A stretch of DNA of 64,000 bases, from IMG/VR virus record IMGVR_UViG_3300049793_000366, positions 122,865-186,864 of that record. One strand, 5' to 3'. The translations under genes were made by a program, and so were the position numbers. Under the pieces are notes generated by a model, which was given only the letters and a program-made list of their open reading frames with translations, made no database searches and had not been told where the DNA came from. Positions 1-64,000 of the stretch are shown piece after piece. Each line of letters opens with the position of its first letter. Position 1 is the stretch's first letter. The stretch comes from a virus.

Positions 1-353
1 TTAAAGAATAGGTTATAGCTGTATGTCCATGTACCAGTAGTTTCGAAGTCAAGTGAATCACCACCCATAAACTTTAAATCTGGTATTTTGGAAAAAGTAT
101 ATGATAACATTACACCAATTCGCGTAAGTTTATGTTCCCACTTATCTAATATTTTGATAATAGAATCATGTGATTCTACTGAAAGATGTCTTATTTGTAA
201 TTCGTGAAAACGCTGTCTGTCTTTATCGTACTTAACATTATCTCTCTTTATTGATGATTCAACGCCTTGAATATCTTTAAGAATAGATTTCATATATGAC
301 TTAACTAATAACTCATTACTGACTGTCTCGTTAAATGATAGTAGGTGCTTCAT
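1..353 (-). CDS. hypothetical protein, partial (N-terminal ~117 codons; C-terminus lies beyond the window start)
   Basis: ATG on minus strand at ~353 overlapping the TGA of the upstream gene (ATGA overlap). Open frame with protein-like composition runs to position 1. Absent from the ORF track because no stop lies in the window. Confidence 0.45.
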   Translation of the reverse strand, partial: MKHLLSFNETVSNELLVKSYMKSILKDIQGVESSIKRDNVKYDKDRQRFHELQIRHLSVESHDSIIKILDKWEHKLTRIGVMLSYTFSKIPDLKFMGGDSLDFETTGTWTYSYNLFF

Positions 354-808
354 ATTAATTTAGCATTTTTATATCTTACCTTAATGTATTTAAATTCTGG
401 ATGTATAATCTGTGTACTCATTCTTACTGATGAAACACAATCTAAATCTTCTATTTTTCTAACTGCTTTATTTACTGACTTTTCTAGTTCTTCTATATTA
501 GATTCTTTAGTTCCTGATATAATAAATTCATCCTGTATTTTAATTACTGTGGATAGGCTACTCTTATCAATATTATCTTTAACGATGATAGATGTAGTTA
601 ATATATTAGAATGCTCGAATTTTGAGTTATGGTTCATTTCGAATGTTCTTTCTCTATCTACGGTTATACCATCGTCAACCATACCAAAGAATATTTCAAT
701 ACACTCGTTATCTGACATCACACCTGTGACTCCATTGCTATTAAATGATTCAAATAATTTAATGTGCTTCATCAGGTTATACTTTCTTTTCAAAGATGTA
801 TAAGTCAT
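350..808 (-). CDS. hypothetical protein
   Basis: 152 aa ORF with diverse composition. The fully overlapping + strand ORF 345..803 is low-complexity and GTG-started. An alternative start at the internal Met (~772) would abut the stop of the next gene. Confidence 0.5.
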   Translation of the reverse strand: MTYTSLKRKYNLMKHIKLFESFNSNGVTGVMSDNECIEIFFGMVDDGITVDRERTFEMNHNSKFEHSNILTTSIIVKDNIDKSSLSTVIKIQDEFIISGTKESNIEELEKSVNKAVRKIEDLDCVSSVRMSTQIIHPEFKYIKVRYKNAKLI

Positions 809-1745
809 AAATGTTATTACCCTTTATGCGCTTAATCTTCTTTAGTACATCACCAGTTACAGAATCAAGTACTTTATATACACCCAATGTTGTACCGTTG
901 CTTGTCAATACTTTTACAGTATTACCAGTTTGACCTAATGCTCCTAATATTGCGATGAATTTATTACCATAAATACTCTTTAAGAAAGATAATCTCATGT
1001 TAGCAACATCTTTAACTTGTGCTACATAAGCATTTTCAAATGGTTCATTTAAGTCTAATAAAGTATCAGTCTTAGTAACTTTAATAGTTGCGAACTTAGA
1101 ACCTTTCTCAGACATAGTAACATCTTCCTTATTTTGGATTGTTTGTGTCTTAACAAGATTCTGTTGATTTCTTCTAATTTCATTAAAGTCAGCACGAGCG
1201 ATGATACCACCTCTCATACCCTTATCATTCATATTATATCCTTCTGGTGGTAAACGGTAGAAAGATCCGGTAAATGTCATTGATAATATACGGTCTGCTC
1301 TGAATAAACGCCAGATTTTCTTAATATGTGAGTTCTGTGATACAGACCAACCATTTAAGTGATAACCTCTAAGTAAAAGTTTACCCTTTGATGATTTACC
1401 ATATACCATAGGATAGATAACCCTCTCGTGACCAGCAAAGTGCTTATCTTTTTCACCCTTATAGTTAATAAGGAAAATCATACCGTATTTAATAGCTCTG
1501 ATTAATATATCAGGATTGAATTTAATTGGTTCGTTTACTGGAATATCTTTAAAGATGGCTACATCATTTAATGAGAATCGAGGTACGAAAGATGTATCTT
1601 CAATTAAATCATTATAGTTTTCCCTTAATACAAACTCAAGTGGCTTTTTAACAGAATTATACACTGGTGGTTGCCAAGTATCTTCAAGCTTATTAAGAGC
1701 TTCGTTTGTTTTCTTTATAAAGGATTCTTTGTTATTATCAACCAT
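777..1745 (-). CDS. hypothetical protein
   Basis: 322 aa ORF with no antisense competitor and a TAA stop. Confidence 0.55.
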   Translation of the reverse strand: MVDNNKESFIKKTNEALNKLEDTWQPPVYNSVKKPLEFVLRENYNDLIEDTSFVPRFSLNDVAIFKDIPVNEPIKFNPDILIRAIKYGMIFLINYKGEKDKHFAGHERVIYPMVYGKSSKGKLLLRGYHLNGWSVSQNSHIKKIWRLFRADRILSMTFTGSFYRLPPEGYNMNDKGMRGGIIARADFNEIRRNQQNLVKTQTIQNKEDVTMSEKGSKFATIKVTKTDTLLDLNEPFENAYVAQVKDVANMRLSFLKSIYGNKFIAILGALGQTGNTVKVLTSNGTTLGVYKVLDSVTGDVLKKIKRIKGNNIYDLYIFEKKV

Positions 1746-1777
1746 GTGTTATATATTAATTTCACCATGACCAAAAA

Positions 1778-1809
1778 CAAAAAAAGAGACCCATAAGGTC
1801 TCTTTTCTG
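1778..1809 (-). terminator. rho-independent terminator (bidirectional, stronger for minus strand)
   Basis: GAGACC-CATAA-GGTCTC hairpin flanked by an A-run upstream and TTTTCTG downstream. Sits immediately downstream of the minus-strand lipoprotein ORF. Confidence 0.55.
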
Positions 1810-1828
1810 TAAGTATCGCGATTAACGA

Positions 1829-2002
1829 TTACTTTGTAGTGTCAACTGCTGTTGTAGTTGAACAAGCTGCTGTTGTGTCAACGGCAACTACTGCTGAATC
1901 AACTGCTGTTGAATCAGTCTTTGGAGCTTCAGCTTCCGTAGTGCTACCACCACAAGATGCAAGAACTACTACAAAGCCAAGTGCTAAGAATAAATTTTTC
2001 AT
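1829..2002 (-). CDS. small lipoprotein (57 aa)
   Basis: Minus-strand ORF MKNLFLALGFVVVLASCGG... has a signal peptide plus lipobox (LASC). The antisense + ORF 1839..2069 is GTG-started and T/V/A low-complexity. Confidence 0.45.
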   Translation of the reverse strand: MKNLFLALGFVVVLASCGGSTTEAEAPKTDSTAVDSAVVAVDTTAACSTTTAVDTTK

Positions 2003-2075
2003 AATTTGTTTTGTTTTATTGTTTTTTAATTATTGTTTGAGTAGTATATATAAAGATGAACATCTTTAGTTTAGT

Positions 2076-2837
2076 GTGTTTTTGAAAAAAATTAAAATAA
2101 TATATACATTTATGAAGCAGAAGATTGAAAACCGAAAACAGCTAAATGACTTTTTCAAAAAAGTAAACGAAGAAGTTGATAAGTATCTTATTGAACATCA
2201 AATCAAACCAAGTAGACTTGCTAAGTATATTATCAGTAATGGTGGGATAGATAAGTTTGTTGAAGAGATTGGACTATCTGAAATTGATGGTATAAATAAA
2301 GTTGTTGACCAGGTTCTTAAATCAAGAGTTCATATGGAAAGGGATGGTATTATGAAGTTTGAGTCATTCAGACTAAATGAAGATGCTGTTGTAACTGGAC
2401 CCAGCCTATTGACAGTAGATGTATTATTTGATACAATCGGTAAGGCTACTATTGAACACGAGAAGATATTAGGGGATTACTTTGATACATCACTTGGTCA
2501 CATAGAAGAATTTAATGCTTTAAAACATCTTTATATCGTTGATTCAACAGAAGGTAAGTATTATGCTTATGCCTTCACTGATAGTGATATGGACACAATG
2601 TTCAATAACATTAAAGAGTTCGTATATAACAACATACCACTTGAGGTAGAAGTTAAACTAACCGCTAATAAGTCAATTAGTATTCCGGTAACAGAAGCGA
2701 ACGTAGAAGCTAAAGTAAATTCTTTGGATGTTACTTCAATATTGGAAGAATTATTTAGTGATTACACGATAGAGAAATTCGATACATCAAGTGATAATCA
2801 CAACGAAGCTATCGTAATCTATAAGAAGAGTAACTAA
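2076..2837 (+). CDS. hypothetical protein
   Basis: 253 aa ORF with TAA stop. Confidence 0.55.
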   Translation: MFLKKIKIIYTFMKQKIENRKQLNDFFKKVNEEVDKYLIEHQIKPSRLAKYIISNGGIDKFVEEIGLSEIDGINKVVDQVLKSRVHMERDGIMKFESFRLNEDAVVTGPSLLTVDVLFDTIGKATIEHEKILGDYFDTSLGHIEEFNALKHLYIVDSTEGKYYAYAFTDSDMDTMFNNIKEFVYNNIPLEVEVKLTANKSISIPVTEANVEAKVNSLDVTSILEELFSDYTIEKFDTSSDNHNEAIVIYKKSN

Positions 2838-3649
2838 TTTTTAGTCACAAACTTAACGTAATTCTTAGTCTCTTTAATGTTTGGAACATTTTCATTTGCT
2901 TCCAATACATTAACTATACCAGCATTATATTCAGATAGTGCTAATTCCCACGCTTTGTCTTCATCGTATTTCTTATTCCACTTATCATACAGAACGTGTA
3001 ATAGATACACGCCTACTTTTATATTATTTTCAGGTGTATGTCCACCAGTCAAATTTAGCTTTTTATAATTTGACGAGAATGTACCAGGCATTATTTGCAT
3101 ATAACCCTTGGCACCAGCAGAGCTTATAGCTTTTGATTTGAACCTATTCTCTTTCCATGCTACGCGAAATAGTATCTTATATGGTACTTCATACTTATCT
3201 GCTTCTTCGAGCATGAGTTCTAAGTGTTCAGTTGGAAACCACTCTGGTATCAATATATTTGACTCATTATAGACTTTATACTTCATATACTCTCGCGTAG
3301 AGAAGAAAGCTGATAAATCCTCAATCGTATTTGTTTTGTTGTAGATGTCAGAGTTTAATGCGTGTATATGGTCATATGAACCAGTTAGCTTAAACTTTAG
3401 ATACTCAATAACTGAGAACGATTGCTTCTGACCGGCTCTATATGATAACCCGATAGATAGCGTGAAAATCAGAAAGCACGTAAGTACAAATCTGTTCTTG
3501 AAGAATAATTTACTGAACTTAGTCAGAGCAAATGGTTCGTTGGCTAAGAATAAAAGAAGATTAGTGAGTGGTTGTGTTACATACCGCTCCACCAAAGGAT
3601 GTCTTTGTCTCATCACCAGTGTATTTATTACTACGTTTAGTTTTTTCAT
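2834..3649 (-). CDS. lytic transglycosylase (SLT domain), membrane-anchored
   Basis: GYMQIMPGTF motif typical of family-1 lytic transglycosylases. N-terminal hydrophobic segment FVLTCFLIFTLSIGLSY. Ends in TAG. Confidence 0.7.
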   Translation of the reverse strand: MKKLNVVINTLVMRQRHPLVERYVTQPLTNLLLFLANEPFALTKFSKLFFKNRFVLTCFLIFTLSIGLSYRAGQKQSFSVIEYLKFKLTGSYDHIHALNSDIYNKTNTIEDLSAFFSTREYMKYKVYNESNILIPEWFPTEHLELMLEEADKYEVPYKILFRVAWKENRFKSKAISSAGAKGYMQIMPGTFSSNYKKLNLTGGHTPENNIKVGVYLLHVLYDKWNKKYDEDKAWELALSEYNAGIVNVLEANENVPNIKETKNYVKFVTKN

Positions 3650-3711
3650 ATTTAATATTCAAAATCTAATATATACAAATATAATATAAAAAACTATATA
3701 TCCAATAAAAT

Positions 3712-4341
3712 ATGAAAAAATTTTCCACAATTACCGGAGTAAAAGTAGGTCAACTACCTGAAAGTAAGCAAGATAATGATGTCCAAGATAATTCGGACAA
3801 TCTTAGATTTATCATAGATTCTATGATAAATAGCTACTTAAAAATCGAGTTTAATGGACCTTATACAACTGAACACTTCCAACAAACTTCTAAAATAGAA
3901 GGTAGAGAGACATTTATTGATGCTCTTATCGGTCTTCTTAAAGAAAAAGAAGTTCAACAACAGATTAAGGTTTTAGAATCATTAAAATCTGATGTTCGTG
4001 ATTGGAAAGCAATTGATGAGAAGATTGATGGATTGAATTTACTATTAGAAAAGCAAACAGCGGGTGATACTGCTAAACATAAGAAAAGAATTGAAGACCT
4101 TTTGAAAAAAGAGGATCCAATTGAAATGGCTAAAATACAAGCATCAAGAATGACAGACGGTGAAAAAGCTCACTATCGTTATCTTATGGCTAAATCTATG
4201 AAAGATTTATCTTCAATGGAAGGACTTTTAAAGAGACTTAAGAAGGATAAAGTTGAACGTACAAAAACTCAAGTGGTTAAATTACTTGAAGAAATCGCGA
4301 ACATCTTTAAATTCAAAGCTGACCAATTAGGATATAAATAA
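3712..4341 (+). CDS. hypothetical coiled-coil protein
   Basis: 209 aa, K/E-rich heptad-like composition. Confidence 0.5.
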   Translation: MKKFSTITGVKVGQLPESKQDNDVQDNSDNLRFIIDSMINSYLKIEFNGPYTTEHFQQTSKIEGRETFIDALIGLLKEKEVQQQIKVLESLKSDVRDWKAIDEKIDGLNLLLEKQTAGDTAKHKKRIEDLLKKEDPIEMAKIQASRMTDGEKAHYRYLMAKSMKDLSSMEGLLKRLKKDKVERTKTQVVKLLEEIANIFKFKADQLGYK

Positions 4342-4352
4342 TATTTAATACT

Positions 4353-4598
4353 ATGATTAAGAAATTTAGCGACTTCGATAAGATAAATGAATCAGCGCCT
4401 ATTGCTGAGTTAGAATCAGCATTTCAACACACTAGTGCGTATGCTGATGCAAGAGCAAAAGTAAAGGCAATAACAGATGAGTTAGAATTTAAATTTCACG
4501 ACTTCTGTGAGCAAAACGGTCACCCAGGTGCCGAAGGTGACAATGACTGTGAGATGACATTCAATAACATCTTAATGGAACTTGTAAGTAGATACTAA
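4353..4598 (+). CDS. hypothetical protein
   Basis: 81 aa ORF abutting its neighbours. Confidence 0.45.
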   Translation: MIKKFSDFDKINESAPIAELESAFQHTSAYADARAKVKAITDELEFKFHDFCEQNGHPGAEGDNDCEMTFNNILMELVSRY

Positions 4599-4600
4599 TT

Positions 4601-5080
4601 ATGAAGCATCTTAAACGTTTTAATGAAGCCATTGAGAAATTTAAGTATTCAAAAAAGGATATAGAAGACGCATATAAGTTTGTAAATGTTTATGCAAGGT
4701 CTGCTAGATTTGAACCAGAGTTCGATGCTGAAACTTACTATTACGATAAGATAGGAACACCAAATTCATTTACATATTTAGAAAAGAATCAGAAAACATC
4801 GGGTGGTGGTAAGGTTAAATCTGCTAATATAGTGGCTTATGATAAAAAAGGTAAATTGGTTGGGTTATTAAGTATTTCATTAACTGAACCAGTTGGAGCA
4901 TTTAAAATCGTAGTAGCCGAAGATTCTGCCCGAAAAGGATGGGGATTAAAACTATTAGATGAAGCAGAAAAAAGAGGGTTTGATATGGTTAACTATATGA
5001 AAAACAATACGTTCACTCACTCCGGAAGACGCTTATGCGAAAAATGGTTGGAAATAAAATTAGAAAAATTTGAACTTTAG
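4601..5080 (+). CDS. hypothetical protein, possible GNAT-fold acetyltransferase
   Basis: SARKGWGLKLLDEAEKRG resembles GNAT motif A (R/Q-x-x-G-x-G/A). This is a weak call. Stop is TAG followed immediately by TAA. Confidence 0.4.
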   Translation: MKHLKRFNEAIEKFKYSKKDIEDAYKFVNVYARSARFEPEFDAETYYYDKIGTPNSFTYLEKNQKTSGGGKVKSANIVAYDKKGKLVGLLSISLTEPVGAFKIVVAEDSARKGWGLKLLDEAEKRGFDMVNYMKNNTFTHSGRRLCEKWLEIKLEKFEL

Positions 5081-5183
5081 TAAATTTTTTACTATATTTG
5101 TATTATGATTACAACAATGAACACAAACTTACTCCTATTAGCAGACTCATAAACGTGCCTGACTGATAAACTATTATATCTAC

Positions 5184-5216
5184 CCTTGGCACCAAAAATG
5201 TCAAGGGTTTTTTATT
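5184..5216 (+). terminator. rho-independent terminator
   Basis: CCCTTG...CAAGGG hairpin followed by TTTTTT. Confidence 0.55.
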
Positions 5217-5238
5217 TTAAAAATTAATTATACAAACA

Positions 5239-6504
5239 ATGAAAGAAGAAAAATATATCGCAGTAATGTTTCCTTACCCATCTGGTAGCGGATTGCACAT
5301 AGGTCACTTTTATAACTATGCTATAATCGATTCATATTGTCGTTATTGGCGATATAAGGGAGTTAATGTATTTCAGCCATTTGGTTATGATTCATTTGGC
5401 TTGCCTGCTGAGAATTACGCGAAGAAAGTAGGTCGAGATCCTAAAGATGTTACATATGAAAACATCGAGAGGTTCAGAGCGCAAATGGATAAGATGGACA
5501 CTCAATATGAAGAGAAGTTGATAACATCTGACCCTTCTTACCAGAAATGGACTCAGTGGTTGTTCACTAAATTGAAAGAACACGGTTTGGTTTATAAAGC
5601 TAAAGGGGATGTGAATTACTGCCCTTCTTGTGAGACAGTATTGGCTCGTGAACAGGTTAAGAATGATAAGTGTGATAGATGTTCATCTGTTGTTGAAACC
5701 AGAAGCTTGGAGCAGTGGTATTTTAAGATAACTGCTTATAAAGACCGTTTGATTAAAAACTTGGATAAGATTGATTATCCACAAAGTACGATTAATGCTC
5801 AAAGAGCTTGGTTGGAGAATTTGCACGATTGGTGTGTTTCAAGACAACGTAGTTGGGGTTGCCCTATTCCAATAGAGGGTGAAACTGATACATTGGACAC
5901 ATTTGTAGATTCATCATTCTATTATATCAGATATTGCGACCCATATAATGACAACGAAATTTGTGCTAAAGATAAGTACAAACAAGTTGATGTTTATGTA
6001 GGTGGTAATGAACACGCTTGTATGCATTTGATTTACGCGAGGTTCATCAATATGTTCTTGTATGATATTGGTGTTGTCTCAGAAGAAGAACCATTTAAAA
6101 GAGTAATACATCAAGGTATGATTTTGAACAATGGTGCTAAAATGGCTAAATCGACTGGTAATGTTATTAATCCAGATGATTATAACTCTGATGAATTGAA
6201 ATTTTATTTGATGTTCATTGGTCACTATTTCGATGGTGGTTCTTGGTCTGACCAAAACATATCTGGTATTAAACGCTTTGTCAATAGATTTAAAGAATGG
6301 ATGTCGAGAGAGGGTGATGAAACGATTGACTTGGTTAAGTTTAAAGAAACTGTATTTGGTTATACAGAAGCTTTTAAATTCAATAAGGTTGTTAGTGAAT
6401 TCATGGTGTTGGTAAATCAGAACAGAACTAAAAATATCACAAAGGAATGTAAGAAGGAGATTGTTGATATTATTAAGATTTATATGCCATCAATAGAGGT
6501 ATAA
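5239..6504 (+). CDS. leuS: leucyl-tRNA synthetase-like protein, minimised (catalytic core only; no CP1 editing domain, truncated C-terminus)
   Basis: HIGH motif (FPYPSGSGLHIGHFYNY) and KMSKS variant (AKMAKSTGN). N-terminal ~220 aa are colinear with E. coli LeuRS (QPFGYDSFGLPAE, KITAYKDRL). The sequence then passes directly to CVSRQRSWGCPIPI where CP1 normally inserts. Only 421 aa. Confidence 0.8.
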   Translation: MKEEKYIAVMFPYPSGSGLHIGHFYNYAIIDSYCRYWRYKGVNVFQPFGYDSFGLPAENYAKKVGRDPKDVTYENIERFRAQMDKMDTQYEEKLITSDPSYQKWTQWLFTKLKEHGLVYKAKGDVNYCPSCETVLAREQVKNDKCDRCSSVVETRSLEQWYFKITAYKDRLIKNLDKIDYPQSTINAQRAWLENLHDWCVSRQRSWGCPIPIEGETDTLDTFVDSSFYYIRYCDPYNDNEICAKDKYKQVDVYVGGNEHACMHLIYARFINMFLYDIGVVSEEEPFKRVIHQGMILNNGAKMAKSTGNVINPDDYNSDELKFYLMFIGHYFDGGSWSDQNISGIKRFVNRFKEWMSREGDETIDLVKFKETVFGYTEAFKFNKVVSEFMVLVNQNRTKNITKECKKEIVDIIKIYMPSIEV

Positions 6505-6535
6505 GAAAAAACCCACTCAATTGAGTGGGTTTTTA
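6505..6535. terminator. bidirectional rho-independent terminator
   Basis: A-run, then CCCACTCAA-TTGAGTGGG hairpin, then TTTTT, between convergent genes. Confidence 0.6.
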
Positions 6536-6536
6536 A

Positions 6537-6722
6537 TTAAGCTTCAGTTTTCTTAGCCTGTACATCATTTCTAACTTCTTTAAGAAGTTTGATTATGTCT
6601 TGAGCTTGTTTCCTTACTCGTGTTCCAGCGGCTTTATTACCTTTAATAAAAGTCTTTTCATAGTCTTCTTTTAATGAAGATACAAGTTCAACAAGCTTGT
6701 CGTACTTATCTAAGTTATCCAT
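6537..6722 (-). CDS. histone H1-like small basic DNA-binding protein (Bacteroidetes type)
   Basis: 61 aa. KGNKAAGTRVRKQAQDIIKLLKEVR matches the conserved core of Bacteroidetes histone H1-like proteins. Confidence 0.45.
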   Translation of the reverse strand: MDNLDKYDKLVELVSSLKEDYEKTFIKGNKAAGTRVRKQAQDIIKLLKEVRNDVQAKKTEA

Positions 6723-6777
6723 ACTAAATGTTTATTTTTTGTACAGTATATATTAAAACTACTGCCCTCTAAACACT

Positions 6778-7617
6778 TTAATAGTAATTAACAACTAAAA
6801 TTTCTTGCGAATCACCAACGTTTTTGCGTCTTGCTACTTTTTCGTAGTCATAACTAAGGTTCATTACAGTGTATTTCGATAATCTTTCCATAAAAGGATT
6901 TGGTACACCTTTGTGTATTGAAACACCACTAAAGGCGAATCTGATACCTCGTGCGTCTAAATCATCAATTGTGTCGTATAGTTGATTCTCTAATTCCTTT
7001 GACCAGAAAGCATTATAACCAGCTTCCGTTCCAATATAAGGTGGGTCAAAATAAACAAAGTCATTCTTTTTTGGCGGGTTTATAGCCAAGAGGTCAACAA
7101 ATGATAAATTGGTGAATTCAATATTTTTAGTGCTAAGTGCGTGACAGTATTTACGAATTTTTTGTATAGTGCTTTCATTGATGGCTCTTTTCCCCCATGT
7201 CTGGTTGAATTCAAATTTTTTATTAAATCGCATAAGATTATTTGTACAAGAAGAAACCAACGAGAAAAATTGATACGGATCTTTAGTCTGATTGAATTCT
7301 GCCCTTAATTTAACGAATTCTTCTTGTGAGTCTTTATCGATTTTAGATTCTAATATTTTCAATATTTCATCTTCAACAGTTTTTGTTTGTCCTGCCCTTT
7401 GTAGATTAATATAGAATTCTATTAGTGGTGTGATGATATCATTTGCTATAACCTTGTCGTAGCAACAATTTATACTAACGGCTAAACCACCAGCAAATAA
7501 ATCATAGAATTTATCAACCCCATTTGGATGAGGAAAGATAGTTAATAACTGGTTCATAAGTCTATCTTTAGAACCAGTATAATTTGTAGGTGGCTTAAGA
7601 AATCCTTGACTTATCAT
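6778..7617 (-). CDS. dam: DNA adenine methyltransferase (Dam-like N6-MTase)
   Basis: SAM motif YDLFAGGLAVS (FxGxG) and catalytic DPPY (FVYFDPPYIG). Confidence 0.8.
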   Translation of the reverse strand: MISQGFLKPPTNYTGSKDRLMNQLLTIFPHPNGVDKFYDLFAGGLAVSINCCYDKVIANDIITPLIEFYINLQRAGQTKTVEDEILKILESKIDKDSQEEFVKLRAEFNQTKDPYQFFSLVSSCTNNLMRFNKKFEFNQTWGKRAINESTIQKIRKYCHALSTKNIEFTNLSFVDLLAINPPKKNDFVYFDPPYIGTEAGYNAFWSKELENQLYDTIDDLDARGIRFAFSGVSIHKGVPNPFMERLSKYTVMNLSYDYEKVARRKNVGDSQEILVVNYY

Positions 7618-8035
7618 CTTTTCTCTTTTTAGTCATTAATTCATCAAGGTCTTTCACGATTAACATACGTTTCTCATGTTCACAACCTCTTAATTTTCTT
7701 TCCATCTCAGTGTCAAATGCTTCACATAGCTCAGAGCCGGTATTACTTGATACATCAACATCATAGATATTGTGTTTATTACTTTCATCGATAACGGTCA
7801 TTATATAACCATTGGATGAACTGTAAAGCATTATTAATAGCTCACCGTTGCGTATGTGCCTTTTGCTGGTTTTAATAGAGCAGATAAGCTCTGATTCTGA
7901 ATCTTTTACGTATAATTTGAAAAGTTCATATGCTTTCTTCTGAAGCATATTCATACCATCTTTCTTTGGTAGGTTCCAGGAAAAGAATCTTCTGGAACTA
8001 ACCATGAATTTTGATAACTTGTAATTTAAGCTCAT
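7595..8035 (-). CDS. hypothetical protein
   Basis: 146 aa ORF with TAA stop. Confidence 0.5.
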   Translation of the reverse strand: MSLNYKLSKFMVSSRRFFSWNLPKKDGMNMLQKKAYELFKLYVKDSESELICSIKTSKRHIRNGELLIMLYSSSNGYIMTVIDESNKHNIYDVDVSSNTGSELCEAFDTEMERKLRGCEHEKRMLIVKDLDELMTKKRKDDKSRIS

Positions 8036-8036
8036 T

Positions 8037-9167
8037 TTAGTATATGTTAAAGTATGACTTAATGGTTTCTATTGCACTATCTTTGTCCTTCGCGAAGTAT
8101 CTTGAAGAACCGGACACTCTTAATATCTTCAAAGAGGTCAAAAGTTTAGTAAATTCTTGAACATCTCTGTTTAAAAGTATAAATCCGTTGGTTCTACACA
8201 TATCAGAAATAGCCTTATTGGATGGTACTCTGTCATTTACCTTAGTTTCGTTCAAGTAAAGAATTTCTAAAATAGCTGAGAATTGACTCCATTTTTGATA
8301 ATTAGGGTCTCTGTCTAATTTCTGCTTCATATCTGAATATGAACGCCATTTATAATATTTGTTAAAATATACACCAACTAAGATAATAATCTCAATCAAA
8401 GTAGATATTATGATGAACATGAATGAATTGTTGCTATTCTCGGACTTTTTATTATCCGCATCTTTGATAAGATTTGCTTCGTGTGTTGTAATCTTATCAG
8501 CTAATTCTTTCTTAACATCATTTTCTTTACCTTCACTTTTTGTTACCTCAGTGCGTAAATCATCCTTTTCCTTCTTAAGGTCACGTATTCTTTGTCGCTG
8601 TTGATAAGTTAATGGGCTTGATGCTTCTAAATCTGTTTGTTCTTTATCTTTTACTTCAATCTTAGATTTATATCCTTTAATTTCTTTTTCGATATCATCA
8701 ATCTTAACATTATATACAGTAGTTAATGAATCTTTAAATTGTGTGATGTTGCTTTTTGCTTGCTCTTCAATAAGAGCAGATTTTGATGAGAATTCTTTTG
8801 CTCCGTTTAGTGAGCAGTAAAAAGAGAATGATATTACCAGTAAACTAAATAATACAAGGTTTAGCACTTCTTTTTTCAGAAGATTTTTAAATCTTAAATA
8901 CTCCATTGAAAACTTATCGAATATATCACGTTTTAGTAGTTCTAAGCCACCAAGTAATATTACTGATATAATCATCACTATTGTTTGGTTCGACTCGGAA
9001 ACAGCGTTTGTGATGATTTTGGATATGAAAAAGAAAGCAAGAAATATAGAAGCAACATTTCCAAATATTGATAGAAATAATAAGACGCGATTAATCATCT
9101 TATATGACTTGTTAAAGTCTTGCTTCTTTATCTGAGTTTCTAAATCCTTAAATTCGTTAATGTTCAT
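8037..9167 (-). CDS. hypothetical membrane protein with coiled-coil region
   Basis: Several hydrophobic helices (FLAFFFISKIITNAV, MIISVILLGG) and a K/E-rich central segment. Confidence 0.5.
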   Translation of the reverse strand: MNINEFKDLETQIKKQDFNKSYKMINRVLLFLSIFGNVASIFLAFFFISKIITNAVSESNQTIVMIISVILLGGLELLKRDIFDKFSMEYLRFKNLLKKEVLNLVLFSLLVISFSFYCSLNGAKEFSSKSALIEEQAKSNITQFKDSLTTVYNVKIDDIEKEIKGYKSKIEVKDKEQTDLEASSPLTYQQRQRIRDLKKEKDDLRTEVTKSEGKENDVKKELADKITTHEANLIKDADNKKSENSNNSFMFIIISTLIEIIILVGVYFNKYYKWRSYSDMKQKLDRDPNYQKWSQFSAILEILYLNETKVNDRVPSNKAISDMCRTNGFILLNRDVQEFTKLLTSLKILRVSGSSRYFAKDKDSAIETIKSYFNIY

Positions 9168-9502
9168 TATTTATCTTTCTTTTTTGGGATAATTAACTTA
9201 CCCATAAGTCTTTCTCTGAAAGTTAGCTTTCTACTAACTACTTCGTTATTTTCTTTTTTCAAATCCTCTATTTCGGTATTCTTTTCCGTCAAAATCCTAT
9301 CGATATATTCTTTAAGATTTTTCAATTCATCCTTCACTGTGTCAGAGTCGTGTTTTAAACTTTGTTGTTTGGCATTCAATAGCCTGTAAAAAAATCTAAA
9401 CTTATGAAGTAAATACTTATATTCTTCTGCGGTAAAAATGTCTTCAAACTCTGATGTTAAAAAGAAGTTCATTAATTCCTCGTCTGTTAATTCTGTATTC
9501 AT
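9167..9502 (-). CDS. hypothetical coiled-coil protein
   Basis: 111 aa ORF abutting its neighbours. Confidence 0.5.
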   Translation of the reverse strand: MNTELTDEELMNFFLTSEFEDIFTAEEYKYLLHKFRFFYRLLNAKQQSLKHDSDTVKDELKNLKEYIDRILTEKNTEIEDLKKENNEVVSRKLTFRERLMGKLIIPKKKDK

Positions 9503-9523
9503 AGTCGATATATATTTGTTTTA

Positions 9524-10627
9524 CTAGTACCCAATCTCGTTATCTGGTGCTTGTTCTTTTAAGCCCTTTACAACATCGACAACTCTTGCTGGATTCTTGT
9601 ATGTTTTATTTTTACCTAAGAATTTACTCAATTCATTAGCCTTTTCAACATCCAATTCTTCAAACTGAATGTCTGCTACAATTGAGTTACAATCCATGTA
9701 TTCATTTGTTATATCGTCTGAATCCTCAGTATTTGTTATCAATATGATATGTACATTTAAATGGTCTGATAGTATACCATCAACCAACTGTTTAATATTA
9801 TTGATAGACATACTAAGTCTATAATGTTGATGTTCAGTAAACATATCACAATCATCCAATAATATTATTGAATTATTATTTCTTTCTAAGAAAGTTAGAA
9901 ACTCAGGACTATTGATGGTAGCATCAATCATCACTGATGGTACGTATATTACTTGTTTTTCAACCTGAGTAGTGATATAGCTTGCGAAATTGGTTTTACC
10001 AGTTCCTCTTTCTCCCCATAATACAGTCAGTCCACGAGGTAACTTATTGATTTGTTTAATTAGCTTATTAGCTTGTGTTATAACATCATCATTATAGTAA
10101 TACTCAATGTTCTCTTTATCGGTCTGTGTTTTAAAAGGACTTAGTTCATAACCGTTCGCACCTATTCTTAGGTAGAAGTTTTTCTCTTGTGAACCACTCT
10201 CTGGTGCCAAGATAGCACTATCGAATTTATGTATAAGTTTAGTAAGTTCTTCACTATTAACCTTTGTGTGATTATAGAATACCGTAAAATTTGTTATCAC
10301 TCTTTCATCTTCTTCTGCTGAATCTAATTCAAGGAAAGAAAGATATAAATCATCGCTTAATTTAACGCAATATTTATTATTGAATATAAATCTATCACCA
10401 TCAGGTATAATCTCTGATGTTTTGTTTATATTTTTATCAGTTGATTCAAATTCATCTGTTATAATACCCCATACGGCAGGGGCATCAAATTGAGAGTAAA
10501 ATACCAATTTACTTGGTCGTAAACCAAACTCATGTGTAATAAAGAGGAAATCATTCACGTCAACATCATCCTTTGTGACATTGATGTTTAGATTGTATTC
10601 TTTATTTGTGTTCTGTTGAGACTTCAT
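9524..10627 (-). CDS. P-loop ATPase
   Basis: Walker A LWGERGTGKTNF and Walker B IILLDDCD in the C-terminal half. Stop is TAG then TAA. Confidence 0.65.
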   Translation of the reverse strand: MKSQQNTNKEYNLNINVTKDDVDVNDFLFITHEFGLRPSKLVFYSQFDAPAVWGIITDEFESTDKNINKTSEIIPDGDRFIFNNKYCVKLSDDLYLSFLELDSAEEDERVITNFTVFYNHTKVNSEELTKLIHKFDSAILAPESGSQEKNFYLRIGANGYELSPFKTQTDKENIEYYYNDDVITQANKLIKQINKLPRGLTVLWGERGTGKTNFASYITTQVEKQVIYVPSVMIDATINSPEFLTFLERNNNSIILLDDCDMFTEHQHYRLSMSINNIKQLVDGILSDHLNVHIILITNTEDSDDITNEYMDCNSIVADIQFEELDVEKANELSKFLGKNKTYKNPARVVDVVKGLKEQAPDNEIGY

Positions 10628-10843
10628 CTAAAAATGAGTTTATTTTTTAATATATACATAAAAATGTACATTTCTACAAATGGAAAAACACATTAGTGGA
10701 ATATTAATTGCCAATAACTACTTAACTAAGTGTAAGTTGGAGGATTCTAATATAGAATTGGCGAGAAGGCTTCTATCGTTTAAGATAAAAGAAGCTTTGG
10801 CGGCTCTACATTCGAATACTCAACAAAGTAAGAAGGCAAAAAG

Positions 10844-11056
10844 TTAGATTTGAGGACCCTCAATCACTTGTGGACCGTCAACTCCTGGAATGCCTGGGAT
10901 TGTTGTTGGGTTGTCAAACTTACCACTTTCCTTTTCTCTTCTAATTAGTTCTTCAATAAAATTCTTTTGCGCTTTCATGTAAGCGTTTTTCTCTTGCTTT
11001 AAACGTTCATTACGTTTAGCAACTTTCTTTCTGTGTTCTTTTCTATTTTTTCCCAT
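10844..11056 (-). CDS. small basic protein
   Basis: 70 aa with a K/R-rich N-terminus and a Pro/Gly tail. Confidence 0.4.
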   Translation of the reverse strand: MGKNRKEHRKKVAKRNERLKQEKNAYMKAQKNFIEELIRREKESGKFDNPTTIPGIPGVDGPQVIEGPQI

Positions 11057-11110
11057 ACACTTTTATGTATTTTTATAGGGTTATATAACAAAGAAAGTTA
11101 GAAGTTGAAG

Positions 11111-14100
11111 TTAGTAGTTGAAAATAAAATCATAACCACCATTATCTTCGAGCCATTGTTCCAGCTCTTCTCGATTCAAGTCTCTGAGCTGTCTACCATC
11201 GGACGTTTTAATCTCAAATATAAAGTCATAATTTGATCCGAGTGAATTATTCTCACCCTCGTCACCAGTAAGCACTAATTTATCAAAGTCAATATCAGCG
11301 ATGTTACTGCTTTCTGGACCAGTATCAGTCATACCACCACTCAATACTTGCATAATTTCCTCTAATGTCATGTCATCCTGGTGTTTCTTACACAATTTTA
11401 TATGTGGTGCTTTTAATATAGCAGCTAATCCCAGTAATGCCCATACAAAGTCAATAAATCCGTTAATTATGGCTTCAATTAAACATAATATGGCATTCAA
11501 GAAGTATAGTGGTTGTTTTAACAACGTTTTAAACTGTGCTTTATTCACTTTGAATAGCTTAGGTATAAACACGATGTCAATAACTTCACTCAAGTCGAAA
11601 ATATAATCATCTGGTAAGTTCTTAAGGTCTTTAACCCATCCTGTAAATTTAGGAATATCGAATTTAATACCAATAAGAGCCAATAGATTCATAGGGTCGA
11701 AAAATTCCATAATCCATTTAAAGCTTAAGAATTCTTTTAATTTACTGACTAAGTTACCAGGATTAAGCTCCTTAAAGAAGTTCATTATATACTCAATAAT
11801 ACCAAAGATAATTTTCAATGGTGTTGTAATTAAGCTTAATAATAAATTAAATAATGGGTGTGGATAGATAGAGAATTTCTTTCTAAGTTTATCGATTTTA
11901 TCTCTTATTAATTTATTACCTCTATCTTTCTTTTGTGCTTCTTCATATAAATCAAGAGCTTGTTGAGCCATATTAGGGTCATCTGGATTGTTGTTTATTA
12001 AATCATCAGCTTGTTTAACCATTGTAGCTATTTCCTCTGATAGATAAGTATATTCATAGTCAATACCATCAACAAATTTACCAGTTGAATACCATTCGGT
12101 TATAACGTCATCGTAGTGTAAACCATTTATGTCAGCACTATATTGTTGTGAACCATTTATACTAGTAGCTTGAGCATTATTATTTGCGTTTGTACCCGCT
12201 TCTTTTATACCGGCTAAATCTTTTAGGTTATCATTTATGAATTTATCAAAAGCGTCCACATCTGGATCTTTTAGTAGTTTAAATATCAAAGTCAACGGTG
12301 GTTTTTTATCGAATAACGCGAATAATTCCCACTTAATACCAAATACAACAGATAAGAATTTAACAGCCGCAGAACCATCCCAAATGAATTTTGGAACACC
12401 AGTTTCAGGATGTATATGAATCCAGTTACTTGCTGGTGTACTCTTAATTTTATTAGTTAAGTCTTTGATATATTTCTCTTTCTGCTTAATATTACCAGCT
12501 AAGTCAGCTTGTTTTATTTTAGCAACATATGTTGGTATCGCTTTAACAGCTTTCTTAAATTCTGGTCCAAATATTTCAAAGTTTTCACCCAATTTCTCTG
12601 TTAGAATATCAAATAAGAAACTAGCGGGATTCTTTATTAAATCCATTAACTGCTTAATCTTAGGAATAAGCTTAGTCATTATATCTGATAAAATAGATAA
12701 GAAAACCTTAACGCCACCAATAGCGTGTGGTCTTTTATACCACATTGGACTTCCACCGCCTCCACCGCCACCTTGATTACCACCACCTGTACTTGGTTCA
12801 CCAGGATTAGCTTCCGGTAAAACTGCTTCTATTAAATAGATTGTTTCTAAGTCATCTTCGTTTGTAGGATATCTGAATATTTGAAATGGGTTTGGTTCTC
12901 CATACCCAGGTGTTTTTAATTCGGATGGTGCGGATGGTATCGCAAACTTAGAAGTAGCATAAGGATCCCCAACTTTAAGAAAGTTATTTGTAACTTGATT
13001 ACCAGCTATAATTTGACCAGAAGGAATATCTGCTGTTACTCTTATTGCATTAACTGGTAAATCACTAATATTTGTTGTTATCGTGGGTGTTTGTATATTA
13101 TTTATACTGACAACTTTTCTCTTATTCATAAGAGGTGATATTGGCCCCTTGTATGATTGCCATTTGACGATAGTATTAGAATCGGTGTAGAATGTGAATC
13201 CATTTGCTGTGTGATTCATATTAGGAACACCAACTTCACTTAATGTAGTTGTTACATATGTTTTCTTAACAGTATCACCTTGTGTTAATTTATAGTTGTT
13301 GAGTGTTACTGAATTGTTTTGATTTAAAGTAGCAACAGTCCAATTAGCTGATACAGTACCCCATGTTGATGGTTTTGTGTTAGTAGTTGTTCCATCATCA
13401 AAATAATATGTGATGACTTTACCGATACTTGAACCAGAACCAACTTTAATAGTTGTAACAGTTTTACCGCTAACTAGTGGTGTTGATAATTGTGCAACTG
13501 AATATGTACCACCAGATACATCTTGTTCTGCTGATGGTGAACCACCAGTTAAGTCATACTTTCTATATTCCCAGTTATCACCGATTTTTTTAATTTCATT
13601 AAATCTTAATCCATCATAGAAACTAAATTGTGTAAAGTCTGATGGTGCTGTTCTTGCCCATACATCAATATTAAAGGTTTTGTCATAATCAAGATTTCTC
13701 TGAAAGTTTAACCCAATATTATCATAAGATACGGAAGTAACATTATACGATGATTGTGTTGCTACTTCTGGGAATGTTTTATATTTTTCAAATAACGTTA
13801 TATCAAATGGTTTGTTATCAGACATTGATATATCATGTGAGTTATGTACAAATCTTAATATTGTAGCTGATTTCTCTGGTGTATTTTGTAAAGTATCATA
13901 AGTAATATTAAATGTAGTATCTACTTTTATAATTCTCATCTCATAATCACCTTCTGGGTCAATCAATAGTGGTTTACCGCCTATTACTTTTTCAACTGGC
14001 ATGAATGGTTGCTTAGGTACTTTTCCTAAGTTGTATTGTGATATTATATTACCAGGAATCCCAGGTAAAAACCCACCAGTTGATATAGCATCTAATTGTT

Positions 14101-15484
14101 TTTCAGATTCAGATGCATCAAATTTAGATAGTACAAAAGACCTTGCTTCTGCCTTTCTTGAAGGGAAATCGCTCACTACTTTGTTTCTAACTAACTTATC
14201 AAAATTAGTATCAGGCTTCGCCGCATCTACTTTTAGATTAACGAATTTATGTATGAAGTTTTTATACTCAACGATTTGACTACCTGTGAAATATTTCTCA
14301 TAGTTACCACCTGGATTCTCTGGGTCATCAGGCATATCATCACCATTGTCATCTTTCTTCTTTACTCTCTCCCAAGAACGAGGGTCATTTTCATATTTAG
14401 GTCCAGGATAATTTATACTAGATTCTCTATCACCCCAGTTTGATTTCCACCACCACACTGTTGGTCCCACAAAGCCGAATTGCCCGTACCATTTACCACT
14501 TTGTTCTAACCAAGATGGAGCCGCCATTGGCGAACCGTTAGAGTCAAATACTGCTAATACAATATTTTCAGGAAAGTCTTCTGTTGGATTGTCTTCATCT
14601 AATCCTAAGTCACCGTCTCCTACAACACCATCTAAATCTTCGAGACTTATACCACCTAAAAATTGAACAATATCATGATATGTTGTTTCATAATCTATAC
14701 CGTTTAATTTCTTACCAGTGGAATATACCTCTGATATAGTTTCATACTCCGCTTCATAGCCAGTGGTATCTACTGCACCATTTTGTGTTGATGGTAATTC
14801 GTCATTTAGTGATTCATCACCACCAGTTCCGGTATTGTTAGTGTTATTAGCATTACCAGCAGAGCTTGGAATACCACCCTTGACTTGTAAGTTTGATAAC
14901 TTACTTAATTTCTCTTGTAATAGAGATTTATCATAGTTAATCGCTCTTGGGTTTTTCTTTGGTCTAAGTCCTTTTGGTTTTGCTGGGTTTGTATAATCCA
15001 ATGGCACCGAAAGTCTTGCCGCACAATCTTCTAATTTAGCAAGAATACCAACGAAAATTTTAACAATTTCCATATATGGTTTTTGCGATTCAAATATGGC
15101 TTTAATAGCTGTCTTCTCAAGAGCTTTTAACCCCATGAAGTTATCAGCAGAAGTAAGAGAAATATCTCCTTCTGGTACAGAAATTTTACCGTTTGATTTA
15201 ACGTAAGATTTAGGATCCTTAGCCATCTTAGAGTTACTAACACTTTCGAAAATCTTAAGTGATTCTAAGCTTGGTGGTTTAGCCATACCTCTGGCTACCA
15301 TTTGCTTCTTAAGTGTATCAGCGATTCCAAGTTCACCGTTTGCGAACTTAACCAAATATGAAATATCTGGAATTAATAGAATAGGCTTACTTTTATCCTT
15401 ACCATCTGATGGCGGACCTGTAATTGCTTGTGTAAGCGGTAATGGTATTTTCGGTTGTAACGGTAAGTGAAATTCTATTGGCAT
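11111..15484 (-). CDS. giant virion-associated protein (1457 aa), possibly tape-measure or internal/ejected protein
   Basis: Very long ORF with hydrophobic helical segments near the C-terminus and a poly-Gly linker (GGGNQGGGGGGGS). No catalytic motif recognised. Confidence 0.55.
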   Translation of the reverse strand: MPIEFHLPLQPKIPLPLTQAITGPPSDGKDKSKPILLIPDISYLVKFANGELGIADTLKKQMVARGMAKPPSLESLKIFESVSNSKMAKDPKSYVKSNGKISVPEGDISLTSADNFMGLKALEKTAIKAIFESQKPYMEIVKIFVGILAKLEDCAARLSVPLDYTNPAKPKGLRPKKNPRAINYDKSLLQEKLSKLSNLQVKGGIPSSAGNANNTNNTGTGGDESLNDELPSTQNGAVDTTGYEAEYETISEVYSTGKKLNGIDYETTYHDIVQFLGGISLEDLDGVVGDGDLGLDEDNPTEDFPENIVLAVFDSNGSPMAAPSWLEQSGKWYGQFGFVGPTVWWWKSNWGDRESSINYPGPKYENDPRSWERVKKKDDNGDDMPDDPENPGGNYEKYFTGSQIVEYKNFIHKFVNLKVDAAKPDTNFDKLVRNKVVSDFPSRKAEARSFVLSKFDASESEKQLDAISTGGFLPGIPGNIISQYNLGKVPKQPFMPVEKVIGGKPLLIDPEGDYEMRIIKVDTTFNITYDTLQNTPEKSATILRFVHNSHDISMSDNKPFDITLFEKYKTFPEVATQSSYNVTSVSYDNIGLNFQRNLDYDKTFNIDVWARTAPSDFTQFSFYDGLRFNEIKKIGDNWEYRKYDLTGGSPSAEQDVSGGTYSVAQLSTPLVSGKTVTTIKVGSGSSIGKVITYYFDDGTTTNTKPSTWGTVSANWTVATLNQNNSVTLNNYKLTQGDTVKKTYVTTTLSEVGVPNMNHTANGFTFYTDSNTIVKWQSYKGPISPLMNKRKVVSINNIQTPTITTNISDLPVNAIRVTADIPSGQIIAGNQVTNNFLKVGDPYATSKFAIPSAPSELKTPGYGEPNPFQIFRYPTNEDDLETIYLIEAVLPEANPGEPSTGGGNQGGGGGGGSPMWYKRPHAIGGVKVFLSILSDIMTKLIPKIKQLMDLIKNPASFLFDILTEKLGENFEIFGPEFKKAVKAIPTYVAKIKQADLAGNIKQKEKYIKDLTNKIKSTPASNWIHIHPETGVPKFIWDGSAAVKFLSVVFGIKWELFALFDKKPPLTLIFKLLKDPDVDAFDKFINDNLKDLAGIKEAGTNANNNAQATSINGSQQYSADINGLHYDDVITEWYSTGKFVDGIDYEYTYLSEEIATMVKQADDLINNNPDDPNMAQQALDLYEEAQKKDRGNKLIRDKIDKLRKKFSIYPHPLFNLLLSLITTPLKIIFGIIEYIMNFFKELNPGNLVSKLKEFLSFKWIMEFFDPMNLLALIGIKFDIPKFTGWVKDLKNLPDDYIFDLSEVIDIVFIPKLFKVNKAQFKTLLKQPLYFLNAILCLIEAIINGFIDFVWALLGLAAILKAPHIKLCKKHQDDMTLEEIMQVLSGGMTDTGPESSNIADIDFDKLVLTGDEGENNSLGSNYDFIFEIKTSDGRQLRDLNREELEQWLEDNGGYDFIFNY

Positions 15485-15506
15485 TCAATATATATTCCAA
15501 AAGAAC

Positions 15507-16886
15507 TTACTCCTGAGGTTTAGACATCTCGGAAATTGTAAAGTTAAAATCATCCGCTAAAGTAAATTTATACTTAGCTGATAACTTACCAGACATCTCA
15601 CCACCAGTGAACATAACGTGAATATCTAAAGTAATAAATTGTTTATTATCCAATTCTAATATAATATTGAATTTGAAATCATTGTTATCCTCTTCAACAG
15701 TGTCAACCGTTAATTTAACGTGATAGTCAAACTTAGCAGTAATTCTATCATAGTTATCTCTGAAAAATTTACGAGATGGTAATCTATAAAATACGTTACC
15801 GTTGTTACCTGAATAATAGATATCTCTATCTAAACAACCAAGTTTATTTACAACAGTTTTAACTAACTTCATTTTAATTCTACCGTCTGCTAATTTAAGA
15901 CCATCTTCAAGTCTTGTAATATCCTCTGATGAATCTTTTTTAAGAGTTTCAGTAAGAGCGTGTTCTAATATCTTAGAGTTAAGAATTAATATCTTTCTTT
16001 CTGTCCATTCCTTTTCAGTAGTAGCAGCGTCTTTTAAAAATTTATCCTTTTCTTTCCAAATTTCTGTAAGTAAATCTGAAAACTGTAATATGTTCTGGTC
16101 AAGTGAACGGAAAAATTCACCTAAATGTTGAAATTGTCTATCTCTGTGTTTGATTGCGAATAACCCAAAGTAGGTCATTGAATCAATTCTCTGTGGGTCA
16201 ATAAATTTCTCAATCATTTGACGAGCCTCTGAGTTACCACCTTCATAAATTAATTTAACCCATTCCTGTGCTAACTTATCCCATTTAGGCATATATGTCT
16301 CGTGAAATAATATTTCCATTGGTTGTGCTAATAAATCTTCTGCGAAATTAGCGAATGATGCAGACTTAGATAGGTTTAAATTCTTATTTACGAAAACTGA
16401 ATATTGTCTACCATCATGTGTTTCGATGATGATATCTTCATTATTCTCTTTTGTCTTATTTGGTCCCAACCAGTAAACAGCTTTAACCATTTCTTCTCTT
16501 AGCTTCTCATCTAATAATAATTTATCATAGATATTACGAGCGGTAATACGAGCATTTATTAATTTATTCCAGTCTCTTTCAACATTAAAGTCAACTGAGC
16601 TAAATTCTCCATTTATTTTACCTAAGTTATCATCTTCAACACATTTACCATCTACAACGGCACCTAGCATTAGTCTATTTTTAGCATATACTAAGTTTTT
16701 TAAATCGTTTAAGAATACAGAAGAATCCTCTGTATAGCGACCTTTAATACCCTTGTCGAGTAGATTGTCAAGAAAGTTAGGATTGATAATAAGCATAGCT
16801 ACGCAAAGTTCAGTAACTATATTAGAGTTATTGTATTTGTATTCTTTAGCTTCTTTAAATAGGGAGTATTGCTTTAACCATTTCAT
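15507..16886 (-). CDS. hypothetical protein
   Basis: 459 aa ORF. Confidence 0.6.
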   Translation of the reverse strand: MKWLKQYSLFKEAKEYKYNNSNIVTELCVAMLIINPNFLDNLLDKGIKGRYTEDSSVFLNDLKNLVYAKNRLMLGAVVDGKCVEDDNLGKINGEFSSVDFNVERDWNKLINARITARNIYDKLLLDEKLREEMVKAVYWLGPNKTKENNEDIIIETHDGRQYSVFVNKNLNLSKSASFANFAEDLLAQPMEILFHETYMPKWDKLAQEWVKLIYEGGNSEARQMIEKFIDPQRIDSMTYFGLFAIKHRDRQFQHLGEFFRSLDQNILQFSDLLTEIWKEKDKFLKDAATTEKEWTERKILILNSKILEHALTETLKKDSSEDITRLEDGLKLADGRIKMKLVKTVVNKLGCLDRDIYYSGNNGNVFYRLPSRKFFRDNYDRITAKFDYHVKLTVDTVEEDNNDFKFNIILELDNKQFITLDIHVMFTGGEMSGKLSAKYKFTLADDFNFTISEMSKPQE

Positions 16887-16910
16887 GCTACTATATATAA
16901 ATTATTTGAT

Positions 16911-17432
16911 TTATAATATCTCTTGTGCGTGTTTTTGTAGATTATCAATTAAATTCTGTAAATCCACATCACTCATAGTAAATGGACCATTTTTAATGAT
17001 GTATTTCATTTCACTTTTACTTTCAACAACTTCGAAGTCAAAGTTTTCCAACCTTAGTTTCTGCTCAACCTTGTCAAATAGTTTCGGCTCTTTCTTATAG
17101 ATAGACCATTCCTGATTAGTTAAGTTTTTCATAACCTCTTCGATATCATTGTTTCCAATTGATATAACAACACCTCTTTTAAATAATGGAAGTCTTACGA
17201 TAGTTTGTTCAGTATCAAACTTACTTGTGAACATCAGCTTATAATCCTTCCGAAAACCACGCATATGTAGTGTATTAAGTGGATTACCTCTTTCATACAT
17301 TATATCATCAACTATTACATCATAACCTAAATCGATGACCTCTTGGAAGATGTCTTTTATCACATCAGTTGTTAAGTCATTACTGCGGTTAACTATTGAT
17401 TCATATAACCTAAATGGTTTCAAGTATTTCAT
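16911..17432 (-). CDS. hypothetical protein
   Basis: 173 aa ORF. Confidence 0.55.
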   Translation of the reverse strand: MKYLKPFRLYESIVNRSNDLTTDVIKDIFQEVIDLGYDVIVDDIMYERGNPLNTLHMRGFRKDYKLMFTSKFDTEQTIVRLPLFKRGVVISIGNNDIEEVMKNLTNQEWSIYKKEPKLFDKVEQKLRLENFDFEVVESKSEMKYIIKNGPFTMSDVDLQNLIDNLQKHAQEIL

Positions 17433-17465
17433 ATTTAATATATATTAAAGACTTAATCTAACAAT

Positions 17466-18089
17466 ATGAAATATATAAAAAGGTACAATAATTACAAGGA
17501 GTCAATACAAATAGATACGTCTATGTTTGACTGGAATATCAAGGAATCTTTGTCAATTTGGCAAGATTCTCTTCTTAATTCTATTAATGCTGAAAAGGTA
17601 GATTTTCATGATGCTTTGAAGCTTGATAGACAATTGAAGCTTGACTTAGATTATCTGTCGGATAGTAATTCATTTATAAATTCATTATCCAGTTTAGGGT
17701 TAAAGAAGTCAACAGTTCAAAATACTGATGACTATGAAACCTTACTTAACAAGTCTTGTAAATTCATGCCAATATACACGATTGAATCTAATGAGTTAGA
17801 GAATCCTATGTATATAGCAATTCAGTTTTGGATTGATTCACTATCGAGATGGGATGAAGCGGCTTTGTATCGCGTTAAAGAAGATATGAGAAAGTTTTAC
17901 GATAAGTTGACATCAAAGACTATTGAAATAGTTGATGGTGATAAGAAATACTTATATAAAACTGGTAATGGTGGTAATGATTGGACTCTACAAGGTGGTG
18001 AAGCTACCGAAGAGTTTATGAAGAATCTTAGACAAGAGGAACTACAAGCATTGGTTTCTAATAAAAATATTAGAATTAATATTATATAA
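17466..18089 (+). CDS. hypothetical protein
   Basis: 207 aa ORF. Its stop overlaps the next start (TAATG). Confidence 0.55.
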   Translation: MKYIKRYNNYKESIQIDTSMFDWNIKESLSIWQDSLLNSINAEKVDFHDALKLDRQLKLDLDYLSDSNSFINSLSSLGLKKSTVQNTDDYETLLNKSCKFMPIYTIESNELENPMYIAIQFWIDSLSRWDEAALYRVKEDMRKFYDKLTSKTIEIVDGDKKYLYKTGNGGNDWTLQGGEATEEFMKNLRQEELQALVSNKNIRINII

Positions 18090-18925
18090 TGGGTTTTGAG
18101 AAAAAGATATACATAGATTATAATCTCAATAAGAACCAATTAAAACAGGTTCTATTGGAGAACAATACCTATGATGTTATACCAACTCCGAATTCTGGTG
18201 AAGATAAGGGTCTTATATACTTTGATACCAATTTAAATAGAATTTTAGTTTGGGATGGTGATAACTGGAAGATAGTTCAATACTTAGATGATAGGGATTT
18301 ATCTAACACACAAGATGTTATTGTTGAAAATATATGGGTTGAATCTGATTTAATCCCAACAGTATTAGCAACAGCAAGTTCATCTGATATAGTTGAAGAG
18401 ATAATTGGAACAACTATGTCTTATGTTAGTAATTCCTATTCATTCAGATATAGCATCTCGGAAGATGTTGTACCATCGTCTTATGGTTCATTTTATGAGC
18501 CTGTATTAAAAACATATAATGATATAACTGTTCCCGTTGGGTTTAAAAACTGGACAGTTGAATATGGTTCGGATTTTATACAAGTGACTTTATACGGTGG
18601 GTTTTCAACATCTGGCTCGTATATTATCACACCAACAAACCCACCTAAGCTTGACTATTGGAGATATACTGGTAGAAAAGGTTCGTTCAAATTTATAGGT
18701 GGTTTCACAAACATAATGGAGATTACACCATTATCAATTCCTTATAACTTATTATCACTACCTACTTATGTTAGAAGAGATAATATCGTTTCTCTAACTG
18801 TTAATGGTGTTGTTATATACGAATGGACTTATGATGAGAATACACAAATTATTACAATAGATGAATTTTTACTTGGGTACGCTATAGATGGTACTGATAC
18901 TCTACGAATAGAGTTAAATGTGTAA
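18089..18925 (+). CDS. putative tail fibre or baseplate-associated protein
   Basis: Lies directly upstream of the fibre gene. Ser/Thr/Tyr-rich, beta-rich composition. Position-based call. Confidence 0.4.
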   Translation: MGFEKKIYIDYNLNKNQLKQVLLENNTYDVIPTPNSGEDKGLIYFDTNLNRILVWDGDNWKIVQYLDDRDLSNTQDVIVENIWVESDLIPTVLATASSSDIVEEIIGTTMSYVSNSYSFRYSISEDVVPSSYGSFYEPVLKTYNDITVPVGFKNWTVEYGSDFIQVTLYGGFSTSGSYIITPTNPPKLDYWRYTGRKGSFKFIGGFTNIMEITPLSIPYNLLSLPTYVRRDNIVSLTVNGVVIYEWTYDENTQIITIDEFLLGYAIDGTDTLRIELNV

Positions 18926-18974
18926 AAGATTATTCTTAATAATAATATATAGCTTATAAAAACAAATTTAAAAG

Positions 18975-20855
18975 ATGGCATCAAAAATACATGGTAAGCA
19001 AATTAAAGATACCAGTATCTCGTTAGCTAAAATTAGTCCAATTACTGGTCAAGTTTTAACATTAGCAGGTACAACAAAAATTCAACAAAATGCATTACCA
19101 ACGATTGCAACTGATTTAACCAACAAGCAATATGTTGATTCTGTTGCTGCTGGTTTTGATCCGAAAGCATCTGTAAGAGTTGCCACAACTGGTAATATAA
19201 ACTTAGCGAGTGCGCCTGCTACTATTGATGGTGTTTCGTTATCAAATGGTGATAGAGTTTTAGTTTGGCAACAATCATCTAATACTGAAAATGGTATTTA
19301 TGATTACAATGGTTCTGGTTCAGCGATGACAAGGTCAACTGATATGGATGGTGCGCCAACCTCTGAGGTTTCTACTGGTAATAATACTTTCGTTACAGAA
19401 GGTCCAACTTATCAAGGTAATGGATATGTTGTTATAGCATCTGGTACTTGGTCTGGAAATTTAACTGTTGGTGTTGCTCCGATTGTTTGGACGCAATTTT
19501 CTGGTGCTGGTTCTTTTGTTTGGGGTGATGGTATCTCAAATACTGGTAATAATATTTTTGTGGATTTAGCTGGTGCATCTGGCTTAACATTCTCTGCTAA
19601 TAAGTTGACTGTTGATTCAAATATCGCTGGTAGTGGATTATCATTTTTATCTGGTGTTTTAAACGTAAATACAGGTAGTGGTTTAACTATCACTGCTGAT
19701 AATGTTGTCGTTGATTATAGTACTGTTGGGAATATAATGGGTGGTGCTGGTTTAACAGTATCGGGTAATACTTTAGGTGTTGGTGCTGGTTCTGGTATAT
19801 CTGTTGGTGCTGATTCTGTTGCGGTTGATTATAACACTGTTGGAAATGTGATGGGTGGTGCTGGTTTAACCGTATCAGGAAATACATTAGGTGTTGGATC
19901 TGGAAATACTGGTATATTAGTAACTGCTGATGGTGTTGGTTTATCAATGTCTGTTACAACTGACTCGTCATTATCTTTAATAGCTGATGGTTTAAAATTA
20001 AACAGAACTACATTAGCTAACAATATGTTAGGTTTAGGTACTTCTTCATCTTTAACTGCTTCTGCTGGTAACTTACAAGTTTTAGTAGATGGTACAACAA
20101 TAACAAGAAATGTAAATGGTCAATTAGTAGCGAATGTTACTGATGCTTCAACTCTTGCTGGTGCTGGTTTAACATCATCTGGTAATGTGTTAAATATATT
20201 ATCTGGTAACACTGGTATCTTAGTAACGGCTGATGCTGTTGGTTTATCGATGTCAGCGACAACAGATTCATCATTATCTTTAGTCGGTGATGGTTTAAAC
20301 TTAAATATAACTACATTAGCTACTAACTTAGAGGGTACTGGTTTAACATCAAGTGCTGGTAAGTTAAACGTAGTCACTGGTACTGGTATTACAATATCTG
20401 GTGATGCTATCACAACAAATGCGGCTCTTATTAATACTACTGCTTATTTAAATACAACTAACGTAGCTACTGGTTCATCTGTTCAAGCGGCTTTAAGTGC
20501 TATTGACACTGCATTAGCAATGTTGAGTGGTACAATAGAAACAATTTCTGTTAGTAGTAATCCTACTGGCACATTCTTAGCATCTGTTACAACGCCTGTT
20601 GCTATTAATACGGGTGTTACATACTCAAGATTATCAAGTGGTGAAGCATTTGTTTTTGTAAATGGTGTTAGTTACGGAGTTGGTAATTCTGGTACAGCAT
20701 CAGATTTCTTCTTCGCTGCTACTACATCATATTCTGGTTCATTAACTGCGTCATCTACTGTATATGTGGGTTCATATTTATGGTCTACTGTATCAGCATT
20801 AGGTTTCGACTTAGATACGACAGATGAAGTTCTCGTAAAATATAACGCTTATTAA
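18975..20855 (+). CDS. tail fibre protein with internal repeats
   Basis: 626 aa, Gly/Thr/Ser/Asn-rich. Repeated modules GGAGLTVSGNTLGVG (x2) and NTGILVTAD.VGLSMS.TTDSSLSL..DGL.LN.TTLA (x2). Confidence 0.6.
   Translation: MASKIHGKQIKDTSISLAKISPITGQVLTLAGTTKIQQNALPTIATDLTNKQYVDSVAAGFDPKASVRVATTGNINLASAPATIDGVSLSNGDRVLVWQQSSNTENGIYDYNGSGSAMTRSTDMDGAPTSEVSTGNNTFVTEGPTYQGNGYVVIASGTWSGNLTVGVAPIVWTQFSGAGSFVWGDGISNTGNNIFVDLAGASGLTFSANKLTVDSNIAGSGLSFLSGVLNVNTGSGLTITADNVVVDYSTVGNIMGGAGLTVSGNTLGVGAGSGISVGADSVAVDYNTVGNVMGGAGLTVSGNTLGVGSGNTGILVTADGVGLSMSVTTDSSLSLIADGLKLNRTTLANNMLGLGTSSSLTASAGNLQVLVDGTTITRNVNGQLVANVTDASTLAGAGLTSSGNVLNILSGNTGILVTADAVGLSMSATTDSSLSLVGDGLNLNITTLATNLEGTGLTSSAGKLNVVTGTGITISGDAITTNAALINTTAYLNTTNVATGSSVQAALSAIDTALAMLSGTIETISVSSNPTGTFLASVTTPVAINTGVTYSRLSSGEAFVFVNGVSYGVGNSGTASDFFFAATTSYSGSLTASSTVYVGSYLWSTVSALGFDLDTTDEVLVKYNAY
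19704..19897 (+). repeat. intragenic imperfect tandem duplication (~111-nt period) within the tail fibre gene
   Basis: Two near-identical DNA units encoding VDY.TVGN.MGGAGLTVSGNTLGVG. A second dispersed pair occurs at ~19905-20020 and ~20208-20323. Confidence 0.6.
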
Positions 20856-20856
20856 A

Positions 20857-20890
20857 AACAAAGCCCTCTTAACTAAGAGGGCTTTTTTAT
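20857..20890. terminator. bidirectional rho-independent terminator
   Basis: GCCCTCTTAACTAAGAGGGC hairpin followed by TTTTTT, between convergent genes. Confidence 0.6.
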
Positions 20891-21522
20891 TAGCTTATTT
20901 GTCTTCTTATAAATTCAACTATTAATGAATTCTTAAGTGCATCAGTTGGTGAGTGATACCATTTCCATGTATATGTACTTTCGGTAAATGTAACCTTATC
21001 CTTTAGCTCTACTATTTTTGACTCAAGCTTTTCTATTTCGGTTTCTTCCATCTCATATTGGATGTTTAATTGGTCACATATTCTATAAAGATTGTGTATG
21101 TCTAATTTCTCATAATATTTAGTTGCTTGTATATACAATTCATTCAATCTTTTATCATTGATTTTATCTGGGTGAGTTAACTTAACTATGGCTCTATATA
21201 ATATTTTAAGTCTACCGTCAACTGGTGCTTTTTCTTCCTCTTCAAGTACTTCATCTATTTGTTCATCTATAACAGAAATTTCTTCTGTTTCGGATAATTC
21301 TTGTTTTTTCTTAATTTGGTCAAATATAATATCGATTTTTTGCTGAGTCTTCTTCTCATACAATTCTTTAAGGTCTGGGAATTTAACTAAGAACTCATTT
21401 ACACTTTTAATAAAATCTACATCAATCTCGGATATCAACTCTTGTCGATATTCGCATTCTGATTGTAAATACTCAAACTCCTTAAATGCCTTTTTAAGTT
21501 TAAGCTGTTTTATCTTATCCAT
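20890..21522 (-). CDS. J-domain (DnaJ-like) protein
   Basis: HPD tripeptide in helical context LYRAIVKLTHPDKINDKRLNELY. Acidic coiled-coil N-terminal half. Confidence 0.55.
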   Translation of the reverse strand: MDKIKQLKLKKAFKEFEYLQSECEYRQELISEIDVDFIKSVNEFLVKFPDLKELYEKKTQQKIDIIFDQIKKKQELSETEEISVIDEQIDEVLEEEEKAPVDGRLKILYRAIVKLTHPDKINDKRLNELYIQATKYYEKLDIHNLYRICDQLNIQYEMEETEIEKLESKIVELKDKVTFTESTYTWKWYHSPTDALKNSLIVEFIRRQIS

Positions 21523-21586
21523 ACAGTTTATATATAAATCGCTTCAATCTTTGATGAAATAATATTTAAAATTTAATATATACTTT

Positions 21587-22483
21587 ATGGTAAATAGACT
21601 AGCAGAACCGATTAGAATAATGAATGATTATAGGAATGACTATGAAAAGATGAAAGAAGAATTTTCTAAGTTAGATAATATTACATTATTTAGATTTAAG
21701 AACTACCTTACGAATGGTGGTGATAATCACGTTTTTAGAGATGTTGTGAATAATCTTAAAGAGGTTATTGATGCTAAAATCATCAAGGTTGTAGAGGGTT
21801 TACTTAATGAAGATGATGGTGGTGCTGGTTCTACTGGTACTGCAATGGTTGGTCAAGGTTCTGTATCTGGAATGGGTAATGTTGTTTCAGCACAACCTGG
21901 TGTAGTACCAGGTACATTTGGAACTGATGGTTCTGGTGATATTGGTGTTCCATTCAATGCGATTGGTGGTTCTAAATTAGCACAGAAAATTCCATCTGCT
22001 AAATTTATTCGCGATAGAAGAACTAAAAAGGGTATGTCACATGGTCCAAGAACTGGAAAGCCATCGAGATTAAAACCACCAGTTACAGATTTAAAATATC
22101 TTAAACCAGCTAAAACAACTAAAATAGACGATATGAAACCAAAAAAGGTGATGAGTTATAATGACTTTCAAGTTGATACAATCAGTACTGTAACAAATGT
22201 AAGAGAATCAATAAATGAAGGAGCTGTTAAACACGTAATGATGAATTTACAAGAAATGACAAATGATATCGCTCTATCTAAATTGAAGTCTGTTGAACTT
22301 GGTTTAAAAGATTCTGATTTGCAAACATTATCACAATTTATATCGGATAAAGCATCTGAGATGGTCGAAGATGGTAGTCTTGAACCAGTATTTTCAAAAG
22401 ATATGCCAATTGATATTCTTAGTAAGTCAAAACTTGATACAGTTACGAACTTAGTAAACGATATCTTATTCGGCAGAAAGTAA
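21587..22483 (+). CDS. hypothetical protein with Gly-rich segment
   Basis: 298 aa ORF with a GAGSTGTAMVGQGSVSGMGN stretch. Confidence 0.55.
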   Translation: MVNRLAEPIRIMNDYRNDYEKMKEEFSKLDNITLFRFKNYLTNGGDNHVFRDVVNNLKEVIDAKIIKVVEGLLNEDDGGAGSTGTAMVGQGSVSGMGNVVSAQPGVVPGTFGTDGSGDIGVPFNAIGGSKLAQKIPSAKFIRDRRTKKGMSHGPRTGKPSRLKPPVTDLKYLKPAKTTKIDDMKPKKVMSYNDFQVDTISTVTNVRESINEGAVKHVMMNLQEMTNDIALSKLKSVELGLKDSDLQTLSQFISDKASEMVEDGSLEPVFSKDMPIDILSKSKLDTVTNLVNDILFGRK

Positions 22484-22548
22484 TCATAATATTTTGAATA
22501 TTCAAACATTTTGCTTATATTTACGTATAAGAAGAAAAAGTGAGTTGA

Positions 22549-23115
22549 ATGACTGAAACTGATTTATCACAAAAGTCTGAAAAAATTATCATCGTTGGTC
22601 CTGCCGCTTCTGGTAAAGACTATCTTATACAATATTGCATTGAACACGGATTAAAGCGCGGAATGAAATGGACAACACGACCATCACGAAAGGGTGAAGT
22701 GGAAGGTGTTGATTATCATTTTGTTAACGACTCCAAATTTGAAAATATGATTACTGAATGTAGATTTCACGAGTGGCAAACTTTTGAAGTTACTGAAAGA
22801 GGTCATAAGAAGACTTGGTACTATGGTTCTACTTGGGAAGATTTCGATGAAGGGCAAGTTTTTATAAAAACACCAGCCGCCGTAGAAAAATTAACCGATG
22901 AACAACGAAAAAGATGCTTTATCGTTTATTTAGATATACCATTAGAGGTTAGGAGAAATAGGTTAATTGAACGTTTAAACACATTGGATGATACTGATTC
23001 ATTCGAAAGAAGAATAAGCGGTGATAATAAAGACTTTGAAGATTTTAAAGATTATGATATGCGAATACAGGATCCGGATTTTGATGCTGATATGATATTA
23101 GGATTTCTTAACTAA
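22549..23115 (+). CDS. gmk: guanylate kinase
   Basis: P-loop GPAASGKDYLI and Gmk signature TTRPSRKGEVEGVDYHFV, colinear with E. coli Gmk. Confidence 0.7.
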   Translation: MTETDLSQKSEKIIIVGPAASGKDYLIQYCIEHGLKRGMKWTTRPSRKGEVEGVDYHFVNDSKFENMITECRFHEWQTFEVTERGHKKTWYYGSTWEDFDEGQVFIKTPAAVEKLTDEQRKRCFIVYLDIPLEVRRNRLIERLNTLDDTDSFERRISGDNKDFEDFKDYDMRIQDPDFDADMILGFLN

Positions 23116-23145
23116 AACAAAAGCCCTCACTGAGGGCTTTTTTAA
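23114..23145. terminator. bidirectional rho-independent terminator
   Basis: GCCCTCACTGAGGGC hairpin followed by TTTTTT. Confidence 0.6.
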
Positions 23146-23427
23146 TTATTTCTTATTTCGTTTACTTTCCACTACTTCATCACCAATTACGGGTCTTCTT
23201 AATGTATCAGAAGTCGGTGGTGCTGTATTTCTTCTTCTATAAGCGTTTGTATTTACTGGAATTGTTTCTTCCTGTGAACAACAAACATCACAACATTCAC
23301 CCTTACCACATTCCTCACAATCGCAATTTTTACAAGAGCTTTCAGCTCCCTCTGGTTGTTCATCGTCTACCGGAATTCTATCCGCATCGATGAAAAAGAA
23401 TTCGTTAAACGATTTGAGTTTTTTCAT
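23146..23427 (-). CDS. small Cys-rich protein
   Basis: CKNCDCEECGKGECCDVCCSQEE cluster in a 93 aa ORF. Confidence 0.45.
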   Translation of the reverse strand: MKKLKSFNEFFFIDADRIPVDDEQPEGAESSCKNCDCEECGKGECCDVCCSQEETIPVNTNAYRRRNTAPPTSDTLRRPVIGDEVVESKRNKK

Positions 23428-23483
23428 AGTGGTGTTTTATTTCTTTTATATATTAAAGATTTATGAAAGAAAATCCTTTTTCC

Positions 23484-24179
23484 TTACTGATTCCGGCGCA
23501 TTATTTCTTTTTTTATAAAAGTTAATATCATTTTTCTACTTTTGCGTTCTATGTGTTGTTTAAAAATAAATTTAACTCTATCATTGTTGTTATACCAACC
23601 ATACCAGTTATCATTTATCTTATCAATGTGTTTATTGAGTGTGATTAACTGACCACGCGAAAGTGATGAAACATCAATTATCAATCCAGTATTTGTCTTA
23701 ACGATATTTAGCATTTCTGCTCTAATTGATGAATTATAGATGCTTGTAGCGTTCCTATGTACACGAGACTGAAAGGAAATTAAATCCTCATTAACATCAG
23801 ATGCATCTTCTATATCAATGTGTATGACATCTACGGTAATATTATCCAATTTAAAATCAACATACGTTTTTCCTAAATCCGCTTGTAATCTTTTACTACA
23901 TGATTTAACAACTGTTACTAATTCGGTAATCTCATCAAGTTCATTAACGGACAGCCCTCGATAATCATCTTTTATTCGTCTGAATTCCAGCCTATAACAG
24001 GGTTTATATCCGTTTTTAGGGTTGCATTCGTGTTCTATTCTATATCCCAAGTCTCGCCCGTAGTATTTATAGACATCTTCTGATAATTCGAAGCCGCTAT
24101 CGATTAATGAGTAGAATATTTCCTCAAAATATGAGTTATTTTTGATATGGTCTTTTGTCCATAAGTCTATTGTGTCCAT
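23484..24179 (-). CDS. hypothetical protein
   Basis: 231 aa ORF. Confidence 0.55.
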   Translation of the reverse strand: MDTIDLWTKDHIKNNSYFEEIFYSLIDSGFELSEDVYKYYGRDLGYRIEHECNPKNGYKPCYRLEFRRIKDDYRGLSVNELDEITELVTVVKSCSKRLQADLGKTYVDFKLDNITVDVIHIDIEDASDVNEDLISFQSRVHRNATSIYNSSIRAEMLNIVKTNTGLIIDVSSLSRGQLITLNKHIDKINDNWYGWYNNNDRVKFIFKQHIERKSRKMILTFIKKEIMRRNQ

Positions 24180-24219
24180 GATTCGTTGTATGAAATTTGG
24201 TAGTTAATGTTTTTTATAG

Positions 24220-24227
24220 TATATTTG
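24220..24227 (+). promoter_or_regulatory. Bacteroidetes-type -7 promoter element (TAnnTTTG)
   Basis: TATATTTG about 20 nt upstream of the 24247 start codon. Confidence 0.35.
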
Positions 24228-24246
24228 TGTACTAAAAGTTCTAAGA

Positions 24247-24873
24247 ATGATAAAAGTTGGATTAACTGGTAATAGATATTCTGGTAAAAAAACAGTAGCT
24301 AAGTATTTTAAATCGCTTGGTGTGCCTGTGTTTGACGCTGATGTGGTGATGAAATTCATCATAAATTATAATACTCAAATATTTAAAAAAATTAAACAAG
24401 AGTTCGGGGAAAATATTTCGAATTTGGGTTTAATTGATACTCAGAGGTTTGATAGCGATGTTAAAATGAATAAGCTAATTGACCTGATTGAGTTTGATAT
24501 GTGGGAATCGTACAGTAGATGGTTGGTGAAAAATAGCGATGCGCCTTATACGATTTTTAAATCATCAATTTTATTTGAGAGAAATCTGAAAAGAAGTTTC
24601 GATAAGACGATAAATGTCTTCTGTCCTGCGAAGGTTCGCTCTGAGAGATATGCGAATGACTCGATAGCAGGGATTAGTAAGTGGACTGTACTTGAGATTA
24701 TGAAGCAAGAAATGGATGAATATGAGAAAAACGTATTGTCAGACTTCATTATACACAATTATGATGCTATATCACCAATTGATAATCAGGTTAATTTTAT
24801 CCACAAAGATTTAATTGAACTGGATGGGTCAAGTAAAAAGAAGTCAGACGAATTTGAAACTATTTTACCTTAA
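24247..24873 (+). CDS. coaE: dephospho-CoA kinase-like P-loop kinase
   Basis: VGLTGNRYSGKKTVAKYFKSLGVPVFDADVV is colinear with the CoaE N-terminus (LTGGIGSGKSTVA..G..VIDADII). Confidence 0.55.
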   Translation: MIKVGLTGNRYSGKKTVAKYFKSLGVPVFDADVVMKFIINYNTQIFKKIKQEFGENISNLGLIDTQRFDSDVKMNKLIDLIEFDMWESYSRWLVKNSDAPYTIFKSSILFERNLKRSFDKTINVFCPAKVRSERYANDSIAGISKWTVLEIMKQEMDEYEKNVLSDFIIHNYDAISPIDNQVNFIHKDLIELDGSSKKKSDEFETILP

Positions 24874-25075
24874 TCATGAAGTTTTTACCCTCTTCAACTT
24901 TACCCTTAAGTGTGTTCAATGCCTTGCTAATCATGGCTTTATCCACCTCTGTGTATATGTCTGGGTTAGCACAAGCGATGTCTATCGCGCTAATTAATAT
25001 GTTAACTGCTGTAGTTGGAGTAATATCCTTGTCTAAAATCTCAACTATTGCTTCTTGTTTAGTTACTGCGTCCAT
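24860..25075 (-). CDS. hypothetical small protein
   Basis: 71 aa. More protein-like than the two overlapping + strand ORFs, but a weak call. Confidence 0.3.
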   Translation of the reverse strand: MDAVTKQEAIVEILDKDITPTTAVNILISAIDIACANPDIYTEVDKAMISKALNTLKGKVEEGKNFMIKVK

Positions 25076-25163
25076 AATAAATTTAAAATTTTCAGTATAT
25101 ATAATTTTTAGTGCAATTCATGCAACATCATGATATACTTAATACTCTTATAATTAGTTAAAA

Positions 25164-25805
25164 ATGGTTGGATATATTTTAATAGGCTTAGTTGTTGTCG
25201 GACTGACAATCGGACTTTGTAAGTATTGTGGTTATAATCCCTTTGCTAAGAAGAAAACTCAAACTAAATTAGTCTCTGTTACCAATGAACAAGGTGAAGA
25301 GGTTATAGTTAAAGTTGAAGTAAAAGAAGAAGTGAAGAAGTATATGAAAATAGAAGAGTTTGATGTGAAGAAAGAAACTGCTCAGTTATTTTCAAACACA
25401 TTCTATTCGATAATGAATGAAGCGGGTTGGAAAATGTCTCATTGGTACGACAGTATTAAATTTGAGAAAGAAGACAAGACTCGTCCGATAAGAAAATGGT
25501 GTACTTATACTAAAACCCATGTTAATGAGTTTTTAAAATTATGTGTTGAGGTAAATTACGAATTTAACCACAAGACTGGTCTAATGAGTATGAAGAAGAC
25601 CGAGTTAGAGTGTGATACTAAATACACATTCGAGGGTGAATATGATGAAGAATTTGTCGATTATATTTATAATTGCTATTATGCTCATAAAACCGCTGAA
25701 AACAAGCAGAAACAAGACGCATTTGATAATTCATGTAGAACCATAAACAGCATTTTAGGGAAAACTGTTGAACGTGGTAGTAAACTTAATGAACTTTTGA
25801 AATAA
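25164..25805 (+). CDS. hypothetical protein with N-terminal transmembrane anchor
   Basis: MVGYILIGLVVVGLTIGL at the N-terminus. 213 aa. Confidence 0.55.
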   Translation: MVGYILIGLVVVGLTIGLCKYCGYNPFAKKKTQTKLVSVTNEQGEEVIVKVEVKEEVKKYMKIEEFDVKKETAQLFSNTFYSIMNEAGWKMSHWYDSIKFEKEDKTRPIRKWCTYTKTHVNEFLKLCVEVNYEFNHKTGLMSMKKTELECDTKYTFEGEYDEEFVDYIYNCYYAHKTAENKQKQDAFDNSCRTINSILGKTVERGSKLNELLK

Positions 25806-25813
25806 AATAAGTA

Positions 25814-26143
25814 ATGTATTTATTAGTGCTAATACTGGGTAGTATTTTAGGGATAATTCTCTATAAGAAAGTCCCTGTATGGTTACATCACTACAAACCA
25901 GTTTTTTTCCCACCGAGAAAAACATATGAAATTCAATTCAGACTTACTTGGTTATCACAGCCAAGTATATTCACCACTGATTTAAATGGTGATTTAGTTA
26001 AAACGAAGCCAATTACTGTTAGAATTACTGCTGACTCAGAACATGACGCATTGATGTATTTAAACGAATTGATTTTACAAGAAACTAAACCTGACTTGAT
26101 AGCAATTAAAGAAGCAGATGAACAGGTTCAAGTTAATAATTGA
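25814..26143 (+). CDS. hypothetical protein with N-terminal TM helix
   Basis: 109 aa with TGA stop. Confidence 0.5.
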   Translation: MYLLVLILGSILGIILYKKVPVWLHHYKPVFFPPRKTYEIQFRLTWLSQPSIFTTDLNGDLVKTKPITVRITADSEHDALMYLNELILQETKPDLIAIKEADEQVQVNN

Positions 26144-26318
26144 TGCTTTATCAAGTCTCATTATCCCAAATGATGAAATAAGAAAATTAGCGCATAATCG
26201 TGCCGCTAAATGCTCAGAATGTCCTTTCAATAAACATAATTTCTGTACAGAATGTAAATGTTTTATTCCATTAAAAATACTCTCAAAAAGAGATAGATGT
26301 CCTATTGACAAATGGTAA
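26118..26318 (+). CDS. small zinc-ribbon-like protein
   Basis: CSECP...CTECKC...C pattern in 66 aa. Confidence 0.4.
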   Translation: MNRFKLIIDALSSLIIPNDEIRKLAHNRAAKCSECPFNKHNFCTECKCFIPLKILSKRDRCPIDKW

Positions 26319-26644
26319 AAATTCGTGATGCGTTTAATATAACGGGTAGAGGTATAGTCATTGTCGTTGATTCATTTGTTAAATGGGTACACGGTGATGA
26401 ATTAGTAATCATATTGGAGGACAGATACTTACATTATAAATTAACTGGTATAGAAAGCTTTACTCGAATGTCTGGTGTAAATGATGATTCAACCAAGAAT
26501 GGATTTTTATTAAAACCAATTGATGCTAATTTTTATTTAGGTCTGAATTCAATTGAAAAGAAGAAATACACTACTTCGCTTATTGGTAAAGAGATTATAG
26601 CAAAAGCCGAGTTAAGAAATCATAAATTAAATAATTTGCTATAA
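26312..26644 (+). CDS. hypothetical protein
   Basis: 110 aa ORF. Confidence 0.5.
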   Translation: MVKIRDAFNITGRGIVIVVDSFVKWVHGDELVIILEDRYLHYKLTGIESFTRMSGVNDDSTKNGFLLKPIDANFYLGLNSIEKKKYTTSLIGKEIIAKAELRNHKLNNLL

Positions 26645-26662
26645 ACTTGCAAATTAGATATA

Positions 26663-27301
26663 ATGTCCGTATATTTGTATATGGAAAAACATAATAAACT
26701 TCAGATTTCGCTTCGCTATTGGTTATTGGGTATAGCTCAAGAAAACCCAGAATACTACAAATGTATTGAAGCGATGGAATTTGCTTCTAAATTCCATAGT
26801 GGTAAAAGAAAAGATGGTGTAACTCCTGAGTTTACACATCAGTTGACAATCGCGCATTATATCCGAACAATCAAAAACTCTTTGATGTTTCCTGCTGACA
26901 CAATTACAACGGTTTTCTTACACGATGTACCAGAAGATTATGATGTTGCCATTCCAGAAATACAAAATCTTTTCGGTGAAAGAGTAGCACACTCTACGTG
27001 GTTACTTACAAAATTTCACAAAGGAGTTAAGAAAACTGATGAAGTCTACTTCGGTGATATGGCTAAAGATCCAATCGCATCAATTGGTAAAGGTGGTGAT
27101 AGAATGCACAATCTTCAAAGTATGGTTGGAGTGTTTACTATACCTAAGCAAAAAGACTATGTGAAAGAAGCAGAGGATAAAATTAAACCTATGATGAAAG
27201 AAGCACGTAGATTGTTTCCTCAGCAAGAATTAGCGTATGAAAATACTAAACTAATTATCAATTCACAGATTGAATTAATCAAAGCTACCTGGGTTAAATA
27301 A
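26663..27301 (+). CDS. small alarmone hydrolase (Mesh1/SpoT-like HD-domain (p)ppGpp hydrolase)
   Basis: KFHSGKRKDGVTPEFTHQLTIAHYI (H..Q.RK.G.P...H), FLHDVPEDYDV (HD) and GDRMHNL are colinear with the Mesh1/SpoT hydrolase domain. The start may be the second ATG at 26681. Confidence 0.7.
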   Translation: MSVYLYMEKHNKLQISLRYWLLGIAQENPEYYKCIEAMEFASKFHSGKRKDGVTPEFTHQLTIAHYIRTIKNSLMFPADTITTVFLHDVPEDYDVAIPEIQNLFGERVAHSTWLLTKFHKGVKKTDEVYFGDMAKDPIASIGKGGDRMHNLQSMVGVFTIPKQKDYVKEAEDKIKPMMKEARRLFPQQELAYENTKLIINSQIELIKATWVK

Positions 27302-27840
27302 TGAAGCCGAATTTAAATACAATCTCAATAGAGATACTTAAATCATTAGAACCTACCATAAAGGAGTTAGTGAAGCAACCTGAGATTTGGAATACACTTG
27401 ATGTAGATTATTTCCCACCTCGTGTTGAAAGACTCTATACTGACTATGATGGGTATCGTATCTATTTACACTATATCCACCCAACAGATAAGCCTTGTCT
27501 ATTTCACAAACACAGATGGCCTGCCGCATTTAAGCAAGTAGCTGGTGCGTATGAAATGGGTATCTCATATAGCGAAAAAGAAATTACATCAGATGAAGCA
27601 TATGACTTACCAATTTTAGCAAGATTCATTATTGGTATCAACTCTTACTATGAAATGACACAGACTGATTGTTTACATTTTGTTAGTCCTAAGGGTGAGT
27701 ATTCAGCGAGTATTATGATTACACCAAAGGATAAATATCCGGAGGCTGAATTCAGAAAAGAAGTTTTGGATAGAAAATTAGAAACATTTAGTGAACTTCG
27801 TAAGGTTACTTTACTACAATTCTTTAGTAAGGCAATTTAA
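27301..27840 (+). CDS. hypothetical protein
   Basis: 179 aa ORF. Confidence 0.55.
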   Translation: MKPNLNTISIEILKSLEPTIKELVKQPEIWNTLDVDYFPPRVERLYTDYDGYRIYLHYIHPTDKPCLFHKHRWPAAFKQVAGAYEMGISYSEKEITSDEAYDLPILARFIIGINSYYEMTQTDCLHFVSPKGEYSASIMITPKDKYPEAEFRKEVLDRKLETFSELRKVTLLQFFSKAI

Positions 27841-27844
27841 TTAA

Positions 27845-28075
27845 GTGGAGTTAACTGAGAAACAATTCGAAATACTATACGAAGCGACAGATTGGCATTT
27901 GAAATTCTATAAGACTTATTCAAATGACCCACCAACCTATGCTGAATTACTTAGATTGAATCATCAGAAAATTACAGACATTATTGAGGATGATATGAGT
28001 GAAGATGATATCACTTACTATCTCAATAAGATGAAGGATAATTATACAAATTTATACAATAGTTACAATACATGA
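27845..28075 (+). CDS. hypothetical protein
   Basis: 76 aa ORF. Confidence 0.45.
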   Translation: MELTEKQFEILYEATDWHLKFYKTYSNDPPTYAELLRLNHQKITDIIEDDMSEDDITYYLNKMKDNYTNLYNSYNT

Positions 28076-28500
28076 TTTTAAAACTAATATATTATTTAAT
28101 CTCACTACCTGTTCTGCTACACGAACATAATAGATTATTGTCCGGTAAATCTGACACCAAGCAATTGAAATCGGAAGTAGAATTGCTATCTGATATGAAT
28201 AAAAAGGGTGGTACTCTTGGTTCGATGAATGGTGCTGAGAAATCGATAGCAAAATCAATACTATATAAAATTTTATTTCAAATAACCTATATTATATGGG
28301 TTGTCGTTGGTCTAATGACCTTTAATTGGTGGATATTTACTATCATACTTCTTATGTCTCAAATACCTAAGAAGAGTACTGTGGCTGTACGTTTGGATGC
28401 CGCGCTGACTATAATTATGGTCGTTTTTGCTATATTGAATACCTATGTTTATAAAATAGATGTAACTTTTTACATAAAAACATGGCTCGGACTTTTTTAA
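28072..28500 (+). CDS. hypothetical membrane protein
   Basis: Three or four hydrophobic helices. Confidence 0.5.
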   Translation: MILKLIYYLISLPVLLHEHNRLLSGKSDTKQLKSEVELLSDMNKKGGTLGSMNGAEKSIAKSILYKILFQITYIIWVVVGLMTFNWWIFTIILLMSQIPKKSTVAVRLDAALTIIMVVFAILNTYVYKIDVTFYIKTWLGLF

Positions 28501-28527
28501 TTAGAATTAAATACATATCTTTGTAGT

Positions 28528-29016
28528 ATGAATACGTTTAAATTTAAAGAACCGTTTGTTGGAATTTTAGTGGGTCCACCGCTATCAGGTAAGTCCACAT
28601 GGCTTCGCGAGAATTTTGACGCTTCTGAAATAGTTATTATTTCTCGTGACCAAATTGTTTTGGACGTATATGGTTCTAACAATTACTCCGATGCTTTTAA
28701 TAATGTAAATCAGAAAGATGTAGATAGACAACTAATTGAAAATATCACTGATGCATCTAAAGGCACAAAAAACGTTATCATTGATATGACTCATATGTCC
28801 TCTAAAAGACGTAGATATAACCTCTCACATTTTCCGAATCACTATAAAGTAGCTTTCCTTTTCCCTATCTTGGATGAAGTTGAATATGCTCGTAGAAATG
28901 AAATGCGTAGACTTGAAGAGAATAAATGGATACCTGAACACGTAATCAAGAATATGATTTCTAGCTATCAACCAATTAAAGAAGAAGAAGGATTTAATAA
29001 AGTTATTTCAATATGA
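28528..29016 (+). CDS. P-loop kinase, polynucleotide kinase-like
   Basis: N-terminal P-loop ILVGPPLSGKSTWLRENF resembles the T4 Pnk kinase domain N-terminus. Confidence 0.5.
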   Translation: MNTFKFKEPFVGILVGPPLSGKSTWLRENFDASEIVIISRDQIVLDVYGSNNYSDAFNNVNQKDVDRQLIENITDASKGTKNVIIDMTHMSSKRRRYNLSHFPNHYKVAFLFPILDEVEYARRNEMRRLEENKWIPEHVIKNMISSYQPIKEEEGFNKVISI

Positions 29017-29462
29017 AGAAGAAAAGAATATACATAGACATGGATGGTGTTTTGTGTGATTTCTATGGTGCTGCACGAAAAGCATTAAAAGAAAACCCAA
29101 AACAACCATTTCCTCAAGCACAGTGGGGATTTTTCCTTAAGCTTAAACCAATTGATGGTGCGCTTGAAGCATTTAATTACTTATTCGAAAATTATGATGT
29201 TTGGATCTTAACCAGACCATCTACACGTAATGTTAATTGCTATACAGAAAAAGCACAATGGGTTTGGGACCACTTAGGTGAGAAAGCAGTTGATAAGCTT
29301 ATTCTATCATGTGATAAGAATTTATTAAAGGGTGATTATTTGATTGATGATAATCACTGGGATTTTGAAGGGGAGCATATTCATTTCAATACTGAAAAAT
29401 TTCCTAACTGGGAAACAGTAGTTAAGTATATAGATTCTTCTTGTAAACAACAATTAAATTAA
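29013..29462 (+). CDS. HAD-family 5'(3')-deoxyribonucleotidase-like phosphatase
   Basis: IYIDMDGVLCDF (HAD motif I DxDG) and DYLIDDN (motif IV), colinear with the NT5C family. Confidence 0.65.
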   Translation: MKKKRIYIDMDGVLCDFYGAARKALKENPKQPFPQAQWGFFLKLKPIDGALEAFNYLFENYDVWILTRPSTRNVNCYTEKAQWVWDHLGEKAVDKLILSCDKNLLKGDYLIDDNHWDFEGEHIHFNTEKFPNWETVVKYIDSSCKQQLN

Positions 29463-29468
29463 TTAACC

Positions 29469-29660
29469 TGGCGAGGTGGTGAAAGTAGACACTGGTGTTA
29501 TCTGTTAACCAATTGTAGAGAGCCGAAAGATGGGAAGCATTGACTTACTATTCGGGTAGCTTTAATAAACAGACGGAAAGACATTGGTCTTTTATTATCG
29601 AAAGATAGTTGCGAAGGAAACAACACAAATGCGGGTTCAAGCCCTGCTCTCGTCACAAAA
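29469..29660 (+). ncRNA. candidate structured RNA or tRNA 3'-half-like element (T-arm plus acceptor 3' strand)
   Basis: About 200-nt ORF-free, relatively GC-rich island. GCGGG-TTCAAGC-CCTGC resembles a T-arm with a 7-nt T-loop, followed by TCTCGTC-A. GGCGAGG at 29469-75 can pair with that strand including G-U wobbles. No canonical D or anticodon arm could be built. Confidence 0.25.
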
Positions 29661-29669
29661 AATAACAAC

Positions 29670-30071
29670 ATGGCAAACGCATGGATTCATTCAGTATCAT
29701 CAGTTAGAAAGTTTGGCGGTAAGCCAGAAGATTATTTAGAAATTCATCGTAAAATGGATTGTTCTAAATCGTATATTTCTGATAATCGACACAGAGCATT
29801 AACACATACAATGTTTTGGGTTAATGAGGTAATGGTTCCTCTATTTGGTTATACAATGACTAATAGTGATAACCGCGTAATTGCTGTCAAGGATATATGT
29901 GAAAGACATATACTCGAAGATTTCCATATGAAATTTATTCCCACCGCACAAGATTATCTTGAACACATGGAGTTCAAAGATTGGATGCAAAATGGTGTTA
30001 AAGGACACCCATCTTCTTATAATAAGCTTGCTGAAAAGAATGCTGAAAAAGAGAAAGAGACAACCGATTAA
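29670..30071 (+). CDS. hypothetical protein
   Basis: 133 aa ORF. Confidence 0.55.
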   Translation: MANAWIHSVSSVRKFGGKPEDYLEIHRKMDCSKSYISDNRHRALTHTMFWVNEVMVPLFGYTMTNSDNRVIAVKDICERHILEDFHMKFIPTAQDYLEHMEFKDWMQNGVKGHPSSYNKLAEKNAEKEKETTD

Positions 30072-30073
30072 TT

Positions 30074-30523
30074 GTGCATAAAGAACTACAGACCCTACTA
30101 CAAACCGATACTATACTTGTACGTAGGTTATCATACCGTAAAGTATTAATAGAGTATTCCGTGCCTGTTTTAGTAGAGGGTTCATCCGAACCTATTGAAC
30201 AGGTTTATATAAAACTTCGCTATCAGATAGCTCCTGAGTTTTTAGATTCAGAGAGTCAGTCTATTCTTCCCGTATCTCAAATCAGATGCTTGATAAAGGA
30301 TAAGTCCTATGACTATCCAATGCGTAATATTAATGGACGCTGGGGTGTCAAAAGAACAACAGTTAAATGTATTCAAACTTTGAATAAAACAATAAGTTTA
30401 GGAAATGTCCTTTATGTTCTAAACTTTTTTCCAACTGAATATCAAATAGTTACGCAAGAGTCGGTCAATCGAGTGACAACTAAGTTAAGAGAAATTCATT
30501 TAAGTAGATTATTAACCTCTTAA
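30074..30523 (+). CDS. hypothetical protein
   Basis: 149 aa ORF. Confidence 0.55.
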   Translation: MHKELQTLLQTDTILVRRLSYRKVLIEYSVPVLVEGSSEPIEQVYIKLRYQIAPEFLDSESQSILPVSQIRCLIKDKSYDYPMRNINGRWGVKRTTVKCIQTLNKTISLGNVLYVLNFFPTEYQIVTQESVNRVTTKLREIHLSRLLTS

Positions 30524-30533
30524 CAAATCTAAC

Positions 30534-30983
30534 ATGAACGTAACAGACGAATTAAAAAAGCTGAATGAAGAATTTGTGCAACAGAAAAAAGAGTTAATGC
30601 TTCGAACAAGAGTTTTATTCGATAAGGCATTAATTGAAGTATTTGATAAGCACGAAGGACTTGAATCATTTGGTTGGACACAGTACACTCCGTATTTCAA
30701 TGATGGTGATGAATGTACTTTCAGCGCACATACAGATTATCTCTACATCAATGGTGTAAACGAAGATGATATGGACGACATCAGTGAGAAAACATATGAC
30801 TACACAAGTGGTAAGAGATTACCGAATGAAAAATATAATAGCGCGAAAGCCGCTATGATTAGTGAAATTAAATCTATCCTTAATACTGTTGATGAGGAAT
30901 TCTTAAAAGAGACGTATAATGACCATGTTAAGGTCACTATTACTCGTGAGGGTTCATCTGTTACGAATTATAGACATGATTAG
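30534..30983 (+). CDS. hypothetical protein
   Basis: 149 aa ORF ending in TAG. Confidence 0.55.
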   Translation: MNVTDELKKLNEEFVQQKKELMLRTRVLFDKALIEVFDKHEGLESFGWTQYTPYFNDGDECTFSAHTDYLYINGVNEDDMDDISEKTYDYTSGKRLPNEKYNSAKAAMISEIKSILNTVDEEFLKETYNDHVKVTITREGSSVTNYRHD

Positions 30984-31046
30984 TGGTGTAACCGAAAAAC
31001 CGAAGAGTAGGAAATTAACAATTAAACAATTTAAAACAAAAACAAA

Positions 31047-32969
31047 ATGCACAGTATCTTAGATTTTATGAGCAATTATTGGTGGATTGGAGCTATTTTA
31101 TTAGCACTGGTTGCCTACAAATTAATTTTCCGTTTATTCGGTATCGTTATGATACCTGAGGATAAAATTGGATTAGTTACAAAGAAGTTTGTTTTACTTG
31201 GCGCGGATAAATCATTACCCGATGGTAGGATTATCGCAACTAAAGGTGAAGCAGGTTTTCAAGCAAAAGCAATGGCACCGGGTATTTATTTCTGGATGTG
31301 GCCATGGCAATATGAAATCGATATGCAAGGTTTCGTATTAATTCCTGAGGGTAAAATTGGTTTAGTGGCTGCGAGAGACGGTGTTGTACCTCAAAATGGT
31401 AGAATACTTGGTCGTAAAGTATCTTGTGATAACTTCCAAGATAGTGAGCAGTTCTTAACTAATGGTGGACAGAAAGGTCGTCAGTCGGCATATCTTGTTG
31501 CTGGTTCTTACCGTATCAATACACACTTATTTGAAGTGTCTGTTGTTGACCAGGTTAAGATTAATGAGAACATGGTGGGTATTGTTACTACTCTTGATGG
31601 TGAGCCTCTTGATGATGGACAAATCGCTGCTAAAGTAAATGAAGCAGGGCATAATAAGTTCCAAAACTTTGATGTGTTTCTTGAGAATGGTGGACAAAGA
31701 GGTTTACAACAAGACGTAATTCTTGCTGGTACTTATAACATCAATCCTTGGGCTGTTCAGATTGAAGAAGTTCCAATGACAAGTATCGCAATTGGATTTG
31801 TTGGTGTTGTTATCTCTTATGTAGGTAGCGAAGGACAAGATGTATCTGGTACTGCTTTCAAACATGGTAACATCGTTAGTAAAGGACAGAAGGGTGTTTG
31901 GAATGAACCATTAGGTCCAGGAAAATATCCTATCAATACATATGCTTATCGCATTGAAGTTGTTCCAACAACAAACCTTGTATTAAACTGGGCAAGCGCG
32001 AGAACTGAATCACACAACTTAGATAAGAACTTAAGTACTATCACAGTACGTTCTAAAGATGGTTTCCCATTCAATTTAGATGTGTCTCAAATTATTCACA
32101 TTCCAATGACAGAAGCACCTAAAGTAATTGCGCGATTTGGTGCTATGCAAAACTTAGTTTCTCAAGTACTTGAGCCAACTATTGGTAACTATTTCCGTAA
32201 CTCTGCTCAAGATTCAGATGTAATCTCTTTCTTAAGCTCTCGTAAAGAGCGTCAGGAGTCTGCTAAACAGCATATCTCTAAAGTTCTTGAAGAGTATAAC
32301 GTTCACGCTGTTGATACGCTTATAGGTGATATTACACCTCCTGAGTCACTTATGAAAACTCTTACTGACCGTAAGATTGCTGAAGAGCAAAAAGTAACAT
32401 ATGAAACTCAGCGTAAAGCACAAATCGAGCGTCAATCTTACGAGAAAGAAAATGCTGTTGCTGATATGCAAAAGGATGTAGTTAAAGCTGACCAGTCAGT
32501 ATTAATTGCTGATAAAACTGCTCAAGCTTCTATTAAGCAAGCAGAAGGTAATGCTAAGTCAGTAGAGCTTAACGCTAATGCTGATGCGAATGCTACTAAA
32601 TTACGTGCTGGTGCCGAAGCAGAAAGAATTACCTTAACTGGTAATGCCGAAGCAGAAAGAACATTAGCGATTGGTAAGTCTAACGCAGAAGCTTATAAAC
32701 TTGCTGTTGAAGCAATGGGTGAAGAAAACTTTACTCGCCTTAAAGTAACAGAAGCTATTGGTATTAATAAAGTACAGGTAATTCCTAACGTACTTATCAA
32801 TGGTGGTGGTAACGGAAGCGGTTCATTAGAAGGTATGATGAGCCTTCAAATGATGGAAATGATGAGCGAAAAGGGTTACTTAAATAAAAAAGACATCAAG
32901 GATGTCAAAGAAGTAACATCTAAAGCTGTTGTTGAAGAGAAAGCAGAAGACGACAAGAAGAAGAAGTAA
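31047..32969 (+). CDS. flotillin-like SPFH/band-7 domain membrane protein
   Basis: N-terminal TM helix WWIGAILLALVAYKLIF. Central SPFH-like region. C-terminal Ala/Glu-rich coiled coil (AEAERITLTGNAEAERTLAIGKSNAEAYKLA) ending in GGGNGSG, as in YqiK/flotillin. Confidence 0.6.
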   Translation: MHSILDFMSNYWWIGAILLALVAYKLIFRLFGIVMIPEDKIGLVTKKFVLLGADKSLPDGRIIATKGEAGFQAKAMAPGIYFWMWPWQYEIDMQGFVLIPEGKIGLVAARDGVVPQNGRILGRKVSCDNFQDSEQFLTNGGQKGRQSAYLVAGSYRINTHLFEVSVVDQVKINENMVGIVTTLDGEPLDDGQIAAKVNEAGHNKFQNFDVFLENGGQRGLQQDVILAGTYNINPWAVQIEEVPMTSIAIGFVGVVISYVGSEGQDVSGTAFKHGNIVSKGQKGVWNEPLGPGKYPINTYAYRIEVVPTTNLVLNWASARTESHNLDKNLSTITVRSKDGFPFNLDVSQIIHIPMTEAPKVIARFGAMQNLVSQVLEPTIGNYFRNSAQDSDVISFLSSRKERQESAKQHISKVLEEYNVHAVDTLIGDITPPESLMKTLTDRKIAEEQKVTYETQRKAQIERQSYEKENAVADMQKDVVKADQSVLIADKTAQASIKQAEGNAKSVELNANADANATKLRAGAEAERITLTGNAEAERTLAIGKSNAEAYKLAVEAMGEENFTRLKVTEAIGINKVQVIPNVLINGGGNGSGSLEGMMSLQMMEMMSEKGYLNKKDIKDVKEVTSKAVVEEKAEDDKKKK

Positions 32970-32989
32970 TAAACTTCAATAATTATATT

Positions 32990-33024
32990 AAAACCCTTAG
33001 ATAGAAATATCTAAGGGTTTTTTA
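32990..33024 (+). terminator. rho-independent terminator
   Basis: CCCTTAG...CTAAGGG hairpin followed by TTTTTT. Confidence 0.6.
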
Positions 33025-33038
33025 TTTATATATACATC

Positions 33039-33404
33039 ATGGCATTTATTAACTTCACAGCAGGACCAATCGTTGTACTACCTAACTTGAGACCATTCGT
33101 ATCTAAATTGAGTAGTATACCAGTATTAATTGATGATGCTGTTAACTATACTGACGCAGAAAAGAACAGAATAGGAGAGATTGTAACTAGATTAGCATCA
33201 CTTGATGAATACGTAAGTGGTAGTGATGTTATATTTGATTTAGAGAATATTGCTGTACTGAGTGTAGATCCAAACGAGCTTTATAATCCAACTAGGGAAA
33301 CAGTATTGTTACTATTTGAATCTATATGTGATACTTCTGGTTATCCTTATAAGGATGAAGTTATGGATGGCGTTAATGATTTATATACAATATTAACACA
33401 ATAA
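33039..33404 (+). CDS. hypothetical protein
   Basis: 121 aa ORF. Confidence 0.5.
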   Translation: MAFINFTAGPIVVLPNLRPFVSKLSSIPVLIDDAVNYTDAEKNRIGEIVTRLASLDEYVSGSDVIFDLENIAVLSVDPNELYNPTRETVLLLFESICDTSGYPYKDEVMDGVNDLYTILTQ

Positions 33405-33443
33405 AAAAACCCTCAAGTATTTCTACTGAGGGTTTTAATTTTT
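33403..33443. terminator. bidirectional rho-independent terminator
   Basis: A-run, then CCCTCAAGTATTTCTACTGAGGG hairpin, then a T-run, between convergent genes. Confidence 0.55.
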
Positions 33444-33458
33444 AATCTTAATGGAATT

Positions 33459-34562
33459 TTATCCCATTGTTAAGAAGATTTTTCTGTTTAATCTATCAAC
33501 AGCAAGTACTTTAACTTGGATGTCTTGACCAGCAGAGAATTGTTTGGTGTTACTGAACTTTTCAACTTCTGATGTGTGAATTAAACCGATTGTCTCTTCG
33601 TCAAGGTTAACAAGAACACCAAATGCTTTGTTATCTTTAACTTTACCTTTGAACTTCTGTCCAACTTTGATACCATCCCAAAGTGATTCTTTTAGAATCT
33701 GGGTAAGAATAATCTTATCCTTGATGATTTCTTTTACGTAGAAGTCAACTGCTGTTCCAGCTTGAATTTGGTCAATTTTATCAGCCCATTCAGGATTGAT
33801 GTTTGATTTGTGAATCATACCAGTTAAACATTCGTTGAATTCGACGAACACACCGAATGGAGTAGTTCCAGTTACGTGTCCTGTGTAAACAGACTCAGCA
33901 TCTAACTTCTTAATCTCTTTTGGTATTAAAGATTGTAAGTATTTTTTGCGAGATACTATATACGTTCCTTTCTCGTCTGAAAAAGACTCCACCATAACGT
34001 TGAATGTTTTACCAACAATAACGCTTGGGTCATGTAGCTTGTTAACACCAGCTAAAGTGTTTGGCATGAATGCCGGGATTGTAACACCGTTGTATAGAAT
34101 ATCTAAATCATATCCAGCTGGGTTAAGTTCTTTAACTTTTGCTTCAACGAAGTCAGTAGATTCTAACGATTGTAACCCTAAGTGAATCGCTTGTTCATAA
34201 ATAGCTGAAATGCTACCTTTAATGAAGAATGGATTTTCTTGTTGGTCTGTTACTAACACGTCAATGTATTGACCATGTTTTAAATTTTGAGTATAAGAAA
34301 GTTCTTTCTTATTTGATTCAACACGAAGATAATCTTTATATCCAATATCGAATACTAAATATTCGTTGGTTGTTTCGATAAACTTTGCGTTGGTAATTTC
34401 ACCAGTCTTCGGCAAAACAAATTTGCCCAATTGGTAGAGCTTTAACATTTGCTCTGCATAAGGTTCAGTACAATAAAGTACATAACCGTCTTTTGTTTTT
34501 CTTGGTTTCTTAGACCACTCAAAAACATCTTTAAATTCTGCGTTTCCGTAGGTTTCTGTCAT
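33459..34562 (-). CDS. multi-S1-domain RNA-binding protein (ribosomal protein S1-like)
   Basis: C-terminal canonical S1 fold signature GKVKDNKAFGVLVNLDEETIGLIHTSEV...VKVLAVDRLNRKIFLT. Further S1-like repeats (GHVTGTTPFGVFVEFNECLTGMIHKS; GKTFNVMVESFSDEKGTYIVSRK). Confidence 0.6.
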   Translation of the reverse strand: MTETYGNAEFKDVFEWSKKPRKTKDGYVLYCTEPYAEQMLKLYQLGKFVLPKTGEITNAKFIETTNEYLVFDIGYKDYLRVESNKKELSYTQNLKHGQYIDVLVTDQQENPFFIKGSISAIYEQAIHLGLQSLESTDFVEAKVKELNPAGYDLDILYNGVTIPAFMPNTLAGVNKLHDPSVIVGKTFNVMVESFSDEKGTYIVSRKKYLQSLIPKEIKKLDAESVYTGHVTGTTPFGVFVEFNECLTGMIHKSNINPEWADKIDQIQAGTAVDFYVKEIIKDKIILTQILKESLWDGIKVGQKFKGKVKDNKAFGVLVNLDEETIGLIHTSEVEKFSNTKQFSAGQDIQVKVLAVDRLNRKIFLTMG

Positions 34563-34615
34563 TTATTTAATTTTTAAAAGGTTATAAATGTTATAATGAA
34601 TGTGATGTTGAAAGT

Positions 34616-35017
34616 TTAGAGTTTTTTTATATTATGTTTCATCATGTAGTCTCTTATGCGAACAGCATCTTCATACCTCTCATCGCTAAGAGCCTTTGAT
34701 AGCTTATCATTCAGCTCTTTTTCGAGTTGTTCAATAGATAGTTTATTATTTTTTTCATTAACTATAATTGATTGATAATGTTCATTGATACCAGTGATAT
34801 CATATAAAGTTTGGTTCTCAAATTCTTCTGCTATCTTATCGAGTTCCTTCTGGTCAAGCTCATTCAGCTTGGTGGAACTTAAAATTTTATCCAGGAATTT
34901 TTTATTAAATGAATTATTATCTAATAAAAATTTAGCTAAATGATTGGGTCTATTTCTAAACATCTTTAATAGCAAAACTAAATTTCGATATACTTTATCG
35001 TTTCTGTCTCCGTCCAT
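34616..35017 (-). CDS. hypothetical protein
   Basis: 133 aa ORF. Confidence 0.5.
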   Translation of the reverse strand: MDGDRNDKVYRNLVLLLKMFRNRPNHLAKFLLDNNSFNKKFLDKILSSTKLNELDQKELDKIAEEFENQTLYDITGINEHYQSIIVNEKNNKLSIEQLEKELNDKLSKALSDERYEDAVRIRDYMMKHNIKKL

Positions 35018-35053
35018 AATATTTATATCAAAAATTTATACTTGGTTTACTAC

Positions 35054-35743
35054 TTATGCTCTTTCAAAATATACGTTGTAATAATAACTGAATGTAAACT
35101 CGCTACTCGGTTTCTCTTGTTGGAATCTAAGTGTCAACTTTTTCTTATCATAAGTTATCTCAGATTCCATTTTTTGTAAAACTAATCCTGGGTCTTCTGC
35201 ACCAGCATCATATTGAATTTGAAATCTTCTTATATTCTGTGATTTTAAATCCGTGTATTTAACGAATAACTCTACTGATTTGAATACATATCTTGACCAC
35301 AGATTATATTCGATGTAGTCATTTATAGAAATGTTTACATTATTATTAATGGTCTGATTGTTTGGTATTCCTTCGAAAGTTCTTGCTTCTTTTAATTTAG
35401 CAAAGATGTATTCAAATAGCAATGATTTTAAATCTATATCAATTATCCATTTAGTGAATTTATCCTTATCTGATGGTGATTGTGTTGGATTTAACTGAAT
35501 AACGTGTCTATCCTTTTTAGATATTGGTTCACTATATACAATAGGGTCTAAGGCAGATTCGACTACCGCATCCATCTGTTCGCCATTTGCGTTTTGATAG
35601 TAAATTACGTTACTGTTTTTAATACCAATAACATCTTCAACGTCAACCATTTTAGAACCAAAGAATGAACGTAGCTCAATCATGTTGTAAGTACCGTTTG
35701 TTTCGGTATATGTAAACTCTGGTGATATATAATTTCTTCTCAT
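35054..35743 (-). CDS. hypothetical protein (structural module)
   Basis: 229 aa, immediately downstream of two giant structural ORFs. Confidence 0.5.
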   Translation of the reverse strand: MRRNYISPEFTYTETNGTYNMIELRSFFGSKMVDVEDVIGIKNSNVIYYQNANGEQMDAVVESALDPIVYSEPISKKDRHVIQLNPTQSPSDKDKFTKWIIDIDLKSLLFEYIFAKLKEARTFEGIPNNQTINNNVNISINDYIEYNLWSRYVFKSVELFVKYTDLKSQNIRRFQIQYDAGAEDPGLVLQKMESEITYDKKKLTLRFQQEKPSSEFTFSYYYNVYFERA

Positions 35744-35744
35744 G

Positions 35745-38700
35745 TTATAAACTTTGATTAGTGTTGCTATTTGATTGTGCTATTTGATTGACAACACTTT
35801 TTTGTGTCGGATCAGCTTCATCACATTCTATATAGTATTTATTATCCCATGTGCTTTTGAATATAAAATAGTGTTTGAAGCCATAGCCATATTCATCAAT
35901 CATTGGATAGATAGATTTTAAATCCTTAGCATCCTTTAGTTTAAGTATATTCTTCTTTCTGTTTATTTTTGAGAATTTTCTCTCTTTCATAATACCGAAA
36001 TTAGATAAGCTTGTATCAAATTTGCAATTGTGGTTATCTACCTTATTGAATAGTTCGATATCATAGAATATAGGCATATAATATCCACTGAATCTATATA
36101 GACTCGTAGTTGTTAGATTTTTAAGCCCGTGAATATTATCAACTACTAAATTATCACCTTTGTGTTGGATTATATTTGTAGCTAATGGTATATCATTATA
36201 GTAGTTTAATTCATTAGTAGATTTAACTGTACCTTTGTCTAATAAGAATTTTGCTTTAATTAAATTTTTATTTGGTGATACGGGTTCAACCTTATATGAG
36301 TTCAACTTCGTGGTTACTTGGTCTGGTGCTTCTGCTAATAATATAACAGGTAAATTAGTCCAATTGTATGATTGTGTTGCACCATCGATGTAGTATTTAA
36401 TCGTATCGCTGAATCCATACTTCTCACTCACATTATTCATATAGTTGATGAAGTTATTAGCAGTAAGTTTTGAGAATAATTCATTATATAAATCATCCCT
36501 CTCCTTATTCTTAATAGAAGTATAGGTGTTGTCATTTATGTAGATATGAAGAAGAATTTCCTTATTCTTGTTGTTTATATACATATTGATACCATTCTCT
36601 AATGTTGAGTTAGAAGTAGGTGATGTACAATAGTAATATCTACTATTGAATTTAATAATATTATTATTCGTTATACTATATGGTAGTGTTGTATCATCAA
36701 CCAATGAGTATTCACGAGTCCAAGATGCATTAGTTCCTGGTTCATCAAGATACGAACCAACTAACCTCCATAATATATCATTATGAACAGCGTATTTACC
36801 ATTCAATGCTACAATTGCTGGTGGTGTTATTTTACTCCATAATATTACCTTGTTCCATTTAAGTGTAGATGTCGGTAATGTATTATCTACTCTCCAAGAT
36901 TTAGATGTGAGTGGATAAGAACGGTTTGTCGATTTAAGTGACCTATAATATTCACCATTGAATATAATATATTCATTAGCATTGTAGTTTTGCTTTGGAT
37001 TCCAGAAGCTAACTGTACCAGCACTATATGAATAGTAATCACCGTGGTGATATACTGCGCTATCATAAACCACTGTTGGTGATAATGTATAAGTCTTGGT
37101 TGGATTCCATAATATAGATGTTATACCACTTATAGTTCCCCAAGATACCGTACCATTTGTATATCCAACATCTGTTGTTAATAGTGGTGTGAATAATGAT
37201 TGTGGTCCAACGGTTGTAGTAAGTGTTGAATTATTAAGTGTTGGGCTACCTGGATATACAGACATATTTGTTAGTGTATATGGTGTAGAACCTACGTAGA
37301 CGAATACAATGTCATTAAATATAAACTTCTCACCGAATGTGTATTCTTCTTCTTGATTAAACTGTGAGAATGTTTCCCATGTTAATTCATTCTTTATTGG
37401 AAATACAGACCCAGTTGCCGAATCAGCCATTAGTACGGAGAATTTATATCCTTCGTAATCATTTGTTGATTTAGTTATGATTGAATCAATAGACCCATTT
37501 TTAATAATTAGCTTATCAACATCATATAGATAAAACTTAATACCCTTAAATACTGTGTGATTAGTTATGACTGAATCCTTTGCGTTAAATCTTGAATACT
37601 TTTTAGTATTTCTAATAGTAGAACCACTATCTAATATTTCCTTCTTATCAAATAGAGAAGCGAAATAAGATATCGTACCAGAGTATGTACCTTGATATGC
37701 CCATGTAGCCGCAGTAGCAGCTATTCCAGTGAAGAATAAATCAGGATTAAATGTAAAAGAATCTATGTTTTTATTACTATCTAATATCTGTACGTGTAAA
37801 CTTTGCTCAACATAAGATGTTGTTGATGAATTTATTGTATAGAAATAATCTAAATTATTTTCCATACGTATAGGTCTTGTTTCATATACATTAGCAACCC
37901 TATTAAAGTCATCAGCTATAAATGAATTATTCAAACGATATTCCTCATCAAAATGAGAGTTTGAATGTTGATATCCCCATTTTGTTGACGTGATATTCTT
38001 TCTCCATAGTGAGTTAAGTTCATTATTGTGAACTTCAAATAACTCACCAGTAGCGATGTATTCAGATGATGTTGGTATATGTACTAATTCTTTATTAAAT
38101 ACATACTCACTAAGTCTTTGTGGGTACTCAAGTGAATCTATATCCTTAGAATATAATTTTAATTGTTGTGTATCGGTAAGTGAATCTGATTTTTCATATT
38201 CAAATTTCGAAAAGTTTGTATCAATGATAGATGTTTCAAAATCCTTAATATCAGAAAAGTAAACCTTGTATATTTTAAATACTGGTGGTTGATGGTCTTT
38301 ATCGATAATTAATGGTATAACCGTTTTATAAGCTGGGTCACCCTCGTTTATATAATATTCGAATGTTAATTCAGTAGATTTGAATCCATAATCAGATTGT
38401 ATGTGTAGAGATCCATTACTATCAACTCTTATTACGTGCCATTTATCATCTATCTCAATGACAAATAAATCACAGTTCTTAGCTTCGTTTATAAATTTAT
38501 TATAACTAGCTTGATTATTAACGAAAGTTAGTATGTTGCTTGAATCAACATTTATAATATTAGCATCTATTATACCTTCTAATCCAGATAAATCTAAATC
38601 AGATATAATTCTGTAATTTACAACGTTTAATAGTTGTAATTCATCAGTAGCTAAACCTTTTCTTGACTTAGTTCTTTTGTTTAATCTACGTGTATTTGTG

Positions 38701-39707
38701 AATTTCTCTACCTTATAAAAGATACCATTTATTTCAACATATGTATTCTCTGTCCACCCACCTACGAATGGATCTCCACCCTCTGACTCACTTATTATAT
38801 TACCCGCCGTGATAACTGTACCAGTTACTAATTTCTGAGCTTTATATGGTGACACTGAAAGAAATTCTTCTAATTTTTCAATATAAAATCCGAAGTATCT
38901 GTTTATTGACCATTTTCTTAAAGCCTTTGGTGTAGCTGGTGTATCATTGAATAAGAAACTAAAGTTTACTATATTTGGAAATACAACTTTATTGTTTCTA
39001 TAACCATCTGTGATAAGCGACTCGAATGAATGAAATGTTTGCTCAGTAGATATAGTCTCATCTAAGAAAAAAGACTTAGAACAATATCCACCTGATTCAT
39101 ATTCAATACCATTCCACTTAGAGAATTCTAAAGTTCTCCAATCTATTTCAAATGGTGCTGTTGGAAATGATGCATCGTCAACGAAGTTTCTTTTAATCCA
39201 TTCACCAACATTTGTTTTAGGAGTTAAGTCGAAAACAGTGACACATTTAAACTTATCTAATATCTCTGTCTTGAAATTATCCTTAGTTAAGTTTATAATA
39301 CCAGGACCATCTACTCTGAAAATAATGAAATTTTCCGGAATAGAAGACGGGTCTATATACAAAGGCGCAAAGCATTCAAATTCTTCTTGATAGAATGTAT
39401 CAGAGATATACTTACATCCCATTTGATATATGTCATCAAACTGATGCTCGAACGTGTTAAACATTTTATCGGCATCGTCTTCATATTTAACTTTGAAGGC
39501 AACATCAGCGGGTGTGTTCTTGTAAAAAAACGGAACCAATTCATTAAAGAAGTTATCCTTATTGAATAGTACGTGTTTATATTTAGAAGCACATAGTTCA
39601 GGACTTGATTCAATTGATTCTAAGTATAATGAATAACTTGCTGTTACTATTACTTTAGCATTTGTTGAAAGTGCTGGGTTTGCTCTAATTACCGAAAATG
39701 ATTTCAT
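35745..39707 (-). CDS. giant structural protein (1320 aa), putative tail or baseplate component
   Basis: Very long ORF rich in Asn/Ser/Thr/Tyr, beta-rich. No enzymatic motif recognised. Confidence 0.55.
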   Translation of the reverse strand: MKSFSVIRANPALSTNAKVIVTASYSLYLESIESSPELCASKYKHVLFNKDNFFNELVPFFYKNTPADVAFKVKYEDDADKMFNTFEHQFDDIYQMGCKYISDTFYQEEFECFAPLYIDPSSIPENFIIFRVDGPGIINLTKDNFKTEILDKFKCVTVFDLTPKTNVGEWIKRNFVDDASFPTAPFEIDWRTLEFSKWNGIEYESGGYCSKSFFLDETISTEQTFHSFESLITDGYRNNKVVFPNIVNFSFLFNDTPATPKALRKWSINRYFGFYIEKLEEFLSVSPYKAQKLVTGTVITAGNIISESEGGDPFVGGWTENTYVEINGIFYKVEKFTNTRRLNKRTKSRKGLATDELQLLNVVNYRIISDLDLSGLEGIIDANIINVDSSNILTFVNNQASYNKFINEAKNCDLFVIEIDDKWHVIRVDSNGSLHIQSDYGFKSTELTFEYYINEGDPAYKTVIPLIIDKDHQPPVFKIYKVYFSDIKDFETSIIDTNFSKFEYEKSDSLTDTQQLKLYSKDIDSLEYPQRLSEYVFNKELVHIPTSSEYIATGELFEVHNNELNSLWRKNITSTKWGYQHSNSHFDEEYRLNNSFIADDFNRVANVYETRPIRMENNLDYFYTINSSTTSYVEQSLHVQILDSNKNIDSFTFNPDLFFTGIAATAATWAYQGTYSGTISYFASLFDKKEILDSGSTIRNTKKYSRFNAKDSVITNHTVFKGIKFYLYDVDKLIIKNGSIDSIITKSTNDYEGYKFSVLMADSATGSVFPIKNELTWETFSQFNQEEEYTFGEKFIFNDIVFVYVGSTPYTLTNMSVYPGSPTLNNSTLTTTVGPQSLFTPLLTTDVGYTNGTVSWGTISGITSILWNPTKTYTLSPTVVYDSAVYHHGDYYSYSAGTVSFWNPKQNYNANEYIIFNGEYYRSLKSTNRSYPLTSKSWRVDNTLPTSTLKWNKVILWSKITPPAIVALNGKYAVHNDILWRLVGSYLDEPGTNASWTREYSLVDDTTLPYSITNNNIIKFNSRYYYCTSPTSNSTLENGINMYINNKNKEILLHIYINDNTYTSIKNKERDDLYNELFSKLTANNFINYMNNVSEKYGFSDTIKYYIDGATQSYNWTNLPVILLAEAPDQVTTKLNSYKVEPVSPNKNLIKAKFLLDKGTVKSTNELNYYNDIPLATNIIQHKGDNLVVDNIHGLKNLTTTSLYRFSGYYMPIFYDIELFNKVDNHNCKFDTSLSNFGIMKERKFSKINRKKNILKLKDAKDLKSIYPMIDEYGYGFKHYFIFKSTWDNKYYIECDEADPTQKSVVNQIAQSNSNTNQSL

Positions 39708-39710
39708 TTA

Positions 39711-42700
39711 TTATAATGATATGTTTTGTCCTGTTGGTAGGTTCGAAAGATTCTTTTGAACAGCTACTTTATTTCTACTTAAATTGAACTTAATTGTAAA
39801 CGTGAATGGTCTATTTTCAGCTTCATTTTCTAAGAAGAACTTTAACTTTTTAATATGTTTAACTGTTTGTGTAACGTTATTTAATACGATATACTTGTAG
39901 TTATTACCAGTTCCAGCATTCGGATCCAATGAATTCATCTTGAAATAGATATTGATTGGAATATTGATTGCGTTATTAGGACCACCTGGTACTGTGTGTA
40001 CTTTATCTGAATTAGTTTCAACTAATTTATCTAAGTCTTGAACTACTGGATGAATTGTTGTTAGTAATTTAGTTGTACTTGATACTGACACTGAATTCTC
40101 AACCCATTTACTTGTTTCAAGTAATGATGTATTTGAATTATTAAATGATAGTAAAGTAGTTTCAGAATAACCAATATTATATTCAGTAGATGCTAATGCT
40201 GGTACAATTGAATTGTTAGCATTTGTAGTAAATGCATTTCCAATATTATCAGCCAATTTAGTAACTGTTGATGTATCTTCGATTGTAGAGTAATTAACTG
40301 ACCAAGCAAACTGATTGTTCTTCTGTGTTAATGTTTTACCAGTTGTATTTGAAAACAATAGCTGATTTAATTCATTTACCCAGAAGATTTGAGGAGCCGC
40401 TGTGTTATATAACTCAGTACTTGTATTGTATATTCTACTTGATAATAATCCAAGTGGTGATTCAACTGATTTATTCTCAATCTTTAATAGGAAATCTTTA
40501 ATTACATAAATGTTGTTTTGATAAACACGTCCTGTTGGTACACCAGTATCACTGAATGTATCTAAGTAGTCTTCACACTCAACGTTGAATGTTATTTCAG
40601 AGTTATTCTTGATAACAAATGGTTGGTTATTTCTAAACATAGTTATTACAAGCTCACCCTTAGCACGTTTAATCTTCTCTTCTAAAGCGATTACTCTGTC
40701 TTGAAGAGATTTTAAATATCCGTGTAAGTCAATAGCAGTACCGTTATCATCTTTGAAACCAGATAAAATACTATCAGAACTTGTTACATATGTTTTATTT
40801 CCAACAACAGTGATACCATCTAATATTGTTGATAAACCTCTCGCATCAAGCTCAGATTGCATTCTAACTTTAAGCTCTTCTTGTGTAGCTTCTTTTAAAA
40901 TGAATTGGTCATCAGCCATAACATCATTTAAATCATCTGGGAAATCCAGTGATATGATTTGTGACCAATCAGATTCTACCGGAGATTCTGGCCAACCAAC
41001 TTCTGAAATTGATTTAATTCTTATTTCAACTCTTTCATTTGGTGAAATAGGAATATCTAACTGATTGATATTTGGAGTATCAGCATCAGAAACATCCTCT
41101 ATTGTCCATGAGTATTGTTTAGTTTTAGGATCCTGAATTCTTTTTCTAGCATCCGTTTTAATTTCTTTCCAATTTGAAAAGGCACCAGTTTTAATATTCT
41201 CACCATTTTTTACTGGCTTAAGTTTGAATGTTGTAGTAGTTGGCTCCTTACCATCTTTTGTTGTGTATTTATATTGTATTCTAAACTGAACAATTTCTTG
41301 AGGCTTAGTACCACGAGTTATAATTGCATCAGGAATAGTCCAGAATCCTCTTATGGAGAACTTCGGAGATTGCTTGCCTATACTTGTAGTCTTAGATATA
41401 TCTAATATATCCTTTACTAACGATGATTGTAAAGAAAGCTTTGATTCCTTTTGCTTTTGTAATTTATCTACTTCTAATTCGAATTGTTTTCTTTGTGCAT
41501 CAGATGTGAATCGAGTAACCTTTATTTGCTTATTCTTAGCAATTAATGAATCCGAAATTTGTTGAATTTCAGACTTTAAGTTTTTCTGTTCATTGTGCTT
41601 TGTCTTAATTAGATTACCATTTGGTGTATCTGTTAAGTGTTTATTTATTTGAACTACTTTAAAGTTATCAGCATTTAATGTTGGTGCTGGTGGCGTACCC
41701 GCTAATTGATTTGGTATCTTCTTAGCAACTAAGTCTTTTAATACTTCACCATAGTCATATACATTTTCAGTATAGAATTGTTCCATTGACTTACCATTGT
41801 TTGGGTCTTCTGAATTCAATCTAAGGTCATTAGTCCAATATCCAGTACCAAGACTCCAATCCTTAGCCAATAAGTGATTATCAGCATTTAGTGGCTTAAC
41901 GAAAACCACATTTCTCTCATCATATCCTACTGATATTTTAACGTTTTTATTAAAAACAACAGGTGAATATACTTTAAGCGTACCGATACCTACTGCAATC
42001 GGTTGTAAACCTTCAACTCTTTCAAATCTAACTCTGAAATTAGAAGCAAGTGTTGATACTTCAACCACTTTATATCTTGTTGTAGATATGTCTACATTAA
42101 CGATAACTTCGTCACCGTGTGCTAATTGTCTGATTTCATTTGTACCAGTAACTAAGTAGTCAATAGTATCTAAGTGATACCATAACTTTCTATTAAGTGT
42201 ATCTTGTTCTACTTTTATAACAGTGAATAAACCGTTGTATAATAATTCATTTGGGTCTAAGTCGAAGATTTGCTCATCGTAATTAGGTTCATTTGGACTT
42301 GTGATACCAGGTGTTGTTCTGTGCCAACGGTCAAACTCGTCTATTTTAATAGCAGTCTGCCCTCTGAATAATGTATTGAATGAATTTAAAGCAGATTGTC
42401 CTAAGTTGGTAAGATTACCCGCGTCATCCTTAGCGAATTCAACAATATATCTTCTAACTTGACACTTTCTAACATTATTTTCTATTTTACCATTTAAATC
42501 AATGATTATATTTAGCATTGGGTTTAGTAAACCATCAAAAATCCAGTTTTTGTTGGTAACAAAGGAACTTACTACGTTTAGTGAACCGATAGTAGCAGGC
42601 TCTCGGTTTAAATCAGCAGTAATTATCTTCTTAAATTTATTATTAGCTGGTTGTATAATAGATCCAGCAGAATCGATAGAATATAGGGTATTGATATTGT

Positions 42701-42911
42701 TGTTTAATCTATCAATTTCGGACTTTAAAAATCCAATGGTTGGTAGGTTAAATTGTCTCAAAACGCCATTCTCATCAGTTATTTTTACACTGATTGAGTT
42801 TTCTGTTGTTGTTACTAAATCGTTTAGTTTAGATAGTAATTCTACCGCATTGCGGTTATAACTTATGATTTGTTCTGCTACGGTTGTAAAGGAATTTCTT
42901 ATTGTTGACAT
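39711..42911 (-). CDS. giant structural protein (1066 aa), putative tail or baseplate component
   Basis: Very long ORF with a central coiled-coil segment (QKQKESKLSLQSSLVKD). No enzymatic motif recognised. Confidence 0.55.
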   Translation of the reverse strand: MSTIRNSFTTVAEQIISYNRNAVELLSKLNDLVTTTENSISVKITDENGVLRQFNLPTIGFLKSEIDRLNNNINTLYSIDSAGSIIQPANNKFKKIITADLNREPATIGSLNVVSSFVTNKNWIFDGLLNPMLNIIIDLNGKIENNVRKCQVRRYIVEFAKDDAGNLTNLGQSALNSFNTLFRGQTAIKIDEFDRWHRTTPGITSPNEPNYDEQIFDLDPNELLYNGLFTVIKVEQDTLNRKLWYHLDTIDYLVTGTNEIRQLAHGDEVIVNVDISTTRYKVVEVSTLASNFRVRFERVEGLQPIAVGIGTLKVYSPVVFNKNVKISVGYDERNVVFVKPLNADNHLLAKDWSLGTGYWTNDLRLNSEDPNNGKSMEQFYTENVYDYGEVLKDLVAKKIPNQLAGTPPAPTLNADNFKVVQINKHLTDTPNGNLIKTKHNEQKNLKSEIQQISDSLIAKNKQIKVTRFTSDAQRKQFELEVDKLQKQKESKLSLQSSLVKDILDISKTTSIGKQSPKFSIRGFWTIPDAIITRGTKPQEIVQFRIQYKYTTKDGKEPTTTTFKLKPVKNGENIKTGAFSNWKEIKTDARKRIQDPKTKQYSWTIEDVSDADTPNINQLDIPISPNERVEIRIKSISEVGWPESPVESDWSQIISLDFPDDLNDVMADDQFILKEATQEELKVRMQSELDARGLSTILDGITVVGNKTYVTSSDSILSGFKDDNGTAIDLHGYLKSLQDRVIALEEKIKRAKGELVITMFRNNQPFVIKNNSEITFNVECEDYLDTFSDTGVPTGRVYQNNIYVIKDFLLKIENKSVESPLGLLSSRIYNTSTELYNTAAPQIFWVNELNQLLFSNTTGKTLTQKNNQFAWSVNYSTIEDTSTVTKLADNIGNAFTTNANNSIVPALASTEYNIGYSETTLLSFNNSNTSLLETSKWVENSVSVSSTTKLLTTIHPVVQDLDKLVETNSDKVHTVPGGPNNAINIPINIYFKMNSLDPNAGTGNNYKYIVLNNVTQTVKHIKKLKFFLENEAENRPFTFTIKFNLSRNKVAVQKNLSNLPTGQNISL

Positions 42912-43024
42912 TTCTTCCTGCTAATTTTTTATTATATATAAAAAAAATATGGTTATGTACCATAGTTGGAATCGCTATTTGTGTGGATTTCGCCATTTGG
43001 ATTTTTTTGCTTATATTTGTAATT

Positions 43025-43342
43025 ATGGACAAATCTTGGTCATTAAAGAATAAGCGTGATATTGAAAATTTATTCAGTAAGGGTAAATCATATACATCTG
43101 GTTGCATTGTAGCCAGATATGTGGACTCGACTGAAACTAAGTTTCTATTCGCTGTTAGTACCCGTCTGTATAAGCGCGCCAATAAGAGAAATAGAGTTAA
43201 GAGGTTGATGCGTGTTGCTGTTGCTGAGATAAAGAATACGGTAGTCAACAAACACGTTGCTTTTATCTATATAGATACTGATATTAAATCATTAAGTGAT
43301 ATAAAAAATAGCATAGCTGGTCTTAAATGTCTGAACCCTTAG
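43025..43342 (+). CDS. rnpA: ribonuclease P protein component (RnpA)
   Basis: RNR motif region VSTRLYKRANKRNRVKRLMRVAV (A-x-x-RNR-h-KR). N-terminal SLKNKRDIENLFSKGKS is colinear with Bacteroidetes RnpA. About 105 aa from the internal Met; the 5' extension of the track ORF (42902) overlaps the upstream gene. Ends in TAG. Confidence 0.7.
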   Translation: MDKSWSLKNKRDIENLFSKGKSYTSGCIVARYVDSTETKFLFAVSTRLYKRANKRNRVKRLMRVAVAEIKNTVVNKHVAFIYIDTDIKSLSDIKNSIAGLKCLNP

Positions 43343-43650
43343 AGCGGATTAAATATGATATATTGTCGGATATGCTGATTGATATGCTGTCCATCGAAGA
43401 GTCATTTTATACCAAACATAAAGATAAACCATCGGTTAATTATGAGATAGTTAAACAATCTTGTAGGTTCAATATTGATGATAATGGAAAGAAGTCATTT
43501 GTTACATCCCTTAGTTCGTTGTATAAACACACTAAAAACTATGGGGCTAAACTACATAATCGAGGATTATATCATTTAAATGAAGAAGAGATAGAAATTG
43601 ATATTGATAAAAGAATAAATAGAGCTTACAATCTCAATAGATTATTATGA
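43327..43650 (+). CDS. hypothetical protein
   Basis: 107 aa ORF. Confidence 0.5.
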   Translation: MSEPLERIKYDILSDMLIDMLSIEESFYTKHKDKPSVNYEIVKQSCRFNIDDNGKKSFVTSLSSLYKHTKNYGAKLHNRGLYHLNEEEIEIDIDKRINRAYNLNRLL

Positions 43651-43997
43651 TAAAGATAGCATTAAATATTGGATATAGTAGCCCTAATTTTGGTGGCTCG
43701 ATACTGAATACCTTCCCATTTATGTGGGAATTTAATTCGGTTAGAGAGTGCTTTGACTGGATTAGAACACAAGCATTCAATTTTCTTACTTGGTCATATC
43801 ATCAACACGTACCTAAATCCTCTATGTGCTTATATTTATACATGGAAGATGAAGAGAATTTCTGGGAATATAAAATAATGTGTGCTAATATCAGAGAGTA
43901 TAAAGCTATTATGTCATACACCAGAGAAGACATTGAGGTTAAAATGAGGGAATCTACAATTGATAGTATTTTAATTGAAGAGAAAACAAATGATTAA
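43647..43997 (+). CDS. hypothetical protein
   Basis: 116 aa ORF. Confidence 0.5.
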   Translation: MIKIALNIGYSSPNFGGSILNTFPFMWEFNSVRECFDWIRTQAFNFLTWSYHQHVPKSSMCLYLYMEDEENFWEYKIMCANIREYKAIMSYTREDIEVKMRESTIDSILIEEKTND

Positions 43998-44017
43998 TAA
44001 AAATATATAACAATCCG

Positions 44018-44374
44018 ATGATAAGAAGTAAAATACTAAACTCTACATCACCAAAAGACTTAACGACTGATGGTAAACAGGTTGAATTAGTAACAATAGG
44101 ACTTTTTAGTACTACGACACAATTGTGGAAGTACTATGTTTGTTCAGTTGTTGGTAGTAACAATAATTATAAAATGACTACTGATTTACATACGTTTGCT
44201 TCCACTGCTACGAATGATAACGTTGAGAGCTATGGTAAGCAATTTAAAACAGTAGATGAAGCTAAGAAGTTTATAGATAACTTCAGAGATAAGTGGGAAA
44301 CAGGTTCGAATGAACCAAAGCAAGAAGTCCGAGACGCTAAGATTAAGGATATTCTACAAGAAACAGAAAATTAA
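44018..44374 (+). CDS. hypothetical protein
   Basis: 118 aa ORF. Confidence 0.5.
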   Translation: MIRSKILNSTSPKDLTTDGKQVELVTIGLFSTTTQLWKYYVCSVVGSNNNYKMTTDLHTFASTATNDNVESYGKQFKTVDEAKKFIDNFRDKWETGSNEPKQEVRDAKIKDILQETEN

Positions 44375-44376
44375 AT

Positions 44377-44718
44377 ATGTCAGAATCAAGAAAAGCATTT
44401 GAAAACACAATATCAGTTATACCTGATGGATTAGTAGATAAAAAAGCATTAATGGAAAAGACTTCCGTTTTTTGGGATTTCCAGGATTATGTAATGGCTA
44501 AATACAGCCTTACTGAAAAGGAATCAGAAGAAAAATTTAAATCTTATATTTTTACAAAGATGGCGGCTACACCAGAAAAGATGTCTGACCCATCTGCTTA
44601 TCTTGAGCATTTGCGTTTATACGCAGTAGAGTGTGGATTTACCAGTCCAGATAAGCTAGTAGAAGGTTTTCAGTATATGACTGACCTAAATGCTAAGATT
44701 AAAATGAGCGAAGATTAA
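44377..44718 (+). CDS. hypothetical protein
   Basis: 113 aa ORF. Confidence 0.5.
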   Translation: MSESRKAFENTISVIPDGLVDKKALMEKTSVFWDFQDYVMAKYSLTEKESEEKFKSYIFTKMAATPEKMSDPSAYLEHLRLYAVECGFTSPDKLVEGFQYMTDLNAKIKMSED

Positions 44719-44734
44719 CATTTTTTTAGAAAAA

Positions 44735-44768
44735 TATTTGCACAATCAAAAAAAGTGTTTTATATTTG
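44735..44768 (+). promoter_or_regulatory. promoter-like region with TATTTGCACAAT box and TATATTTG (-7 type) element
   Basis: TATTTGCACAAT (44735-44746) recurs verbatim at 48230-48241. TATATTTG lies at 44761-44768. Confidence 0.35.
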
Positions 44769-44893
44769 CAGAGTAAACAATTATTAATATATAAACTATA
44801 AACAAAAAACAAAACAACATGAAGTAGATTAACAACAAAAACGAAACCAAGCTGGTAACTGTAACCAGAGCTGATATAGCTCCTGGGTATCAA

Positions 44894-45184
44894 GTGGTTC
44901 AATCAGCACATTCAATTGCCGATTTCGCGGCTGAATTTCCACAAATTTTCTCCCAGTGGAAGATGGAGTCAAACTCTATCATTTGTCTTTCTGTGAAAGA
45001 TGAACAAGAATTACTAAAACTGTACGATAAGTTAAGAACGCAAGGTGTCTCTGTGGTCAAATTTTTTGAACCCGATATTGACGCTGATACTTCTATTTGC
45101 CTATATGGCACCCCAGAAGTTAGAAAGAAATTATCTAGCCTTCCATTGTCTTTGCGTACAAAAGAATCAGTATTAACAAACTAA
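44894..45184 (+). CDS. PTH2-family peptidyl-tRNA hydrolase (minimal GTG-started ORF; homology extends upstream)
   Basis: VQSAHSIADFA...SIICLSVKDEQELLKLYDKLRTQGVSVVKFFEPDID is colinear with the PTH2 core. The in-frame upstream codons KLVTVTRADIAPGY also match the PTH2 N-terminus, but contain no ATG/GTG/TTG. ATG-AAG-TAG lies at 44819-44827. Confidence 0.55.
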   Translation: MVQSAHSIADFAAEFPQIFSQWKMESNSIICLSVKDEQELLKLYDKLRTQGVSVVKFFEPDIDADTSICLYGTPEVRKKLSSLPLSLRTKESVLTN

Positions 45185-45235
45185 AAATCAAACAACATGA
45201 AAACAACTCACGATTTGTAGATTACATTCAAAGAA

Positions 45236-45796
45236 TTGCTCAGTGATATGAAGAACTGTGAGCAGACCAAAGGTCAGTCAGTTCTACAACATGGTATTTC
45301 TGTAAAGAACTACTTCTTTGATTTAATCAATCATTTAAAACATGGTACACCACTTAAATATACGTGGAAGTTACCGGATTGGGTCTATGAAAACAAAGAC
45401 CAATTATTATCGAGTCTACCTAATGATAGGACTCTAAAACTCTACACCATTCTACATGATTGTGGTAAGCCATATTCTCGTGTAGTTGATAGTGATGGAA
45501 AAGTACACTTCCCTAATCACGCTGAGATATCCTATCAAACATTCAAAAATCTTTATGATGATCCTATTGCCTCTTTTTTAATTAAAAGTGACATGGATAT
45601 ACACACCCTAAAATCTGATGGTGTTGAAGAATTTTCTAAAAATCCATATGCCTTAACGTTATTGTTGAGTGGCTTAGCCGAAATTCATTCAAATGCTCAG
45701 ATGTTTGGTGGTATAGATTCCACGTCCTTTAAAATTAAGTGGAAATGCATCAATCAAAGAGGTAAGCAAATTATTAATCAATTAAACAAAAAATAA
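45236..45796 (+). CDS. HD-domain phosphohydrolase
   Basis: H (LQHGISV), HD (ILHDCGKP) and H..H (HFPNHAE) motifs in order. Confidence 0.45.
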   Translation: MLSDMKNCEQTKGQSVLQHGISVKNYFFDLINHLKHGTPLKYTWKLPDWVYENKDQLLSSLPNDRTLKLYTILHDCGKPYSRVVDSDGKVHFPNHAEISYQTFKNLYDDPIASFLIKSDMDIHTLKSDGVEEFSKNPYALTLLLSGLAEIHSNAQMFGGIDSTSFKIKWKCINQRGKQIINQLNKK

Positions 45797-45807
45797 AAAC
45801 AGAAATC

Positions 45808-46164
45808 ATGAAAACAACAGAACAAATCAAAACAGAAGTAGTTAATTATTTAACAAGAACATCACAACACTTATTTACTGATACGAAAGGTAGCTTTTAT
45901 AAAGTATTCGTTGACGGTGATAACTTCATTGTTATCAAAGACGATAAGACAACCGTGTATGACATTAATAAGTACATCCAGTGGTACGCACAGCATACTG
46001 AGTGTGTAGTGAAGCATTTATTATTTTTAATCCCATCATATTCATATGTTGGATCTTTAAAAGATAATAATACAAACAAGTTAAAGTCAATTCCATATTT
46101 CAAAGCTATGCGAGAAAAGCATACTGAAATTTTAGCAGAAATGAAAAAACAAACAGCTAAGTAA
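45808..46164 (+). CDS. hypothetical protein
   Basis: 118 aa ORF. Confidence 0.5.
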   Translation: MKTTEQIKTEVVNYLTRTSQHLFTDTKGSFYKVFVDGDNFIVIKDDKTTVYDINKYIQWYAQHTECVVKHLLFLIPSYSYVGSLKDNNTNKLKSIPYFKAMREKHTEILAEMKKQTAK

Positions 46165-46165
46165 T

Positions 46166-46693
46166 ATGAAGTTACAAGAGTGGCAATCGAAAATGCTTAC
46201 CAATCCAAATGTGCGAGTGAAGGAATTCCTCGCACACTATGGGATTGATAAAATAAGCAAGATGGATGAATTTACCTTTAAGCACAGCTTATCTCATCAT
46301 ACTAAATTTTCATATGATGAACAGTGTCAATTTTGGATGGATAAAGTATTTGAGTGTGTTTATTATGTAGATTATTCAAATCCTGATTTACTGAGTCATT
46401 TTCTAATCTATGATGATGGTGAATATTGGGTATTCGAAAATAAAATGGGAAGAGCCAGTTATTGTGTATATCGACTAGACCATAGACATATTGAATATGA
46501 TGATAGGGTTGATAAATACACATTTATTGCTAATTGGAAACGTCAAATAGAGACGACATTTTATATCAGATTATATGATGTTGAGTTTGCACATCAGTTT
46601 CTTGAAAATATACTTGATAGAAGAGTAGAGTTTAAAAAAGACTACGTGCGTTCACTTAAAAGAAATGAAAAACTTAAAAATATTTTAAAATGA
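46166..46693 (+). CDS. hypothetical protein
   Basis: 175 aa ORF. Confidence 0.5.
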   Translation: MKLQEWQSKMLTNPNVRVKEFLAHYGIDKISKMDEFTFKHSLSHHTKFSYDEQCQFWMDKVFECVYYVDYSNPDLLSHFLIYDDGEYWVFENKMGRASYCVYRLDHRHIEYDDRVDKYTFIANWKRQIETTFYIRLYDVEFAHQFLENILDRRVEFKKDYVRSLKRNEKLKNILK

Positions 46694-47115
46694 GAGAATT
46701 GATAAGAGACTATAAACTGAATAGGGATAACTATAAACAAATGGAGGGTAAATATAAAAGGGCTAAGAGCAATTTATCCGATAGAATATTGAGTGTTATA
46801 AAAATAATGCACGATATTGAATATAAAGAAATTAAAAAATTAGAATCAGATAAGAAAACATATCTGAATGCTTTTCCTCGATGGAGTGGAAATCCAAATT
46901 TAATTGACCTTGATTCGGTTAGTATTAAGGATGATATGATGAAGGTTAGATATGGATTTCACTACTCGTATAGTTGTGGCGATGAAGAATCTTGGCATTC
47001 GATTAAAATTCCGATTAGTTATTTCAATCTTAATTATAAGGAACTAAATAGCATACACACTGAATTTTCAATAGCAAGAGTATTGAAAATCTACAATGAT
47101 AAAAATAAAATTTAA
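46690..47115 (+). CDS. hypothetical protein
   Basis: 141 aa ORF. Confidence 0.5.
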   Translation: MRELIRDYKLNRDNYKQMEGKYKRAKSNLSDRILSVIKIMHDIEYKEIKKLESDKKTYLNAFPRWSGNPNLIDLDSVSIKDDMMKVRYGFHYSYSCGDEESWHSIKIPISYFNLNYKELNSIHTEFSIARVLKIYNDKNKI

Positions 47116-47117
47116 TA

Positions 47118-47963
47118 ATGAGATATATTGATAACCGATACTGTATAGGTAAAGTAAGAAGACTATTTAAAGAAGCTCCTGAGTCACTGAAAGACTGTGT
47201 TGTAGAGTTTTGTAGAATATTAGAAGAAGTGAAAGCTAGTTGTGGCGAACCAAGTTATAGTATTAAAGAAGACTTCTTTAAAATATGGTCTGGGTACTAT
47301 AATAGAAAAACTGAATTTATGATTCTTAGACATAAAACAATATTCACAAAAGAATCATTTGAGTTAAAGGTCGAGTTTAAATTCAACAAAGAGGTTGGTT
47401 ATAAAAAATATAGTTGGGAGGATAGATACCAAGCGGCTAAGGATATTTCGGAGTGGCAAAACAAACCAGATGCCTTACCACCAGATGAATCTTTCAGGGA
47501 GACGATTAGAGGATATAATGAGTATGGTACGGATTGGAGTAGTTACTGTTGTAATGAAGTTTCAAAGAAATGTATAGAGAAAGCACTAACATTATACGAT
47601 GAGTTTTGTTTTTTACGTGAGTATGGATTTTCAATATCAACGTATGCGGTTGCTGATGGTGGTCACGCATACAAGAGACCGCCTGATACATCTCGTTCTG
47701 GTGTTACTATGACTATTTCATATCAAAATAAAGATTTGGAAATTGAATTATCTGAATATAATGGTGTAATGACAGTTGAGACTATGCTTATAACTGAGGG
47801 TTGGAATGAAGAGAAGAATCAACACGAGAATGAGTACTACCAGCACTATGACAGCGAAGGTGGTGAAAATATCAATTCATATTCGGACATTAAACCATAT
47901 ATTGATATTATGGCACCTGGTGTATTACGAGGCCAGAAATTAGAGGACATTTTAGGTAATTAA
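47118..47963 (+). CDS. hypothetical protein
   Basis: 281 aa ORF. Confidence 0.55.
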   Translation: MRYIDNRYCIGKVRRLFKEAPESLKDCVVEFCRILEEVKASCGEPSYSIKEDFFKIWSGYYNRKTEFMILRHKTIFTKESFELKVEFKFNKEVGYKKYSWEDRYQAAKDISEWQNKPDALPPDESFRETIRGYNEYGTDWSSYCCNEVSKKCIEKALTLYDEFCFLREYGFSISTYAVADGGHAYKRPPDTSRSGVTMTISYQNKDLEIELSEYNGVMTVETMLITEGWNEEKNQHENEYYQHYDSEGGENINSYSDIKPYIDIMAPGVLRGQKLEDILGN

Positions 47964-48013
47964 CATCCGAATGTTTATAATTATTGGATTATGATAAACT
48001 GTGACATACAATT

Positions 48014-48220
48014 TTGATATATATTTACATAATGAGACTTTTTAGACTAAAGAAAAAATTTAAAAAAGAAGACAAGACTTCCGTGTACTGTTTACAGGAG
48101 CGTAAGTTTTTTGTCTGGGTAACTATTGAGGAAATTGCTGATAAAGAGCAAGCTAAGAGAGCCATCGCTGAAACCAGAGAAGGTGCTTTTTATAGCTGGT
48201 TGCTAAAGAGTCCAAAATAG
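48014..48220 (+). CDS. hypothetical small protein
   Basis: 68 aa ending in TAG. Weak call. Confidence 0.35.
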   Translation: MIYIYIMRLFRLKKKFKKEDKTSVYCLQERKFFVWVTIEEIADKEQAKRAIAETREGAFYSWLLKSPK

Positions 48221-48222
48221 TT

Positions 48223-48262
48223 AAGTCCGTATTTGCACAATACGTTAAAAGTCCGTATATTT
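48223..48262 (+). promoter_or_regulatory. direct repeat AAGTCCGTAT(A)T x2 plus TATTTGCACAAT box upstream of pncB
   Basis: AAGTCCGTAT at 48223-32 and 48249-58, 26 bp apart. GTCCGTATAT also occurs at ~26665 upstream of or within the start of the ppGpp hydrolase gene. Confidence 0.35.
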
Positions 48263-48282
48263 ACGTCAAATTGTAAATTCAT

Positions 48283-49482
48283 ATGATAATTCAGTCACTT
48301 CTCGATTTAGACTATTACAAACTAACAATGGGTCAATTAGCTTTCTTAAGCTTCCCTGATGTTGAAATTGAAGCCGCCTTTAAAAACAGAAAATCAAATA
48401 TTCGATTAGCGGATATTATCCCGGTTGACCGATTGATATCCGAACTCAATCATGTTAGAACTCTGGTTCTTAGTAAAGAACAGTTAAAGTTCGTTGAAAA
48501 ACAGGGCATATTTAAGCCAGAATACCGAGAGTATCTATATCAGATAAACCGTAGCAATCCTCTATCCGAAGTACGAGTAGAGGTTGTTGATGGTCAATTT
48601 GATGTGAGAACAAAGGGTAAATGGCCTAATGCCATTTTGTGGGAAACAATAGTATTAGCTGTTATTAACGAGCTATATTATGAGTATAAATACCCAAATC
48701 TCTCTTATGATGAGGGTCTTACTAGACTTGCGAATAAGATTAAAATTCTTAAAAAGCATCCACAAATTAAATTCTCTGACTTCGGTACTCGAAGAAGAGC
48801 ATCAAGAACATGGCAAGCACTTGTTGTTAATAAATTAAGACAAGCATTACCTAATCAGTTTCTTGGAACATCGAATGTTCAGTTGGCTATGGATTATAAC
48901 ATAACTCCAATTGGAACATTCGCACATGAAATGCCAATGGTTGCTTCTGGTGTTTGGTATGATACTGATGTTGAATTAAAAGCATCACATGGTAGAGTAC
49001 TTGATATGTGGTATGAGTTATATGATGTTAAATTATCAATTGCTCTTACTGATACATTTGGAACCAAATTCTTCTTTGAAGACTTCGTAGACCGCGCACC
49101 AGTTTGGAATGGTTTACGACACGATTCTGGTGATCCATTTGAATTTGGTCATAAAGTATTAGCTTACTACGCATCACTGGGTATTGATTCTAAAACAAAA
49201 ACTATTGTGTTTAGTGATGGTTTGGATTTAGATATCATCATCCGACTCGAAGCAATATTTGGTAAATTAATTAAATGCGTTTTCGGTTGGGGTACGACTC
49301 TGACAAATGACATTGGGTATGAAACATTATCTATTGTTATGAAAGCCATCCGTGCTAATGGTAATGAATTGGTTAAGCTTTCTGATAACTTAAATAAAGC
49401 TACTGGTTCCGATGCTACTAAATCTCGATACATTAGTGTATTTGGGTATGACAATCAAAAGCGTGAAGAGTGTGTAGTCTAA
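48283..49482 (+). CDS. pncB: nicotinate phosphoribosyltransferase
   Basis: Colinear with E. coli PncB: SLLDLDYYKLTM, FGTRRRAS, GLRHDSGDPFEFG, IVFSDGLDLD, VKLSDN. Confidence 0.85.
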   Translation: MIIQSLLDLDYYKLTMGQLAFLSFPDVEIEAAFKNRKSNIRLADIIPVDRLISELNHVRTLVLSKEQLKFVEKQGIFKPEYREYLYQINRSNPLSEVRVEVVDGQFDVRTKGKWPNAILWETIVLAVINELYYEYKYPNLSYDEGLTRLANKIKILKKHPQIKFSDFGTRRRASRTWQALVVNKLRQALPNQFLGTSNVQLAMDYNITPIGTFAHEMPMVASGVWYDTDVELKASHGRVLDMWYELYDVKLSIALTDTFGTKFFFEDFVDRAPVWNGLRHDSGDPFEFGHKVLAYYASLGIDSKTKTIVFSDGLDLDIIIRLEAIFGKLIKCVFGWGTTLTNDIGYETLSIVMKAIRANGNELVKLSDNLNKATGSDATKSRYISVFGYDNQKREECVV

Positions 49483-49508
49483 TAAGTAAAACCTAAAAAC
49501 AAAAACAC

Positions 49509-49808
49509 ATGGAATATAACGGTCAAACAAAAAAGGAATACGAGAAAAACTTCACACGTATTCGTGATATTATCACTAAGGCTGATGGTGATAAGGAAAA
49601 AGCTCTTCGACTTGCTAAAACACAAGCAGACAGAATAGAAGATGAATATAAAGCAATCAATCGTTCAAATGCCGCAGTAAAGCTTGGACATGAGTGGTTA
49701 GCTGACCCTTTCTTCGAAAGAGCTTATGAGCTTGGTGCTGTGGGTAAAATGGAGTACCGCGAATACAAGCTTAAGAAATTATTTGAAATGCAAGAAGAAG
49801 GAGCCTAA
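49509..49808 (+). CDS. hypothetical protein
   Basis: 99 aa ORF. Confidence 0.5.
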   Translation: MEYNGQTKKEYEKNFTRIRDIITKADGDKEKALRLAKTQADRIEDEYKAINRSNAAVKLGHEWLADPFFERAYELGAVGKMEYREYKLKKLFEMQEEGA

Positions 49809-50011
49809 TGAGACAGCAGATTCTTAAATACTTACCTATTAAAATTGCAATATTATTCTCTTTTATTACTGTGCCTCTTATCGCAGCAATATTCGTTAAT
49901 AGTGTTGTAATTTCTTACTTAATTGGTGCTATTTTTTTCGGTTTGCTACTGTTAGTTTACTATATAGTGAAGGGAAGGAAATCTCACCCAGAATTAAAAA
50001 ATAAAATTTGA
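49808..50011 (+). CDS. small membrane protein
   Basis: Two hydrophobic helices in 67 aa. Confidence 0.45.
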   Translation: MRQQILKYLPIKIAILFSFITVPLIAAIFVNSVVISYLIGAIFFGLLLLVYYIVKGRKSHPELKNKI

Positions 50012-50012
50012 A

Positions 50013-50270
50013 ATGAAAGAAGTAAGAATTCTATTAACGGAAGAAACATTCACACTTTTGTGTAAGCAGGGCTATGTTGCATATAAGAATAATATGTTTA
50101 GCGTATCTCAGATAAACATCACAAAAGCCGACTTGGAGAAGTTGATAAGCGGTGATATCATCGATAAACCACAGGATGGTGTTGACTTTAAAATTGCGTT
50201 AATGGATATCGGTTATGATAGGATTTTACCAATAATTAAACGTTCACCATTCTATGGTAATTCTATATAA
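50013..50270 (+). CDS. hypothetical protein
   Basis: 85 aa ORF. Confidence 0.45.
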   Translation: MKEVRILLTEETFTLLCKQGYVAYKNNMFSVSQINITKADLEKLISGDIIDKPQDGVDFKIALMDIGYDRILPIIKRSPFYGNSI

Positions 50271-50535
50271 AAATTTAGTATTTTGTTCAAGTATATATGG
50301 TACTAAACTGACTGGTAGAAAGGATGTGAAATTTTTAGAAGTACATTATGGTAGCGATAAAGATTTTATTGAAAAGTATCAGAAAATTTACCCAAATCAT
50401 CGAAAGGGAATATTCTTAGATGCTAGAAAACCTGTACCGAGAGATTTCAGACTCGATGTTGAACATATGATTAAGTCAGACCCACTGTTAATTCAAACAA
50501 TTCGTGATTTAAAGCTTGAAGAGTTATGTCAATAG
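50254..50535 (+). CDS. hypothetical protein
   Basis: 93 aa ORF ending in TAG. Confidence 0.45.
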   Translation: MVILYKNLVFCSSIYGTKLTGRKDVKFLEVHYGSDKDFIEKYQKIYPNHRKGIFLDARKPVPRDFRLDVEHMIKSDPLLIQTIRDLKLEELCQ

Positions 50536-50906
50536 AAGAGAAAATATTCATATATGGGTTTATGTTTATTATGCTTGGTGTTCTATACTTCATCGGATTT
50601 TTTATACGTGACTATAAACAAAAGTATCTACGTAATAAAAGAATGCAGAGGTTGAATTGGAATAAGGTATTGAAAATATTCGCGTGTGTTACTGGATTTT
50701 GTTTACTTGGTTCTATCAACAATAAAATGTTTACTTGGTATGAAGCTCCGATAATGGGATTTACTATCACTGCTGTGATTTTGTTTGCTGGTATATTTAG
50801 ACCAGAGAATGATACAAATGAGTATAAACAATTCGATAATCCTGAGTTTAAGGTATATGAGAAAGCACATCAGAGAGATAGAAAAATTAAAGATATTTTA
50901 AAATGA
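50526..50906 (+). CDS. hypothetical membrane protein
   Basis: Three hydrophobic helices in 126 aa. Confidence 0.5.
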   Translation: MSIEEKIFIYGFMFIMLGVLYFIGFFIRDYKQKYLRNKRMQRLNWNKVLKIFACVTGFCLLGSINNKMFTWYEAPIMGFTITAVILFAGIFRPENDTNEYKQFDNPEFKVYEKAHQRDRKIKDILK

Positions 50907-51457
50907 AGGTAGGATTATTCTTTGGGTCATTTAACCCAATACACTTAGGTCACTTAGAGATTGCTGAGAAATCAGCTAAATATGTAGATGAAGTTTGGTT
51001 CATTGTTTCACCTCACAATCCATTTAAGGATCCGAGTATGTTGATAAACCAAACTTCTCGATTAGAAATGGTTAAGTTAGCCGTTGAGTCTACACCGCAT
51101 TATAAAGTTAGTGATGTTGAATTTAATTTACCAACACCTACGAGAACTCATGTTACTTTAGAAAAATTAATCGAAGAACACGAGCATGAATTTTTATTGA
51201 TATTTGGTTCTGATTGTGTGAATACATTACACACATGGGAAAGAGGTGATTGGATTTTAGAAACATTTCCTATCATCGCATTTAAGAGAGAATCTGAGGA
51301 TGTAAATCCTGAAATTTATAAAAAGTTAATATCAGAAACTCATATATCATCTACGATAATACGAAATAATATTATAAATGGTTTGCCGGTTGATAGTCTT
51401 CTACCAACTTTAGTTGAGCAATACATATATAATAATGGATTATGGTCACACAAGTAA
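50903..51457 (+). CDS. nadD: nicotinate/nicotinamide mononucleotide adenylyltransferase
   Basis: GSFNPIHLGHL (HxGH nucleotidyltransferase motif) and C-terminal ISSTIIR motif. Confidence 0.8.
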   Translation: MKVGLFFGSFNPIHLGHLEIAEKSAKYVDEVWFIVSPHNPFKDPSMLINQTSRLEMVKLAVESTPHYKVSDVEFNLPTPTRTHVTLEKLIEEHEHEFLLIFGSDCVNTLHTWERGDWILETFPIIAFKRESEDVNPEIYKKLISETHISSTIIRNNIINGLPVDSLLPTLVEQYIYNNGLWSHK

Positions 51458-51711
51458 ATAAAGTACTACACTTTGATAATTCGAGAATAGAACTATCGCA
51501 AACTGGTCTTTGTTTTACTGCCTTTTTCTACACGAATGATAGCGAGAAACCTTGTTTTCATTTTAAATTTTATTCGGATGGAAAGTCGATAATTGAGGAT
51601 TTTAAGAAGGAAGCTCGTAACTATATGTCAACCAGTATATTGACTGATTTTATCAACAAAAACCCTGATGTATTACGGACAATTAATTTTGATAATTTAA
51701 TTGTTAATTGA
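51442..51711 (+). CDS. hypothetical protein
   Basis: 89 aa ORF. Confidence 0.45.
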   Translation: MVTQVNKVLHFDNSRIELSQTGLCFTAFFYTNDSEKPCFHFKFYSDGKSIIEDFKKEARNYMSTSILTDFINKNPDVLRTINFDNLIVN

Positions 51712-51730
51712 GAAAAAGTTTGTATATTTG
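51701..51730 (+). promoter_or_regulatory. Bacteroidetes-type promoter (TTG -33 element, 19-nt spacer, TATATTTG -7 element)
   Basis: TTG at 51701-03 and TATATTTG at 51723-30, about 35 nt upstream of the pncA start. Confidence 0.4.
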
Positions 51731-51765
51731 TAATTGATTAATGGACACTAAAAACCAAAACATAT

Positions 51766-52383
51766 ATGTTTAAATTAAAACCAAATACTCGTTCATTGTT
51801 CTGGAATGTTGACACTCAAGTTGACTTCATGAATTCAGAAGGTAAGTTATACGTTACTGACGCAGAACAAATCAAAGACACTTTAGCAAAAATAACCAAG
51901 TTCGCTAAAGACAACAATGTTCAGGTTGTTAATACTGCTGATTGGCATTATGCTGATTCTGCTGAGTTATCCGAAACACCTGATTTTATAAATACCTTCC
52001 CACCACACTGTATGGCTAATACGCCTGGTGCTGAGTTGATACCGGAAACAAAACCAGAAAAGTATGATTCTATCATTGATTGGAAAAATCCAAAATGTGA
52101 TATTAAAACTGACTCTACAAACTTTTTAGTCTTGAAAGATAAGTTTGATGTCTTCACTGGAAATCAGTTCACTAAAAGATTAATTGATGCTTTAAACCCA
52201 GATGTTGTTTACGTCTATGGTGTAGCTACAAATGTCTGTGTTGACTGTGCTGTTAACGGTTTACTTGATAACGGTTATAAAGTGGTTGTGTTTGAAGATG
52301 CTATTAAAGAGCTTCCAAATATACCATCACCAATACAAAATTGGATAGACAAAGGAGCAGAAATTATTAAATTCACAAACTAA
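51766..52383 (+). CDS. pncA: nicotinamidase (isochorismatase family)
   Basis: Isochorismatase-fold layout: N-terminal D..Q.DF, conserved Lys region (VLKDKFDVF), catalytic Cys in GVATNVCVDCAV. Confidence 0.75.
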   Translation: MFKLKPNTRSLFWNVDTQVDFMNSEGKLYVTDAEQIKDTLAKITKFAKDNNVQVVNTADWHYADSAELSETPDFINTFPPHCMANTPGAELIPETKPEKYDSIIDWKNPKCDIKTDSTNFLVLKDKFDVFTGNQFTKRLIDALNPDVVYVYGVATNVCVDCAVNGLLDNGYKVVVFEDAIKELPNIPSPIQNWIDKGAEIIKFTN

Positions 52384-52395
52384 AATATAAATACT

Positions 52396-53250
52396 ATGAA
52401 TACGAAAAAAGTATCAAATCACATCACCAATTGGTTAAAAGATTTTGCATTAAATACTAAACAAAACGGTTACGTTATCGGAGTATCTGGTGGAATTGAC
52501 TCCGCAGTTGTTTCGACACTATGCGCCCGTACTGGATTACCACTTATTGTTGTGAGTATGCCTATTCATCAAGAAGCTAATCAAGTTTCTCGCGCACAAG
52601 AGCATATGGATTGGTTGAAAAAAAATTATCCAAATGTAACACAGTTTGAATTTGACTTAACATCAGTTTATGATTCATTCGTAACTAAGTTAGATGGTAA
52701 AACACATTTTATTTCAAAGCCTGAGCATGATACACAGGTTGCTGATAAAATGTTCTTAACACTTGCGAATACTCGCTCTCGTTTGAGAATGACAACACTT
52801 TATTCACTTGCCGGATTAAACAATATGCTTGTTGCTGGTACTGGTAATAAAGTAGAAGACTTTGGTGTAGGATTCTTCACTAAGTATGGTGATGGTGGAA
52901 TTGATGTATCACCAATCGGTGAGTTGATGAAATCTGAGGTATACATATTGGGTGCTGAATTAGGTATAAACCAAGCAATACTTTCAGCAAGACCTACTGA
53001 TGGTCTTTGGGATGATGGTAGAACAGATGAAGACCAAATTGGTGCTACTTATGATGAACTTGAGTGGGCTATGGGTGTTCAAGAAGAATTGGGAAATAAT
53101 CCTGAGACTTTATACGAAATGAACGAAAGACAAACGATAGTGTGGAATATTTATTTGTCTCGACACACCGCTAACTCACATAAAATGCAAATGCCACCAG
53201 TTTGCTCATTAAAAGGAATTAAATATGATGAAGAAGTTGTTGCACAGTAA
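52396..53250 (+). CDS. nadE: NH3-dependent NAD+ synthetase
   Basis: PP-loop GVSGGIDSAV and GFFTKYGDGGIDVSPIG, colinear with E. coli NadE. Confidence 0.85.
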   Translation: MNTKKVSNHITNWLKDFALNTKQNGYVIGVSGGIDSAVVSTLCARTGLPLIVVSMPIHQEANQVSRAQEHMDWLKKNYPNVTQFEFDLTSVYDSFVTKLDGKTHFISKPEHDTQVADKMFLTLANTRSRLRMTTLYSLAGLNNMLVAGTGNKVEDFGVGFFTKYGDGGIDVSPIGELMKSEVYILGAELGINQAILSARPTDGLWDDGRTDEDQIGATYDELEWAMGVQEELGNNPETLYEMNERQTIVWNIYLSRHTANSHKMQMPPVCSLKGIKYDEEVVAQ

Positions 53251-53596
53251 TCTATCTGGTGTTGAGAACACCAGTGATTTAAATTATGTTTTTTCTTTAA
53301 TTAGAAAGGCATCAAATTCAATCGAAAGAACTGCTTTAATAAAAAAAGCATTGAAACTTAATGAAGAGGTTGGTGAATTATCAGCAGAAGTTTTAAGAGA
53401 AGATGGTTATAAAGACAGCACTTATACGAAAGAAGAAATTCGTAGAAGAATAATCGAAGAGGCAGTTGATTCATTAGTTATGATTGGTGATATTCTAAAC
53501 GATGTTAAAGCAACCGATTCTGAAATAATTGACTGCACCGAAGATGCTGTTACGAAATGGTTGACTAAACTCGATGAGAAGAAGAATAAAGTCTGA
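53225..53596 (+). CDS. MazG-like nucleotide pyrophosphohydrolase domain protein
   Basis: EEVGELSAEVL...EEAVDSLVMIGDIL matches the all-alpha NTP-PPase (MazG/HisE) E-x-x-E...E-x-x-D motif pair. Confidence 0.5.
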   Translation: MMKKLLHSNLSGVENTSDLNYVFSLIRKASNSIERTALIKKALKLNEEVGELSAEVLREDGYKDSTYTKEEIRRRIIEEAVDSLVMIGDILNDVKATDSEIIDCTEDAVTKWLTKLDEKKNKV

Positions 53597-53822
53597 GTGG
53601 CGTAGTGAGACTAAAAATCTCACAGAGATTGGATATCTTCAACACACCATCAATACGGTGAATGATATGATAGCAGAGACAGAGGTGTTGGTTGATAGAT
53701 TGCTCGATAAGGGTGAATTAACTGACGTTGACCGTCTTATGCTTAGAGAATTGGAAGAATATAAAGTAGGATTAAGAGAGTTAAAAGCTCAAGGAATAAA
53801 AAATTTAAAAGAAGCACTATGA
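53574..53822 (+). CDS. hypothetical protein
   Basis: 82 aa. The 5' end overlaps the previous gene, so the true start is probably an internal Met. Confidence 0.4.
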   Translation: MRRRIKSEWRSETKNLTEIGYLQHTINTVNDMIAETEVLVDRLLDKGELTDVDRLMLRELEEYKVGLRELKAQGIKNLKEAL

Positions 53823-54226
53823 AAAAATTAACAGCTTATGTTGTATTCGAAAAGGGGTACGAGTACAATGACGAAATTTATCACTTACCTGATGTAAGCG
53901 GTGGTGATCCAAAGAGAGTAACATTCTCAAAAGAAGATGCTAAGAATCTTATTACTGTGTTGAGCAGAGATTCATTCAGAGGATTGGATATTGGTAATTA
54001 TACATATGACCTAAAAGATGTAGTTGATGAAATATCTCTAAAAGAGATATTCAAAATCAATAAGTGGAAATGGGATGAAGATAATTTAACTGTTCCTGAG
54101 AAAGCAACCGATGAACAAATCGATGAGGTTATGAAATTTATTGATTTACAGTTTTATGACTTTCAGGAAGTTGAAATGGATATTGCATCAATGCGTAATG
54201 CAAAAATAGAAATAGTAGAAAGCTAA
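53819..54226 (+). CDS. hypothetical protein
   Basis: 135 aa ORF. Confidence 0.5.
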   Translation: MKKLTAYVVFEKGYEYNDEIYHLPDVSGGDPKRVTFSKEDAKNLITVLSRDSFRGLDIGNYTYDLKDVVDEISLKEIFKINKWKWDEDNLTVPEKATDEQIDEVMKFIDLQFYDFQEVEMDIASMRNAKIEIVES

Positions 54227-54762
54227 TGAATTTTAAAAATAAACCGAACCATTGTATTAGTACTGAGAATGGTCAAGTGTGGGTGTCTCGTTCGGTAGCA
54301 GTAGTGGTTACTACCTTACTACGATGTAATGATGAATTATATGCGCTTATGATTAAGCGTGGTGAGAGCGTTCATGCTTCGGGTAAATGGTGTATGCCTT
54401 GTGGTTACTTAGATTGGGATGAAACCGCGTCTGAGTGTGCTGTTAGAGAGATTTGGGAAGAATCTGGATTAGATGTTCTGGGTCTATCTAAATCTGAAAT
54501 TGAACATAATGGTTTACATAATGTGTGGGATTTAAATACTAATCCTGACTTAAATGATAGTCAAGATGTAGCTCTTCATTATTCAATAATAATATCTTCT
54601 GATAACTTTCCTAAGCTTAGTGATGAAAATGCCGAAGAGAATGAGGTAGTTGGCCTTGCGTGGGTTAAACTTTCTGAACTTGGTGAATATAACTTAGCAT
54701 TCCGTCACGACGAAAGAATAAAAAAGTTTTTGGATTACTATGAGAAGATTAAAGTTAAATAA
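54226..54762 (+). CDS. Nudix hydrolase
   Basis: Nudix box GKWCMPCGYLDWDETASECAVREIWEESGLDV (G-x5-E-x7-REUxEExGU). Confidence 0.7.
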   Translation: MNFKNKPNHCISTENGQVWVSRSVAVVVTTLLRCNDELYALMIKRGESVHASGKWCMPCGYLDWDETASECAVREIWEESGLDVLGLSKSEIEHNGLHNVWDLNTNPDLNDSQDVALHYSIIISSDNFPKLSDENAEENEVVGLAWVKLSELGEYNLAFRHDERIKKFLDYYEKIKVK

Positions 54763-54916
54763 TGAGAATGCAAGAGTAGGCGGTGTATGCGCTGGTCTTG
54801 GTGAATACTTCAATATTGATCCTGTTTGGTTTAGATTGCTTTTTGTAATTGGTTTTTTTACACCAATGATTCCTGCCGTGTTGACTTATATAATAATATT
54901 GATAGTTTTAGATTAA
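54740..54916 (+). CDS. PspC-domain small membrane protein (58 aa; not in ORF track)
   Basis: MRRLKLNNENARVGGVCAGLGEYFNIDPVWFRLLFVIGFFTPMIPAVLTYIIILIVLD is a PspC domain (GVCAGLGEYF...RL.F). Overlaps the Nudix gene 3' end by ~23 nt in another frame. Confidence 0.55.
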   Translation: MRRLKLNNENARVGGVCAGLGEYFNIDPVWFRLLFVIGFFTPMIPAVLTYIIILIVLD

Positions 54917-54917
54917 C

Positions 54918-55355
54918 ATGGAAATTTTAAATAGAAGAGCATATTACGATTATAGCATCATAGAACATTATGAAGCGGGTATTATGTTGACTGGTTCGGA
55001 GATAAAGTCAATACGAGGTGGTGAAGCAAACTTAAATGAAGCATATGTATTCATCAATAACGGCGAGGTATTCGTTAAGAATATGTACATTTCTAAATTT
55101 GAACAATCTTCATATTTGAACCATGAAGAAAAGCGTGATAGAAAATTATTACTTTCTAAAACTCAAATTTTAAAAATTGAAAAATATCTACAAACAAAAG
55201 GTACTGTGATTATACCGATAAAAGTATTTTTCAGCAAACGCTGGGCAAAACTAAAAATCGGAGTTGGTCGTGGTAAGAAAACCTACGATAAGAGAGAATC
55301 GATAAAAGAAAGAGAATCAAAAAGAGAATTGTCTCGACTGAACTCGAAAGTATAG
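54918..55355 (+). CDS. smpB: SsrA-binding protein SmpB
   Basis: Colinear with E. coli SmpB: NRRAYYDY, EAGIMLTGSEIKSIRGGEANL, GEVFV, KLKIGVGRGKKTYDKRESIKERE. Stop is TAG then TAA. Confidence 0.8.
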   Translation: MEILNRRAYYDYSIIEHYEAGIMLTGSEIKSIRGGEANLNEAYVFINNGEVFVKNMYISKFEQSSYLNHEEKRDRKLLLSKTQILKIEKYLQTKGTVIIPIKVFFSKRWAKLKIGVGRGKKTYDKRESIKERESKRELSRLNSKV

Positions 55356-55380
55356 TAAATATTTAGTTTTTTATATGTGA

Positions 55381-55408
55381 AACCGATGTCTAAAGCATCG
55401 GTTTTTTC
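55381..55408 (+). terminator. rho-independent terminator after smpB
   Basis: AACCGATG-TCTAAAG-CATCGGTT hairpin followed by TTTTT. Confidence 0.55.
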
Positions 55409-55466
55409 TTTATTGGATAAAATAAATAATATATACTCCATATATAAAAACAAGACCCATAGCACT

Positions 55467-56192
55467 ATGCCGAATTTAGAAGAGATACTTAATATGATCC
55501 AAAATCATGGAATTTTTACCACAATTTTATTTTTAGTTGGTATTGGATTTTGGGGTTTAATGAAAACAGCTTGGTTTAGTGATTTGGTTTCTAAATTTGG
55601 AGATGCACTTATTGGAAAACTTTTTAAGAAAAAAAAGCACAATGATTTAGTTGCGATTACTGAAGTGGAAATAATTAACCACGATATATTTAACTATATT
55701 GACTTGTGGCAATTCTCTATAATTCCAACTCTTAACTTTTCAACTGACTACAGAACCGTAGTATTTAGAAAGTATCTTAAAATATACTTACAGAAGCATA
55801 AAGAAAACTTAAGCAAGTTCATTACTGATGCTAAGTATAAAGATATGCCCGAATCTGAGCTTTGGAAGAGCTTTCTTCAATTGATTAATGATATTATTCA
55901 TGATTATGAGAAAGAGATGTCACACCAAGGAATTCCAGATGTAATCATCGAGAAGATGAAAGTTAAGAATAATGATACATTATCTCTTACTATTGATTTG
56001 ATTGAGGGTATTTGTAACTCACAATTCTATGGTTCTGAGAATAACTTACTAAAAGTCTATTCTATATTGAATATTATGTTATCTATACTTGAGAATACTG
56101 TCTCTGGTTCAGCCAATGTTTGTAACTCTATTAATGGTCAATTAGCAGGGTTGGAGATGGATGGACGAAAAGAACCGGATTCAAATCACTAA
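55467..56192 (+). CDS. hypothetical membrane protein (start re-called; track ORF begins at GTG 55377)
   Basis: The ATG at MPNLEEILNMIQ lies after the smpB terminator. The GTG-started 5' extension would encode the terminator hairpin itself. Confidence 0.45.
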   Translation: MPNLEEILNMIQNHGIFTTILFLVGIGFWGLMKTAWFSDLVSKFGDALIGKLFKKKKHNDLVAITEVEIINHDIFNYIDLWQFSIIPTLNFSTDYRTVVFRKYLKIYLQKHKENLSKFITDAKYKDMPESELWKSFLQLINDIIHDYEKEMSHQGIPDVIIEKMKVKNNDTLSLTIDLIEGICNSQFYGSENNLLKVYSILNIMLSILENTVSGSANVCNSINGQLAGLEMDGRKEPDSNH

Positions 56193-56236
56193 GACAGGGT
56201 GCTATTTAATATATAAAAAATAAACAACAAACAGCT

Positions 56237-56575
56237 ATGATTAAAGAAAACATTAATAAAATCGACCACGAACTAAAAGGTTTATTCGAAAACGTTACGA
56301 TTGAAGAAAAATCTGATAGAAATAGATTCTATTTTGAAATTAAGGTTTCTGGTTGTAAGCTGGATGAATCCCTGAGTGCTTGTGAAGTATCATTTCAAAT
56401 CGATAAAGGTGATTTGACTGGTAAAGAAATTAAGTGGAATTATTGGGCTAACCCTAAAACACAAGAATATCAAGTACCTCGCTTATCTCACGTTGACTAT
56501 ATCACAAAGGATATATCAGATGTTGTAATGAAGGGTAGATTAGATGCTGACTATTTGAGCGGCTTAAAAAAATAA
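56237..56575 (+). CDS. hypothetical protein
   Basis: 112 aa ORF. Confidence 0.5.
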   Translation: MIKENINKIDHELKGLFENVTIEEKSDRNRFYFEIKVSGCKLDESLSACEVSFQIDKGDLTGKEIKWNYWANPKTQEYQVPRLSHVDYITKDISDVVMKGRLDADYLSGLKK

Positions 56576-56584
56576 CTATAAATA

Positions 56585-58303
56585 GTGAATCTTAGTGAAA
56601 TTACATATAGTAAAGTTAGAGCGGAAATAGAAACGTACTTAAAAGACACCTATAATAAGGCTGGTGTTTTATTTTCACCTGCTTCGCCGTATGGTCAAAT
56701 ATTGAATGTGATGGAGAGTTTATATCAATATTCATTCCTTTACTTAAAGAACTCTATTAATCAATTCGACCTTAGCTTACCAAACTCTAATAATAAAAAG
56801 ATTATTAGAAATGCTGCTATTTTCGCAGGACACATACCTGGTCGCTCTATATCTGCTACTGGAACACTTAGATTTCACTTAAAGTCTGATATTGATATTG
56901 AAAAAGAAATACCTGGAAATAGAATAACATTATTTGATAAGACAGCTATTAAGAATAAACAAAATGGTTTAGAATATATCATTAATCTTGGTGCTGAGAA
57001 AATATCATATAAAGTATCACCGGGATTTCAATTCTTCGCGAGTCTTACACAAGGTAAGTGGGACACCCAGATTTTAACTGGTAGTGGTCAACAAAATCAA
57101 ACATTCCAGATTAATAATCCTGGTGGTCAAAAGGAGATTGAGAATTTCAATATCACTGTGACTGTAAATGGTGACTTATGGGTGGTTAAAAAGCATCTAT
57201 ATGATATGTTACCAGATGAGAACGCTTGTGTTGTTAGAACAGGGTTTAATGGTGGTATAGACGTTATATTTGGTAATGGTGGCTTCGGTGCTATTCCAAC
57301 TTTAGGAGCTGAAATAAAAGTGTCGTATATTATAACTGATGGTTCGAGAGGATCTATTTTCAGAAGAACATTAAATGATTGGAAGATATTGGATAATGTT
57401 ATGGATGGATTTGGAAACACTATCGACTTAGCTAAGATATTTGACATCTATATACACACTGACATTAACTTTGGTGCTGATTCAGAGTCAATTCAATTTA
57501 CAAAAAATGTATTACCAATCGTAAGTAATAACTTCGTACTTGGTTTACCTCAGCAATATGCTTATGAAATTAAGAAGCTGGGAGTATTCTCACATATAAA
57601 TGCATATGAAAAAGATGGTGTAATACACGTTGTTGCTACACCGAATATTAAAGTATTTAAAAATCAGAATGCTAATTACTTTACAGTTGATAAGAGAGCA
57701 TTTGAATTAGATACTTATGAGAAGATTAAGATTGATAAGTATCTTAGAACTGCTGGTAATATACAATTAACAAGAAAGTATAAGATAGTAGCACCAGTTT
57801 TATCATATTATATTATGAACGTATTTGTTATAACATATTCTGATTCAATTGATGATAATGTTAATAATCAAATCTATGATAAGGTATCTGAATACTTCTT
57901 AAATTTAAGTCGTTTGAATAGAATACCAAAACTTGATTTAATAAAAGAGTTATCATCGATTGATGATATACACTCTGTTGATATTCAATTTGTATCGAAG
58001 AAGAATGAAGATTATCACAAGTCTAATAAGATAAATGATGCCAATAGACGTAATCAATTCGCTGCTAAAGGCGCATTGCGTTTAAGCAGACCTTTCATTG
58101 GATATGATAAGAGTAAAGTTCTTGGTATAGATCCAGTCATGGGTGATATTATGTATGATAGTGAAGAGCTACCAATTATCAGAGGTGGTTGGTATGATAG
58201 AAACAATATTTATTACTCAGATAACGTAACATCAAGTGGATTCAGCTCAGTTAATATTATTAAAAAGGGAGTGGTTGATGCTAAACAAAGACCTAAATTC
58301 TAA
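56585..58303 (+). CDS. hypothetical protein (GTG start)
   Basis: 572 aa. No upstream ATG in frame (a TAA lies 2 codons upstream). Confidence 0.55.
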   Translation: MNLSEITYSKVRAEIETYLKDTYNKAGVLFSPASPYGQILNVMESLYQYSFLYLKNSINQFDLSLPNSNNKKIIRNAAIFAGHIPGRSISATGTLRFHLKSDIDIEKEIPGNRITLFDKTAIKNKQNGLEYIINLGAEKISYKVSPGFQFFASLTQGKWDTQILTGSGQQNQTFQINNPGGQKEIENFNITVTVNGDLWVVKKHLYDMLPDENACVVRTGFNGGIDVIFGNGGFGAIPTLGAEIKVSYIITDGSRGSIFRRTLNDWKILDNVMDGFGNTIDLAKIFDIYIHTDINFGADSESIQFTKNVLPIVSNNFVLGLPQQYAYEIKKLGVFSHINAYEKDGVIHVVATPNIKVFKNQNANYFTVDKRAFELDTYEKIKIDKYLRTAGNIQLTRKYKIVAPVLSYYIMNVFVITYSDSIDDNVNNQIYDKVSEYFLNLSRLNRIPKLDLIKELSSIDDIHSVDIQFVSKKNEDYHKSNKINDANRRNQFAAKGALRLSRPFIGYDKSKVLGIDPVMGDIMYDSEELPIIRGGWYDRNNIYYSDNVTSSGFSSVNIIKKGVVDAKQRPKF

Positions 58304-58305
58304 AT

Positions 58306-58560
58306 ATGCTATACGAAGATAAAGACATACCAGAGCTTCATTATATGAAGCACAGACATGATAACGTTAAGGGTACGCATAATTGGTGGGACACTATTTT
58401 AAGAAAGAACATCTCATCTTATATGTATAACAATAGTTTGATGGAGAAATATTTGGATAAATTGCAAAAACCTTTGACATTATTCTTCGACCAACACAAT
58501 ATTATAAAGAATTTTAAGAATTATATAGTAGATAAGTATCATTATAAGCATCCCGACTAA
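58306..58560 (+). CDS. hypothetical protein
   Basis: 84 aa ORF. Confidence 0.45.
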   Translation: MLYEDKDIPELHYMKHRHDNVKGTHNWWDTILRKNISSYMYNNSLMEKYLDKLQKPLTLFFDQHNIIKNFKNYIVDKYHYKHPD

Positions 58561-58638
58561 ACATAAGTCGAAAAAGTAATAAAATAGAGGTATACATTTT
58601 AATATATAATTAATAATAAAAAATAAGATAAATCGAAG

Positions 58639-59325
58639 ATGCTTAGAAAACCAAGCGAGGGAAATAGAAAAATTGATGGGTTTAAGAAATTTACCGAGTT
58701 GAAAGGCGGTAAAGCTAAATCTTCTAAAGAGGCTGATGAATTTGAAGCTGAAATGGAAGAGCAACCTCTTGATGGTAGTGAGCTTCCTGGTAATCCAAAC
58801 TTACCAGAAGAAACTTCATACACTCAAGGTAAGAAACCTTCTACTAAGAGTCCTAAGAGTATGTCTACTAAGCCAATCCAACCTGAGGAATTCGAAGGTG
58901 AAGATGATGACGATGATGACGATGAAGAGTTAAACGAAGATACCAAAGTTAGAATGATTGGTAAAGTTGCTAAATTCCCTAAAAAGGTAAAAGCATCTAA
59001 AGCGTATAACTTCCTTGAGAACGTAAAGATTTCTAAAAATTCTATTTGGTACATTATGGTTGAGAAACAAGATAATGAACTTCAAATGGTTAAGTATAAT
59101 TATAAAAAAGGTGTTGATTTAGTTAAGTTTGTTAACGAATTAAAGGGCTTTTATATTAGTAAATATGGTAAAATGAATAAAGATTTACCTAAGATACTTG
59201 AGAAAATAGAAGTTGATGGTACAGATAAGTATTCAACAATTAAAAATATCCCTTTAATCGAGTTGGGTGGTCGAAAGCTTATCGGCATCATCACTGAAGA
59301 CTTAATTAAGTTATTAAGTAAATAA
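58639..59325 (+). CDS. hypothetical protein with poly-acidic tract
   Basis: EGEDDDDDDDEELNED run with a Lys-rich N-terminus. Confidence 0.5.
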   Translation: MLRKPSEGNRKIDGFKKFTELKGGKAKSSKEADEFEAEMEEQPLDGSELPGNPNLPEETSYTQGKKPSTKSPKSMSTKPIQPEEFEGEDDDDDDDEELNEDTKVRMIGKVAKFPKKVKASKAYNFLENVKISKNSIWYIMVEKQDNELQMVKYNYKKGVDLVKFVNELKGFYISKYGKMNKDLPKILEKIEVDGTDKYSTIKNIPLIELGGRKLIGIITEDLIKLLSK

Positions 59326-59328
59326 TTT

Positions 59329-59356
59329 TAAAACCCTCTATTGAGGGTTTTTTTAT
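59329..59356 (+). terminator. rho-independent terminator
   Basis: CCCTCTATTGAGGG hairpin followed by TTTTTTT. Confidence 0.6.
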
Positions 59357-59375
59357 GAAATAAAAGTAACAGAAA

Positions 59376-59639
59376 ATGCAAGAAGTATTAGAGAAAGTAG
59401 CAGAAGAAATTAAAAGACCTAAGAGTAGGAGAAGAAAAAAGGTAGTAAGGCTCATCACACCGGAGTTGATATCTGATATTGAGTCTGAGATAATAAAGAT
59501 TGATTATTACTTAACTGGTAAATGCATACAGTTGCGTGGTAAGGGTTATCGTCCAAACGATGCTGATGAAGACCAACCAAAAAGACTCAGGTTAGAATAT
59601 TTAAGGGAGTTGAGGTTGAGGCTAATGCAATTGTCGTAA
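59376..59639 (+). CDS. small basic protein
   Basis: 87 aa, Arg/Lys-rich. Confidence 0.45.
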   Translation: MQEVLEKVAEEIKRPKSRRRKKVVRLITPELISDIESEIIKIDYYLTGKCIQLRGKGYRPNDADEDQPKRLRLEYLRELRLRLMQLS

Positions 59640-59993
59640 TTTATAATCACGTATATTGTCTAATCCAACTATCAATTCATTACCACTATACGTGACACCG
59701 TTTGATAGTACAAATGTTGCGTTATCATTATTTGAATCTTCATTTAGTGTAAGCTTTGAGTGGCTTATTCGATGGTCAAGTAAACCCTTATCATTATAGA
59801 ACATTTCAACGGATACCTTGTTGTTACAATTTATATTGGTTGCTGACGGGTCAATCATACTTTGTGCAATTTTATCAAAACCATCTGGTAGAGTTAATTC
59901 AATTGACATCATGAGGCGTTTGTTTTCTATCGTGAATACTTCGCCAGTTTCTTTAACTAAAGCCTGTTCTTTATTTTCCATCGATATAAACAA
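59622..59993 (-). CDS. hypothetical protein
   Basis: 123 aa ending in TAG. Its 3' end overlaps the convergent gene by ~18 nt. Confidence 0.45.
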   Translation of the reverse strand: MFISMENKEQALVKETGEVFTIENKRLMMSIELTLPDGFDKIAQSMIDPSATNINCNNKVSVEMFYNDKGLLDHRISHSKLTLNEDSNNDNATFVLSNGVTYSGNELIVGLDNIRDYKLRQLH

Positions 59994-60195
59994 TTTCTGG
60001 GTTATCTTGTGGTTTCCATCTACGTAGTGATACTATCTTGTCTGGTTCGTTAAATACACGAGCATCTGAGACTTTATCTGTCCAAATTGGACCATCTGAT
60101 TTTAGCCCAGCAAAATACATAGCATCTTTATTCATAATCCAAAAGTCTCGTTTTGGTTCTGATACTATATTAACTTTTAATTTATACTTAGACAC
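59971..60195 (-). CDS. hypothetical protein
   Basis: 74 aa ORF. Confidence 0.45.
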   Translation of the reverse strand: MSKYKLKVNIVSEPKRDFWIMNKDAMYFAGLKSDGPIWTDKVSDARVFNEPDKIVSLRRWKPQDNPEIVYIDGK

Positions 60196-61209
60196 TTATT
60201 CAGCGAATGAAAGGTTAAGCTGTTCGATTGATTGTTTCTCTTCAAGACTAATAATAGCCCTTGCTATCATTTTGTCGCATGATATAACGTGTAACTTGTC
60301 GGATTGTTTATTAACAGCTATTGTGTCTGATATAATCAATTCAGTTAATACAGAAGAGTTAAGATTCTCGATAGCATTTCCGGATAGAATACCATGTGTA
60401 GCAATAGCACGTACTGACCTAGCACCATTTTCCATTACCAACTCACTTGCTTTCTTTAAAGTACCTAATGTATCAGCCATATCATCTATGATAACAACAT
60501 TGCGGTCTTTTACATCAGCACCCATTAATTCCATTGAATGAATTTCATTTGGTTTAACTCGGCGTTTATTTATCTGAGCGAAGTGTGCTTCTGGGAAATA
60601 TTTAGCAAAGTCTAATGCTCTTTTTACACCACCTTGGTCTGGTGACATTATTGTTAGATTTTCAAGAGCAAGTGACTTGATGTAGTTTGTGAAAATTTTA
60701 CCACCATTTAAGTGAATAACTGGTATGTTGAAGAATCCTTGAATTGCAGATGCGTGTAAATCAATTGTGATGATTCGTGTTGCTCCACCTCTTTCATAGG
60801 CATCAGCCATAACCCTTGCTCCAATTGATGAACGAAGGTGGTCTACCTTATCTTGACGTGAGTAACCATAATATGGTGTCACGAGTGTTATTTCTTTAGC
60901 ACCAGCTCTTTTAGCAGCATCTAATATCAACATAGTTTCCACGATAGAATCAGAAGAACTTGTTGTTTGTATAATATAGATATCTTTACCACGCACAGAC
61001 TCATTGAAAGTTGGGAATATCTCACCATCTTTGAATTTCTCAATCTTTAAATCACCAAGACCCGTACTTTGTGGTGTCAGTAGACTTGTAGCTTGTTGCG
61101 ACAATACGATTTTATTAATACTATCAGCGAGTGATTCGCTTGATGTTCCAGAAAAAATAGTGAATGTGTTCATAATAGTGGTATTAATTTTTTGATGAAA
61201 TGTTTTCAT
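60196..61209 (-). CDS. prs: ribose-phosphate pyrophosphokinase (PRPP synthetase)
   Basis: Colinear with E. coli Prs: FKDGEIF, YYGYSRQDK, IITIDLHASAIQGFFNIPVIHL, PRPP-binding loop VVIIDDMADTLGTL. Confidence 0.85.
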   Translation of the reverse strand: MKTFHQKINTTIMNTFTIFSGTSSESLADSINKIVLSQQATSLLTPQSTGLGDLKIEKFKDGEIFPTFNESVRGKDIYIIQTTSSSDSIVETMLILDAAKRAGAKEITLVTPYYGYSRQDKVDHLRSSIGARVMADAYERGGATRIITIDLHASAIQGFFNIPVIHLNGGKIFTNYIKSLALENLTIMSPDQGGVKRALDFAKYFPEAHFAQINKRRVKPNEIHSMELMGADVKDRNVVIIDDMADTLGTLKKASELVMENGARSVRAIATHGILSGNAIENLNSSVLTELIISDTIAVNKQSDKLHVISCDKMIARAIISLEEKQSIEQLNLSFAE

Positions 61210-61705
61210 TTAATAAAGAATTAAGTGTTATATCTCTATATACAGCTTGTAGTGTTGATTCATATACTTCATCATCATAAATGAATGTATCTGGTTTTAT
61301 AAATTGTGCTAGCTTTAATCCTCTGTACATAAACCCATTTGTAGTTAATTCCGGGTCTTCTTCTGTCAATACGAATGGTATGCTAATTGTGAATGATTCT
61401 ATGGTTATGTCAGATGGGTATATTGCTGGTAGTGATGGAAATCCTGTATTTGAACTGAAAAAGAAATATGATGCTTCTGTGCTTTTTGGTGTTGAAAATA
61501 TTGTATTGGTGTGTATTGGTGTGTTGTTGAAGCTTAGTGTGATACTCAGCGGATAACCTTCTGGTGTTTTTATAAATTTAGATTTGAAGTTCTTATCTAT
61601 TTCTTTAAAAATACCATCTTTGATTACAAGTTCAGTTAGGTCGATTTCCTCACTGGTTCTGTAAACGTCAATACTTACTGTTTTATAATTATATTTTCTC
61701 GTCAC
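61184..61705 (-). CDS. hypothetical protein
   Basis: 173 aa ORF. Confidence 0.5.
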   Translation of the reverse strand: MTRKYNYKTVSIDVYRTSEEIDLTELVIKDGIFKEIDKNFKSKFIKTPEGYPLSITLSFNNTPIHTNTIFSTPKSTEASYFFFSSNTGFPSLPAIYPSDITIESFTISIPFVLTEEDPELTTNGFMYRGLKLAQFIKPDTFIYDDEVYESTLQAVYRDITLNSLLNENISSKN

Positions 61706-62054
61706 TTAGAACTTCATTAAGTTTGTTTCCTCTGTAAATTGACTTATTTGGTTTAGTCGTTTTATATATCTTATTAAGCCAAGTACCTAAGTCTAAAGCT
61801 TGTCTTGAATTATAATAATGTGAAGACCTCTCGCTATAAAATTTGCTATGAATATCTTCTTGTTCATGTTCCTCGAAAGAGTCCCACCATACAGGATCTA
61901 TTAGCATTTTAACCTGAGTACCAAATGTTTTTAATTGCCTTTTCTTCTCACGTCTTCTCGCTCTATCATTATGATATTGAGAATCTTCGTTGTCTTGCTT
62001 TTCTCTCCAACGTTGTACTTGAGGTTCATTTAAATATCTGTTATTTTTCATCAT
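61689..62054 (-). CDS. hypothetical basic protein
   Basis: 121 aa, Arg/Lys/Glu-rich N-terminus. Confidence 0.5.
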   Translation of the reverse strand: MMKNNRYLNEPQVQRWREKQDNEDSQYHNDRARRREKKRQLKTFGTQVKMLIDPVWWDSFEEHEQEDIHSKFYSERSSHYYNSRQALDLGTWLNKIYKTTKPNKSIYRGNKLNEVLSDEKI

Positions 62055-62685
62055 TCAGTTTTGCTTTTTTCCAATTTTTAGTCCAGTGAACATCTGTTTG
62101 TACGTGTCCTTTTCTTACCCACTTCATAACACTTGTTGAAAAATCATCGTTGTGAAATGCGTCAGCTTTTCTTATAACAATACCTTCTCTTTTTCCACCA
62201 AGTATAGACTCTTTTTGTGATAACTCTTCTACGGTGCTTCTGAGTTCTTTCTCATTGGTGATAATACCATTGAAGAGTACGGGTGTTGTCGGAAGGTCTA
62301 AAAGAAATGAATATTCTTCAACAGTAGACCATGGTACCCATATTTCACCATCGCGTACACCGAACATATAAAAATATGATTTTAGATTTGAATATTCGAT
62401 AGAGTGTATACCATACATATTCTCACCGAAGATGTAAGTATCTAAATCTATTGAAAGTTTTATGCGTTGCCATATATCCCACATTGGTCTATCCCAAGCA
62501 TTTTCGGAGTGAGCGGCATGAGAACGTCCGAATACACCGTATCTTTCAAGTGTTGTGTTGGAGCCATCAAGTTTTTCAGTTATGATAACTGGTATATTCA
62601 ATAGTGAATCTACTGAATGTGAAATACGGTCATCCGATGTAGCACCGGGTGAGAACGGTAAGTGGTATGTTCTTGCGTATTTCAT
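62041..62685 (-). CDS. ATP-dependent RNA ligase (Rnl2-like nucleotidyltransferase domain)
   Basis: Motif I EKLDGSN (KxDG), motif III IFGENMYG, motif IV REGIVIRK and motif V VMKWVRKGH, in the same order and spacing as the T4 Rnl2 NTase domain. Confidence 0.6.
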   Translation of the reverse strand: MKYARTYHLPFSPGATSDDRISHSVDSLLNIPVIITEKLDGSNTTLERYGVFGRSHAAHSENAWDRPMWDIWQRIKLSIDLDTYIFGENMYGIHSIEYSNLKSYFYMFGVRDGEIWVPWSTVEEYSFLLDLPTTPVLFNGIITNEKELRSTVEELSQKESILGGKREGIVIRKADAFHNDDFSTSVMKWVRKGHVQTDVHWTKNWKKAKLNDEK

Positions 62686-62748
62686 AGAACAAATATACGG
62701 AAAAACTATTAATTAACCAAGAATTATGGACAATAAAAAAAGACGCAA

Positions 62749-62982
62749 TTAAGCGTCTTTTTCTAATATTTCTGATAATCTTCTATCTCTATCTTCAAGT
62801 CTCTCTTCTATTATCCGTAACCTATCCGCTGCATTTCTATCCATAATTTCATACCAAGTGCCTGATTTATAGCTCATTACACGCTCTGATTTTATATCAA
62901 AGTAACAATCACCGTCCACTGGATTCGTGGGTTGTGATTGGTGGAATGTAACATCCACGAGTGTATAATCACTAATAGACAT
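62749..62982 (-). CDS. hypothetical protein
   Basis: 77 aa ORF. Confidence 0.45.
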   Translation of the reverse strand: MSISDYTLVDVTFHQSQPTNPVDGDCYFDIKSERVMSYKSGTWYEIMDRNAADRLRIIEERLEDRDRRLSEILEKDA

Positions 62983-63631
62983 TTCCTAATCCACCGCTTT
63001 GTGGACCTCCTGTTTGCTTTGGTGTGTCCATTTGAATTACAGCACGAGGTTCTGGTTTAAGTTCAACTGTGCCTGTTTCTTCATCCCATTTAACATCAGC
63101 CTTGTAGTCATTTATGATGGTTTGAACATCATCAGTTTGTGTGCTTTCATCAGTGCTTTCATTATTGTAGATGATTTCACCTAATGATGCTGGTGAATAG
63201 TTTATAGACTTTAATACTTTGTTGTCTTTGGTTCTGAATACAATGAATCTACCTTCTGATTCTTCTATGTGTGCTTCAGTGTTATCCTTCTGTTTATAAA
63301 ACTCAACTGTTTTTTGTGCTTCTTCTCGTGTCTCACAAGATTTGCTCATGTTGCTTCTGTGTACTTCATCGGATAATGCTGGGAATTTATTACCTAATCC
63401 AAATTCTAATACAGCACCGCTTAAAACATATTGTAAGTCAGCTAAGGCATCTGCAATTTCGATGATGTTGTAGTTATTAATTGCTTCTTTTAACTCATCT
63501 AATTCTTCTTGTAAAAGACTAACACGTAAGTCACATCTGTCCTGTGGTGGTATTTGTGGTGTATCTAAGATTGGAGCCTTGTTCGTCTTATGAAACTCAG
63601 CTACCTGATTGAGTGTGTCTAATTTATCCAT
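62972..63631 (-). CDS. MazG-like nucleotide pyrophosphohydrolase domain protein
   Basis: LLQEELDELKEAI...IEIADALADLQYVL matches the MazG/HisE-type EExxE...E/DxxD helical motifs. Ends TAG then TGA. Confidence 0.5.
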   Translation of the reverse strand: MDKLDTLNQVAEFHKTNKAPILDTPQIPPQDRCDLRVSLLQEELDELKEAINNYNIIEIADALADLQYVLSGAVLEFGLGNKFPALSDEVHRSNMSKSCETREEAQKTVEFYKQKDNTEAHIEESEGRFIVFRTKDNKVLKSINYSPASLGEIIYNNESTDESTQTDDVQTIINDYKADVKWDEETGTVELKPEPRAVIQMDTPKQTGGPQSGGLGNVY

Positions 63632-63685
63632 TTCTATTTATTGATTTTAATATATAATATCACAAAAATTCAATAAAGTTTACTT

Positions 63686-64000
63686 ATGTCTAAATATATC
63701 AGAAGCTTCGAAAACCACAGACTTTCTTCAATAGAAGATAGAGCTATTGATAAATTTATCAATGAAGGTTGGTTAGATGACCAAATGAAAACAGCATCAG
63801 CAGCTATAAAAGGATATTTGGGACAAATTACTGCTCCTTTCAAGAGTGTTATTAAAGATATTAGAAAGGGTATGGATAATGAGAAGATAAAAACTTCATT
63901 ATCAAACTCACTTGACAACGCATTTAAGAATGCTAATAAGTCAGTGGATGCTATTAAAGACGAAGCAGATTTAGCTAAGATTGTACCAGACTTTCAGGGT
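63686..64000 (+). CDS. hypothetical protein, partial (continues beyond the window end)
   Basis: ATG at ~63686 (MSKYIRSFENHRL...) is open to the window end with protein-like composition. The antisense track ORF 63670..63918 is low-complexity. Confidence 0.45.
   Translation, partial: MSKYIRSFENHRLSSIEDRAIDKFINEGWLDDQMKTASAAIKGYLGQITAPFKSVIKDIRKGMDNEKIKTSLSNSLDNAFKNANKSVDAIKDEADLAKIVPDFQG

What the first reader, a model, noticed from the sequence alone, without database searches (positions are those of the whole stretch)
44819..44900. PTH2-type peptidyl-tRNA hydrolase whose conserved N-terminus precedes any canonical start and follows an in-frame TAG (ATG-AAG-TAG)
The only canonical-start ORF begins at GTG 44894 (MVQSAHS). 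The 22 in-frame codons upstream (NKNETKLVTVTRADIAPGYQ) align with the conserved PTH2 N-terminal strand (K.VLVVRTDL.MGKGK), so they must be translated. That stretch contains no ATG, GTG or TTG. The nearest in-frame ATG (44819) has an A-rich Bacteroidetes-style context but is followed two codons later by TAG. There are four possibilities. One is TAG read-through or recoding, as in the TAG-to-amino-acid recoding reported for some Bacteroidetes-infecting phages. Another is a non-canonical start (CTG 44852 or ATT 44828). A third is a programmed frameshift. The fourth is a sequencing error. A PTH2 in a phage is itself unusual; it releases peptidyl-tRNA from stalled ribosomes.
Basis: seen in the sequence. 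Interest (0 to 1): 0.65.

Follow-up and report, generated by a model that had tools for sequence, protein, structure and literature searches.

The report
Amber-gated tRNA-repair genes in jumbo phages
Two neighbouring phage genes for tRNA-end enzymes each begin with ATG, a few codons and an in-frame TAG stop, so they can probably be made only when the phage's own TAG-reading tRNA is active; the same arrangement recurs in dozens of giant phages, including cultured ones whose suppressor tRNAs had no known target.

Summary
ATG 44819-AAG-TAG 44825 is in frame with a PTH2-fold ORF. The first canonical start of that ORF, GTG 44894, would delete strand beta1 and the start of helix alpha1. The next gene, for an HD-domain protein resembling tRNA nucleotidyltransferases, has the same layout: ATG 45197, six codons, TAG 45218.

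Among relatives there are 37 distinct PTH2 start contexts (window included) and 25 distinct HD ones. Every gated ortholog carries ATG, 1-6 codons, then TAG, never TAA or TGA. Cultured phages have it too: GAP32, pT24, XacN1, Xoo-sp13 and RsoM2USA. Some orthologs have TAG inside the domain, so TAG must be decoded.

The window's contig encodes a canonical tRNA(CUA) 1.2 kb beyond the window's left edge. In relatives, a tRNA(CUA) usually sits just upstream of the two genes. The 83 kb of this genome that I examined otherwise uses the standard code.

Best explanation: gene-specific amber read-through by the phage suppressor tRNA, acting as a translational gate. Sequencing error, frameshift and non-canonical starts are rejected. 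The inserted amino acid and the purpose of the gate remain inferred. I found no prior description.

The parts
44737..44768 (+). Promoter-like motif of Bacteroidota type, TTTG-N20-TATATTTG, in the 100-nt gap upstream of the PTH2-like gene
   Evidence: Pattern match. The count in the whole window is not above chance (5 found, 4.85 expected). Three of the five matches (5069, 24196, 44737) share TATATTTG and lie just upstream of gene starts. The same motif precedes the gated gene in Tenacibaculum phage pT24. This is an inference, not a demonstrated promoter.
44819..45184 (+). PTH2-like (peptidyl-tRNA hydrolase 2 fold) gene: ATG 44819, AAG, TAG 44825 (codon 3), then 118 sense codons and TAA 45182. 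The read-through product would be 121 aa.
   Evidence: Sequence and translation. Pfam PF01981 32.5 bits, residues 8-104. AF2 pLDDT 91.4. Foldseek to 2zv3, 3erj, 1wn2, 1q7s and 1xty with TM 0.70-0.76. Start-context score of ATG 44819 is at the 81st percentile of 77 true starts, while GTG 44894 scores below all 77.
44825..44827 (+). In-frame TAG, amber gate 1, in the context AAG-TAG-ATT-AAC
   Evidence: Invariant TAG in 37 distinct PTH2 start contexts, window included. The codon after it is ATT in 30 of 37. The TAG columns are invariant in a 12-sequence DNA alignment.
45197..45796 (+). HD-domain gene resembling class II tRNA nucleotidyltransferases: ATG 45197, six codons, TAG 45218 (codon 8), then 191 sense codons and TAA 45794. 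The read-through product would be 199 aa.
45218..45220 (+). In-frame TAG, amber gate 2, in the context TTG-TAG-ATT-ACA
   Evidence: TAG is invariant in 25 distinct HD start contexts; the codon after it is ATT in 19 of 25.
5239..6504 (+). Truncated LeuRS-like class I aminoacyl-tRNA synthetase core (421 aa). It is a possible but unproven partner of the suppressor tRNA.
   Evidence: TIGR00396 leuS 393 bits, below the cut-off of 548; PF00133 and PF09334 also match. In one subclade, homologs lie directly upstream of a tRNA(CUA)-like gene plus a gated PTH2-HD fusion. Elsewhere they sit beside ordinary tRNA clusters, so the link is weak.

Best explanation
Translation of the PTH2-like gene starts at ATG 44819. 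It reaches UAG at codon 3. It continues only when that UAG is decoded by the phage's own amber-suppressor tRNA(CUA), which is encoded on the same contig about 46 kb away, 1.2 kb left of the window. Without the suppressor, release factor 1 ends synthesis after a dipeptide. The adjacent HD-domain gene is built the same way, with UAG at codon 8.

The two TAGs therefore act as translational gates. They make synthesis of two enzymes that resemble tRNA 3'-end enzymes conditional on a processed, charged suppressor tRNA. The rest of the genome is read with the standard code.

Shown by computation:
- the true starts;
- the need for the residues upstream of the canonical starts;
- the strict conservation of TAG;
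- the presence of tRNA(CUA) in the genome and its linkage to these genes in relatives;
- the absence of general recoding.

Inferred:
- that this tRNA is the decoder;
- which amino acid is inserted (unknown);
- the purpose of the gate. It could be a delay or feed-forward switch, or a feedback loop in which the two enzymes act on the suppressor tRNA itself.
For: **1. True starts.** ATG 44819 and ATG 45197 have A-rich contexts scoring at the 79th-81st percentile of 77 bona fide starts and in the top 0.4% of all start-like triplets. GTG 44894, TTG 45236 and ATG 45248 score below every true start.

**2. The residues after the TAG are needed.**
- The GTG start would remove beta1 and part of alpha1 of a confidently modelled Pth2 fold.
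- HD residues 1-9 after the TAG form a helix and are homologous to the linker of PTH2-HD fusions.
- Orthologs L006/L021, L041 and L054 have no ATG, GTG or TTG anywhere in the PTH2 ORF.

**3. Conservation.**
- There are 37 distinct PTH2 contexts (window included) and 25 distinct HD contexts with ATG + 1-6 codons + TAG. TAA and TGA never occur at the gate, although TAA ends 69% of genes in these loci.
- The flanking codons vary while TAG does not.
- 71 of the 120 top database homologs were called as 'M-x-Q-I...'. For the one checked at DNA level, the Q is a TAG.

**4. Internal TAGs inside the domains of some orthologs** require true decoding: L066 PTH2, L012 HD and GAP32 HD.

**5. The decoder exists.**
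- There is a canonical 73-nt tRNA(CUA) on the same contig and strand (ARAGORN; Rfam tRNA 62.4 bits).
- At least 24 of 38 distinct gated loci have a tRNA(CUA) or tRNA(CUA)-like gene on the same strand within 10 kb. It is often the only tRNA there and often less than 1 kb upstream.

**6. Cultured phages** with annotated Sup-tRNA(CUA) have the gate: GAP32, pT24 and XacN1. Xoo-sp13 and RsoM2USA also have the gate; the RsoM2USA paper reports a CUA suppressor in that genome.

**7. No general recoding.** Coverage under the standard code is 94-95%, and TAG ends 13 of 121 genes.

**8. Favourable context.** The base after TAG is A in 56 of 62 contexts. From my own knowledge of E. coli work (Bossi 1983; Miller and Albertini 1983), that is the context most favourable for amber suppression.
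Against: - There is no protein-level evidence: no peptide spanning the TAG has been seen.
- In this genome the tRNA(CUA) is 46 kb from the genes, not adjacent.
- TAG still terminates about 11% of genes. Back-up stops after TAG are not enriched across the clade (12.1% versus 10.7% after TAA). Efficient constitutive suppression would therefore be costly, so suppression must be partial, timed, or helped by context.
- About a third of gated loci show no detectable tRNA(CUA) within 10 kb. It may lie elsewhere in those genomes, as it does here.
- The identity of the tRNA is unresolved: 76% to a phage tRNA-Lys, 72% to tRNA-Trp.
- About 100 kb of the 185-kb contig was not examined.
Confidence: 0.78

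Rival explanations
1. Mini-ORF plus re-initiation or a non-canonical start. ATG-AAG-TAG would be a two-codon leader ORF, like the lambda bar minigenes that stress Pth. The real protein would initiate at the next codon (ATT 44828) or at CTG 44852 by termination-reinitiation.
For: The codon after TAG is a near-cognate start (ATT, ATA, ATC or CTG) in 55 of 62 contexts. ATT 44828 shares the A-rich context and scores at the 25th percentile of true starts. Two-codon minigenes have a known functional link to peptidyl-tRNA hydrolase (own knowledge: lambda bar and pth).
Against: - Only TAG is ever used, although re-initiation should work with TAA, which is the commonest stop.
- The +1 codon is AAC, AAT, ACC, GTA or GTT in several orthologs, including GAP32, XacN1 and Xoo-sp13.
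- Internal TAGs within the domains of L066, L012 and GAP32 HD cannot be bypassed by re-initiation.
- It does not explain the tight linkage with tRNA(CUA) genes.
- ATT 45221 has a poor context score of -4.2.
Confidence: 0.08
2. Genome-wide or block-wise TAG reassignment (code 15), as in crAss-like and Lak phages. The two genes would simply be the recoded genes that fall inside this window.
For: Phage TAG recoding with suppressor tRNAs is established. About 100 kb of the contig was not inspected. Gene callers that allow code 15 already translate these TAGs as Q.
Against: - Across 82.9 kb, the standard code gives 94-95% coverage and treating TAG as sense gives no gain. TAG ends 13 of 121 genes.
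- Long ORFs of 1457, 1320 and 1066 aa contain no TAG.
- In the 20-kb loci of 13 non-redundant relatives scanned systematically, the ATG-few-codons-TAG pattern is confined to these two families.
- The position of the TAG (codons 3-8) is conserved, not scattered.
Confidence: 0.04
3. The TAG is itself the start codon, read by an initiator-like tRNA(CUA).
For: Engineered initiator tRNA(CUA) can start translation at UAG in E. coli (own knowledge). The TAG sits where an ungated ortholog (L013 HD) starts.
Against: - An in-frame ATG with a top-scoring start context lies 1-6 codons upstream in every gated case.
- Some orthologs have internal TAGs.
- The contig's tRNA(CUA) has a paired G1-C72 and lacks three consecutive G-C pairs at the bottom of the anticodon stem. 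Those are the bacterial initiator hallmarks (own knowledge).
Confidence: 0.03
4. Sequencing or assembly error, or a decaying pseudogene.
For: There is only one assembly of this exact contig.
Against: The same TAG occurs in the adjacent gene, in 60+ distinct orthologous contexts from independent metagenomes, and in finished genomes of cultured phages. The ORFs are otherwise intact and fold confidently.
Confidence: 0.01

Closest known systems
Stop-codon (TAG to Gln, code 15) recoding in crAss-like, Lak and other gut phages (Borges et al., bioRxiv 10.1101/2021.08.26.457843; Peters et al., PMC9523058)
   Same: A phage-encoded tRNA(CUA) lets TAG be read as sense in phage genes inside a standard-code host. 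A regulatory role for the dependence on the suppressor has been proposed.
   Different: In those phages, many late, structural and lysis genes carry scattered in-frame TAGs, and TAG is largely abandoned as a stop. Here only two genes carry it, at codons 3-8. The rest of the genome is standard code, and TAG still ends about 11% of genes.
bldA tRNA-Leu(UAA) and rare TTA codon control of adpA and other genes in Streptomyces (context in PMC10732093)
   Same: Expression of a few specific genes is made conditional on one dedicated tRNA through a single codon in the ORF.
   Different: That case uses a rare sense codon in a cellular genome. This one uses a stop codon with a suppressor tRNA in a virus, so release factor competes with the tRNA.
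prfB (RF2) autoregulation through an early in-frame UGA (own knowledge)
   Same: An in-frame stop early in the ORF of a translation-machinery gene senses the activity of a translation component.
   Different: prfB escapes by a +1 frameshift and senses the release factor that it encodes. Here the frame is unchanged, and the escape is by a suppressor tRNA encoded elsewhere in the genome.
Synthetic amber-codon plus inducible suppressor tRNA gates (e.g. PMC7969014)
   Same: The design is the same: an amber codon near the N-terminus of the target gene, so that output requires both the mRNA and the suppressor tRNA.
   Different: Those circuits are engineered. This appears to be a natural, conserved version.
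Orphan suppressor tRNA(CUA) genes of standard-code jumbo phages (XacN1, PMC5852040; RsoM2USA, PMC8504454)
   Same: These are the same kind of genomes. XacN1 and RsoM2USA themselves carry the gated genes.
   Different: The XacN1 paper states that no target gene could be identified, and the RsoM2USA paper names none. The gated PTH2-like and HD genes were annotated from internal starts or not at all.
Lambda bar minigenes and host Pth (own knowledge)
   Same: A two-codon ORF (ATG-NNN-stop) is functionally linked with peptidyl-tRNA hydrolase.
   Different: bar minigenes use TAA or TGA, are not in frame with a downstream domain, and are toxic elements, not the 5' end of a pth gene.

Membership tests
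PTH2 peptidyl-tRNA hydrolase (Pfam PF01981) | Sequence match above the curated threshold | tested here: met
   PF01981 32.5 bits against a cut-off of 23, residues 8-104 to profile 2-107. The NCBIfam equivalog models are far below their cut-offs (27.7 versus 126; 26 versus 82), so this is a distant member.
PTH2 peptidyl-tRNA hydrolase (Pfam PF01981) | Pth2 alpha/beta fold over the full length | tested here: met
   AF2 pLDDT 91.4. Foldseek probability 1.0 and TM 0.70-0.76 to 2zv3, 3erj, 1wn2, 1q7s and 1xty.
PTH2 peptidyl-tRNA hydrolase (Pfam PF01981) | Canonical active-site residues: the Lys of the 'GK' motif and the Asp of the 'DAG-T' motif, as I recall them for S. solfataricus Pth2 | tested here: inconclusive
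   The profile alignment to PDB Pth2 proteins places the nearly invariant Tyr21 (G-Y-Q) where canonical enzymes have G-K. Gln25 and His28 are conserved. An E-P-D...T motif (E81, P82, D83, T88) is invariant, but its equivalence to the catalytic Asp was not established. Hydrolase activity is therefore plausible but unproven.
HD-domain metal-dependent phosphohydrolase; HD-domain region of class II tRNA nucleotidyltransferases | H...HD...D metal-ligand motif and HD fold | tested here: met
Genome-wide code 15 (TAG = Gln) phage | Many conserved genes interrupted by TAG, with TAG rare or absent as a terminator | tested here: not met
   94-95% coding coverage with the standard code; TAG ends 13 of 121 genes; only two genes carry an in-frame TAG in 82.9 kb.
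Amber suppressor tRNA | Cloverleaf tRNA with a CUA anticodon in the same genome | tested here: met
   ARAGORN finds a 73-nt tRNA(cta) at L020 c[12908-12980], about 1.2 kb left of the window start on the window's + strand. Rfam tRNA scores 62.4 bits against a gathering score of 29.
Pyrrolysine system (tRNA-Pyl, PylS, PylBCD) | tRNA-Pyl architecture (3-nt variable loop, 6-bp anticodon stem, no G18G19 or T-psi-C) plus pylS and pylBCD genes | tested here: not met
   The contig's tRNA(CUA) has a standard D loop with GG, a GGTTCGAAC T loop and a 5-bp anticodon stem. ARAGORN's 'Pyl' label reflects only the anticodon. No PylS-like gene was seen among the called genes of the 83 kb. The defining features are from my own knowledge.
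Programmed read-through stimulated by a downstream RNA structure (SECIS- or PYLIS-like, or viral read-through signals) | A conserved RNA secondary structure 3' of the stop codon | tested here: not met
   RNAalifold on 12 orthologous gates predicts 0 conserved pairs. Only the linear context TAG-ATT-A is conserved.

The most novel reading that the evidence does not exclude
The suppressor tRNA(CUA), the PTH2-like hydrolase and the HD enzyme form a self-contained, mobile three-part circuit. It is found in jumbo and huge phages of Bacteroidota and Proteobacteria, and possibly Actinobacteria. Two enzymes that may act on tRNA 3' ends would be synthesised only through the suppressor's own codon. This would give either a homeostat that caps amber suppression (an analogue of RF2 autoregulation) or a positive-feedback switch.

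These two genes would then be the previously unidentified natural targets of the 'orphan' suppressor tRNAs of standard-code jumbo phages. In some lineages the tRNA is structurally non-canonical and may be charged by a phage-encoded minimal LeuRS-like synthetase, that is, a natural orthogonal pair.
Probability: 0.3. Interest if true: 0.9.

Novelty: new variant of a known kind. Interest (0 to 1): 0.8.

Why it matters
**A candidate answer to an open question.** Suppressor tRNA(CUA) genes are common in jumbo phages that otherwise use the standard code. The XacN1 paper states that no target gene could be found (PMC5852040). Other papers leave the function of such suppressor tRNAs open (PMC8504454, PMC8386662). 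This analysis gives concrete, conserved targets.

**A natural regulatory design.** An amber codon sits at codons 3-8 of two tRNA-maintenance genes. This is the design that synthetic biologists build on purpose.

**An annotation error.** In GenBank records of cultured phages these genes are truncated, split or missing.

**It can be tested.** The module is present in cultured phages: GAP32, CBB, BF, fHe-Yen9-04, pT24, XacN1, Xoo-sp13 and RsoM2USA.

**Possible new tRNA scaffolds.** The unusual tRNA(CUA) forms and the minimal LeuRS-like enzyme could be of interest for genetic-code expansion.

Tried and rejected
- **Near-identical phage DNA in INPHARED:** none found.
- **tRNA in the window:** ARAGORN finds none. 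The suppressor was found only after walking the source contig.
- **Back-up stops after TAG as a signature of suppression:** 4 of 13 in this contig, but no enrichment across the clade, 12.1% versus 10.7%. Not used as evidence.
- **A third read-through gene (1839-2069 plus 2076-2837, same frame across TAG 2067):** rejected. The upstream part is low-complexity with no homologs, and the real start is ATG 2112.
- **A conserved RNA structure at the gate:** none. The hairpin at 44852-44868 is not conserved.
- **Complementarity between the 'CTTAAT' linker of non-canonical tRNA(CUA) genes and the mRNA 'ATTAA' after the TAG:** noticed but rejected as necessary, because genomes with canonical tRNA(CUA), including this one, keep the same mRNA context.
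- **A dedicated LeuRS-like/tRNA(CUA) pair:** adjacency holds in only one subclade; elsewhere the enzyme sits by ordinary tRNA clusters. Kept only as speculation.
- **Inferring the inserted amino acid:** from aligned residues at internal TAGs, the positions are variable loops (Q/E/K/N/D/T; P). From tRNA similarity, the answer is ambiguous between Lys and Trp. Unresolved.
- **Defence-system libraries (PADLOC):** no hits.
- **Independent assembly of the same phage:** P0001 could not be located.

Full report
**1. The observation**

The sequence reads ...aaacaaaacaac ATG AAG TAG ATT AAC AAC AAA AAC GAA ACC AAG CTG GTA..., with ATG at 44819 and TAG at 44825. The frame stays open to TAA 45182-45184. 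The first ATG, GTG or TTG after the TAG is GTG 44894, 22 codons downstream.

Pfam PTH2 (PF01981, 32.5 bits, cut-off 23) aligns residues 8-104 of the post-TAG translation to profile positions 2-107. I collected homologs and aligned 36 sequences (A2). The AlphaFold2 model has pLDDT 91.4, with beta1 at residues 8-14 and alpha1 at 19-36. It superposes over its full length on archaeal Pth2 and human Bit1 (2zv3, 3erj, 1wn2, 1q7s, 1xty), with TM 0.70-0.76 and probability 1.0. The GTG is residue 23, so a GTG-start protein would lack beta1 and the start of alpha1.

**2. A second case next door**

The following gene reads ...aaatcaaacaac ATG AAA ACA ACT CAC GAT TTG TAG ATT ACA TTC... ATG is at 45197 and TAG at 45218. 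This is in frame with the ORF that the standard code starts at TTG 45236, and it ends at TAA 45796.

PHROG 14850 (270 positions) spans both the PTH2 C-terminal part and this protein. Real PTH2-HD fusions exist in relatives.

**3. Where translation starts**

I built a position weight matrix from the 25 nt upstream of 77 unambiguous ATG starts of this contig.

| Candidate start | Score | Standing |
|---|---|---|
| ATG 44819 | 5.96 | 81st percentile of true starts; top 0.3% of all start-like triplets |
| ATG 45197 | 5.55 | 79th percentile of true starts |
| CTG 44852 | 1.8 | 29th percentile of true starts |
| ATT 44828 | 1.5 | 25th percentile of true starts |
| ATG 45248 | -3.9 | below all 77 true starts |
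| ATT 45221 | -4.2 | below all 77 true starts |
| GTG 44894 | -6.96 | below all 77 true starts |
| TTG 45236 | -10.3 | below all 77 true starts |

(All.) The ATGs in front of the TAGs are therefore the initiation sites.

**4. Conservation**

The search for related loci with the HD protein, the PTH2 protein and a PTH2 alignment returned loci L001-L067, all fragments of IMG/VR contigs of 16-476 kb.

- Among them there are 37 distinct PTH2 start contexts (window included) and 25 distinct HD start contexts with ATG + 1-6 codons + TAG + ORF.
- The commonest spacing is one codon between ATG and TAG (36 of 62).
- The stop is always TAG, never TAA or TGA, although TAA ends 69% of genes in these loci.
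- The next codon is ATT in 49 of 62 contexts, and the next base is A in 56 of 62.
- In a 12-sequence DNA alignment the TAG columns are invariant while the neighbouring codons vary.
- PTH2-HD fusions carry one gate, at their N-terminus.
- Three orthologs have no ATG, GTG or TTG anywhere in the PTH2 ORF.
- Of the 120 best database homologs, 71 were called 'M-x(1-6)-Q-[IVL]...'. For P0014 ('MNNQIK') the DNA is ATG AAC AAC TAG ATT AAA, so the Q comes from a gene caller that allows code 15.
- Distant orthologs either lack the gate (L063/L064) or carry the TAG inside the domain. Examples are L066 PTH2 ('..SLENT[TAG]LFENW..'), the second TAG in L012 HD, and GAP32 HD. An internal TAG can be tolerated only if it is decoded.

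**5. The decoder**

The window has no tRNA gene that ARAGORN finds in its default mode. The window is the reverse complement of positions 30209-94208 of Logan contig SRR35783291_526751 (185,316 bp).

About 1.2 kb beyond the window's left end, on the window's + strand, lies a canonical 73-nt tRNA with anticodon CUA (ARAGORN; Rfam tRNA 62.4 bits).

In relatives, a tRNA(CUA) or tRNA(CUA)-like gene lies on the same strand within 10 kb in at least 24 of 38 distinct gated loci. It is commonly 80-1000 nt upstream of the PTH2-like gene and often the only tRNA in 20 kb. Three more were seen by eye.

Many of these are structurally odd. Some have an acceptor stem, a roughly 9-nt 'CTTAAT' linker and a 5-6 bp D-like hairpin. 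Many have a 31-39 mismatch. Some are minimal forms of about 67 nt. Standard tools miss them.

**6. No general recoding**

In 82.9 kb of this genome (the window plus both flanks), the standard code gives 94-95% coding coverage, and treating TAG as sense gives no gain. Stops are TAA 94, TGA 14 and TAG 13. A scan for ATG-few-codons-stop-long-ORF finds only these two convincing cases, and the same holds in 13 non-redundant relatives. One further candidate at TAG 2067 was dismissed.

**7. Cultured phages**

tblastn against INPHARED finds the two genes in the 634-735 kb uncultured huge phages LR745206, LR756501-4 and others. It also finds them in isolates.

| Phage | What is there |
|---|---|
| Cronobacter phage GAP32 | PTH2-like gene ATG GCA CAA TAG AAT... 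behind a Shine-Dalgarno sequence; GenBank starts it at an internal TTG. HD gene split by an internal TAG. Annotated Sup-tRNA(CUA) 2.3 kb away. |
| Tenacibaculum phage pT24 | PTH2-HD fusion ATG AAA TAG ATA..., with tRNA-Sup 2.6 kb upstream. |
| Xanthomonas phage XacN1 | HD-PTH2 fusion (reverse domain order), ATG AAG TAG ACC. |
| Xanthomonas phage Xoo-sp13 | HD-PTH2 fusion, ATG AAA AAA TAG AAT. |
| Ralstonia phage RsoM2USA | HD gene ATG AAA AGT TAG ATT. |

The XacN1 paper reports two CUA suppressor tRNAs and states that no target genes could be identified. The RsoM2USA paper also leaves the target open.

Six literature searches found no description of this gate. Neither did the relevant passages I read in five papers.

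**8. Mechanism**

The best-supported reading is gene-specific amber read-through by the phage tRNA(CUA). Initiation is at the upstream ATG. At the UAG, RF1 and the suppressor compete. Full-length PTH2-like (121 aa) and HD (199 aa) proteins are made only when the suppressor wins.

No conserved RNA structure accompanies the gate. The conserved linear context UAG-A(UU) is, from my knowledge of the E. coli literature, the context most favourable for suppression.

Both gated proteins resemble enzymes that act on tRNA 3' ends: one on the ester bond, the other on the CCA end. In some phages they are fused, and they are physically linked to the tRNA. The neighbourhood here also encodes an RNase P protein-like ORF. 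Elsewhere in the window or on the contig are SmpB, a minimal LeuRS-like enzyme, an RNA ligase, and a CCA-type nucleotidyltransferase with a 2H phosphoesterase.

Why the gate exists is inference. The simplest view is conditional or delayed expression coupled to a functional suppressor tRNA. A more interesting possibility is a feedback loop in which the enzymes act on the suppressor itself.

The phage PTH2 family has Tyr where canonical Pth2 has the 'GK' lysine, so its chemistry may differ from classical Pth2.

**9. Rivals**

- **Re-initiation or a non-canonical start.** Disfavoured by the exclusive use of TAG, by +1 codons that cannot start translation, by internal TAGs and by the tRNA linkage.
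- **Genome-wide code 15.** Not met in 83 kb.
- **A TAG-initiating tRNA.** Contradicted by the conserved in-frame ATG and by elongator-type tRNA features.
- **Sequencing error.** Untenable given the conservation.

**10. Verdict**

The finding is real. It extends to a second gene and to a conserved module found across many jumbo phages. It is a new variant of a known kind: phage suppressor-tRNA read-through, confined here to two early-ORF gates. It can be tested directly in cultured phages.

Noticed in passing
window 29470-29656 (+): A tRNA-like gene in an intergenic gap. Rfam finds nothing. Similar insert-bearing tRNA-like genes occur in L004 (7532-7702, 8208-8338, 8483-8757). Intron-containing tRNAs in jumbo phages are mentioned in PMC13037316.
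   Followed up: partly
window 5239-6504 (+): A phage-encoded minimal LeuRS-like class I synthetase (421 aa). Its length and the profile stretch matched suggest it lacks the editing and C-terminal domains. Homologs (57-82% identical) are common in large IMG/VR phage contigs, often beside tRNA clusters. In one subclade they lie directly upstream of a tRNA(CUA)-like gene plus a gated PTH2-HD fusion.
   Followed up: partly
L020 13099-13164 (-), about 1.35-1.42 kb left of the window start on the window's + strand: A second tRNA-like gene about 120 nt upstream of the tRNA(CUA). Rfam tRNA scores 53 bits, but it is only 66 nt long and has no proper anticodon arm. ARAGORN misses it.
   Followed up: no
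L004, L006, L008, L010, L011, L024, L029, L040, L041, L043, L046, L050, L051, L058, L062 (coordinates); L082 ~7846-7913, L088 7843-7909, L095 ~8073-8141: A family of non-canonical tRNA(CUA)-like genes. Features are a conserved 'CTTAAT' linker of about 9 nt between the acceptor stem and a 5-6 bp D-like hairpin, frequent C:A, C:C or A:C mismatches at positions 31-39, one 8-nt anticodon loop (L010), and minimal forms of about 67 nt. Most are missed by ARAGORN defaults, and the Rfam gathering threshold also missed the three it was tried on (L006, L010, L011).
   Followed up: partly
window 54918-55355 (+): A phage-encoded SmpB (NCBIfam equivalog, 186 bits). The gene ends TAG-TAA, a tandem stop. No tmRNA was found in the window.
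   Followed up: no
window 43025-43342 (+), within ORF 42902-43342: A called 105-aa product hits Pfam Ribonuclease_P (RnpA, the protein subunit of RNase P). It lies 1.5 kb upstream of the gated genes, and the ORF ends in TAG.
   Followed up: no
L112 (Mycobacterium phage Alice, NC_028986) 1489-1869 and 2119-2191: The annotated peptidyl-tRNA hydrolase gp150 is preceded by ATG-TAG directly in front of its annotated GTG start. A 'tRNA-suppressor (cta)' lies 250 nt downstream. The Shine-Dalgarno spacing fits the GTG, so whether this is a gate is ambiguous.
   Followed up: partly
L108 (Ralstonia phage RsoM2USA) 3440-4567: ORF92 (186 aa) ends at the very TAG that gates the HD gene, and it is in frame with that gene. 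Suppression could therefore also produce an ORF92-HD fusion protein.
   Followed up: no
L063 10592-10667; L012 7959-8034; L018 4331-4446: Other suppressor-type tRNAs occur in related phages: anticodon UUA (ochre type) next to an ungated PTH2 gene in L063, and UCA (opal type) in L012 and L018.
   Followed up: no
window 48283-49482, 52396-53250, 54226-54762, 60196-61209 (-), 62041-62685 (-), 62972-63631 (-): A set of nucleotide, NAD and RNA-repair genes: NAPRTase, NAD synthase, NUDIX, PRPP synthetase, RNA ligase and a PRA-PH pyrophosphohydrolase. The identifications come from precomputed Pfam hits on the called genes.
   Followed up: no
window 1839-2069 and 2076-2837 (+): Two ORFs in the same frame, separated by TAG 2067, looked like a third read-through gene. 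The upstream part is low-complexity with no homologs, and the gene most likely starts at ATG 2112.
   Followed up: yes

Follow-up and report, generated by a model that had tools for sequence, protein, structure and literature searches.

A ~712-kb "Mahaphage-like" megaphage carries, within one physical cluster, the genes for PncB, NadD, a PncA-type nicotinamidase, and NadE. We interpret the cluster as a phage version of the four-step route by which bacteria salvage nicotinamide through deamidated intermediates; its likeliest benefit would be NAD+ supply, with partial relief from NADase-type defences, and we give this reading a probability of about 0.75. The cluster lies in a 64,000-nucleotide stretch of the megaphage genome, here called the window (Table 1). 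The relatives used for comparison are L003 (709 kb), L004 (the 657-kb marine megaphage OU342829.1), L005, and L006.

Table 1. Features of the NAD gene cluster and its surroundings, with positions in the window
Feature	Position	Strand	Remarks
PncB, nicotinate phosphoribosyltransferase	48283-49482	+	399 aa; nicotinic acid + PRPP -> NaMN (predicted)
Five small ORFs, PncB-NadD gap	49509-50906	+	conservation by tblastn
NadD, nicotinate-mononucleotide adenylyltransferase	50903-51457	+	184 aa; NaMN + ATP -> NaAD (predicted)
Small conserved ORF	51442-51711	+	89 aa; 43% identity to the L003 ORF at the same position
PncA-type nicotinamidase	51766-52383	+	205 aa; nicotinamide -> nicotinic acid + NH3 (predicted)
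NadE, NH3-dependent NAD+ synthetase	52396-53250	+	284 aa; NaAD + ATP + NH3 -> NAD+ (predicted)
Three small conserved ORFs	53225-53596, 53574-53822, 53819-54226	+	conserved in L003 and L005
Nudix hydrolase	54226-54762	+	178 aa; PF00293, 63.5 bits
Candidate terminator hairpin	55379-55405	+	11-bp stem then T-run, directly after SmpB; consensus match only
Prs, canonical class I PRPP synthetase	60196-61209	-	ribose-5-P + ATP -> PRPP (predicted)

Genes of the Salvage Pathway

All six open reading frames named in the initial annotation were recovered at the same positions, five on the + strand within 48283-54762 and Prs on the - strand, and their identifications were correct. Family matches and catalytic motifs indicated that no step between nicotinamide and NAD+ is missing. 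PncB scored 417 bits against NCBIfam NF003704 (cutoff 379) and 332 bits against TIGR01514 (cutoff 269), carried both Pfam NAPRTase domains, and matched only NAPRTases in the PDB, led by the A. tumefaciens enzyme (1YBE, 260 bits). His215 in its GTFAHE motif, which we take to be the phospho-histidine of PncB enzymes, was invariant in 20 homologues. NadD scored 132 bits against TIGR00482 (cutoff 112), had B. subtilis NadD as its top PDB match (1KAM, E 8e-24), contained HLGH (residues 14-17) and ISSTIIR (148-154), and was conserved in L003, L005, and L004. NadE, a single-domain protein, scored 161 bits against TIGR00552 (cutoff 64) and contained the PP-loop SGGIDS (31-36) and TKYGDGG at 162. The PncA-like protein matched the Pfam Isochorismatase family (PF00857, 68 bits; cutoff 27) and fell under the NCBIfam PncA equivalog cutoff (48 versus 174). 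Nicotinamidases or pyrazinamidases made up 10 of its 13 PDB matches, with the nicotinamidases 1ILW, 3PL1, and 2H0R leading, and both the catalytic triad (D16/K124/C158) and the metal ligands (D59/H61/H81) were invariant in 41 homologues. Its nearest cellular homologues were from Bacteroidota (54-58% identity); judged by these matches, the gene appears to be derived from a Bacteroidota host.

All six proteins were full length, had kept their catalytic motifs, and were under purifying selection, with pN of 0.14-0.24 and saturated pS of 0.62-0.74 against two relatives (pN/pS of PncB versus L003, 0.156/0.723).

The genes had been named a five-enzyme Preiss-Handler set. This name does not apply: the Preiss-Handler pathway proper consists of PncB, NadD, and NadE, and Nudix hydrolysis is no part of it. 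With PncA added, the three enzymes constitute four-step deamidating nicotinamide salvage. The same four families with the same predicted chemistry make up bacterial PncA-PncB-NadD-NadE salvage, as outlined in PMC9316036. In contrast to the bacterial route, the set in the window is virus-borne, interleaved with small phage-specific ORFs, and coupled to a Nudix gene, and in phage relatives also to a Macro-domain gene.

The steps could also run in the order of Francisella, with NadE acting as an NMN synthetase (NaMN to NMN) and the adenylyltransferase then converting NMN to NAD+. The top PDB match of NadE was F. tularensis NadE (3FIU, 131 bits; runner-up, 92 bits), an enzyme that reportedly prefers NaMN, and TIGR00482 spans both nicotinate and nicotinamide nucleotide adenylyltransferases. 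However, the adenylyltransferase of the window is of the NadD type, not the NadM type, and NadD enzymes generally prefer NaMN. The Francisella order is thus unlikely.

Phage Origin of the Cluster

The view that the element is a phage was borne out by its flanks, as both sides of the NAD block contained genes common to huge phages, among them matches to baseplate-like and virion PHROGs. It might be argued that the NAD genes are cellular DNA introduced by host contamination or chimeric assembly, since close cellular homologues exist for every enzyme and many of the PncB matches in IMG/VR are host genes at prophage edges. Besides the flanking phage genes, however, identical sequence was present in two independently built contigs (Logan, 185 kb; JGI, 711,805 bp), the gene order was repeated in three further assemblies, and GC content was uniform (about 0.31-0.35). 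A cellular origin of this kind is therefore very improbable.

Recurrence in Other Phages

A check of synteny and co-occurrence, as suggested in the initial annotation, showed that the module kept its synteny in relatives whose PncB was 76%, 68%, and 50% identical, a span that covered L003, L005/L006, and L004. The same families were clustered in the unrelated phages Phosso and Atu_ph07 and in LR756501. In IMG/VR, all four enzymes lay within 10 kb in 17 of 46 informative PncB-bearing loci, nine of which also contained a Nudix gene. Given this synteny and the reappearance of the module in unrelated phages, its clustering is not a matter of chance. LR756502 and LR745206, the nearest sequenced relatives, are without PncB, indicating that this phage group can do without the module.

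Two cultured jumbo phages carry similar genes. Sinorhizobium phage Phosso (PV764938.1) encodes NadE, PncB, a MutT-like Nudix protein, an NMNAT, and a PncA-like hydrolase, all co-directional and inside 6 kb. In Agrobacterium phage Atu_ph07 (NC_042013.1), PncB is accompanied by a PncA-like gene, a cytidyltransferase, and a Nudix gene; no NadE was found there. In contrast to the megaphage, these unrelated phages have alphaproteobacterial hosts and another gene order, their enzymes are only 27-37% identical to those of the window, and their Nudix proteins are of another type. The Nudix protein of Atu_ph07 is annotated as an ADPR pyrophosphatase.

The cluster had been put forward as distinct from known phage pathways, but this was not borne out. 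Li et al. 2024 (Microbiome, PMC11662467) described 174 "NAD-jumbo phages" whose genomes encode a complete salvage or Preiss-Handler pathway, including a clustered pncB-nadD-nadE set (e.g., Kuafu_71), and, in a study without experiments, proposed roles in NAD+ supply and counter-defence. The gene set has also been deposited for Phosso (and for Atu_ph07 without NadE) and is frequent in IMG/VR viral contigs. Such a set is thus neither new nor rare among very large phages, and the present cluster serves as a good illustration, not as a discovery. It resembles those of Li et al. in that a huge phage carries a full NAD+ route in one physical cluster and in that Bacteroidota are the likely hosts; in contrast, their text presents a three-gene cluster, names pncA only in passing, and makes no mention of Nudix, Prs, or PRPP.

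Prs and Comparison with NARP1

Prs scored 328 bits against NF002320 (cutoff 297), matched B. subtilis Prs best in the PDB (1DKR, 229 bits), and contained DLHA at 150, KRR at 215-217 (in NKRR from 214), and DDMADTLGT at 242; the public gene call begins at M13 (60196-61173). It was 63% identical to the Prs of LR756502, and its relative position was kept in L003. The suggestion that Prs supplies the pathway with PRPP stands in part: a canonical enzyme that could provide PRPP is indeed nearby, but the gene lies 5.4 kb off on the opposite strand, past structural genes and amid nucleotide-metabolism and RNA-repair genes. Prs is as likely to serve nucleotide synthesis, and its link to the module is therefore one that we only infer.

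NARP1 (Adps plus Namat) likewise combines a PRPS-family with a phosphoribosyltransferase-family protein, usually annotated as Prs and Nampt, and rebuilds NAD+ from NADase products. The genes of the window might be a NARP1 in disguise, in which "Prs" would act as an Adps and pyrophosphorylate ADP-ribose, and "PncB" would be a Namat-like enzyme that joins nicotinamide to ADPR-PP. Against this, Prs passed a curated cutoff, has the canonical DDxxDTxGT loop, and scored highly against B. subtilis Prs. Its alignments with the "Prs" proteins widespread in phages (Felixounavirus, Pakpunavirus, and ICP1), which are presumably of the NARP1 Adps type, were partial in length and showed only 22-30% identity. 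PncB matched NAPRTases only, not Nampt or Namat, passed two NAPRTase cutoffs, and is separated from Prs by 10.7 kb (49482 to 60196) and by strand. A disguised NARP1 is thus most improbable; the NARP1 chemistry runs via ADPR-PP, whereas Prs and PncB of the window are canonical and not adjacent.

Nudix Hydrolase

The Nudix box (G60-L82) was perfect, and R74, E75, E78, and E79 were invariant in 61 homologues. With the family profile, the top PDB matches were ADPR-binding Nudix domains of NAD metabolism: 2QJT, a NadM-Nudix ADPRase from F. tularensis (48.7 bits), and 3GZ8, the Nudix domain of S. oneidensis NrtR (48.3 bits), with NUDT15 just under them (45.5 bits). The AF2 model (pLDDT 94) gave RenU, NrtR with ADPR, and NudJ as top Foldseek matches. 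At 48.7 versus 45.5 bits and a TM of about 0.6, the lean toward ADPR-type relatives is marginal. We tentatively assign ADP-ribose or an NAD-related dinucleotide as the substrate.

Alternatively, the protein could be a MutT-like nucleotide-sanitising or RNA-decapping enzyme that is a mere neighbour of the NAD genes. Single-sequence searches matched NUDT15, MutT-like proteins, NudJ, and Dcp2, and the JGI annotation is MutT. The signature of ADPRases is a proline some 16 residues past the Nudix box, and by our own reading it is absent here. However, in addition to the profile matches, the Nudix gene travels with the module in L003, L005, and L006, and at least three Nudix types without detectable similarity (E <= 1e-4) adjoin NAD modules: those of the window, of L004 (which looks NudF-like by our own reading), and of Atu_ph07/Phosso. 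Two of the nine Nudix-containing IMG/VR four-enzyme loci have apparent NadD-Nudix fusions. A MutT-like or decapping function is a real possibility, though less likely than not.

Role of the Cluster

We propose that PncA would deamidate nicotinamide to nicotinic acid, from which PncB would form NaMN with PRPP; NadD would adenylate NaMN to NaAD, and the NH3-dependent NadE would amidate NaAD to NAD+. During infection, the genes would probably be expressed within a long co-directional block and may be co-transcribed. With free nicotinamide or nicotinic acid as starting material, the megaphage would keep up or raise cellular NAD+ without relying on host enzymes. The likeliest benefit would be assured NAD+ through a long, demanding infection, including partial relief from abortive-infection systems of the NADase type, which release nicotinamide, the pathway input. 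The Nudix protein would be an accessory acting on ADP-ribose or an NAD-related dinucleotide.

NARP1-3 have established that phages can overcome NADase defences by making NAD+, and by analogy a counter-defence role of a deamidating phage route is plausible. NARP2, the NadV-NatV pair (Nampt plus NMNAT-Nudix) of Vibrio phage KVP40, is likewise phage-encoded, leads from nicotinamide to NAD+ with PRPP as a substrate, and has a Nudix domain associated with its adenylyltransferase. Its route, however, is two-step and amidated, via NMN, whereas the window has no Nampt and uses PncA, PncB, NadD, and NadE via deamidated intermediates. The deamidating route has more steps and a higher ATP cost than the Nampt route, so that an active NADase may outpace it.

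The cluster could instead be a pure auxiliary metabolic module that boosts NAD+ for replication only (e.g., for NAD-dependent ligase, RNA repair, ADP-ribosylation, or redox metabolism) and has no role against NAD-depleting defence. This explanation overlaps with ours and differs solely in the selective benefit. It agrees with the housekeeping-type neighbours (MetRS, CoaE, guanylate kinase, Prs, SmpB, and RNA ligase), with the apparent Bacteroidota origin of PncA, and with review literature that reads jumbo-phage NAD+ genes as resource supply. Yet NARP2 and NARP3 likewise consist of ordinary salvage enzymes and overcome NADase defences, and NADases release exactly the compound that the pathway takes up. 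Nudix and Macro neighbours also point to the handling of ADPR, which Iyer et al. 2021 predicted for such enzymes in jumbo phages. A purely metabolic role is a serious possibility, somewhat short of an even chance, and we favour NAD+ supply combined with partial relief from NADases.

Small ORFs and Candidate Terminator

Ten small ORFs were interleaved among the enzyme genes. The five in the PncB-NadD gap had no significant Pfam or PHROG family. By tblastn, ORFs 49509-49808 and 50013-50270 were kept in relatives and ORFs 49808-50011, 50254-50535, and 50526-50906 were confined to this phage; two of the latter three look membrane-spanning. In L003, L005, and L006, a Macro-domain gene (151-152 aa) immediately follows PncB, and no such gene was found anywhere in the whole window. 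ORF 51442-51711 matched no Pfam or PHROG family. ORF 53225-53596 weakly matched three MazG-like PHROGs (E 1e-3 to 6e-3), gave no PDB match, and may encode a MazG-like pyrophosphohydrolase. No terminator-like site comparable to the hairpin behind SmpB was present on the + strand within 48283-55355, and this hairpin may end a co-directional unit that runs from PncB to Nudix-PspC-SmpB.

Gene cluster and its genome

The window was AT-rich, with a GC content of about 0.31-0.35 throughout, and contained virion-type PHROG matches (baseplate wedge, head decoration or virion structural proteins). One protein of 1066 aa shared 62-65% identity with proteins of the huge phages LR745206 and LR756502 (635-642 kb); its relationship to Lak and Tenacibaculum jumbo phages was more distant. 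A PncB identical to that of the window was found on a 185-kb Logan contig and on a 711,805-bp JGI contig (with a shorter N-terminal gene call in the latter), indicating that the cluster belongs to a megaphage of ~712 kb. The term "NAD-jumbo phage" denotes a phage of >200 kb that encodes at least one salvage or Preiss-Handler pathway in full (Li et al. 2024); with 711,805 bp, PncB, NadD and NadE, plus PncA, this phage belongs to that class. Megablast comparison of the 6.5-kb block with phage records gave no match.

As listed in the table, the six ORFs that the initial annotation had assigned to PncB, NadD, PncA, NadE, a Nudix hydrolase and Prs were recovered at the same coordinates and on the same strands. 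Family models and motifs upheld the identities of the four pathway enzymes and Prs; the Nudix box of the remaining protein was also confirmed, but its relation to ADP-ribose (ADPR) was mixed. Catalytic residues were present in all six proteins.

Genes of the NAD+ module and selected other genes of the window
Gene or product	Position	Strand	Family or motif
MetRS-type class I tRNA synthetase core, 421 aa	5239-6504	+	PF09334, E 1.7e-40
Guanylate kinase	22549-23115	+	
CoaE, dephospho-CoA kinase	24247-24873	+	
HD_4 RelA/SpoT-like hydrolase	26663-27301	+	
AAA_33 kinase	28528-29016	+	
NT5C 5'-nucleotidase	29013-29462	+	
RNase P protein component match, 105 aa	43025-43342	+	PF00825 (precomputed)
PncB, nicotinate phosphoribosyltransferase	48283-49482	+	NCBIfam NF003704, TIGR01514; PF17767 + PF04095
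NadD, NaMN adenylyltransferase	50903-51457	+	TIGR00482
PncA-like nicotinamidase	51766-52383	+	PF00857 (Isochorismatase), 68 bits
NadE, NH3-dependent NAD+ synthetase	52396-53250	+	TIGR00552
Nudix hydrolase	54226-54762	+	Nudix box GX5EX7REUXEEXGU at G60-L82, perfect match
PspC-domain ORF, 58 aa, membrane	54740-54916	+	
SmpB	54918-55355	+	NF003843, 186 bits vs cutoff 130
Prs, class I PRPP synthetase	60196-61209 (public call starts 61173)	-	NF002320

Enzymes of the predicted pathway

PncB exceeded the curated NCBIfam cutoffs of NF003704 (417 vs 379 bits) and TIGR01514 (332 vs 269 bits), and Pfam recognized both NAPRTase domains, the N-terminal (PF17767) and the catalytic (PF04095). Its PDB matches were NAPRTases only, the top one being that of A. 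tumefaciens (1YBE, 260 bits). His215, within GTFAHE, paired with GTNAHE of 1YBE and was invariant across 20 homologues; we take it to be the autophosphorylated active-site His of PncB enzymes. NadD scored 132 bits with TIGR00482 (cutoff 112), had B. subtilis NadD as its top PDB match and carried HLGH at 14-17 and ISSTIIR at 148-154, motifs of the (H/T)xGH and ISSTxxR types.

The PDB matches of PncA were mostly nicotinamidases (P. horikoshii 1ILW, M. tuberculosis 3PL1, and yeast Pnc1). A 41-sequence alignment, which included homologues from Agrobacterium phage Atu_ph07 and Sinorhizobium phage Phosso, showed no variation in the triad D16/K124/C158 or in the metal ligands D59/H61/H81, equivalent to D52/H54/H71 of 1ILW; the Asp/His/His metal site was used as the mark of nicotinamidases versus other isochorismatase-like hydrolases. 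HMMER paired K107 with P. horikoshii K94, yet K107 varied among relatives, and K124 is therefore likely to be the catalytic Lys. PncA fell below the NCBIfam equivalog cutoff NF008623 (48 vs 174 bits), a model from enterobacterial PncA, the window protein being of a Bacteroidota-type subfamily. Its nearest cellular homologues, at 54-58% identity, were from Bacteroidota (Marinilabiliales and relatives), which would fit a Bacteroidota host.

NadE scored 161 bits with TIGR00552 (cutoff 64) and was under the NF010587 equivalog cutoff (172 vs 255 bits). The protein has 284 aa, a PP-loop of the SGGxDS type (SGGIDS at 31-36) and one domain, without a glutaminase domain; its PDB matches were NH3-dependent NadE enzymes.

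From these family assignments, PncA would convert nicotinamide to nicotinic acid, PncB would use PRPP to turn nicotinic acid into NaMN, NadD would form NaAD from NaMN, and NadE would form NAD+ from NaAD. The predicted route is most likely the bacterial four-step deamidating salvage of nicotinamide; the Preiss-Handler pathway proper comprises the last three of these steps. Conceivably, the last two steps could instead run from NaMN through NMN to NAD+, since the closest solved relative of NadE was the Francisella tularensis enzyme (3FIU, 131 bits; runner-up 92 bits), and Francisella NadE prefers NaMN.

NadE homologues (45-52% identity) also occurred on their own. LR756502.1, the closest huge-phage relative, encodes one at 455644-456360, and neither PncB nor NadD nor PncA was detected in its neighbourhood; in the phage collection, T4-like cyanophages and Pelagibacter phage HTVC008M had NadE matches without a corresponding PncB match.

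Conservation and recurrence of the module

The clustering of these genes is meaningful because it is conserved in relatives, its enzymes are under purifying selection, and it recurs in other phages. The order PncB ... NadD - PncA - NadE ... Nudix - PspC - SmpB was common to the window, a 709-kb relative (L003; 76% PncB identity) and two further relatives (L005 and L006; 68%), and L003 also kept Prs at the same relative position. A 657-kb uncultured marine phage (L004, OU342829.1; 50%), which is probably Mar_Mega_1 of PMC9723777, carried PncB, Nudix, NadD, PncA and NadE in another arrangement that fits into 8.5 kb. Between the window and L003 and L005, nonsynonymous differences were 0.14-0.24 per site against saturated synonymous values of 0.62-0.74, as is seen under purifying selection. 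Ten small ORFs of no assigned function lie between the enzyme genes, and six of them were conserved in relatives.

The cultured phage Phosso encodes NadE, PncB, a MutT-like Nudix protein, NMNAT and a PncA-like hydrolase co-directionally within 6 kb. In Atu_ph07, PncB is accompanied by a PncA-like gene, a cytidyltransferase and a Nudix gene, and a search for NadE in this phage gave no match. In the 735-kb phage LR756501, a PncA-like gene, NadE and PncB lie within 8.5 kb. Scanning IMG/VR with a PncB alignment as the query yielded 80 loci (a single-sequence query gave just one), from which ~34 near-identical fragments of prophage edges, on which PncB lay at the end of the contig, were left out as probable host genes. 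PncA, NadD and NadE were all within 10 kb of PncB in 17 of the remaining 46 loci, as called with our own HMMs at E<=1e-5, some short contigs possibly being cellular. Six of the 17 were on contigs of 100 kb or more (up to 578 kb), and nine also had a Nudix ORF, including two apparent NadD-Nudix fusions. Across phages, the four enzymes thus travel as a module that has repeatedly gained a Nudix enzyme and sometimes a Macro-domain enzyme.

Nudix hydrolase and Macro-domain neighbour

Residues R74, E75, E78 and E79 of the Nudix protein were invariant among homologues of its family, which was small and mainly metagenomic (61 matches). When the family profile was compared with the PDB, the top match was the Nudix domain of the F. 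tularensis NMN adenylyltransferase/ADPR pyrophosphatase (NadM-Nudix, 2QJT; 48.7 bits), the second was the ADPR-binding Nudix domain of S. oneidensis NrtR (3GZ8; 48.3 bits), and NUDT15 was close behind (45.5 bits). Foldseek matches of the AF2 model (pLDDT 94) were mixed as well, with RenU, NrtR with ADPR, NudJ and NadM-Nudix at the top (TM ~0.6). An ADPR or NAD-related substrate is plausible from these profile and model matches. The Nudix proteins that accompany the NAD genes in L004 and in the pair Atu_ph07 and Phosso showed no similarity to that of the window at E<=1e-4, which suggests that Nudix enzymes were recruited to such modules repeatedly.

The two apparent fusions, in which NadD and Nudix HMM matches fell in one ORF, were on viral contigs with all four salvage enzymes, one of 70 kb (L049, from 8668) and one of 578 kb (L066, from 8647), and lay beside PncB, PncA and NadE. 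A Macro-domain gene of 151-152 aa was found directly 3' of PncB in L003 (11197-11655), L005 (3443-3898) and L006 (3528-3983); that of L005 matched PF01661 with 27.8 bits and ThsA_Macro weakly. There was no trace of this gene anywhere in the window, which has three unique small ORFs in its place (49808-50011, 50254-50535, and 50526-50906).

PRPP synthetase and known NAD+ reconstitution routes

Prs exceeded the NF002320 cutoff (328 vs 297 bits), matched B. subtilis Prs (1DKR) with 229 bits and contained the canonical motifs DLHA, KRR and DDMADTLGT; its public gene call begins at M13 of the 337-aa ORF. It was 63% identical to the Prs of LR756502 and just 22-30% identical to hundreds of phage "Prs" genes (Felixounavirus, Pakpunavirus, and ICP1), which we infer to be of the NARP1 Adps type of PMC13586617. 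The gene lies on the opposite strand from the module, past a baseplate-like gene, and adjoins MazG-like, RNA ligase and thymidylate synthase genes. Prs may be dedicated to the NAD module.

Phage NAD+ reconstitution routes comprise NARP1 (Adps and Namat), NARP2 (Nampt and NMNAT) and NARP3 (PnuC and NadR). Assignment of the window genes to NARP1, with Prs acting as Adps and PncB as Namat, was rejected: Prs has a canonical loop, not a remodelled PP loop, and is distant from the assumed Adps-type genes; PncB gave no Nampt or Namat match; and the two genes are 10.7 kb apart on opposite strands. Neither Nampt (NARP2) nor PnuC and NadR (NARP3) appeared in the Pfam annotations of the window and flank genes.

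Possible role in counter-defence

Depletion of NAD+ is one of the main ways in which bacteria resist phages. A counter-defence role for the module is a reasonable hypothesis by analogy and has already been proposed for this class. We consider that the module might, with a probability of roughly one in five, act as a closed-loop deamidating counterpart of the NARPs that rebuilds NAD+ from both products of immune NADases with canonical enzymes. Nicotinamide would enter via PncA and PncB, and the Nudix enzyme would cleave ADPR to AMP and ribose-5-phosphate; in relatives, the Macro protein encoded beside PncB would first trim ADPR derivatives. The phage Prs would turn ribose-5-phosphate into the PRPP consumed by PncB, and NadD and NadE would complete NAD+. 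This loop is suggested by the repeated coupling of the module to Nudix and Macro enzymes, and the presence of several dissimilar Nudix types beside modules in unrelated phages would reflect repeated selection for the coupling.

The initial annotation had held that known phage routes were of two enzymes only and that the cluster was a distinct new solution. The first statement is true of the validated routes, as NARP1, NARP2 and NARP3 were experimentally shown and none employs PncA, PncB or NadE, but not of the genomic literature or of deposited phage annotations. Iyer et al. 2021 (PMC7824862) predicted that NAD+ synthesis by jumbo phages counters NAD+ restriction by the host and that ADPR is processed by Nudix and Macro enzymes. 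According to Li et al. 2024 (PMC11662467), 174 of 668 jumbo phages from the gut encode a salvage or Preiss-Handler pathway in full; the authors described a pncB-nadD-nadE cluster in Kuafu_71, observed phages of this kind in various ecosystems and put forward a counter-defence role without experiments. The claim of a new solution therefore did not stand, since such sets are already documented there and in deposited phages. Our literature search turned up no paper in which NADase defences were challenged with a phage route of the deamidating type. Large phages commonly carry the PncA-PncB-NadD-NadE route, and the same module is present in the cultured Phosso and Atu_ph07. The locus is a clean and intact example, with conserved synteny, from a phage lineage that is among the largest known, and its remaining interest lies in the recurrent Nudix and Macro coupling of an experimentally unvalidated route.

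Transcription signals and interleaved ORFs

All genes from ~43.3 kb to 59.6 kb are co-directional. The only strong plus-strand terminator-like hairpin (55379-55405, 11-bp stem and T-run) lies directly 3' of SmpB. Co-transcription of the module is possible, given this shared direction and the position of the hairpin, which overlaps the 5' end of the following gene call. In a sigma-70 promoter scan, matches were no commoner than in shuffled sequence. Bacteroidota-type elements (-33 TTTG, -7 TAnnTTTG) were observed in intergenic positions just upstream of several plus-strand genes (48233-48262 and 51723-51730; also 44737-44768, 24196-24227, and 5069-5100), the -7 box being perfect before PncA and a near-match before PncB. 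This motif was not enriched in the window overall, and the sites serve as a lead only.

A conserved plus-strand ORF of 123 aa between NadE and Nudix (53225-53596) has an EEvGEL...EEavD pattern and gave weak matches (E 1e-3 to 6e-3) to three PHROGs of MazG-like pyrophosphatases; Pfam, the PDB and BLASTP against the PRA-PH protein of the window gave no support for a MazG-like assignment.

Other genes in and around the window

The Nudix-PspC-SmpB order was kept in L003, L005 and L006. Scans of the whole window found no tmRNA, tRNA or Rfam families. In two Bacteroidota loci (L012 5001-8706 and L014 5001-8498; a Prolixibacter-type contig and Marinifilum), a PncA homologue lies ~2.5 kb from smpB, a spacing approximately the same as in the window (51766-55355). 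These loci hold the closest cellular PncA (55-56% identical), and their SmpB is 44-46% identical to that of the phage. This proximity may be coincidental or may reflect joint capture of the two genes from a host chromosome.

The RNase P protein match, an unusual phage cargo, was found at the same position in L003. The MetRS-type protein is shorter than typical MetRS, and its counterpart in L004, of 432 aa, has matching Pfam families. Genes for small-molecule and nucleotide metabolism form a plus-strand run (22549-29462), in which the predicted CoaE points to a second cofactor pathway touched by the phage. RNA-repair-type genes around 62041-62685 and 62972-63631, both on the minus strand, encode an Rnl2-type RNA ligase (PF09414) and a MazG/PRA-PH-like protein. 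The upstream flank just outside the window (L008, 122-2108) encodes a CCA-adding/poly(A) polymerase-family enzyme and a 2H phosphoesterase.

What the first reader, a model, noticed from the sequence alone, without database searches (positions are those of the whole stretch)
54918..55355. Phage-encoded SmpB, the tmRNA (SsrA) partner of trans-translation
The 145 aa protein is colinear with E. coli SmpB across the whole beta-barrel, including the C-terminal tail (KLKIGVGRGKKTYDKRESIKERE) that probes the empty ribosomal A-site mRNA channel. It is followed by a clean terminator. SmpB is essential for tmRNA function. A phage copy implies manipulation of ribosome rescue, or of tmRNA tagging and proteolysis. 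Possible purposes are boosting rescue during massive phage mRNA turnover, titrating host tmRNA, or servicing a phage-encoded tmRNA; the tRNA-like element at 29463-29669 is a candidate fragment, though too short for a standard tmRNA.
Basis: partly seen in the sequence, partly recalled or inferred. Interest (0 to 1): 0.75.

Follow-up and report, generated by a model that had tools for sequence, protein, structure and literature searches.

The report
SmpB gene in a huge phage
A roughly 0.7-megabase bacteriophage carries an intact, selectively maintained copy of SmpB, the protein partner of the bacterial ribosome-rescue RNA tmRNA; this is real, but it has already been reported for huge phages, and no phage tmRNA was found alongside it.

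Summary
ORF 54918-55355 (+, 145 aa) is a full-length SmpB. It passes Pfam PF01668 (179 bits, cut-off 27) and both NCBIfam equivalogs. Its AlphaFold model matches only SmpB structures in the PDB. The C-terminal tail keeps the GKK, aromatic Tyr and DKR motifs and the basic helix. A terminator hairpin follows the gene and is conserved in two relatives.

The window is part of a ~712-kb phage related to the curated 642-kb "uncultured phage" LR756502.1. smpB sits in the same gene order in at least five independent assemblies and is under strong purifying selection (pN 0.07-0.21, pS 0.68-0.88).

No tmRNA was found in the window, in 10 kb beyond either end, or anywhere in the complete relative LR756502.1. 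The tRNA-like element at 29470-29656 is a tRNA frame interrupted by 115 nt. It lacks tmRNA hallmarks and is absent from relatives that keep smpB.

The most likely role is an orphan phage SmpB that works with the host's tmRNA to keep ribosome rescue running during infection.

Huge-phage SmpB was already reported (Al-Shayeb 2020), so this is a new member of a known kind. Interest is modest.

The parts
54918..55355 (+). smpB coding sequence (145 aa, stop TAG followed by in-frame TAA)
   Evidence: ORF list and sequence. Pfam PF01668 179 bits. NCBIfam equivalogs NF003843 and TIGR00086 above cut-off. PDB SmpB chains to E 1e-36. AF2 model pLDDT 86.3, and the top 21 Foldseek PDB hits are all SmpB.
55272..55352 (+). 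codons for the C-terminal tail (G119-V145): G119-K120-K121, Tyr123 (equivalent of E. coli His136 / T. thermophilus Tyr126), D124-K125-R126, and a basic helix from about residue 125 to 144
   Evidence: Alignment with E. coli, T. thermophilus and Bacteroidota SmpB. G119, K120, K121, K125 and K130 are invariant and D124 and I129 nearly invariant in 33 homologues. A helix at 125-144 is predicted. The roles of these motifs are taken from PMC4151336 and PMC3895274.
55379..55411 (+). intrinsic-terminator-like hairpin (GAAACCGATG / CATCGGTTTT) plus T-run, 24 nt after the smpB stop
   Evidence: Terminator scan. The same stem and U-run are found after smpB in L041 and L040.
54740..54916 (+). 58-aa PspC-domain membrane ORF. 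Its stop lies 1 nt before the smpB ATG, and it is a conserved upstream neighbour.
   Evidence: ORF list. PF04024 label and conserved adjacency in L001, L040, L041 and L043-L045.
54226..54762 (+). NUDIX hydrolase gene that overlaps the PspC ORF. The same tightly packed gene string ends at the smpB terminator.
   Evidence: phrog_1198. PF00293 label and conserved order NUDIX-PspC-SmpB in relatives.

Best explanation
The gene encodes a functional SsrA-binding protein (SmpB) carried by a ~0.7-Mb phage of the LR756502-like huge-phage group. The host is probably a Bacteroidota bacterium, although the closest cellular SmpBs also include low-GC Bacilli and Tenericutes MAGs. Proposed mechanism: after infection the phage SmpB binds the tRNA-like domain of the HOST tmRNA. 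The complex enters ribosomes stalled on truncated or stop-less mRNAs together with EF-Tu. The basic C-terminal tail probes the empty mRNA channel, Tyr123 stacks on 16S G530, and the ribosome is freed. This keeps the ribosome pool available for phage protein synthesis while host gene expression, including host smpB, is shut down and while mRNAs and tRNAs are being cut by phage or host nucleases. Shown here: family membership, fold, intact tail motifs, phage location, conserved gene order, purifying selection, and absence of a detectable tmRNA in the sequence available and in the closest complete genome. Inferred: use of the host tmRNA and the benefit to the phage.
For: Identity.

Tail motifs: GKK, aromatic Tyr123, DKR and the basic helix are intact and match those of cellular Bacteroidota SmpBs. 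Their functional importance is documented in PMC4151336 and PMC3895274.

Retention: the order NUDIX-PspC-SmpB-...-572-aa wedge protein is conserved in contigs from JGI, NCBI, ENA and Logan samples at 74-100% protein identity. Synonymous sites are saturated (pS 0.68-0.88) while pN is 0.07-0.21, so dN/dS is below about 0.1. That is as constrained as the neighbouring NadE, NAPRTase and NUDIX genes. The more distant complete phage LR756502.1 keeps smpB about 10 kb from the same gene block that lies about 12 kb from smpB in the window, which suggests a shared ancestral position.

No partner RNA: ARAGORN and Rfam find no tmRNA in the window, none in 10 kb beyond either end, and none next to smpB in relatives. 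In all 642 kb of LR756502.1, ARAGORN finds 46 tRNAs and 0 tmRNA, and Rfam finds tRNAs and a GOLLD RNA only.

Cross-species compatibility is plausible: H. pylori SmpB, only 34.6% identical, fully replaces E. coli SmpB (PMC2862035). The phage protein is 50-59% identical to Bacteroidota SmpBs.

Phage need for rescue has precedent: lambda-immP22 plates about 10,000-fold worse on smpB or ssrA mutants.

Context: the same genome region carries other translation and RNA-repair genes. These are a class I aaRS-like gene, a polynucleotide kinase, an RNA ligase, a CCA-adding enzyme and an amber-suppressor tRNA. Suppressor tRNAs are known to increase demand for tmRNA (PMC3985003).
Against: Only about 84 kb of the ~712-kb genome could be read, so a tmRNA elsewhere in this phage is not excluded. 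Some huge-phage contigs do pair a tmRNA with smpB: L009 has a tmRNA about 860 nt upstream of smpB. Al-Shayeb et al. also report tmRNAs in huge phages. The host is not identified, and the best cellular SmpB match is only 58% identical. No expression or binding data exist. A divergent tmRNA could escape both ARAGORN and Rfam.
Confidence: 0.65

Rival explanations
1. The phage SmpB serves a phage-encoded tmRNA located in the ~630 kb of this genome that could not be read, so the phage brings a complete trans-translation pair, possibly with its own tag sequence.
For: Al-Shayeb et al. report both tmRNAs and SmpB in huge phages. IMG/VR contig L009 (193 kb) carries RecA, Tad3, NadE and dCMP deaminase, and has a 354-nt tmRNA with tag DDTTTYRMAA about 860 nt upstream of smpB.
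Against: There is no tmRNA in the 64-kb window, in its 10-kb flanks, or next to smpB in six related contigs. The closest complete genome, LR756502.1, has smpB but no tmRNA by ARAGORN or by Rfam over all 642 kb. Where phage pairs exist, as in L009, the two genes are adjacent. Here they are not.
Confidence: 0.15
2. The phage SmpB is a decoy. It sequesters host tmRNA or occupies stalled ribosomes to block tagging and proteolysis of phage proteins, or to cripple host rescue, rather than supporting rescue.
For: E. coli tail mutants still bind tmRNA and ribosomes but are inactive (PMC4151336), so a dominant-negative SmpB is conceivable in principle. One related lineage (P0010/P0013) has NKK in place of DKR.
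Against: In the window protein every tail motif needed for activity is intact: GKK, aromatic residue, DKR and basic helix. These are conserved across the clade under purifying selection. A decoy would be expected to lose them. Even the NKK lineage keeps the aromatic residue and the basic character.
Confidence: 0.08
3. The 187-nt tRNA-like RNA at 29470-29656 is a miniature, non-canonical tmRNA-like partner of the phage SmpB.
For: It has a genuine tRNA frame: a 7-bp acceptor stem, a T-arm with a TTCAAGC loop and A73. ARAGORN with introns allowed makes this its only call in the window and makes none in 20 shuffles. A 115-nt insert replaces the anticodon loop, which is formally how a tmRNA is built. 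If a base pair is added at position -1:73, the G:U wobble would fall at position 3:70.
Against: In the normal register the acceptor stem reads G1-C72, G2:U71, C3-G70, so the alanine identity pair G3:U70 is missing. No tag-like reading frame ending in a hydrophobic or Ala-rich C-terminus was seen by eye. ARAGORN in tmRNA mode finds nothing even at a lowered threshold, and Rfam finds nothing at E up to 10. The fold is no more stable than shuffles (z = -1.55). The element is absent from LR756502.1 and from 32 related loci, where an L7/L12-C-terminal-domain-like ORF usually occupies the position, although the clade keeps smpB. It lies 25 kb from smpB.
Confidence: 0.03
4. The gene is host DNA: a prophage-boundary carry-over, a chimeric assembly, or a decaying passenger with no role.
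For: Many 'phage' database hits to SmpB are of this boundary kind. For example, Staphylococcus phage StauST398-5 has smpB at record positions 46-405, and the hits include short Listeria and gut contigs. ssrA is a common prophage integration site (own knowledge).
Against: The gene lies deep inside phage DNA, with tens of kb of phage genes on both sides, and GC is uniform at 0.30-0.36. The same gene order appears in independent assemblies from different samples. Purifying selection is strong. No cellular species representative is closer than 58% identity.
Confidence: 0.02

Closest known systems
Bacterial SmpB (SsrA-binding protein; Pfam PF01668, TIGR00086), e.g. T. maritima 7LJP, T. thermophilus 4V8Q/2CZJ, E. 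coli 6Q97/7AC7
   Same: Same length class, same beta-barrel fold plus C-terminal helix (TM 0.75-0.92), and the same tail motifs. 35-43% identical to solved SmpBs and up to 58-59% identical to Bacteroidota and low-GC Bacillota SmpBs.
   Different: It is encoded on a phage genome. It has no neighbouring or detectable ssrA gene. It belongs to a phage-only clade (members 64-100% identical to the window protein) that is at least 40% diverged from every cellular species representative.
SmpB genes of huge phages reported by Al-Shayeb et al. 2020 (LR756501-LR756504, LR745206) and of Lak megaphages of Prevotella
   Same: Same phenomenon: SmpB carried by phages of more than 500 kb alongside tRNAs, aaRS and other translation genes. 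LR756502.1 is a true relative, with wedge 66%, SPFH 68-70% and a 1066-aa protein 65% identical, and smpB lies at a similar distance from the same conserved gene block.
   Different: The window's SmpB is only 42-50% identical to those copies. Its immediate neighbours (the NAD-salvage genes, NUDIX, PspC and the wedge) are arranged differently. This ~710-kb lineage is not in the GenBank phage or IMG/VR collections searched.
Phage-encoded tmRNA + SmpB pair (IMG/VR contig L009, 193 kb)
   Same: A huge-phage-like contig with SmpB 51% identical to the window's protein.
   Different: L009 has a canonical 354-nt tmRNA about 860 nt upstream of smpB. No tmRNA was found in the window lineage or in LR756502.1.
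PHROG family phrog_6791
   Same: The window protein matches it at E 9.7e-48 over its whole length, so phage SmpBs are already clustered as a phage protein family.
   Different: PHROGs v4 labels the family 'unknown function'. It is in fact SmpB.

Membership tests
SmpB / SsrA-binding protein (PF01668, TIGR00086, NF003843) | Whole-length profile match above the curated cut-offs | tested here: met
   Pfam 179 bits (cut-off 27), residues 4-141 on profile 3-140/143. NF003843 185.7 bits (cut-off 130) and TIGR00086 178.2 bits (cut-off 119), both of type 'equivalog'.
SmpB / SsrA-binding protein (PF01668, TIGR00086, NF003843) | SmpB beta-barrel (oligonucleotide-binding-like) fold | tested here: met
   AF2 model with pLDDT 86.3 and pTM 0.71. 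The top 21 Foldseek PDB hits are all SmpB (E 1.5e-13 to 6.5e-07; core rmsd 1.1-2.3 A). The next hit has E above 0.1.
SmpB / SsrA-binding protein (PF01668, TIGR00086, NF003843) | Basic C-terminal tail with (K)GKK, an aromatic residue at E. coli position 136, DKR, and a helix-forming basic segment | tested here: met
   G119-K120-K121, Y123, D124-K125-R126, and IKERESKRELSRLNSKV with six Lys/Arg residues. These positions are invariant or nearly invariant in 33 homologues. A helix at 125-144 is predicted. The motif definitions come from PMC4151336 and PMC3895274.
SmpB / SsrA-binding protein (PF01668, TIGR00086, NF003843) | Conserved tmRNA-binding surface residues (E. coli E31, L91, K124; roles recalled from the literature, not re-read here) | tested here: met
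   They align to E19, L78 and K111 in the window protein. L78 and K111 are invariant in alignment A1.
SmpB / SsrA-binding protein (PF01668, TIGR00086, NF003843) | Binds the tmRNA tRNA-like domain and supports trans-translation | not testable with these tools
   This needs binding assays or complementation of an smpB deletion.
Complete trans-translation system (tmRNA + SmpB) encoded by the phage | An ssrA (tmRNA) gene in the same genome | tested here: not met
   None in the window (ARAGORN; Rfam), in the flanks, or next to smpB in relatives. None in the complete relative LR756502.1. About 88% of this phage's own genome was not available.
tmRNA (for the element at 29470-29656) | G3:U70 alanine identity pair in the acceptor stem | tested here: not met
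   The acceptor stem reads G1-C72, G2:U71, C3-G70 in the ARAGORN model.
tmRNA (for the element at 29470-29656) | Match to tmRNA covariance or heuristic models, and a tag reading frame with a resume codon and stop | tested here: not met
   ARAGORN -m finds nothing, including at -ps80. Rfam has no tmRNA-family match at E up to 10. The only longer frame in the insert, read by eye from the sequence, ends ...FIIER*, which is unlike the Ala-rich ends of the phage tags.
tmRNA (for the element at 29470-29656) | Co-inheritance with smpB across relatives | tested here: not met
   It is absent at the homologous position in L046-L050 and LR756502.1 and in 27 metagenome loci, and it has no similarity anywhere in LR756502.1. 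The halves of the element have no exact match in IMG/VR.
Huge-phage (>200 kb) translation-support gene repertoire (Al-Shayeb 2020) | Located on a phage genome above 200 kb that also carries other translation genes | tested here: met
   Contigs of 711,805 and 709,085 bp. Phage structural genes are present. A class I aaRS-like gene is present. A suppressor tRNA and a CCA-adding enzyme lie in the flank. The related genome LR756502.1 has 46 tRNAs.

The most novel reading that the evidence does not exclude
The phage SmpB does not simply top up host rescue. Instead it works with a non-canonical phage RNA partner. The only candidate seen is the 187-nt tRNA frame with a 115-nt insert at 29470-29656, acting as a miniature tmRNA-like molecule. 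A highly divergent tmRNA elsewhere in the unread genome is the other possibility. Either way the phage would run its own private ribosome-rescue or tagging channel.
Probability: 0.04. Interest if true: 0.85.

Novelty: new member of a known kind. Interest (0 to 1): 0.3.

Why it matters
Phage-encoded SmpB has been listed in huge-phage gene inventories, but no functional study turned up in the literature searched here. This lineage gives a clean case. The smpB is intact and strongly constrained. It has been kept across a clade of 0.6-0.7-Mb phages. As far as can be seen, it has no phage tmRNA. That pattern points to SmpB protein, rather than tmRNA, as the component that becomes limiting or vulnerable during infection. 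It also fits the view that very large phages defend the translation apparatus against mRNA and tRNA cleavage. The idea is directly testable by complementation of smpB mutants. The practical point is smaller: PHROG family 6791 should be annotated as SmpB.

Tried and rejected
1. Megablast of 10 kb around the gene against GenBank phages found nothing. Relatives were only found at the protein level.

2. The window's own contig was looked for in IMG/VR and in the JGI metagenome collection so that the whole genome could be scanned for ssrA. It was not retrievable. The best IMG/VR SmpB was 56% identical and the best metagenome relative of the NT5C gene was 79%. The complete relative LR756502.1 was therefore downloaded in 13 pieces and scanned instead.

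3. The DUF6915 gene next to the tRNA-like element was used to find syntenic relatives. The family proved very widespread and highly conserved (735 hits, the listed ones 61-83% identical), so it is a poor marker of close kinship. It still showed that relatives carry an L7/L12-like ORF where the element sits.

4. Exact-pattern searches for either half of the element in IMG/VR gave no match.

5. ARAGORN at a lowered threshold gave 'permuted tmRNA' calls in L042-L045 and LR756502.1. They overlap the smpB/PspC coding region on the opposite strand, or tRNA arrays, and were rejected as artefacts.

6. The spliced tRNA frame was compared with tRNA-Phe genes of related phages. There was no informative similarity, so the anticodon assignment (GAA) remains only ARAGORN's guess.

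7. A neighbour-joining tree of SmpBs shows the window clade as one tight group. Deeper branches are unresolved for a 145-aa protein, so no donor lineage is claimed.

8. The review PMC3358797 is not held in the library, so other papers were used for the tail motifs.

Full report
**Observation.** The ORF at 54918-55355 (+) starts with ATG, encodes 145 aa and ends TAG followed by TAA in frame. It matches Pfam SmpB (PF01668) at E 6.4e-53 and 179 bits against a cut-off of 27, covering profile positions 3-140 of 143. It also exceeds the curated cut-offs of both NCBIfam equivalog models, NF003843 (185.7 vs 130) and TIGR00086 (178.2 vs 119). Fifteen distinct PDB SmpB sequences match, the best being T. 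maritima 7LJP at E 1e-36.

An AlphaFold2 model built on 33 homologues has pLDDT 86.3. It shows the barrel strands and a C-terminal helix at residues 125-144. In a Foldseek search of the PDB the top 21 hits are all SmpB (TM 0.75-0.92 on the core), and the next hit has E above 0.1. The same stem and U-run follow smpB in two related contigs.

**Is it a phage?** Yes.
- The identical protein is recorded on a 711,805-bp JGI contig, and a 76%-identical one on a 709,085-bp NCBI contig.
- The window has uniform GC of 0.30-0.36 and is 92% coding under the standard bacterial code.
- It contains a baseplate-wedge homologue (phrog_219), a protein with head-decoration/virion structural domains, a large protein matching a PHROG family of unknown function (phrog_29329), and a polynucleotide kinase.
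- Its proteins are 62-70% identical to those of LR756502.1, a 642-kb 'uncultured phage' genome whose locus tag in the supplement of Al-Shayeb et al. 2020 reads 'curated_closed_complete'. The matches include the wedge at 66%, the SPFH protein at 68-70% and a 1066-aa protein at 65%.
- In LR756502.1 smpB lies about 10 kb from the end of the same conserved gene block, against about 12 kb in the window.

**Functional integrity.** Aligned with E. coli, T. thermophilus and Bacteroidota SmpBs, the phage protein keeps the N-terminal NRRA/Y-DY segment, E19 (E. coli E31), the GSEIKSIR segment, RKLLL (L78 = E. coli L91) and K111 (= K124). It also keeps the whole tail:
- G119-K120-K121.
- Tyr123, at the position of E. 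coli His136 and T. thermophilus Tyr126, which stacks on 16S G530.
- D124-K125-R126.
- A basic segment predicted to be helical.

The literature read here defines these as the functional elements of the tail. KGKK and DKR mutations or tail truncation abolish tmRNA activity in vivo. The aromatic residue drives EF-Tu activation. Residues 142-160 form a helix in the empty mRNA channel (PMC4151336; PMC3895274). E. coli Trp147 is Ser in the phage protein, but that position is not Trp in T. thermophilus or Bacteroidota SmpBs either.

**Evolution.** smpB is embedded in the same gene string (NAD-salvage genes, NUDIX, a 58-aa PspC-domain ORF, smpB, two unknown ORFs, the 572-aa wedge protein) in independent assemblies from Logan, NCBI, JGI and ENA. 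Their SmpBs are 100, 89, 76 and 74% identical to the window protein. Pairwise Nei-Gojobori counts give pS 0.68-0.88, which is saturated, and pN 0.07-0.21. Where dS could be estimated, dN/dS is about 0.08-0.09. This is comparable to or lower than the neighbouring NUDIX, NadE and NAPRTase genes.

The gene is therefore an old, constrained resident of this phage clade and not a recent capture. No cellular species representative in GTDB is more than 58% identical. The best matches are low-GC Bacilli and Tenericutes MAGs and Saprospiraceae/Chitinophagales. A rough NJ tree shows the window clade as one tight group. Other huge-phage SmpBs are scattered among Bacteroidota sequences, but the deep branches are not reliable for so short a protein.

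**Is there a phage tmRNA?** None was found.
- ARAGORN and an Rfam gathering-threshold scan find no tmRNA, and indeed no tRNA, in the 64-kb window.
- The 10-kb extensions on either side, obtained from the 185-kb Logan contig, have none.
- The six related contigs have none next to smpB.
- I assembled all 642,428 bp of LR756502.1 from 13 fetched pieces. ARAGORN finds 46 tRNAs and no tmRNA. Rfam finds only tRNAs, a GOLLD RNA and a DUF805b motif.
- Lower-threshold ARAGORN 'permuted tmRNA' calls overlap coding sequence or tRNA arrays and are artefacts.

Phage-encoded pairs do exist elsewhere. IMG/VR contig L009 (193 kb, with RecA, the anti-Thoeris Tad3, NadE and dCMP deaminase) has a canonical tmRNA about 860 nt upstream of its smpB. 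The best reading for this lineage is therefore an orphan SmpB. The caveat is that about 88% of this phage's own genome was out of reach.

**The tRNA-like element.** With introns allowed, ARAGORN reads 29470-29656 as a tRNA frame. It has a 7-bp acceptor stem with two G:U pairs, a weak 3-bp D-stem, a 5-bp anticodon stem, a 4-nt variable loop, a T-arm with loop TTCAAGC, and A73. A 115-nt insert interrupts the anticodon loop. It is the only such call in the window, and there are none in 20 block-shuffled copies, so the frame is not chance.

It is not a tmRNA by any test available:
- The wobble pair is at 2:71, not 3:70.
- There is no tmRNA call even at a lowered threshold.
- No Rfam family matches at E up to 10.
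- The fold is no more stable than shuffles (z = -1.55).
- No tag-like reading frame was seen by eye in the insert.

It is also lineage-specific. At the homologous position, between the NT5C-like gene and the DUF6915 gene, relatives L046-L048, L050 and LR756502.1 carry an ORF resembling the C-terminal domain of ribosomal protein L7/L12. In L049 that ORF is interrupted by a 60-nt insertion. Twenty-seven further related metagenome loci lack the element. Its two halves have no exact match in IMG/VR. SmpB is conserved in phages that lack the element, so the two are not a co-inherited pair. What the element is remains unexplained; an interrupted tRNA, perhaps with a small intron or insertion, is the simplest reading.

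**Mechanism.** I commit to an orphan phage SmpB that uses the host tmRNA. Cross-phylum interchangeability of SmpB is documented: H. pylori SmpB, 34.6% identical, restores both growth and lambda-immP22 plating to an E. coli smpB deletion (PMC2862035). The same paper documents that a phage can depend on trans-translation, with a roughly 10,000-fold plating defect on smpB or ssrA mutants.

The genomic setting fits a translation-maintenance or counter-defence role. The window and its flanks hold:
- a class I aaRS-like gene;
- a polynucleotide kinase plus an NT5C-family HAD phosphatase;
- an RNA ligase;
- a CCA-adding enzyme and a 2H phosphoesterase;
- an amber-suppressor tRNA (anticodon CUA) about 1.2 kb beyond the left end of the window.

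Iyer et al. 2021 interpret such jumbo-phage RNA-repair and ribosome-rescue genes as answers to host attacks on translation (PMC7824862). Nonsense-suppressor tRNAs are known to create read-through events that are handled by tmRNA (Ueda et al. 2002, as cited in PMC3985003). A phage that brings a suppressor may therefore raise the need for rescue. Use of the host tmRNA and the benefit to the phage are inferences, not shown.

**Rivals.**
- A phage tmRNA elsewhere in the genome: 0.15.
- A decoy or dominant-negative SmpB: 0.08. This is disfavoured by the conserved active tail.
- The tRNA-like element as a mini-tmRNA: 0.03.
- Host contamination or a decaying passenger gene: 0.02. This is effectively refuted by synteny, selection and the 58% ceiling on cellular identity.

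**Novelty.** SmpB in huge phages is stated in Al-Shayeb et al. 2020. tblastn finds SmpB in 67 phage records, including all 15 Lak records present and the five 635-735 kb uncultured phage records among the listed hits. IMG/VR holds 38 further loci. smpB is listed among phage-borne genes in gut viromes (PMC10294663). PHROGs already clusters these proteins as phrog_6791, labelled 'unknown function'. The searches run here found no functional study of a phage SmpB.

The finding is therefore a new member of a known kind. It is solidly real and somewhat informative, because it is an orphan, constrained and clade-wide. It is not surprising to a specialist.

Noticed in passing
window 29470-29656 (+): A tRNA frame (acceptor stem, T-arm with TTCAAGC loop, A73) interrupted by a 115-nt insert in the anticodon loop. 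ARAGORN reads it as tRNA-Phe(GAA) with an intron. It exactly fills the gap between the NT5C-like gene and the DUF6915 gene. Relatives have an L7/L12-C-terminal-domain-like ORF at this position instead. The insert is probably too short for a group I intron (my own estimate of typical intron size), and no Rfam family matches. Its nature is unexplained.
   Followed up: yes
window 48283-54762 (+) and 60196-61209 (-): A near-complete Preiss-Handler NAD+ salvage set on the phage, with smpB as the last gene of the same string. It comprises NAPRTase (PncB-like), a CTP_transf_like nucleotidyltransferase (NadD/NMNAT-like), an isochorismatase (PncA-like), NAD synthase, NUDIX and PRPP synthetase. Relatives add a Macro-domain ORF. 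Jumbo-phage NAD+ synthesis has been described (PMC11662467).
   Followed up: partly
L176 12908-12980 (-), about 1.2 kb beyond the left end of the window on the same contig: An amber-suppressor tRNA (anticodon CUA). In the window, 4 of 9 TAG-terminated ORFs, including smpB (TAG TAA), are followed at once by a second in-frame stop, against 11 of 63 for TAA. The window is not TAG-recoded (92% coding under the standard code). Two other IMG/VR SmpB loci (L016, L038) have a CUA tRNA within about 0.2-1.1 kb of smpB. A suppressor-SmpB link is possible, but the numbers are small.
   Followed up: partly
window 28528-29016, 29013-29462, 62041-62685 (-); L176 14400-16386: RNA-repair genes: a polynucleotide-kinase-like P-loop kinase (AAA_33, phrog_505), an NT5C-family HAD phosphatase, an RNA ligase, and, just outside the window, a CCA-adding enzyme (PolyA_pol) and a 2H phosphoesterase.
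   Followed up: partly
window 5239-6504 (+): A 421-aa class I aminoacyl-tRNA-synthetase-like protein. The best Pfam matches are tRNA-synt_1 and the MetRS-type tRNA-synt_1g. It looks short for a full-length MetRS (my impression, not checked).
   Followed up: no
L175 6430-7089, about 2.5-3.2 kb beyond the right end of the window: A 219-aa ClpP-family protease. ClpXP degrades SsrA-tagged proteins, but ClpP-like proteins in phages are often prohead proteases. This was not resolved.
   Followed up: no
window 54740-54916 (+): A 58-aa PspC-domain membrane ORF whose stop is 1 nt before the smpB start. It is conserved in this position in most relatives.
   Followed up: no
window 55377-56192 (+): The mechanical ORF start (GTG 55377, or ATG 55386 in the public gene call) lies inside the smpB terminator hairpin. 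The real start is probably further downstream; ATG 55468 is my reading of the sequence. The PHROG match (phrog_18926) begins only at residue 82.
   Followed up: partly
window 29670-30071 (+): A DUF6915 (PF21866) protein. The family is extremely conserved, with 735 metagenomic homologues found and the listed ones 61-83% identical. It is sometimes auto-annotated by JGI as 'cysteinyl-tRNA synthetase'. In relatives it is flanked by an L7/L12-C-terminal-domain-like ORF and an SPFH/Band-7 protein.
   Followed up: partly
L059 38685-39091 (LR756502.1 about 434,685-435,091): A GOLLD RNA (Rfam RF02032, 275 bits) directly followed by a tRNA in the related 642-kb phage. That genome has 46 tRNAs, clustered at 373-423 kb.
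   Followed up: no
L049 about 3600-3660, compared with L048: A 60-nt insertion interrupts the L7/L12-like ORF in the 633-kb ENA contig relative to an otherwise near-identical Logan contig.
   Followed up: no
P0010 / P0013 lineage (L042-L045): SmpB of this related phage lineage has G-K-K-N-W-N-K-K in place of G-K-K-x-Y-D-K-R. The aromatic residue and the basic charge are kept, but the Asp of DKR is lost.
   Followed up: partly
window 11111-15484 (-), 35745-39707 (-), 39711-42911 (-): Three very large ORFs (1457, 1320 and 1066 aa) with no Pfam match. The 1066-aa protein matches phrog_29329 (unknown function). All three have homologues in LR756502.1 (31-65% identity).
   Followed up: no
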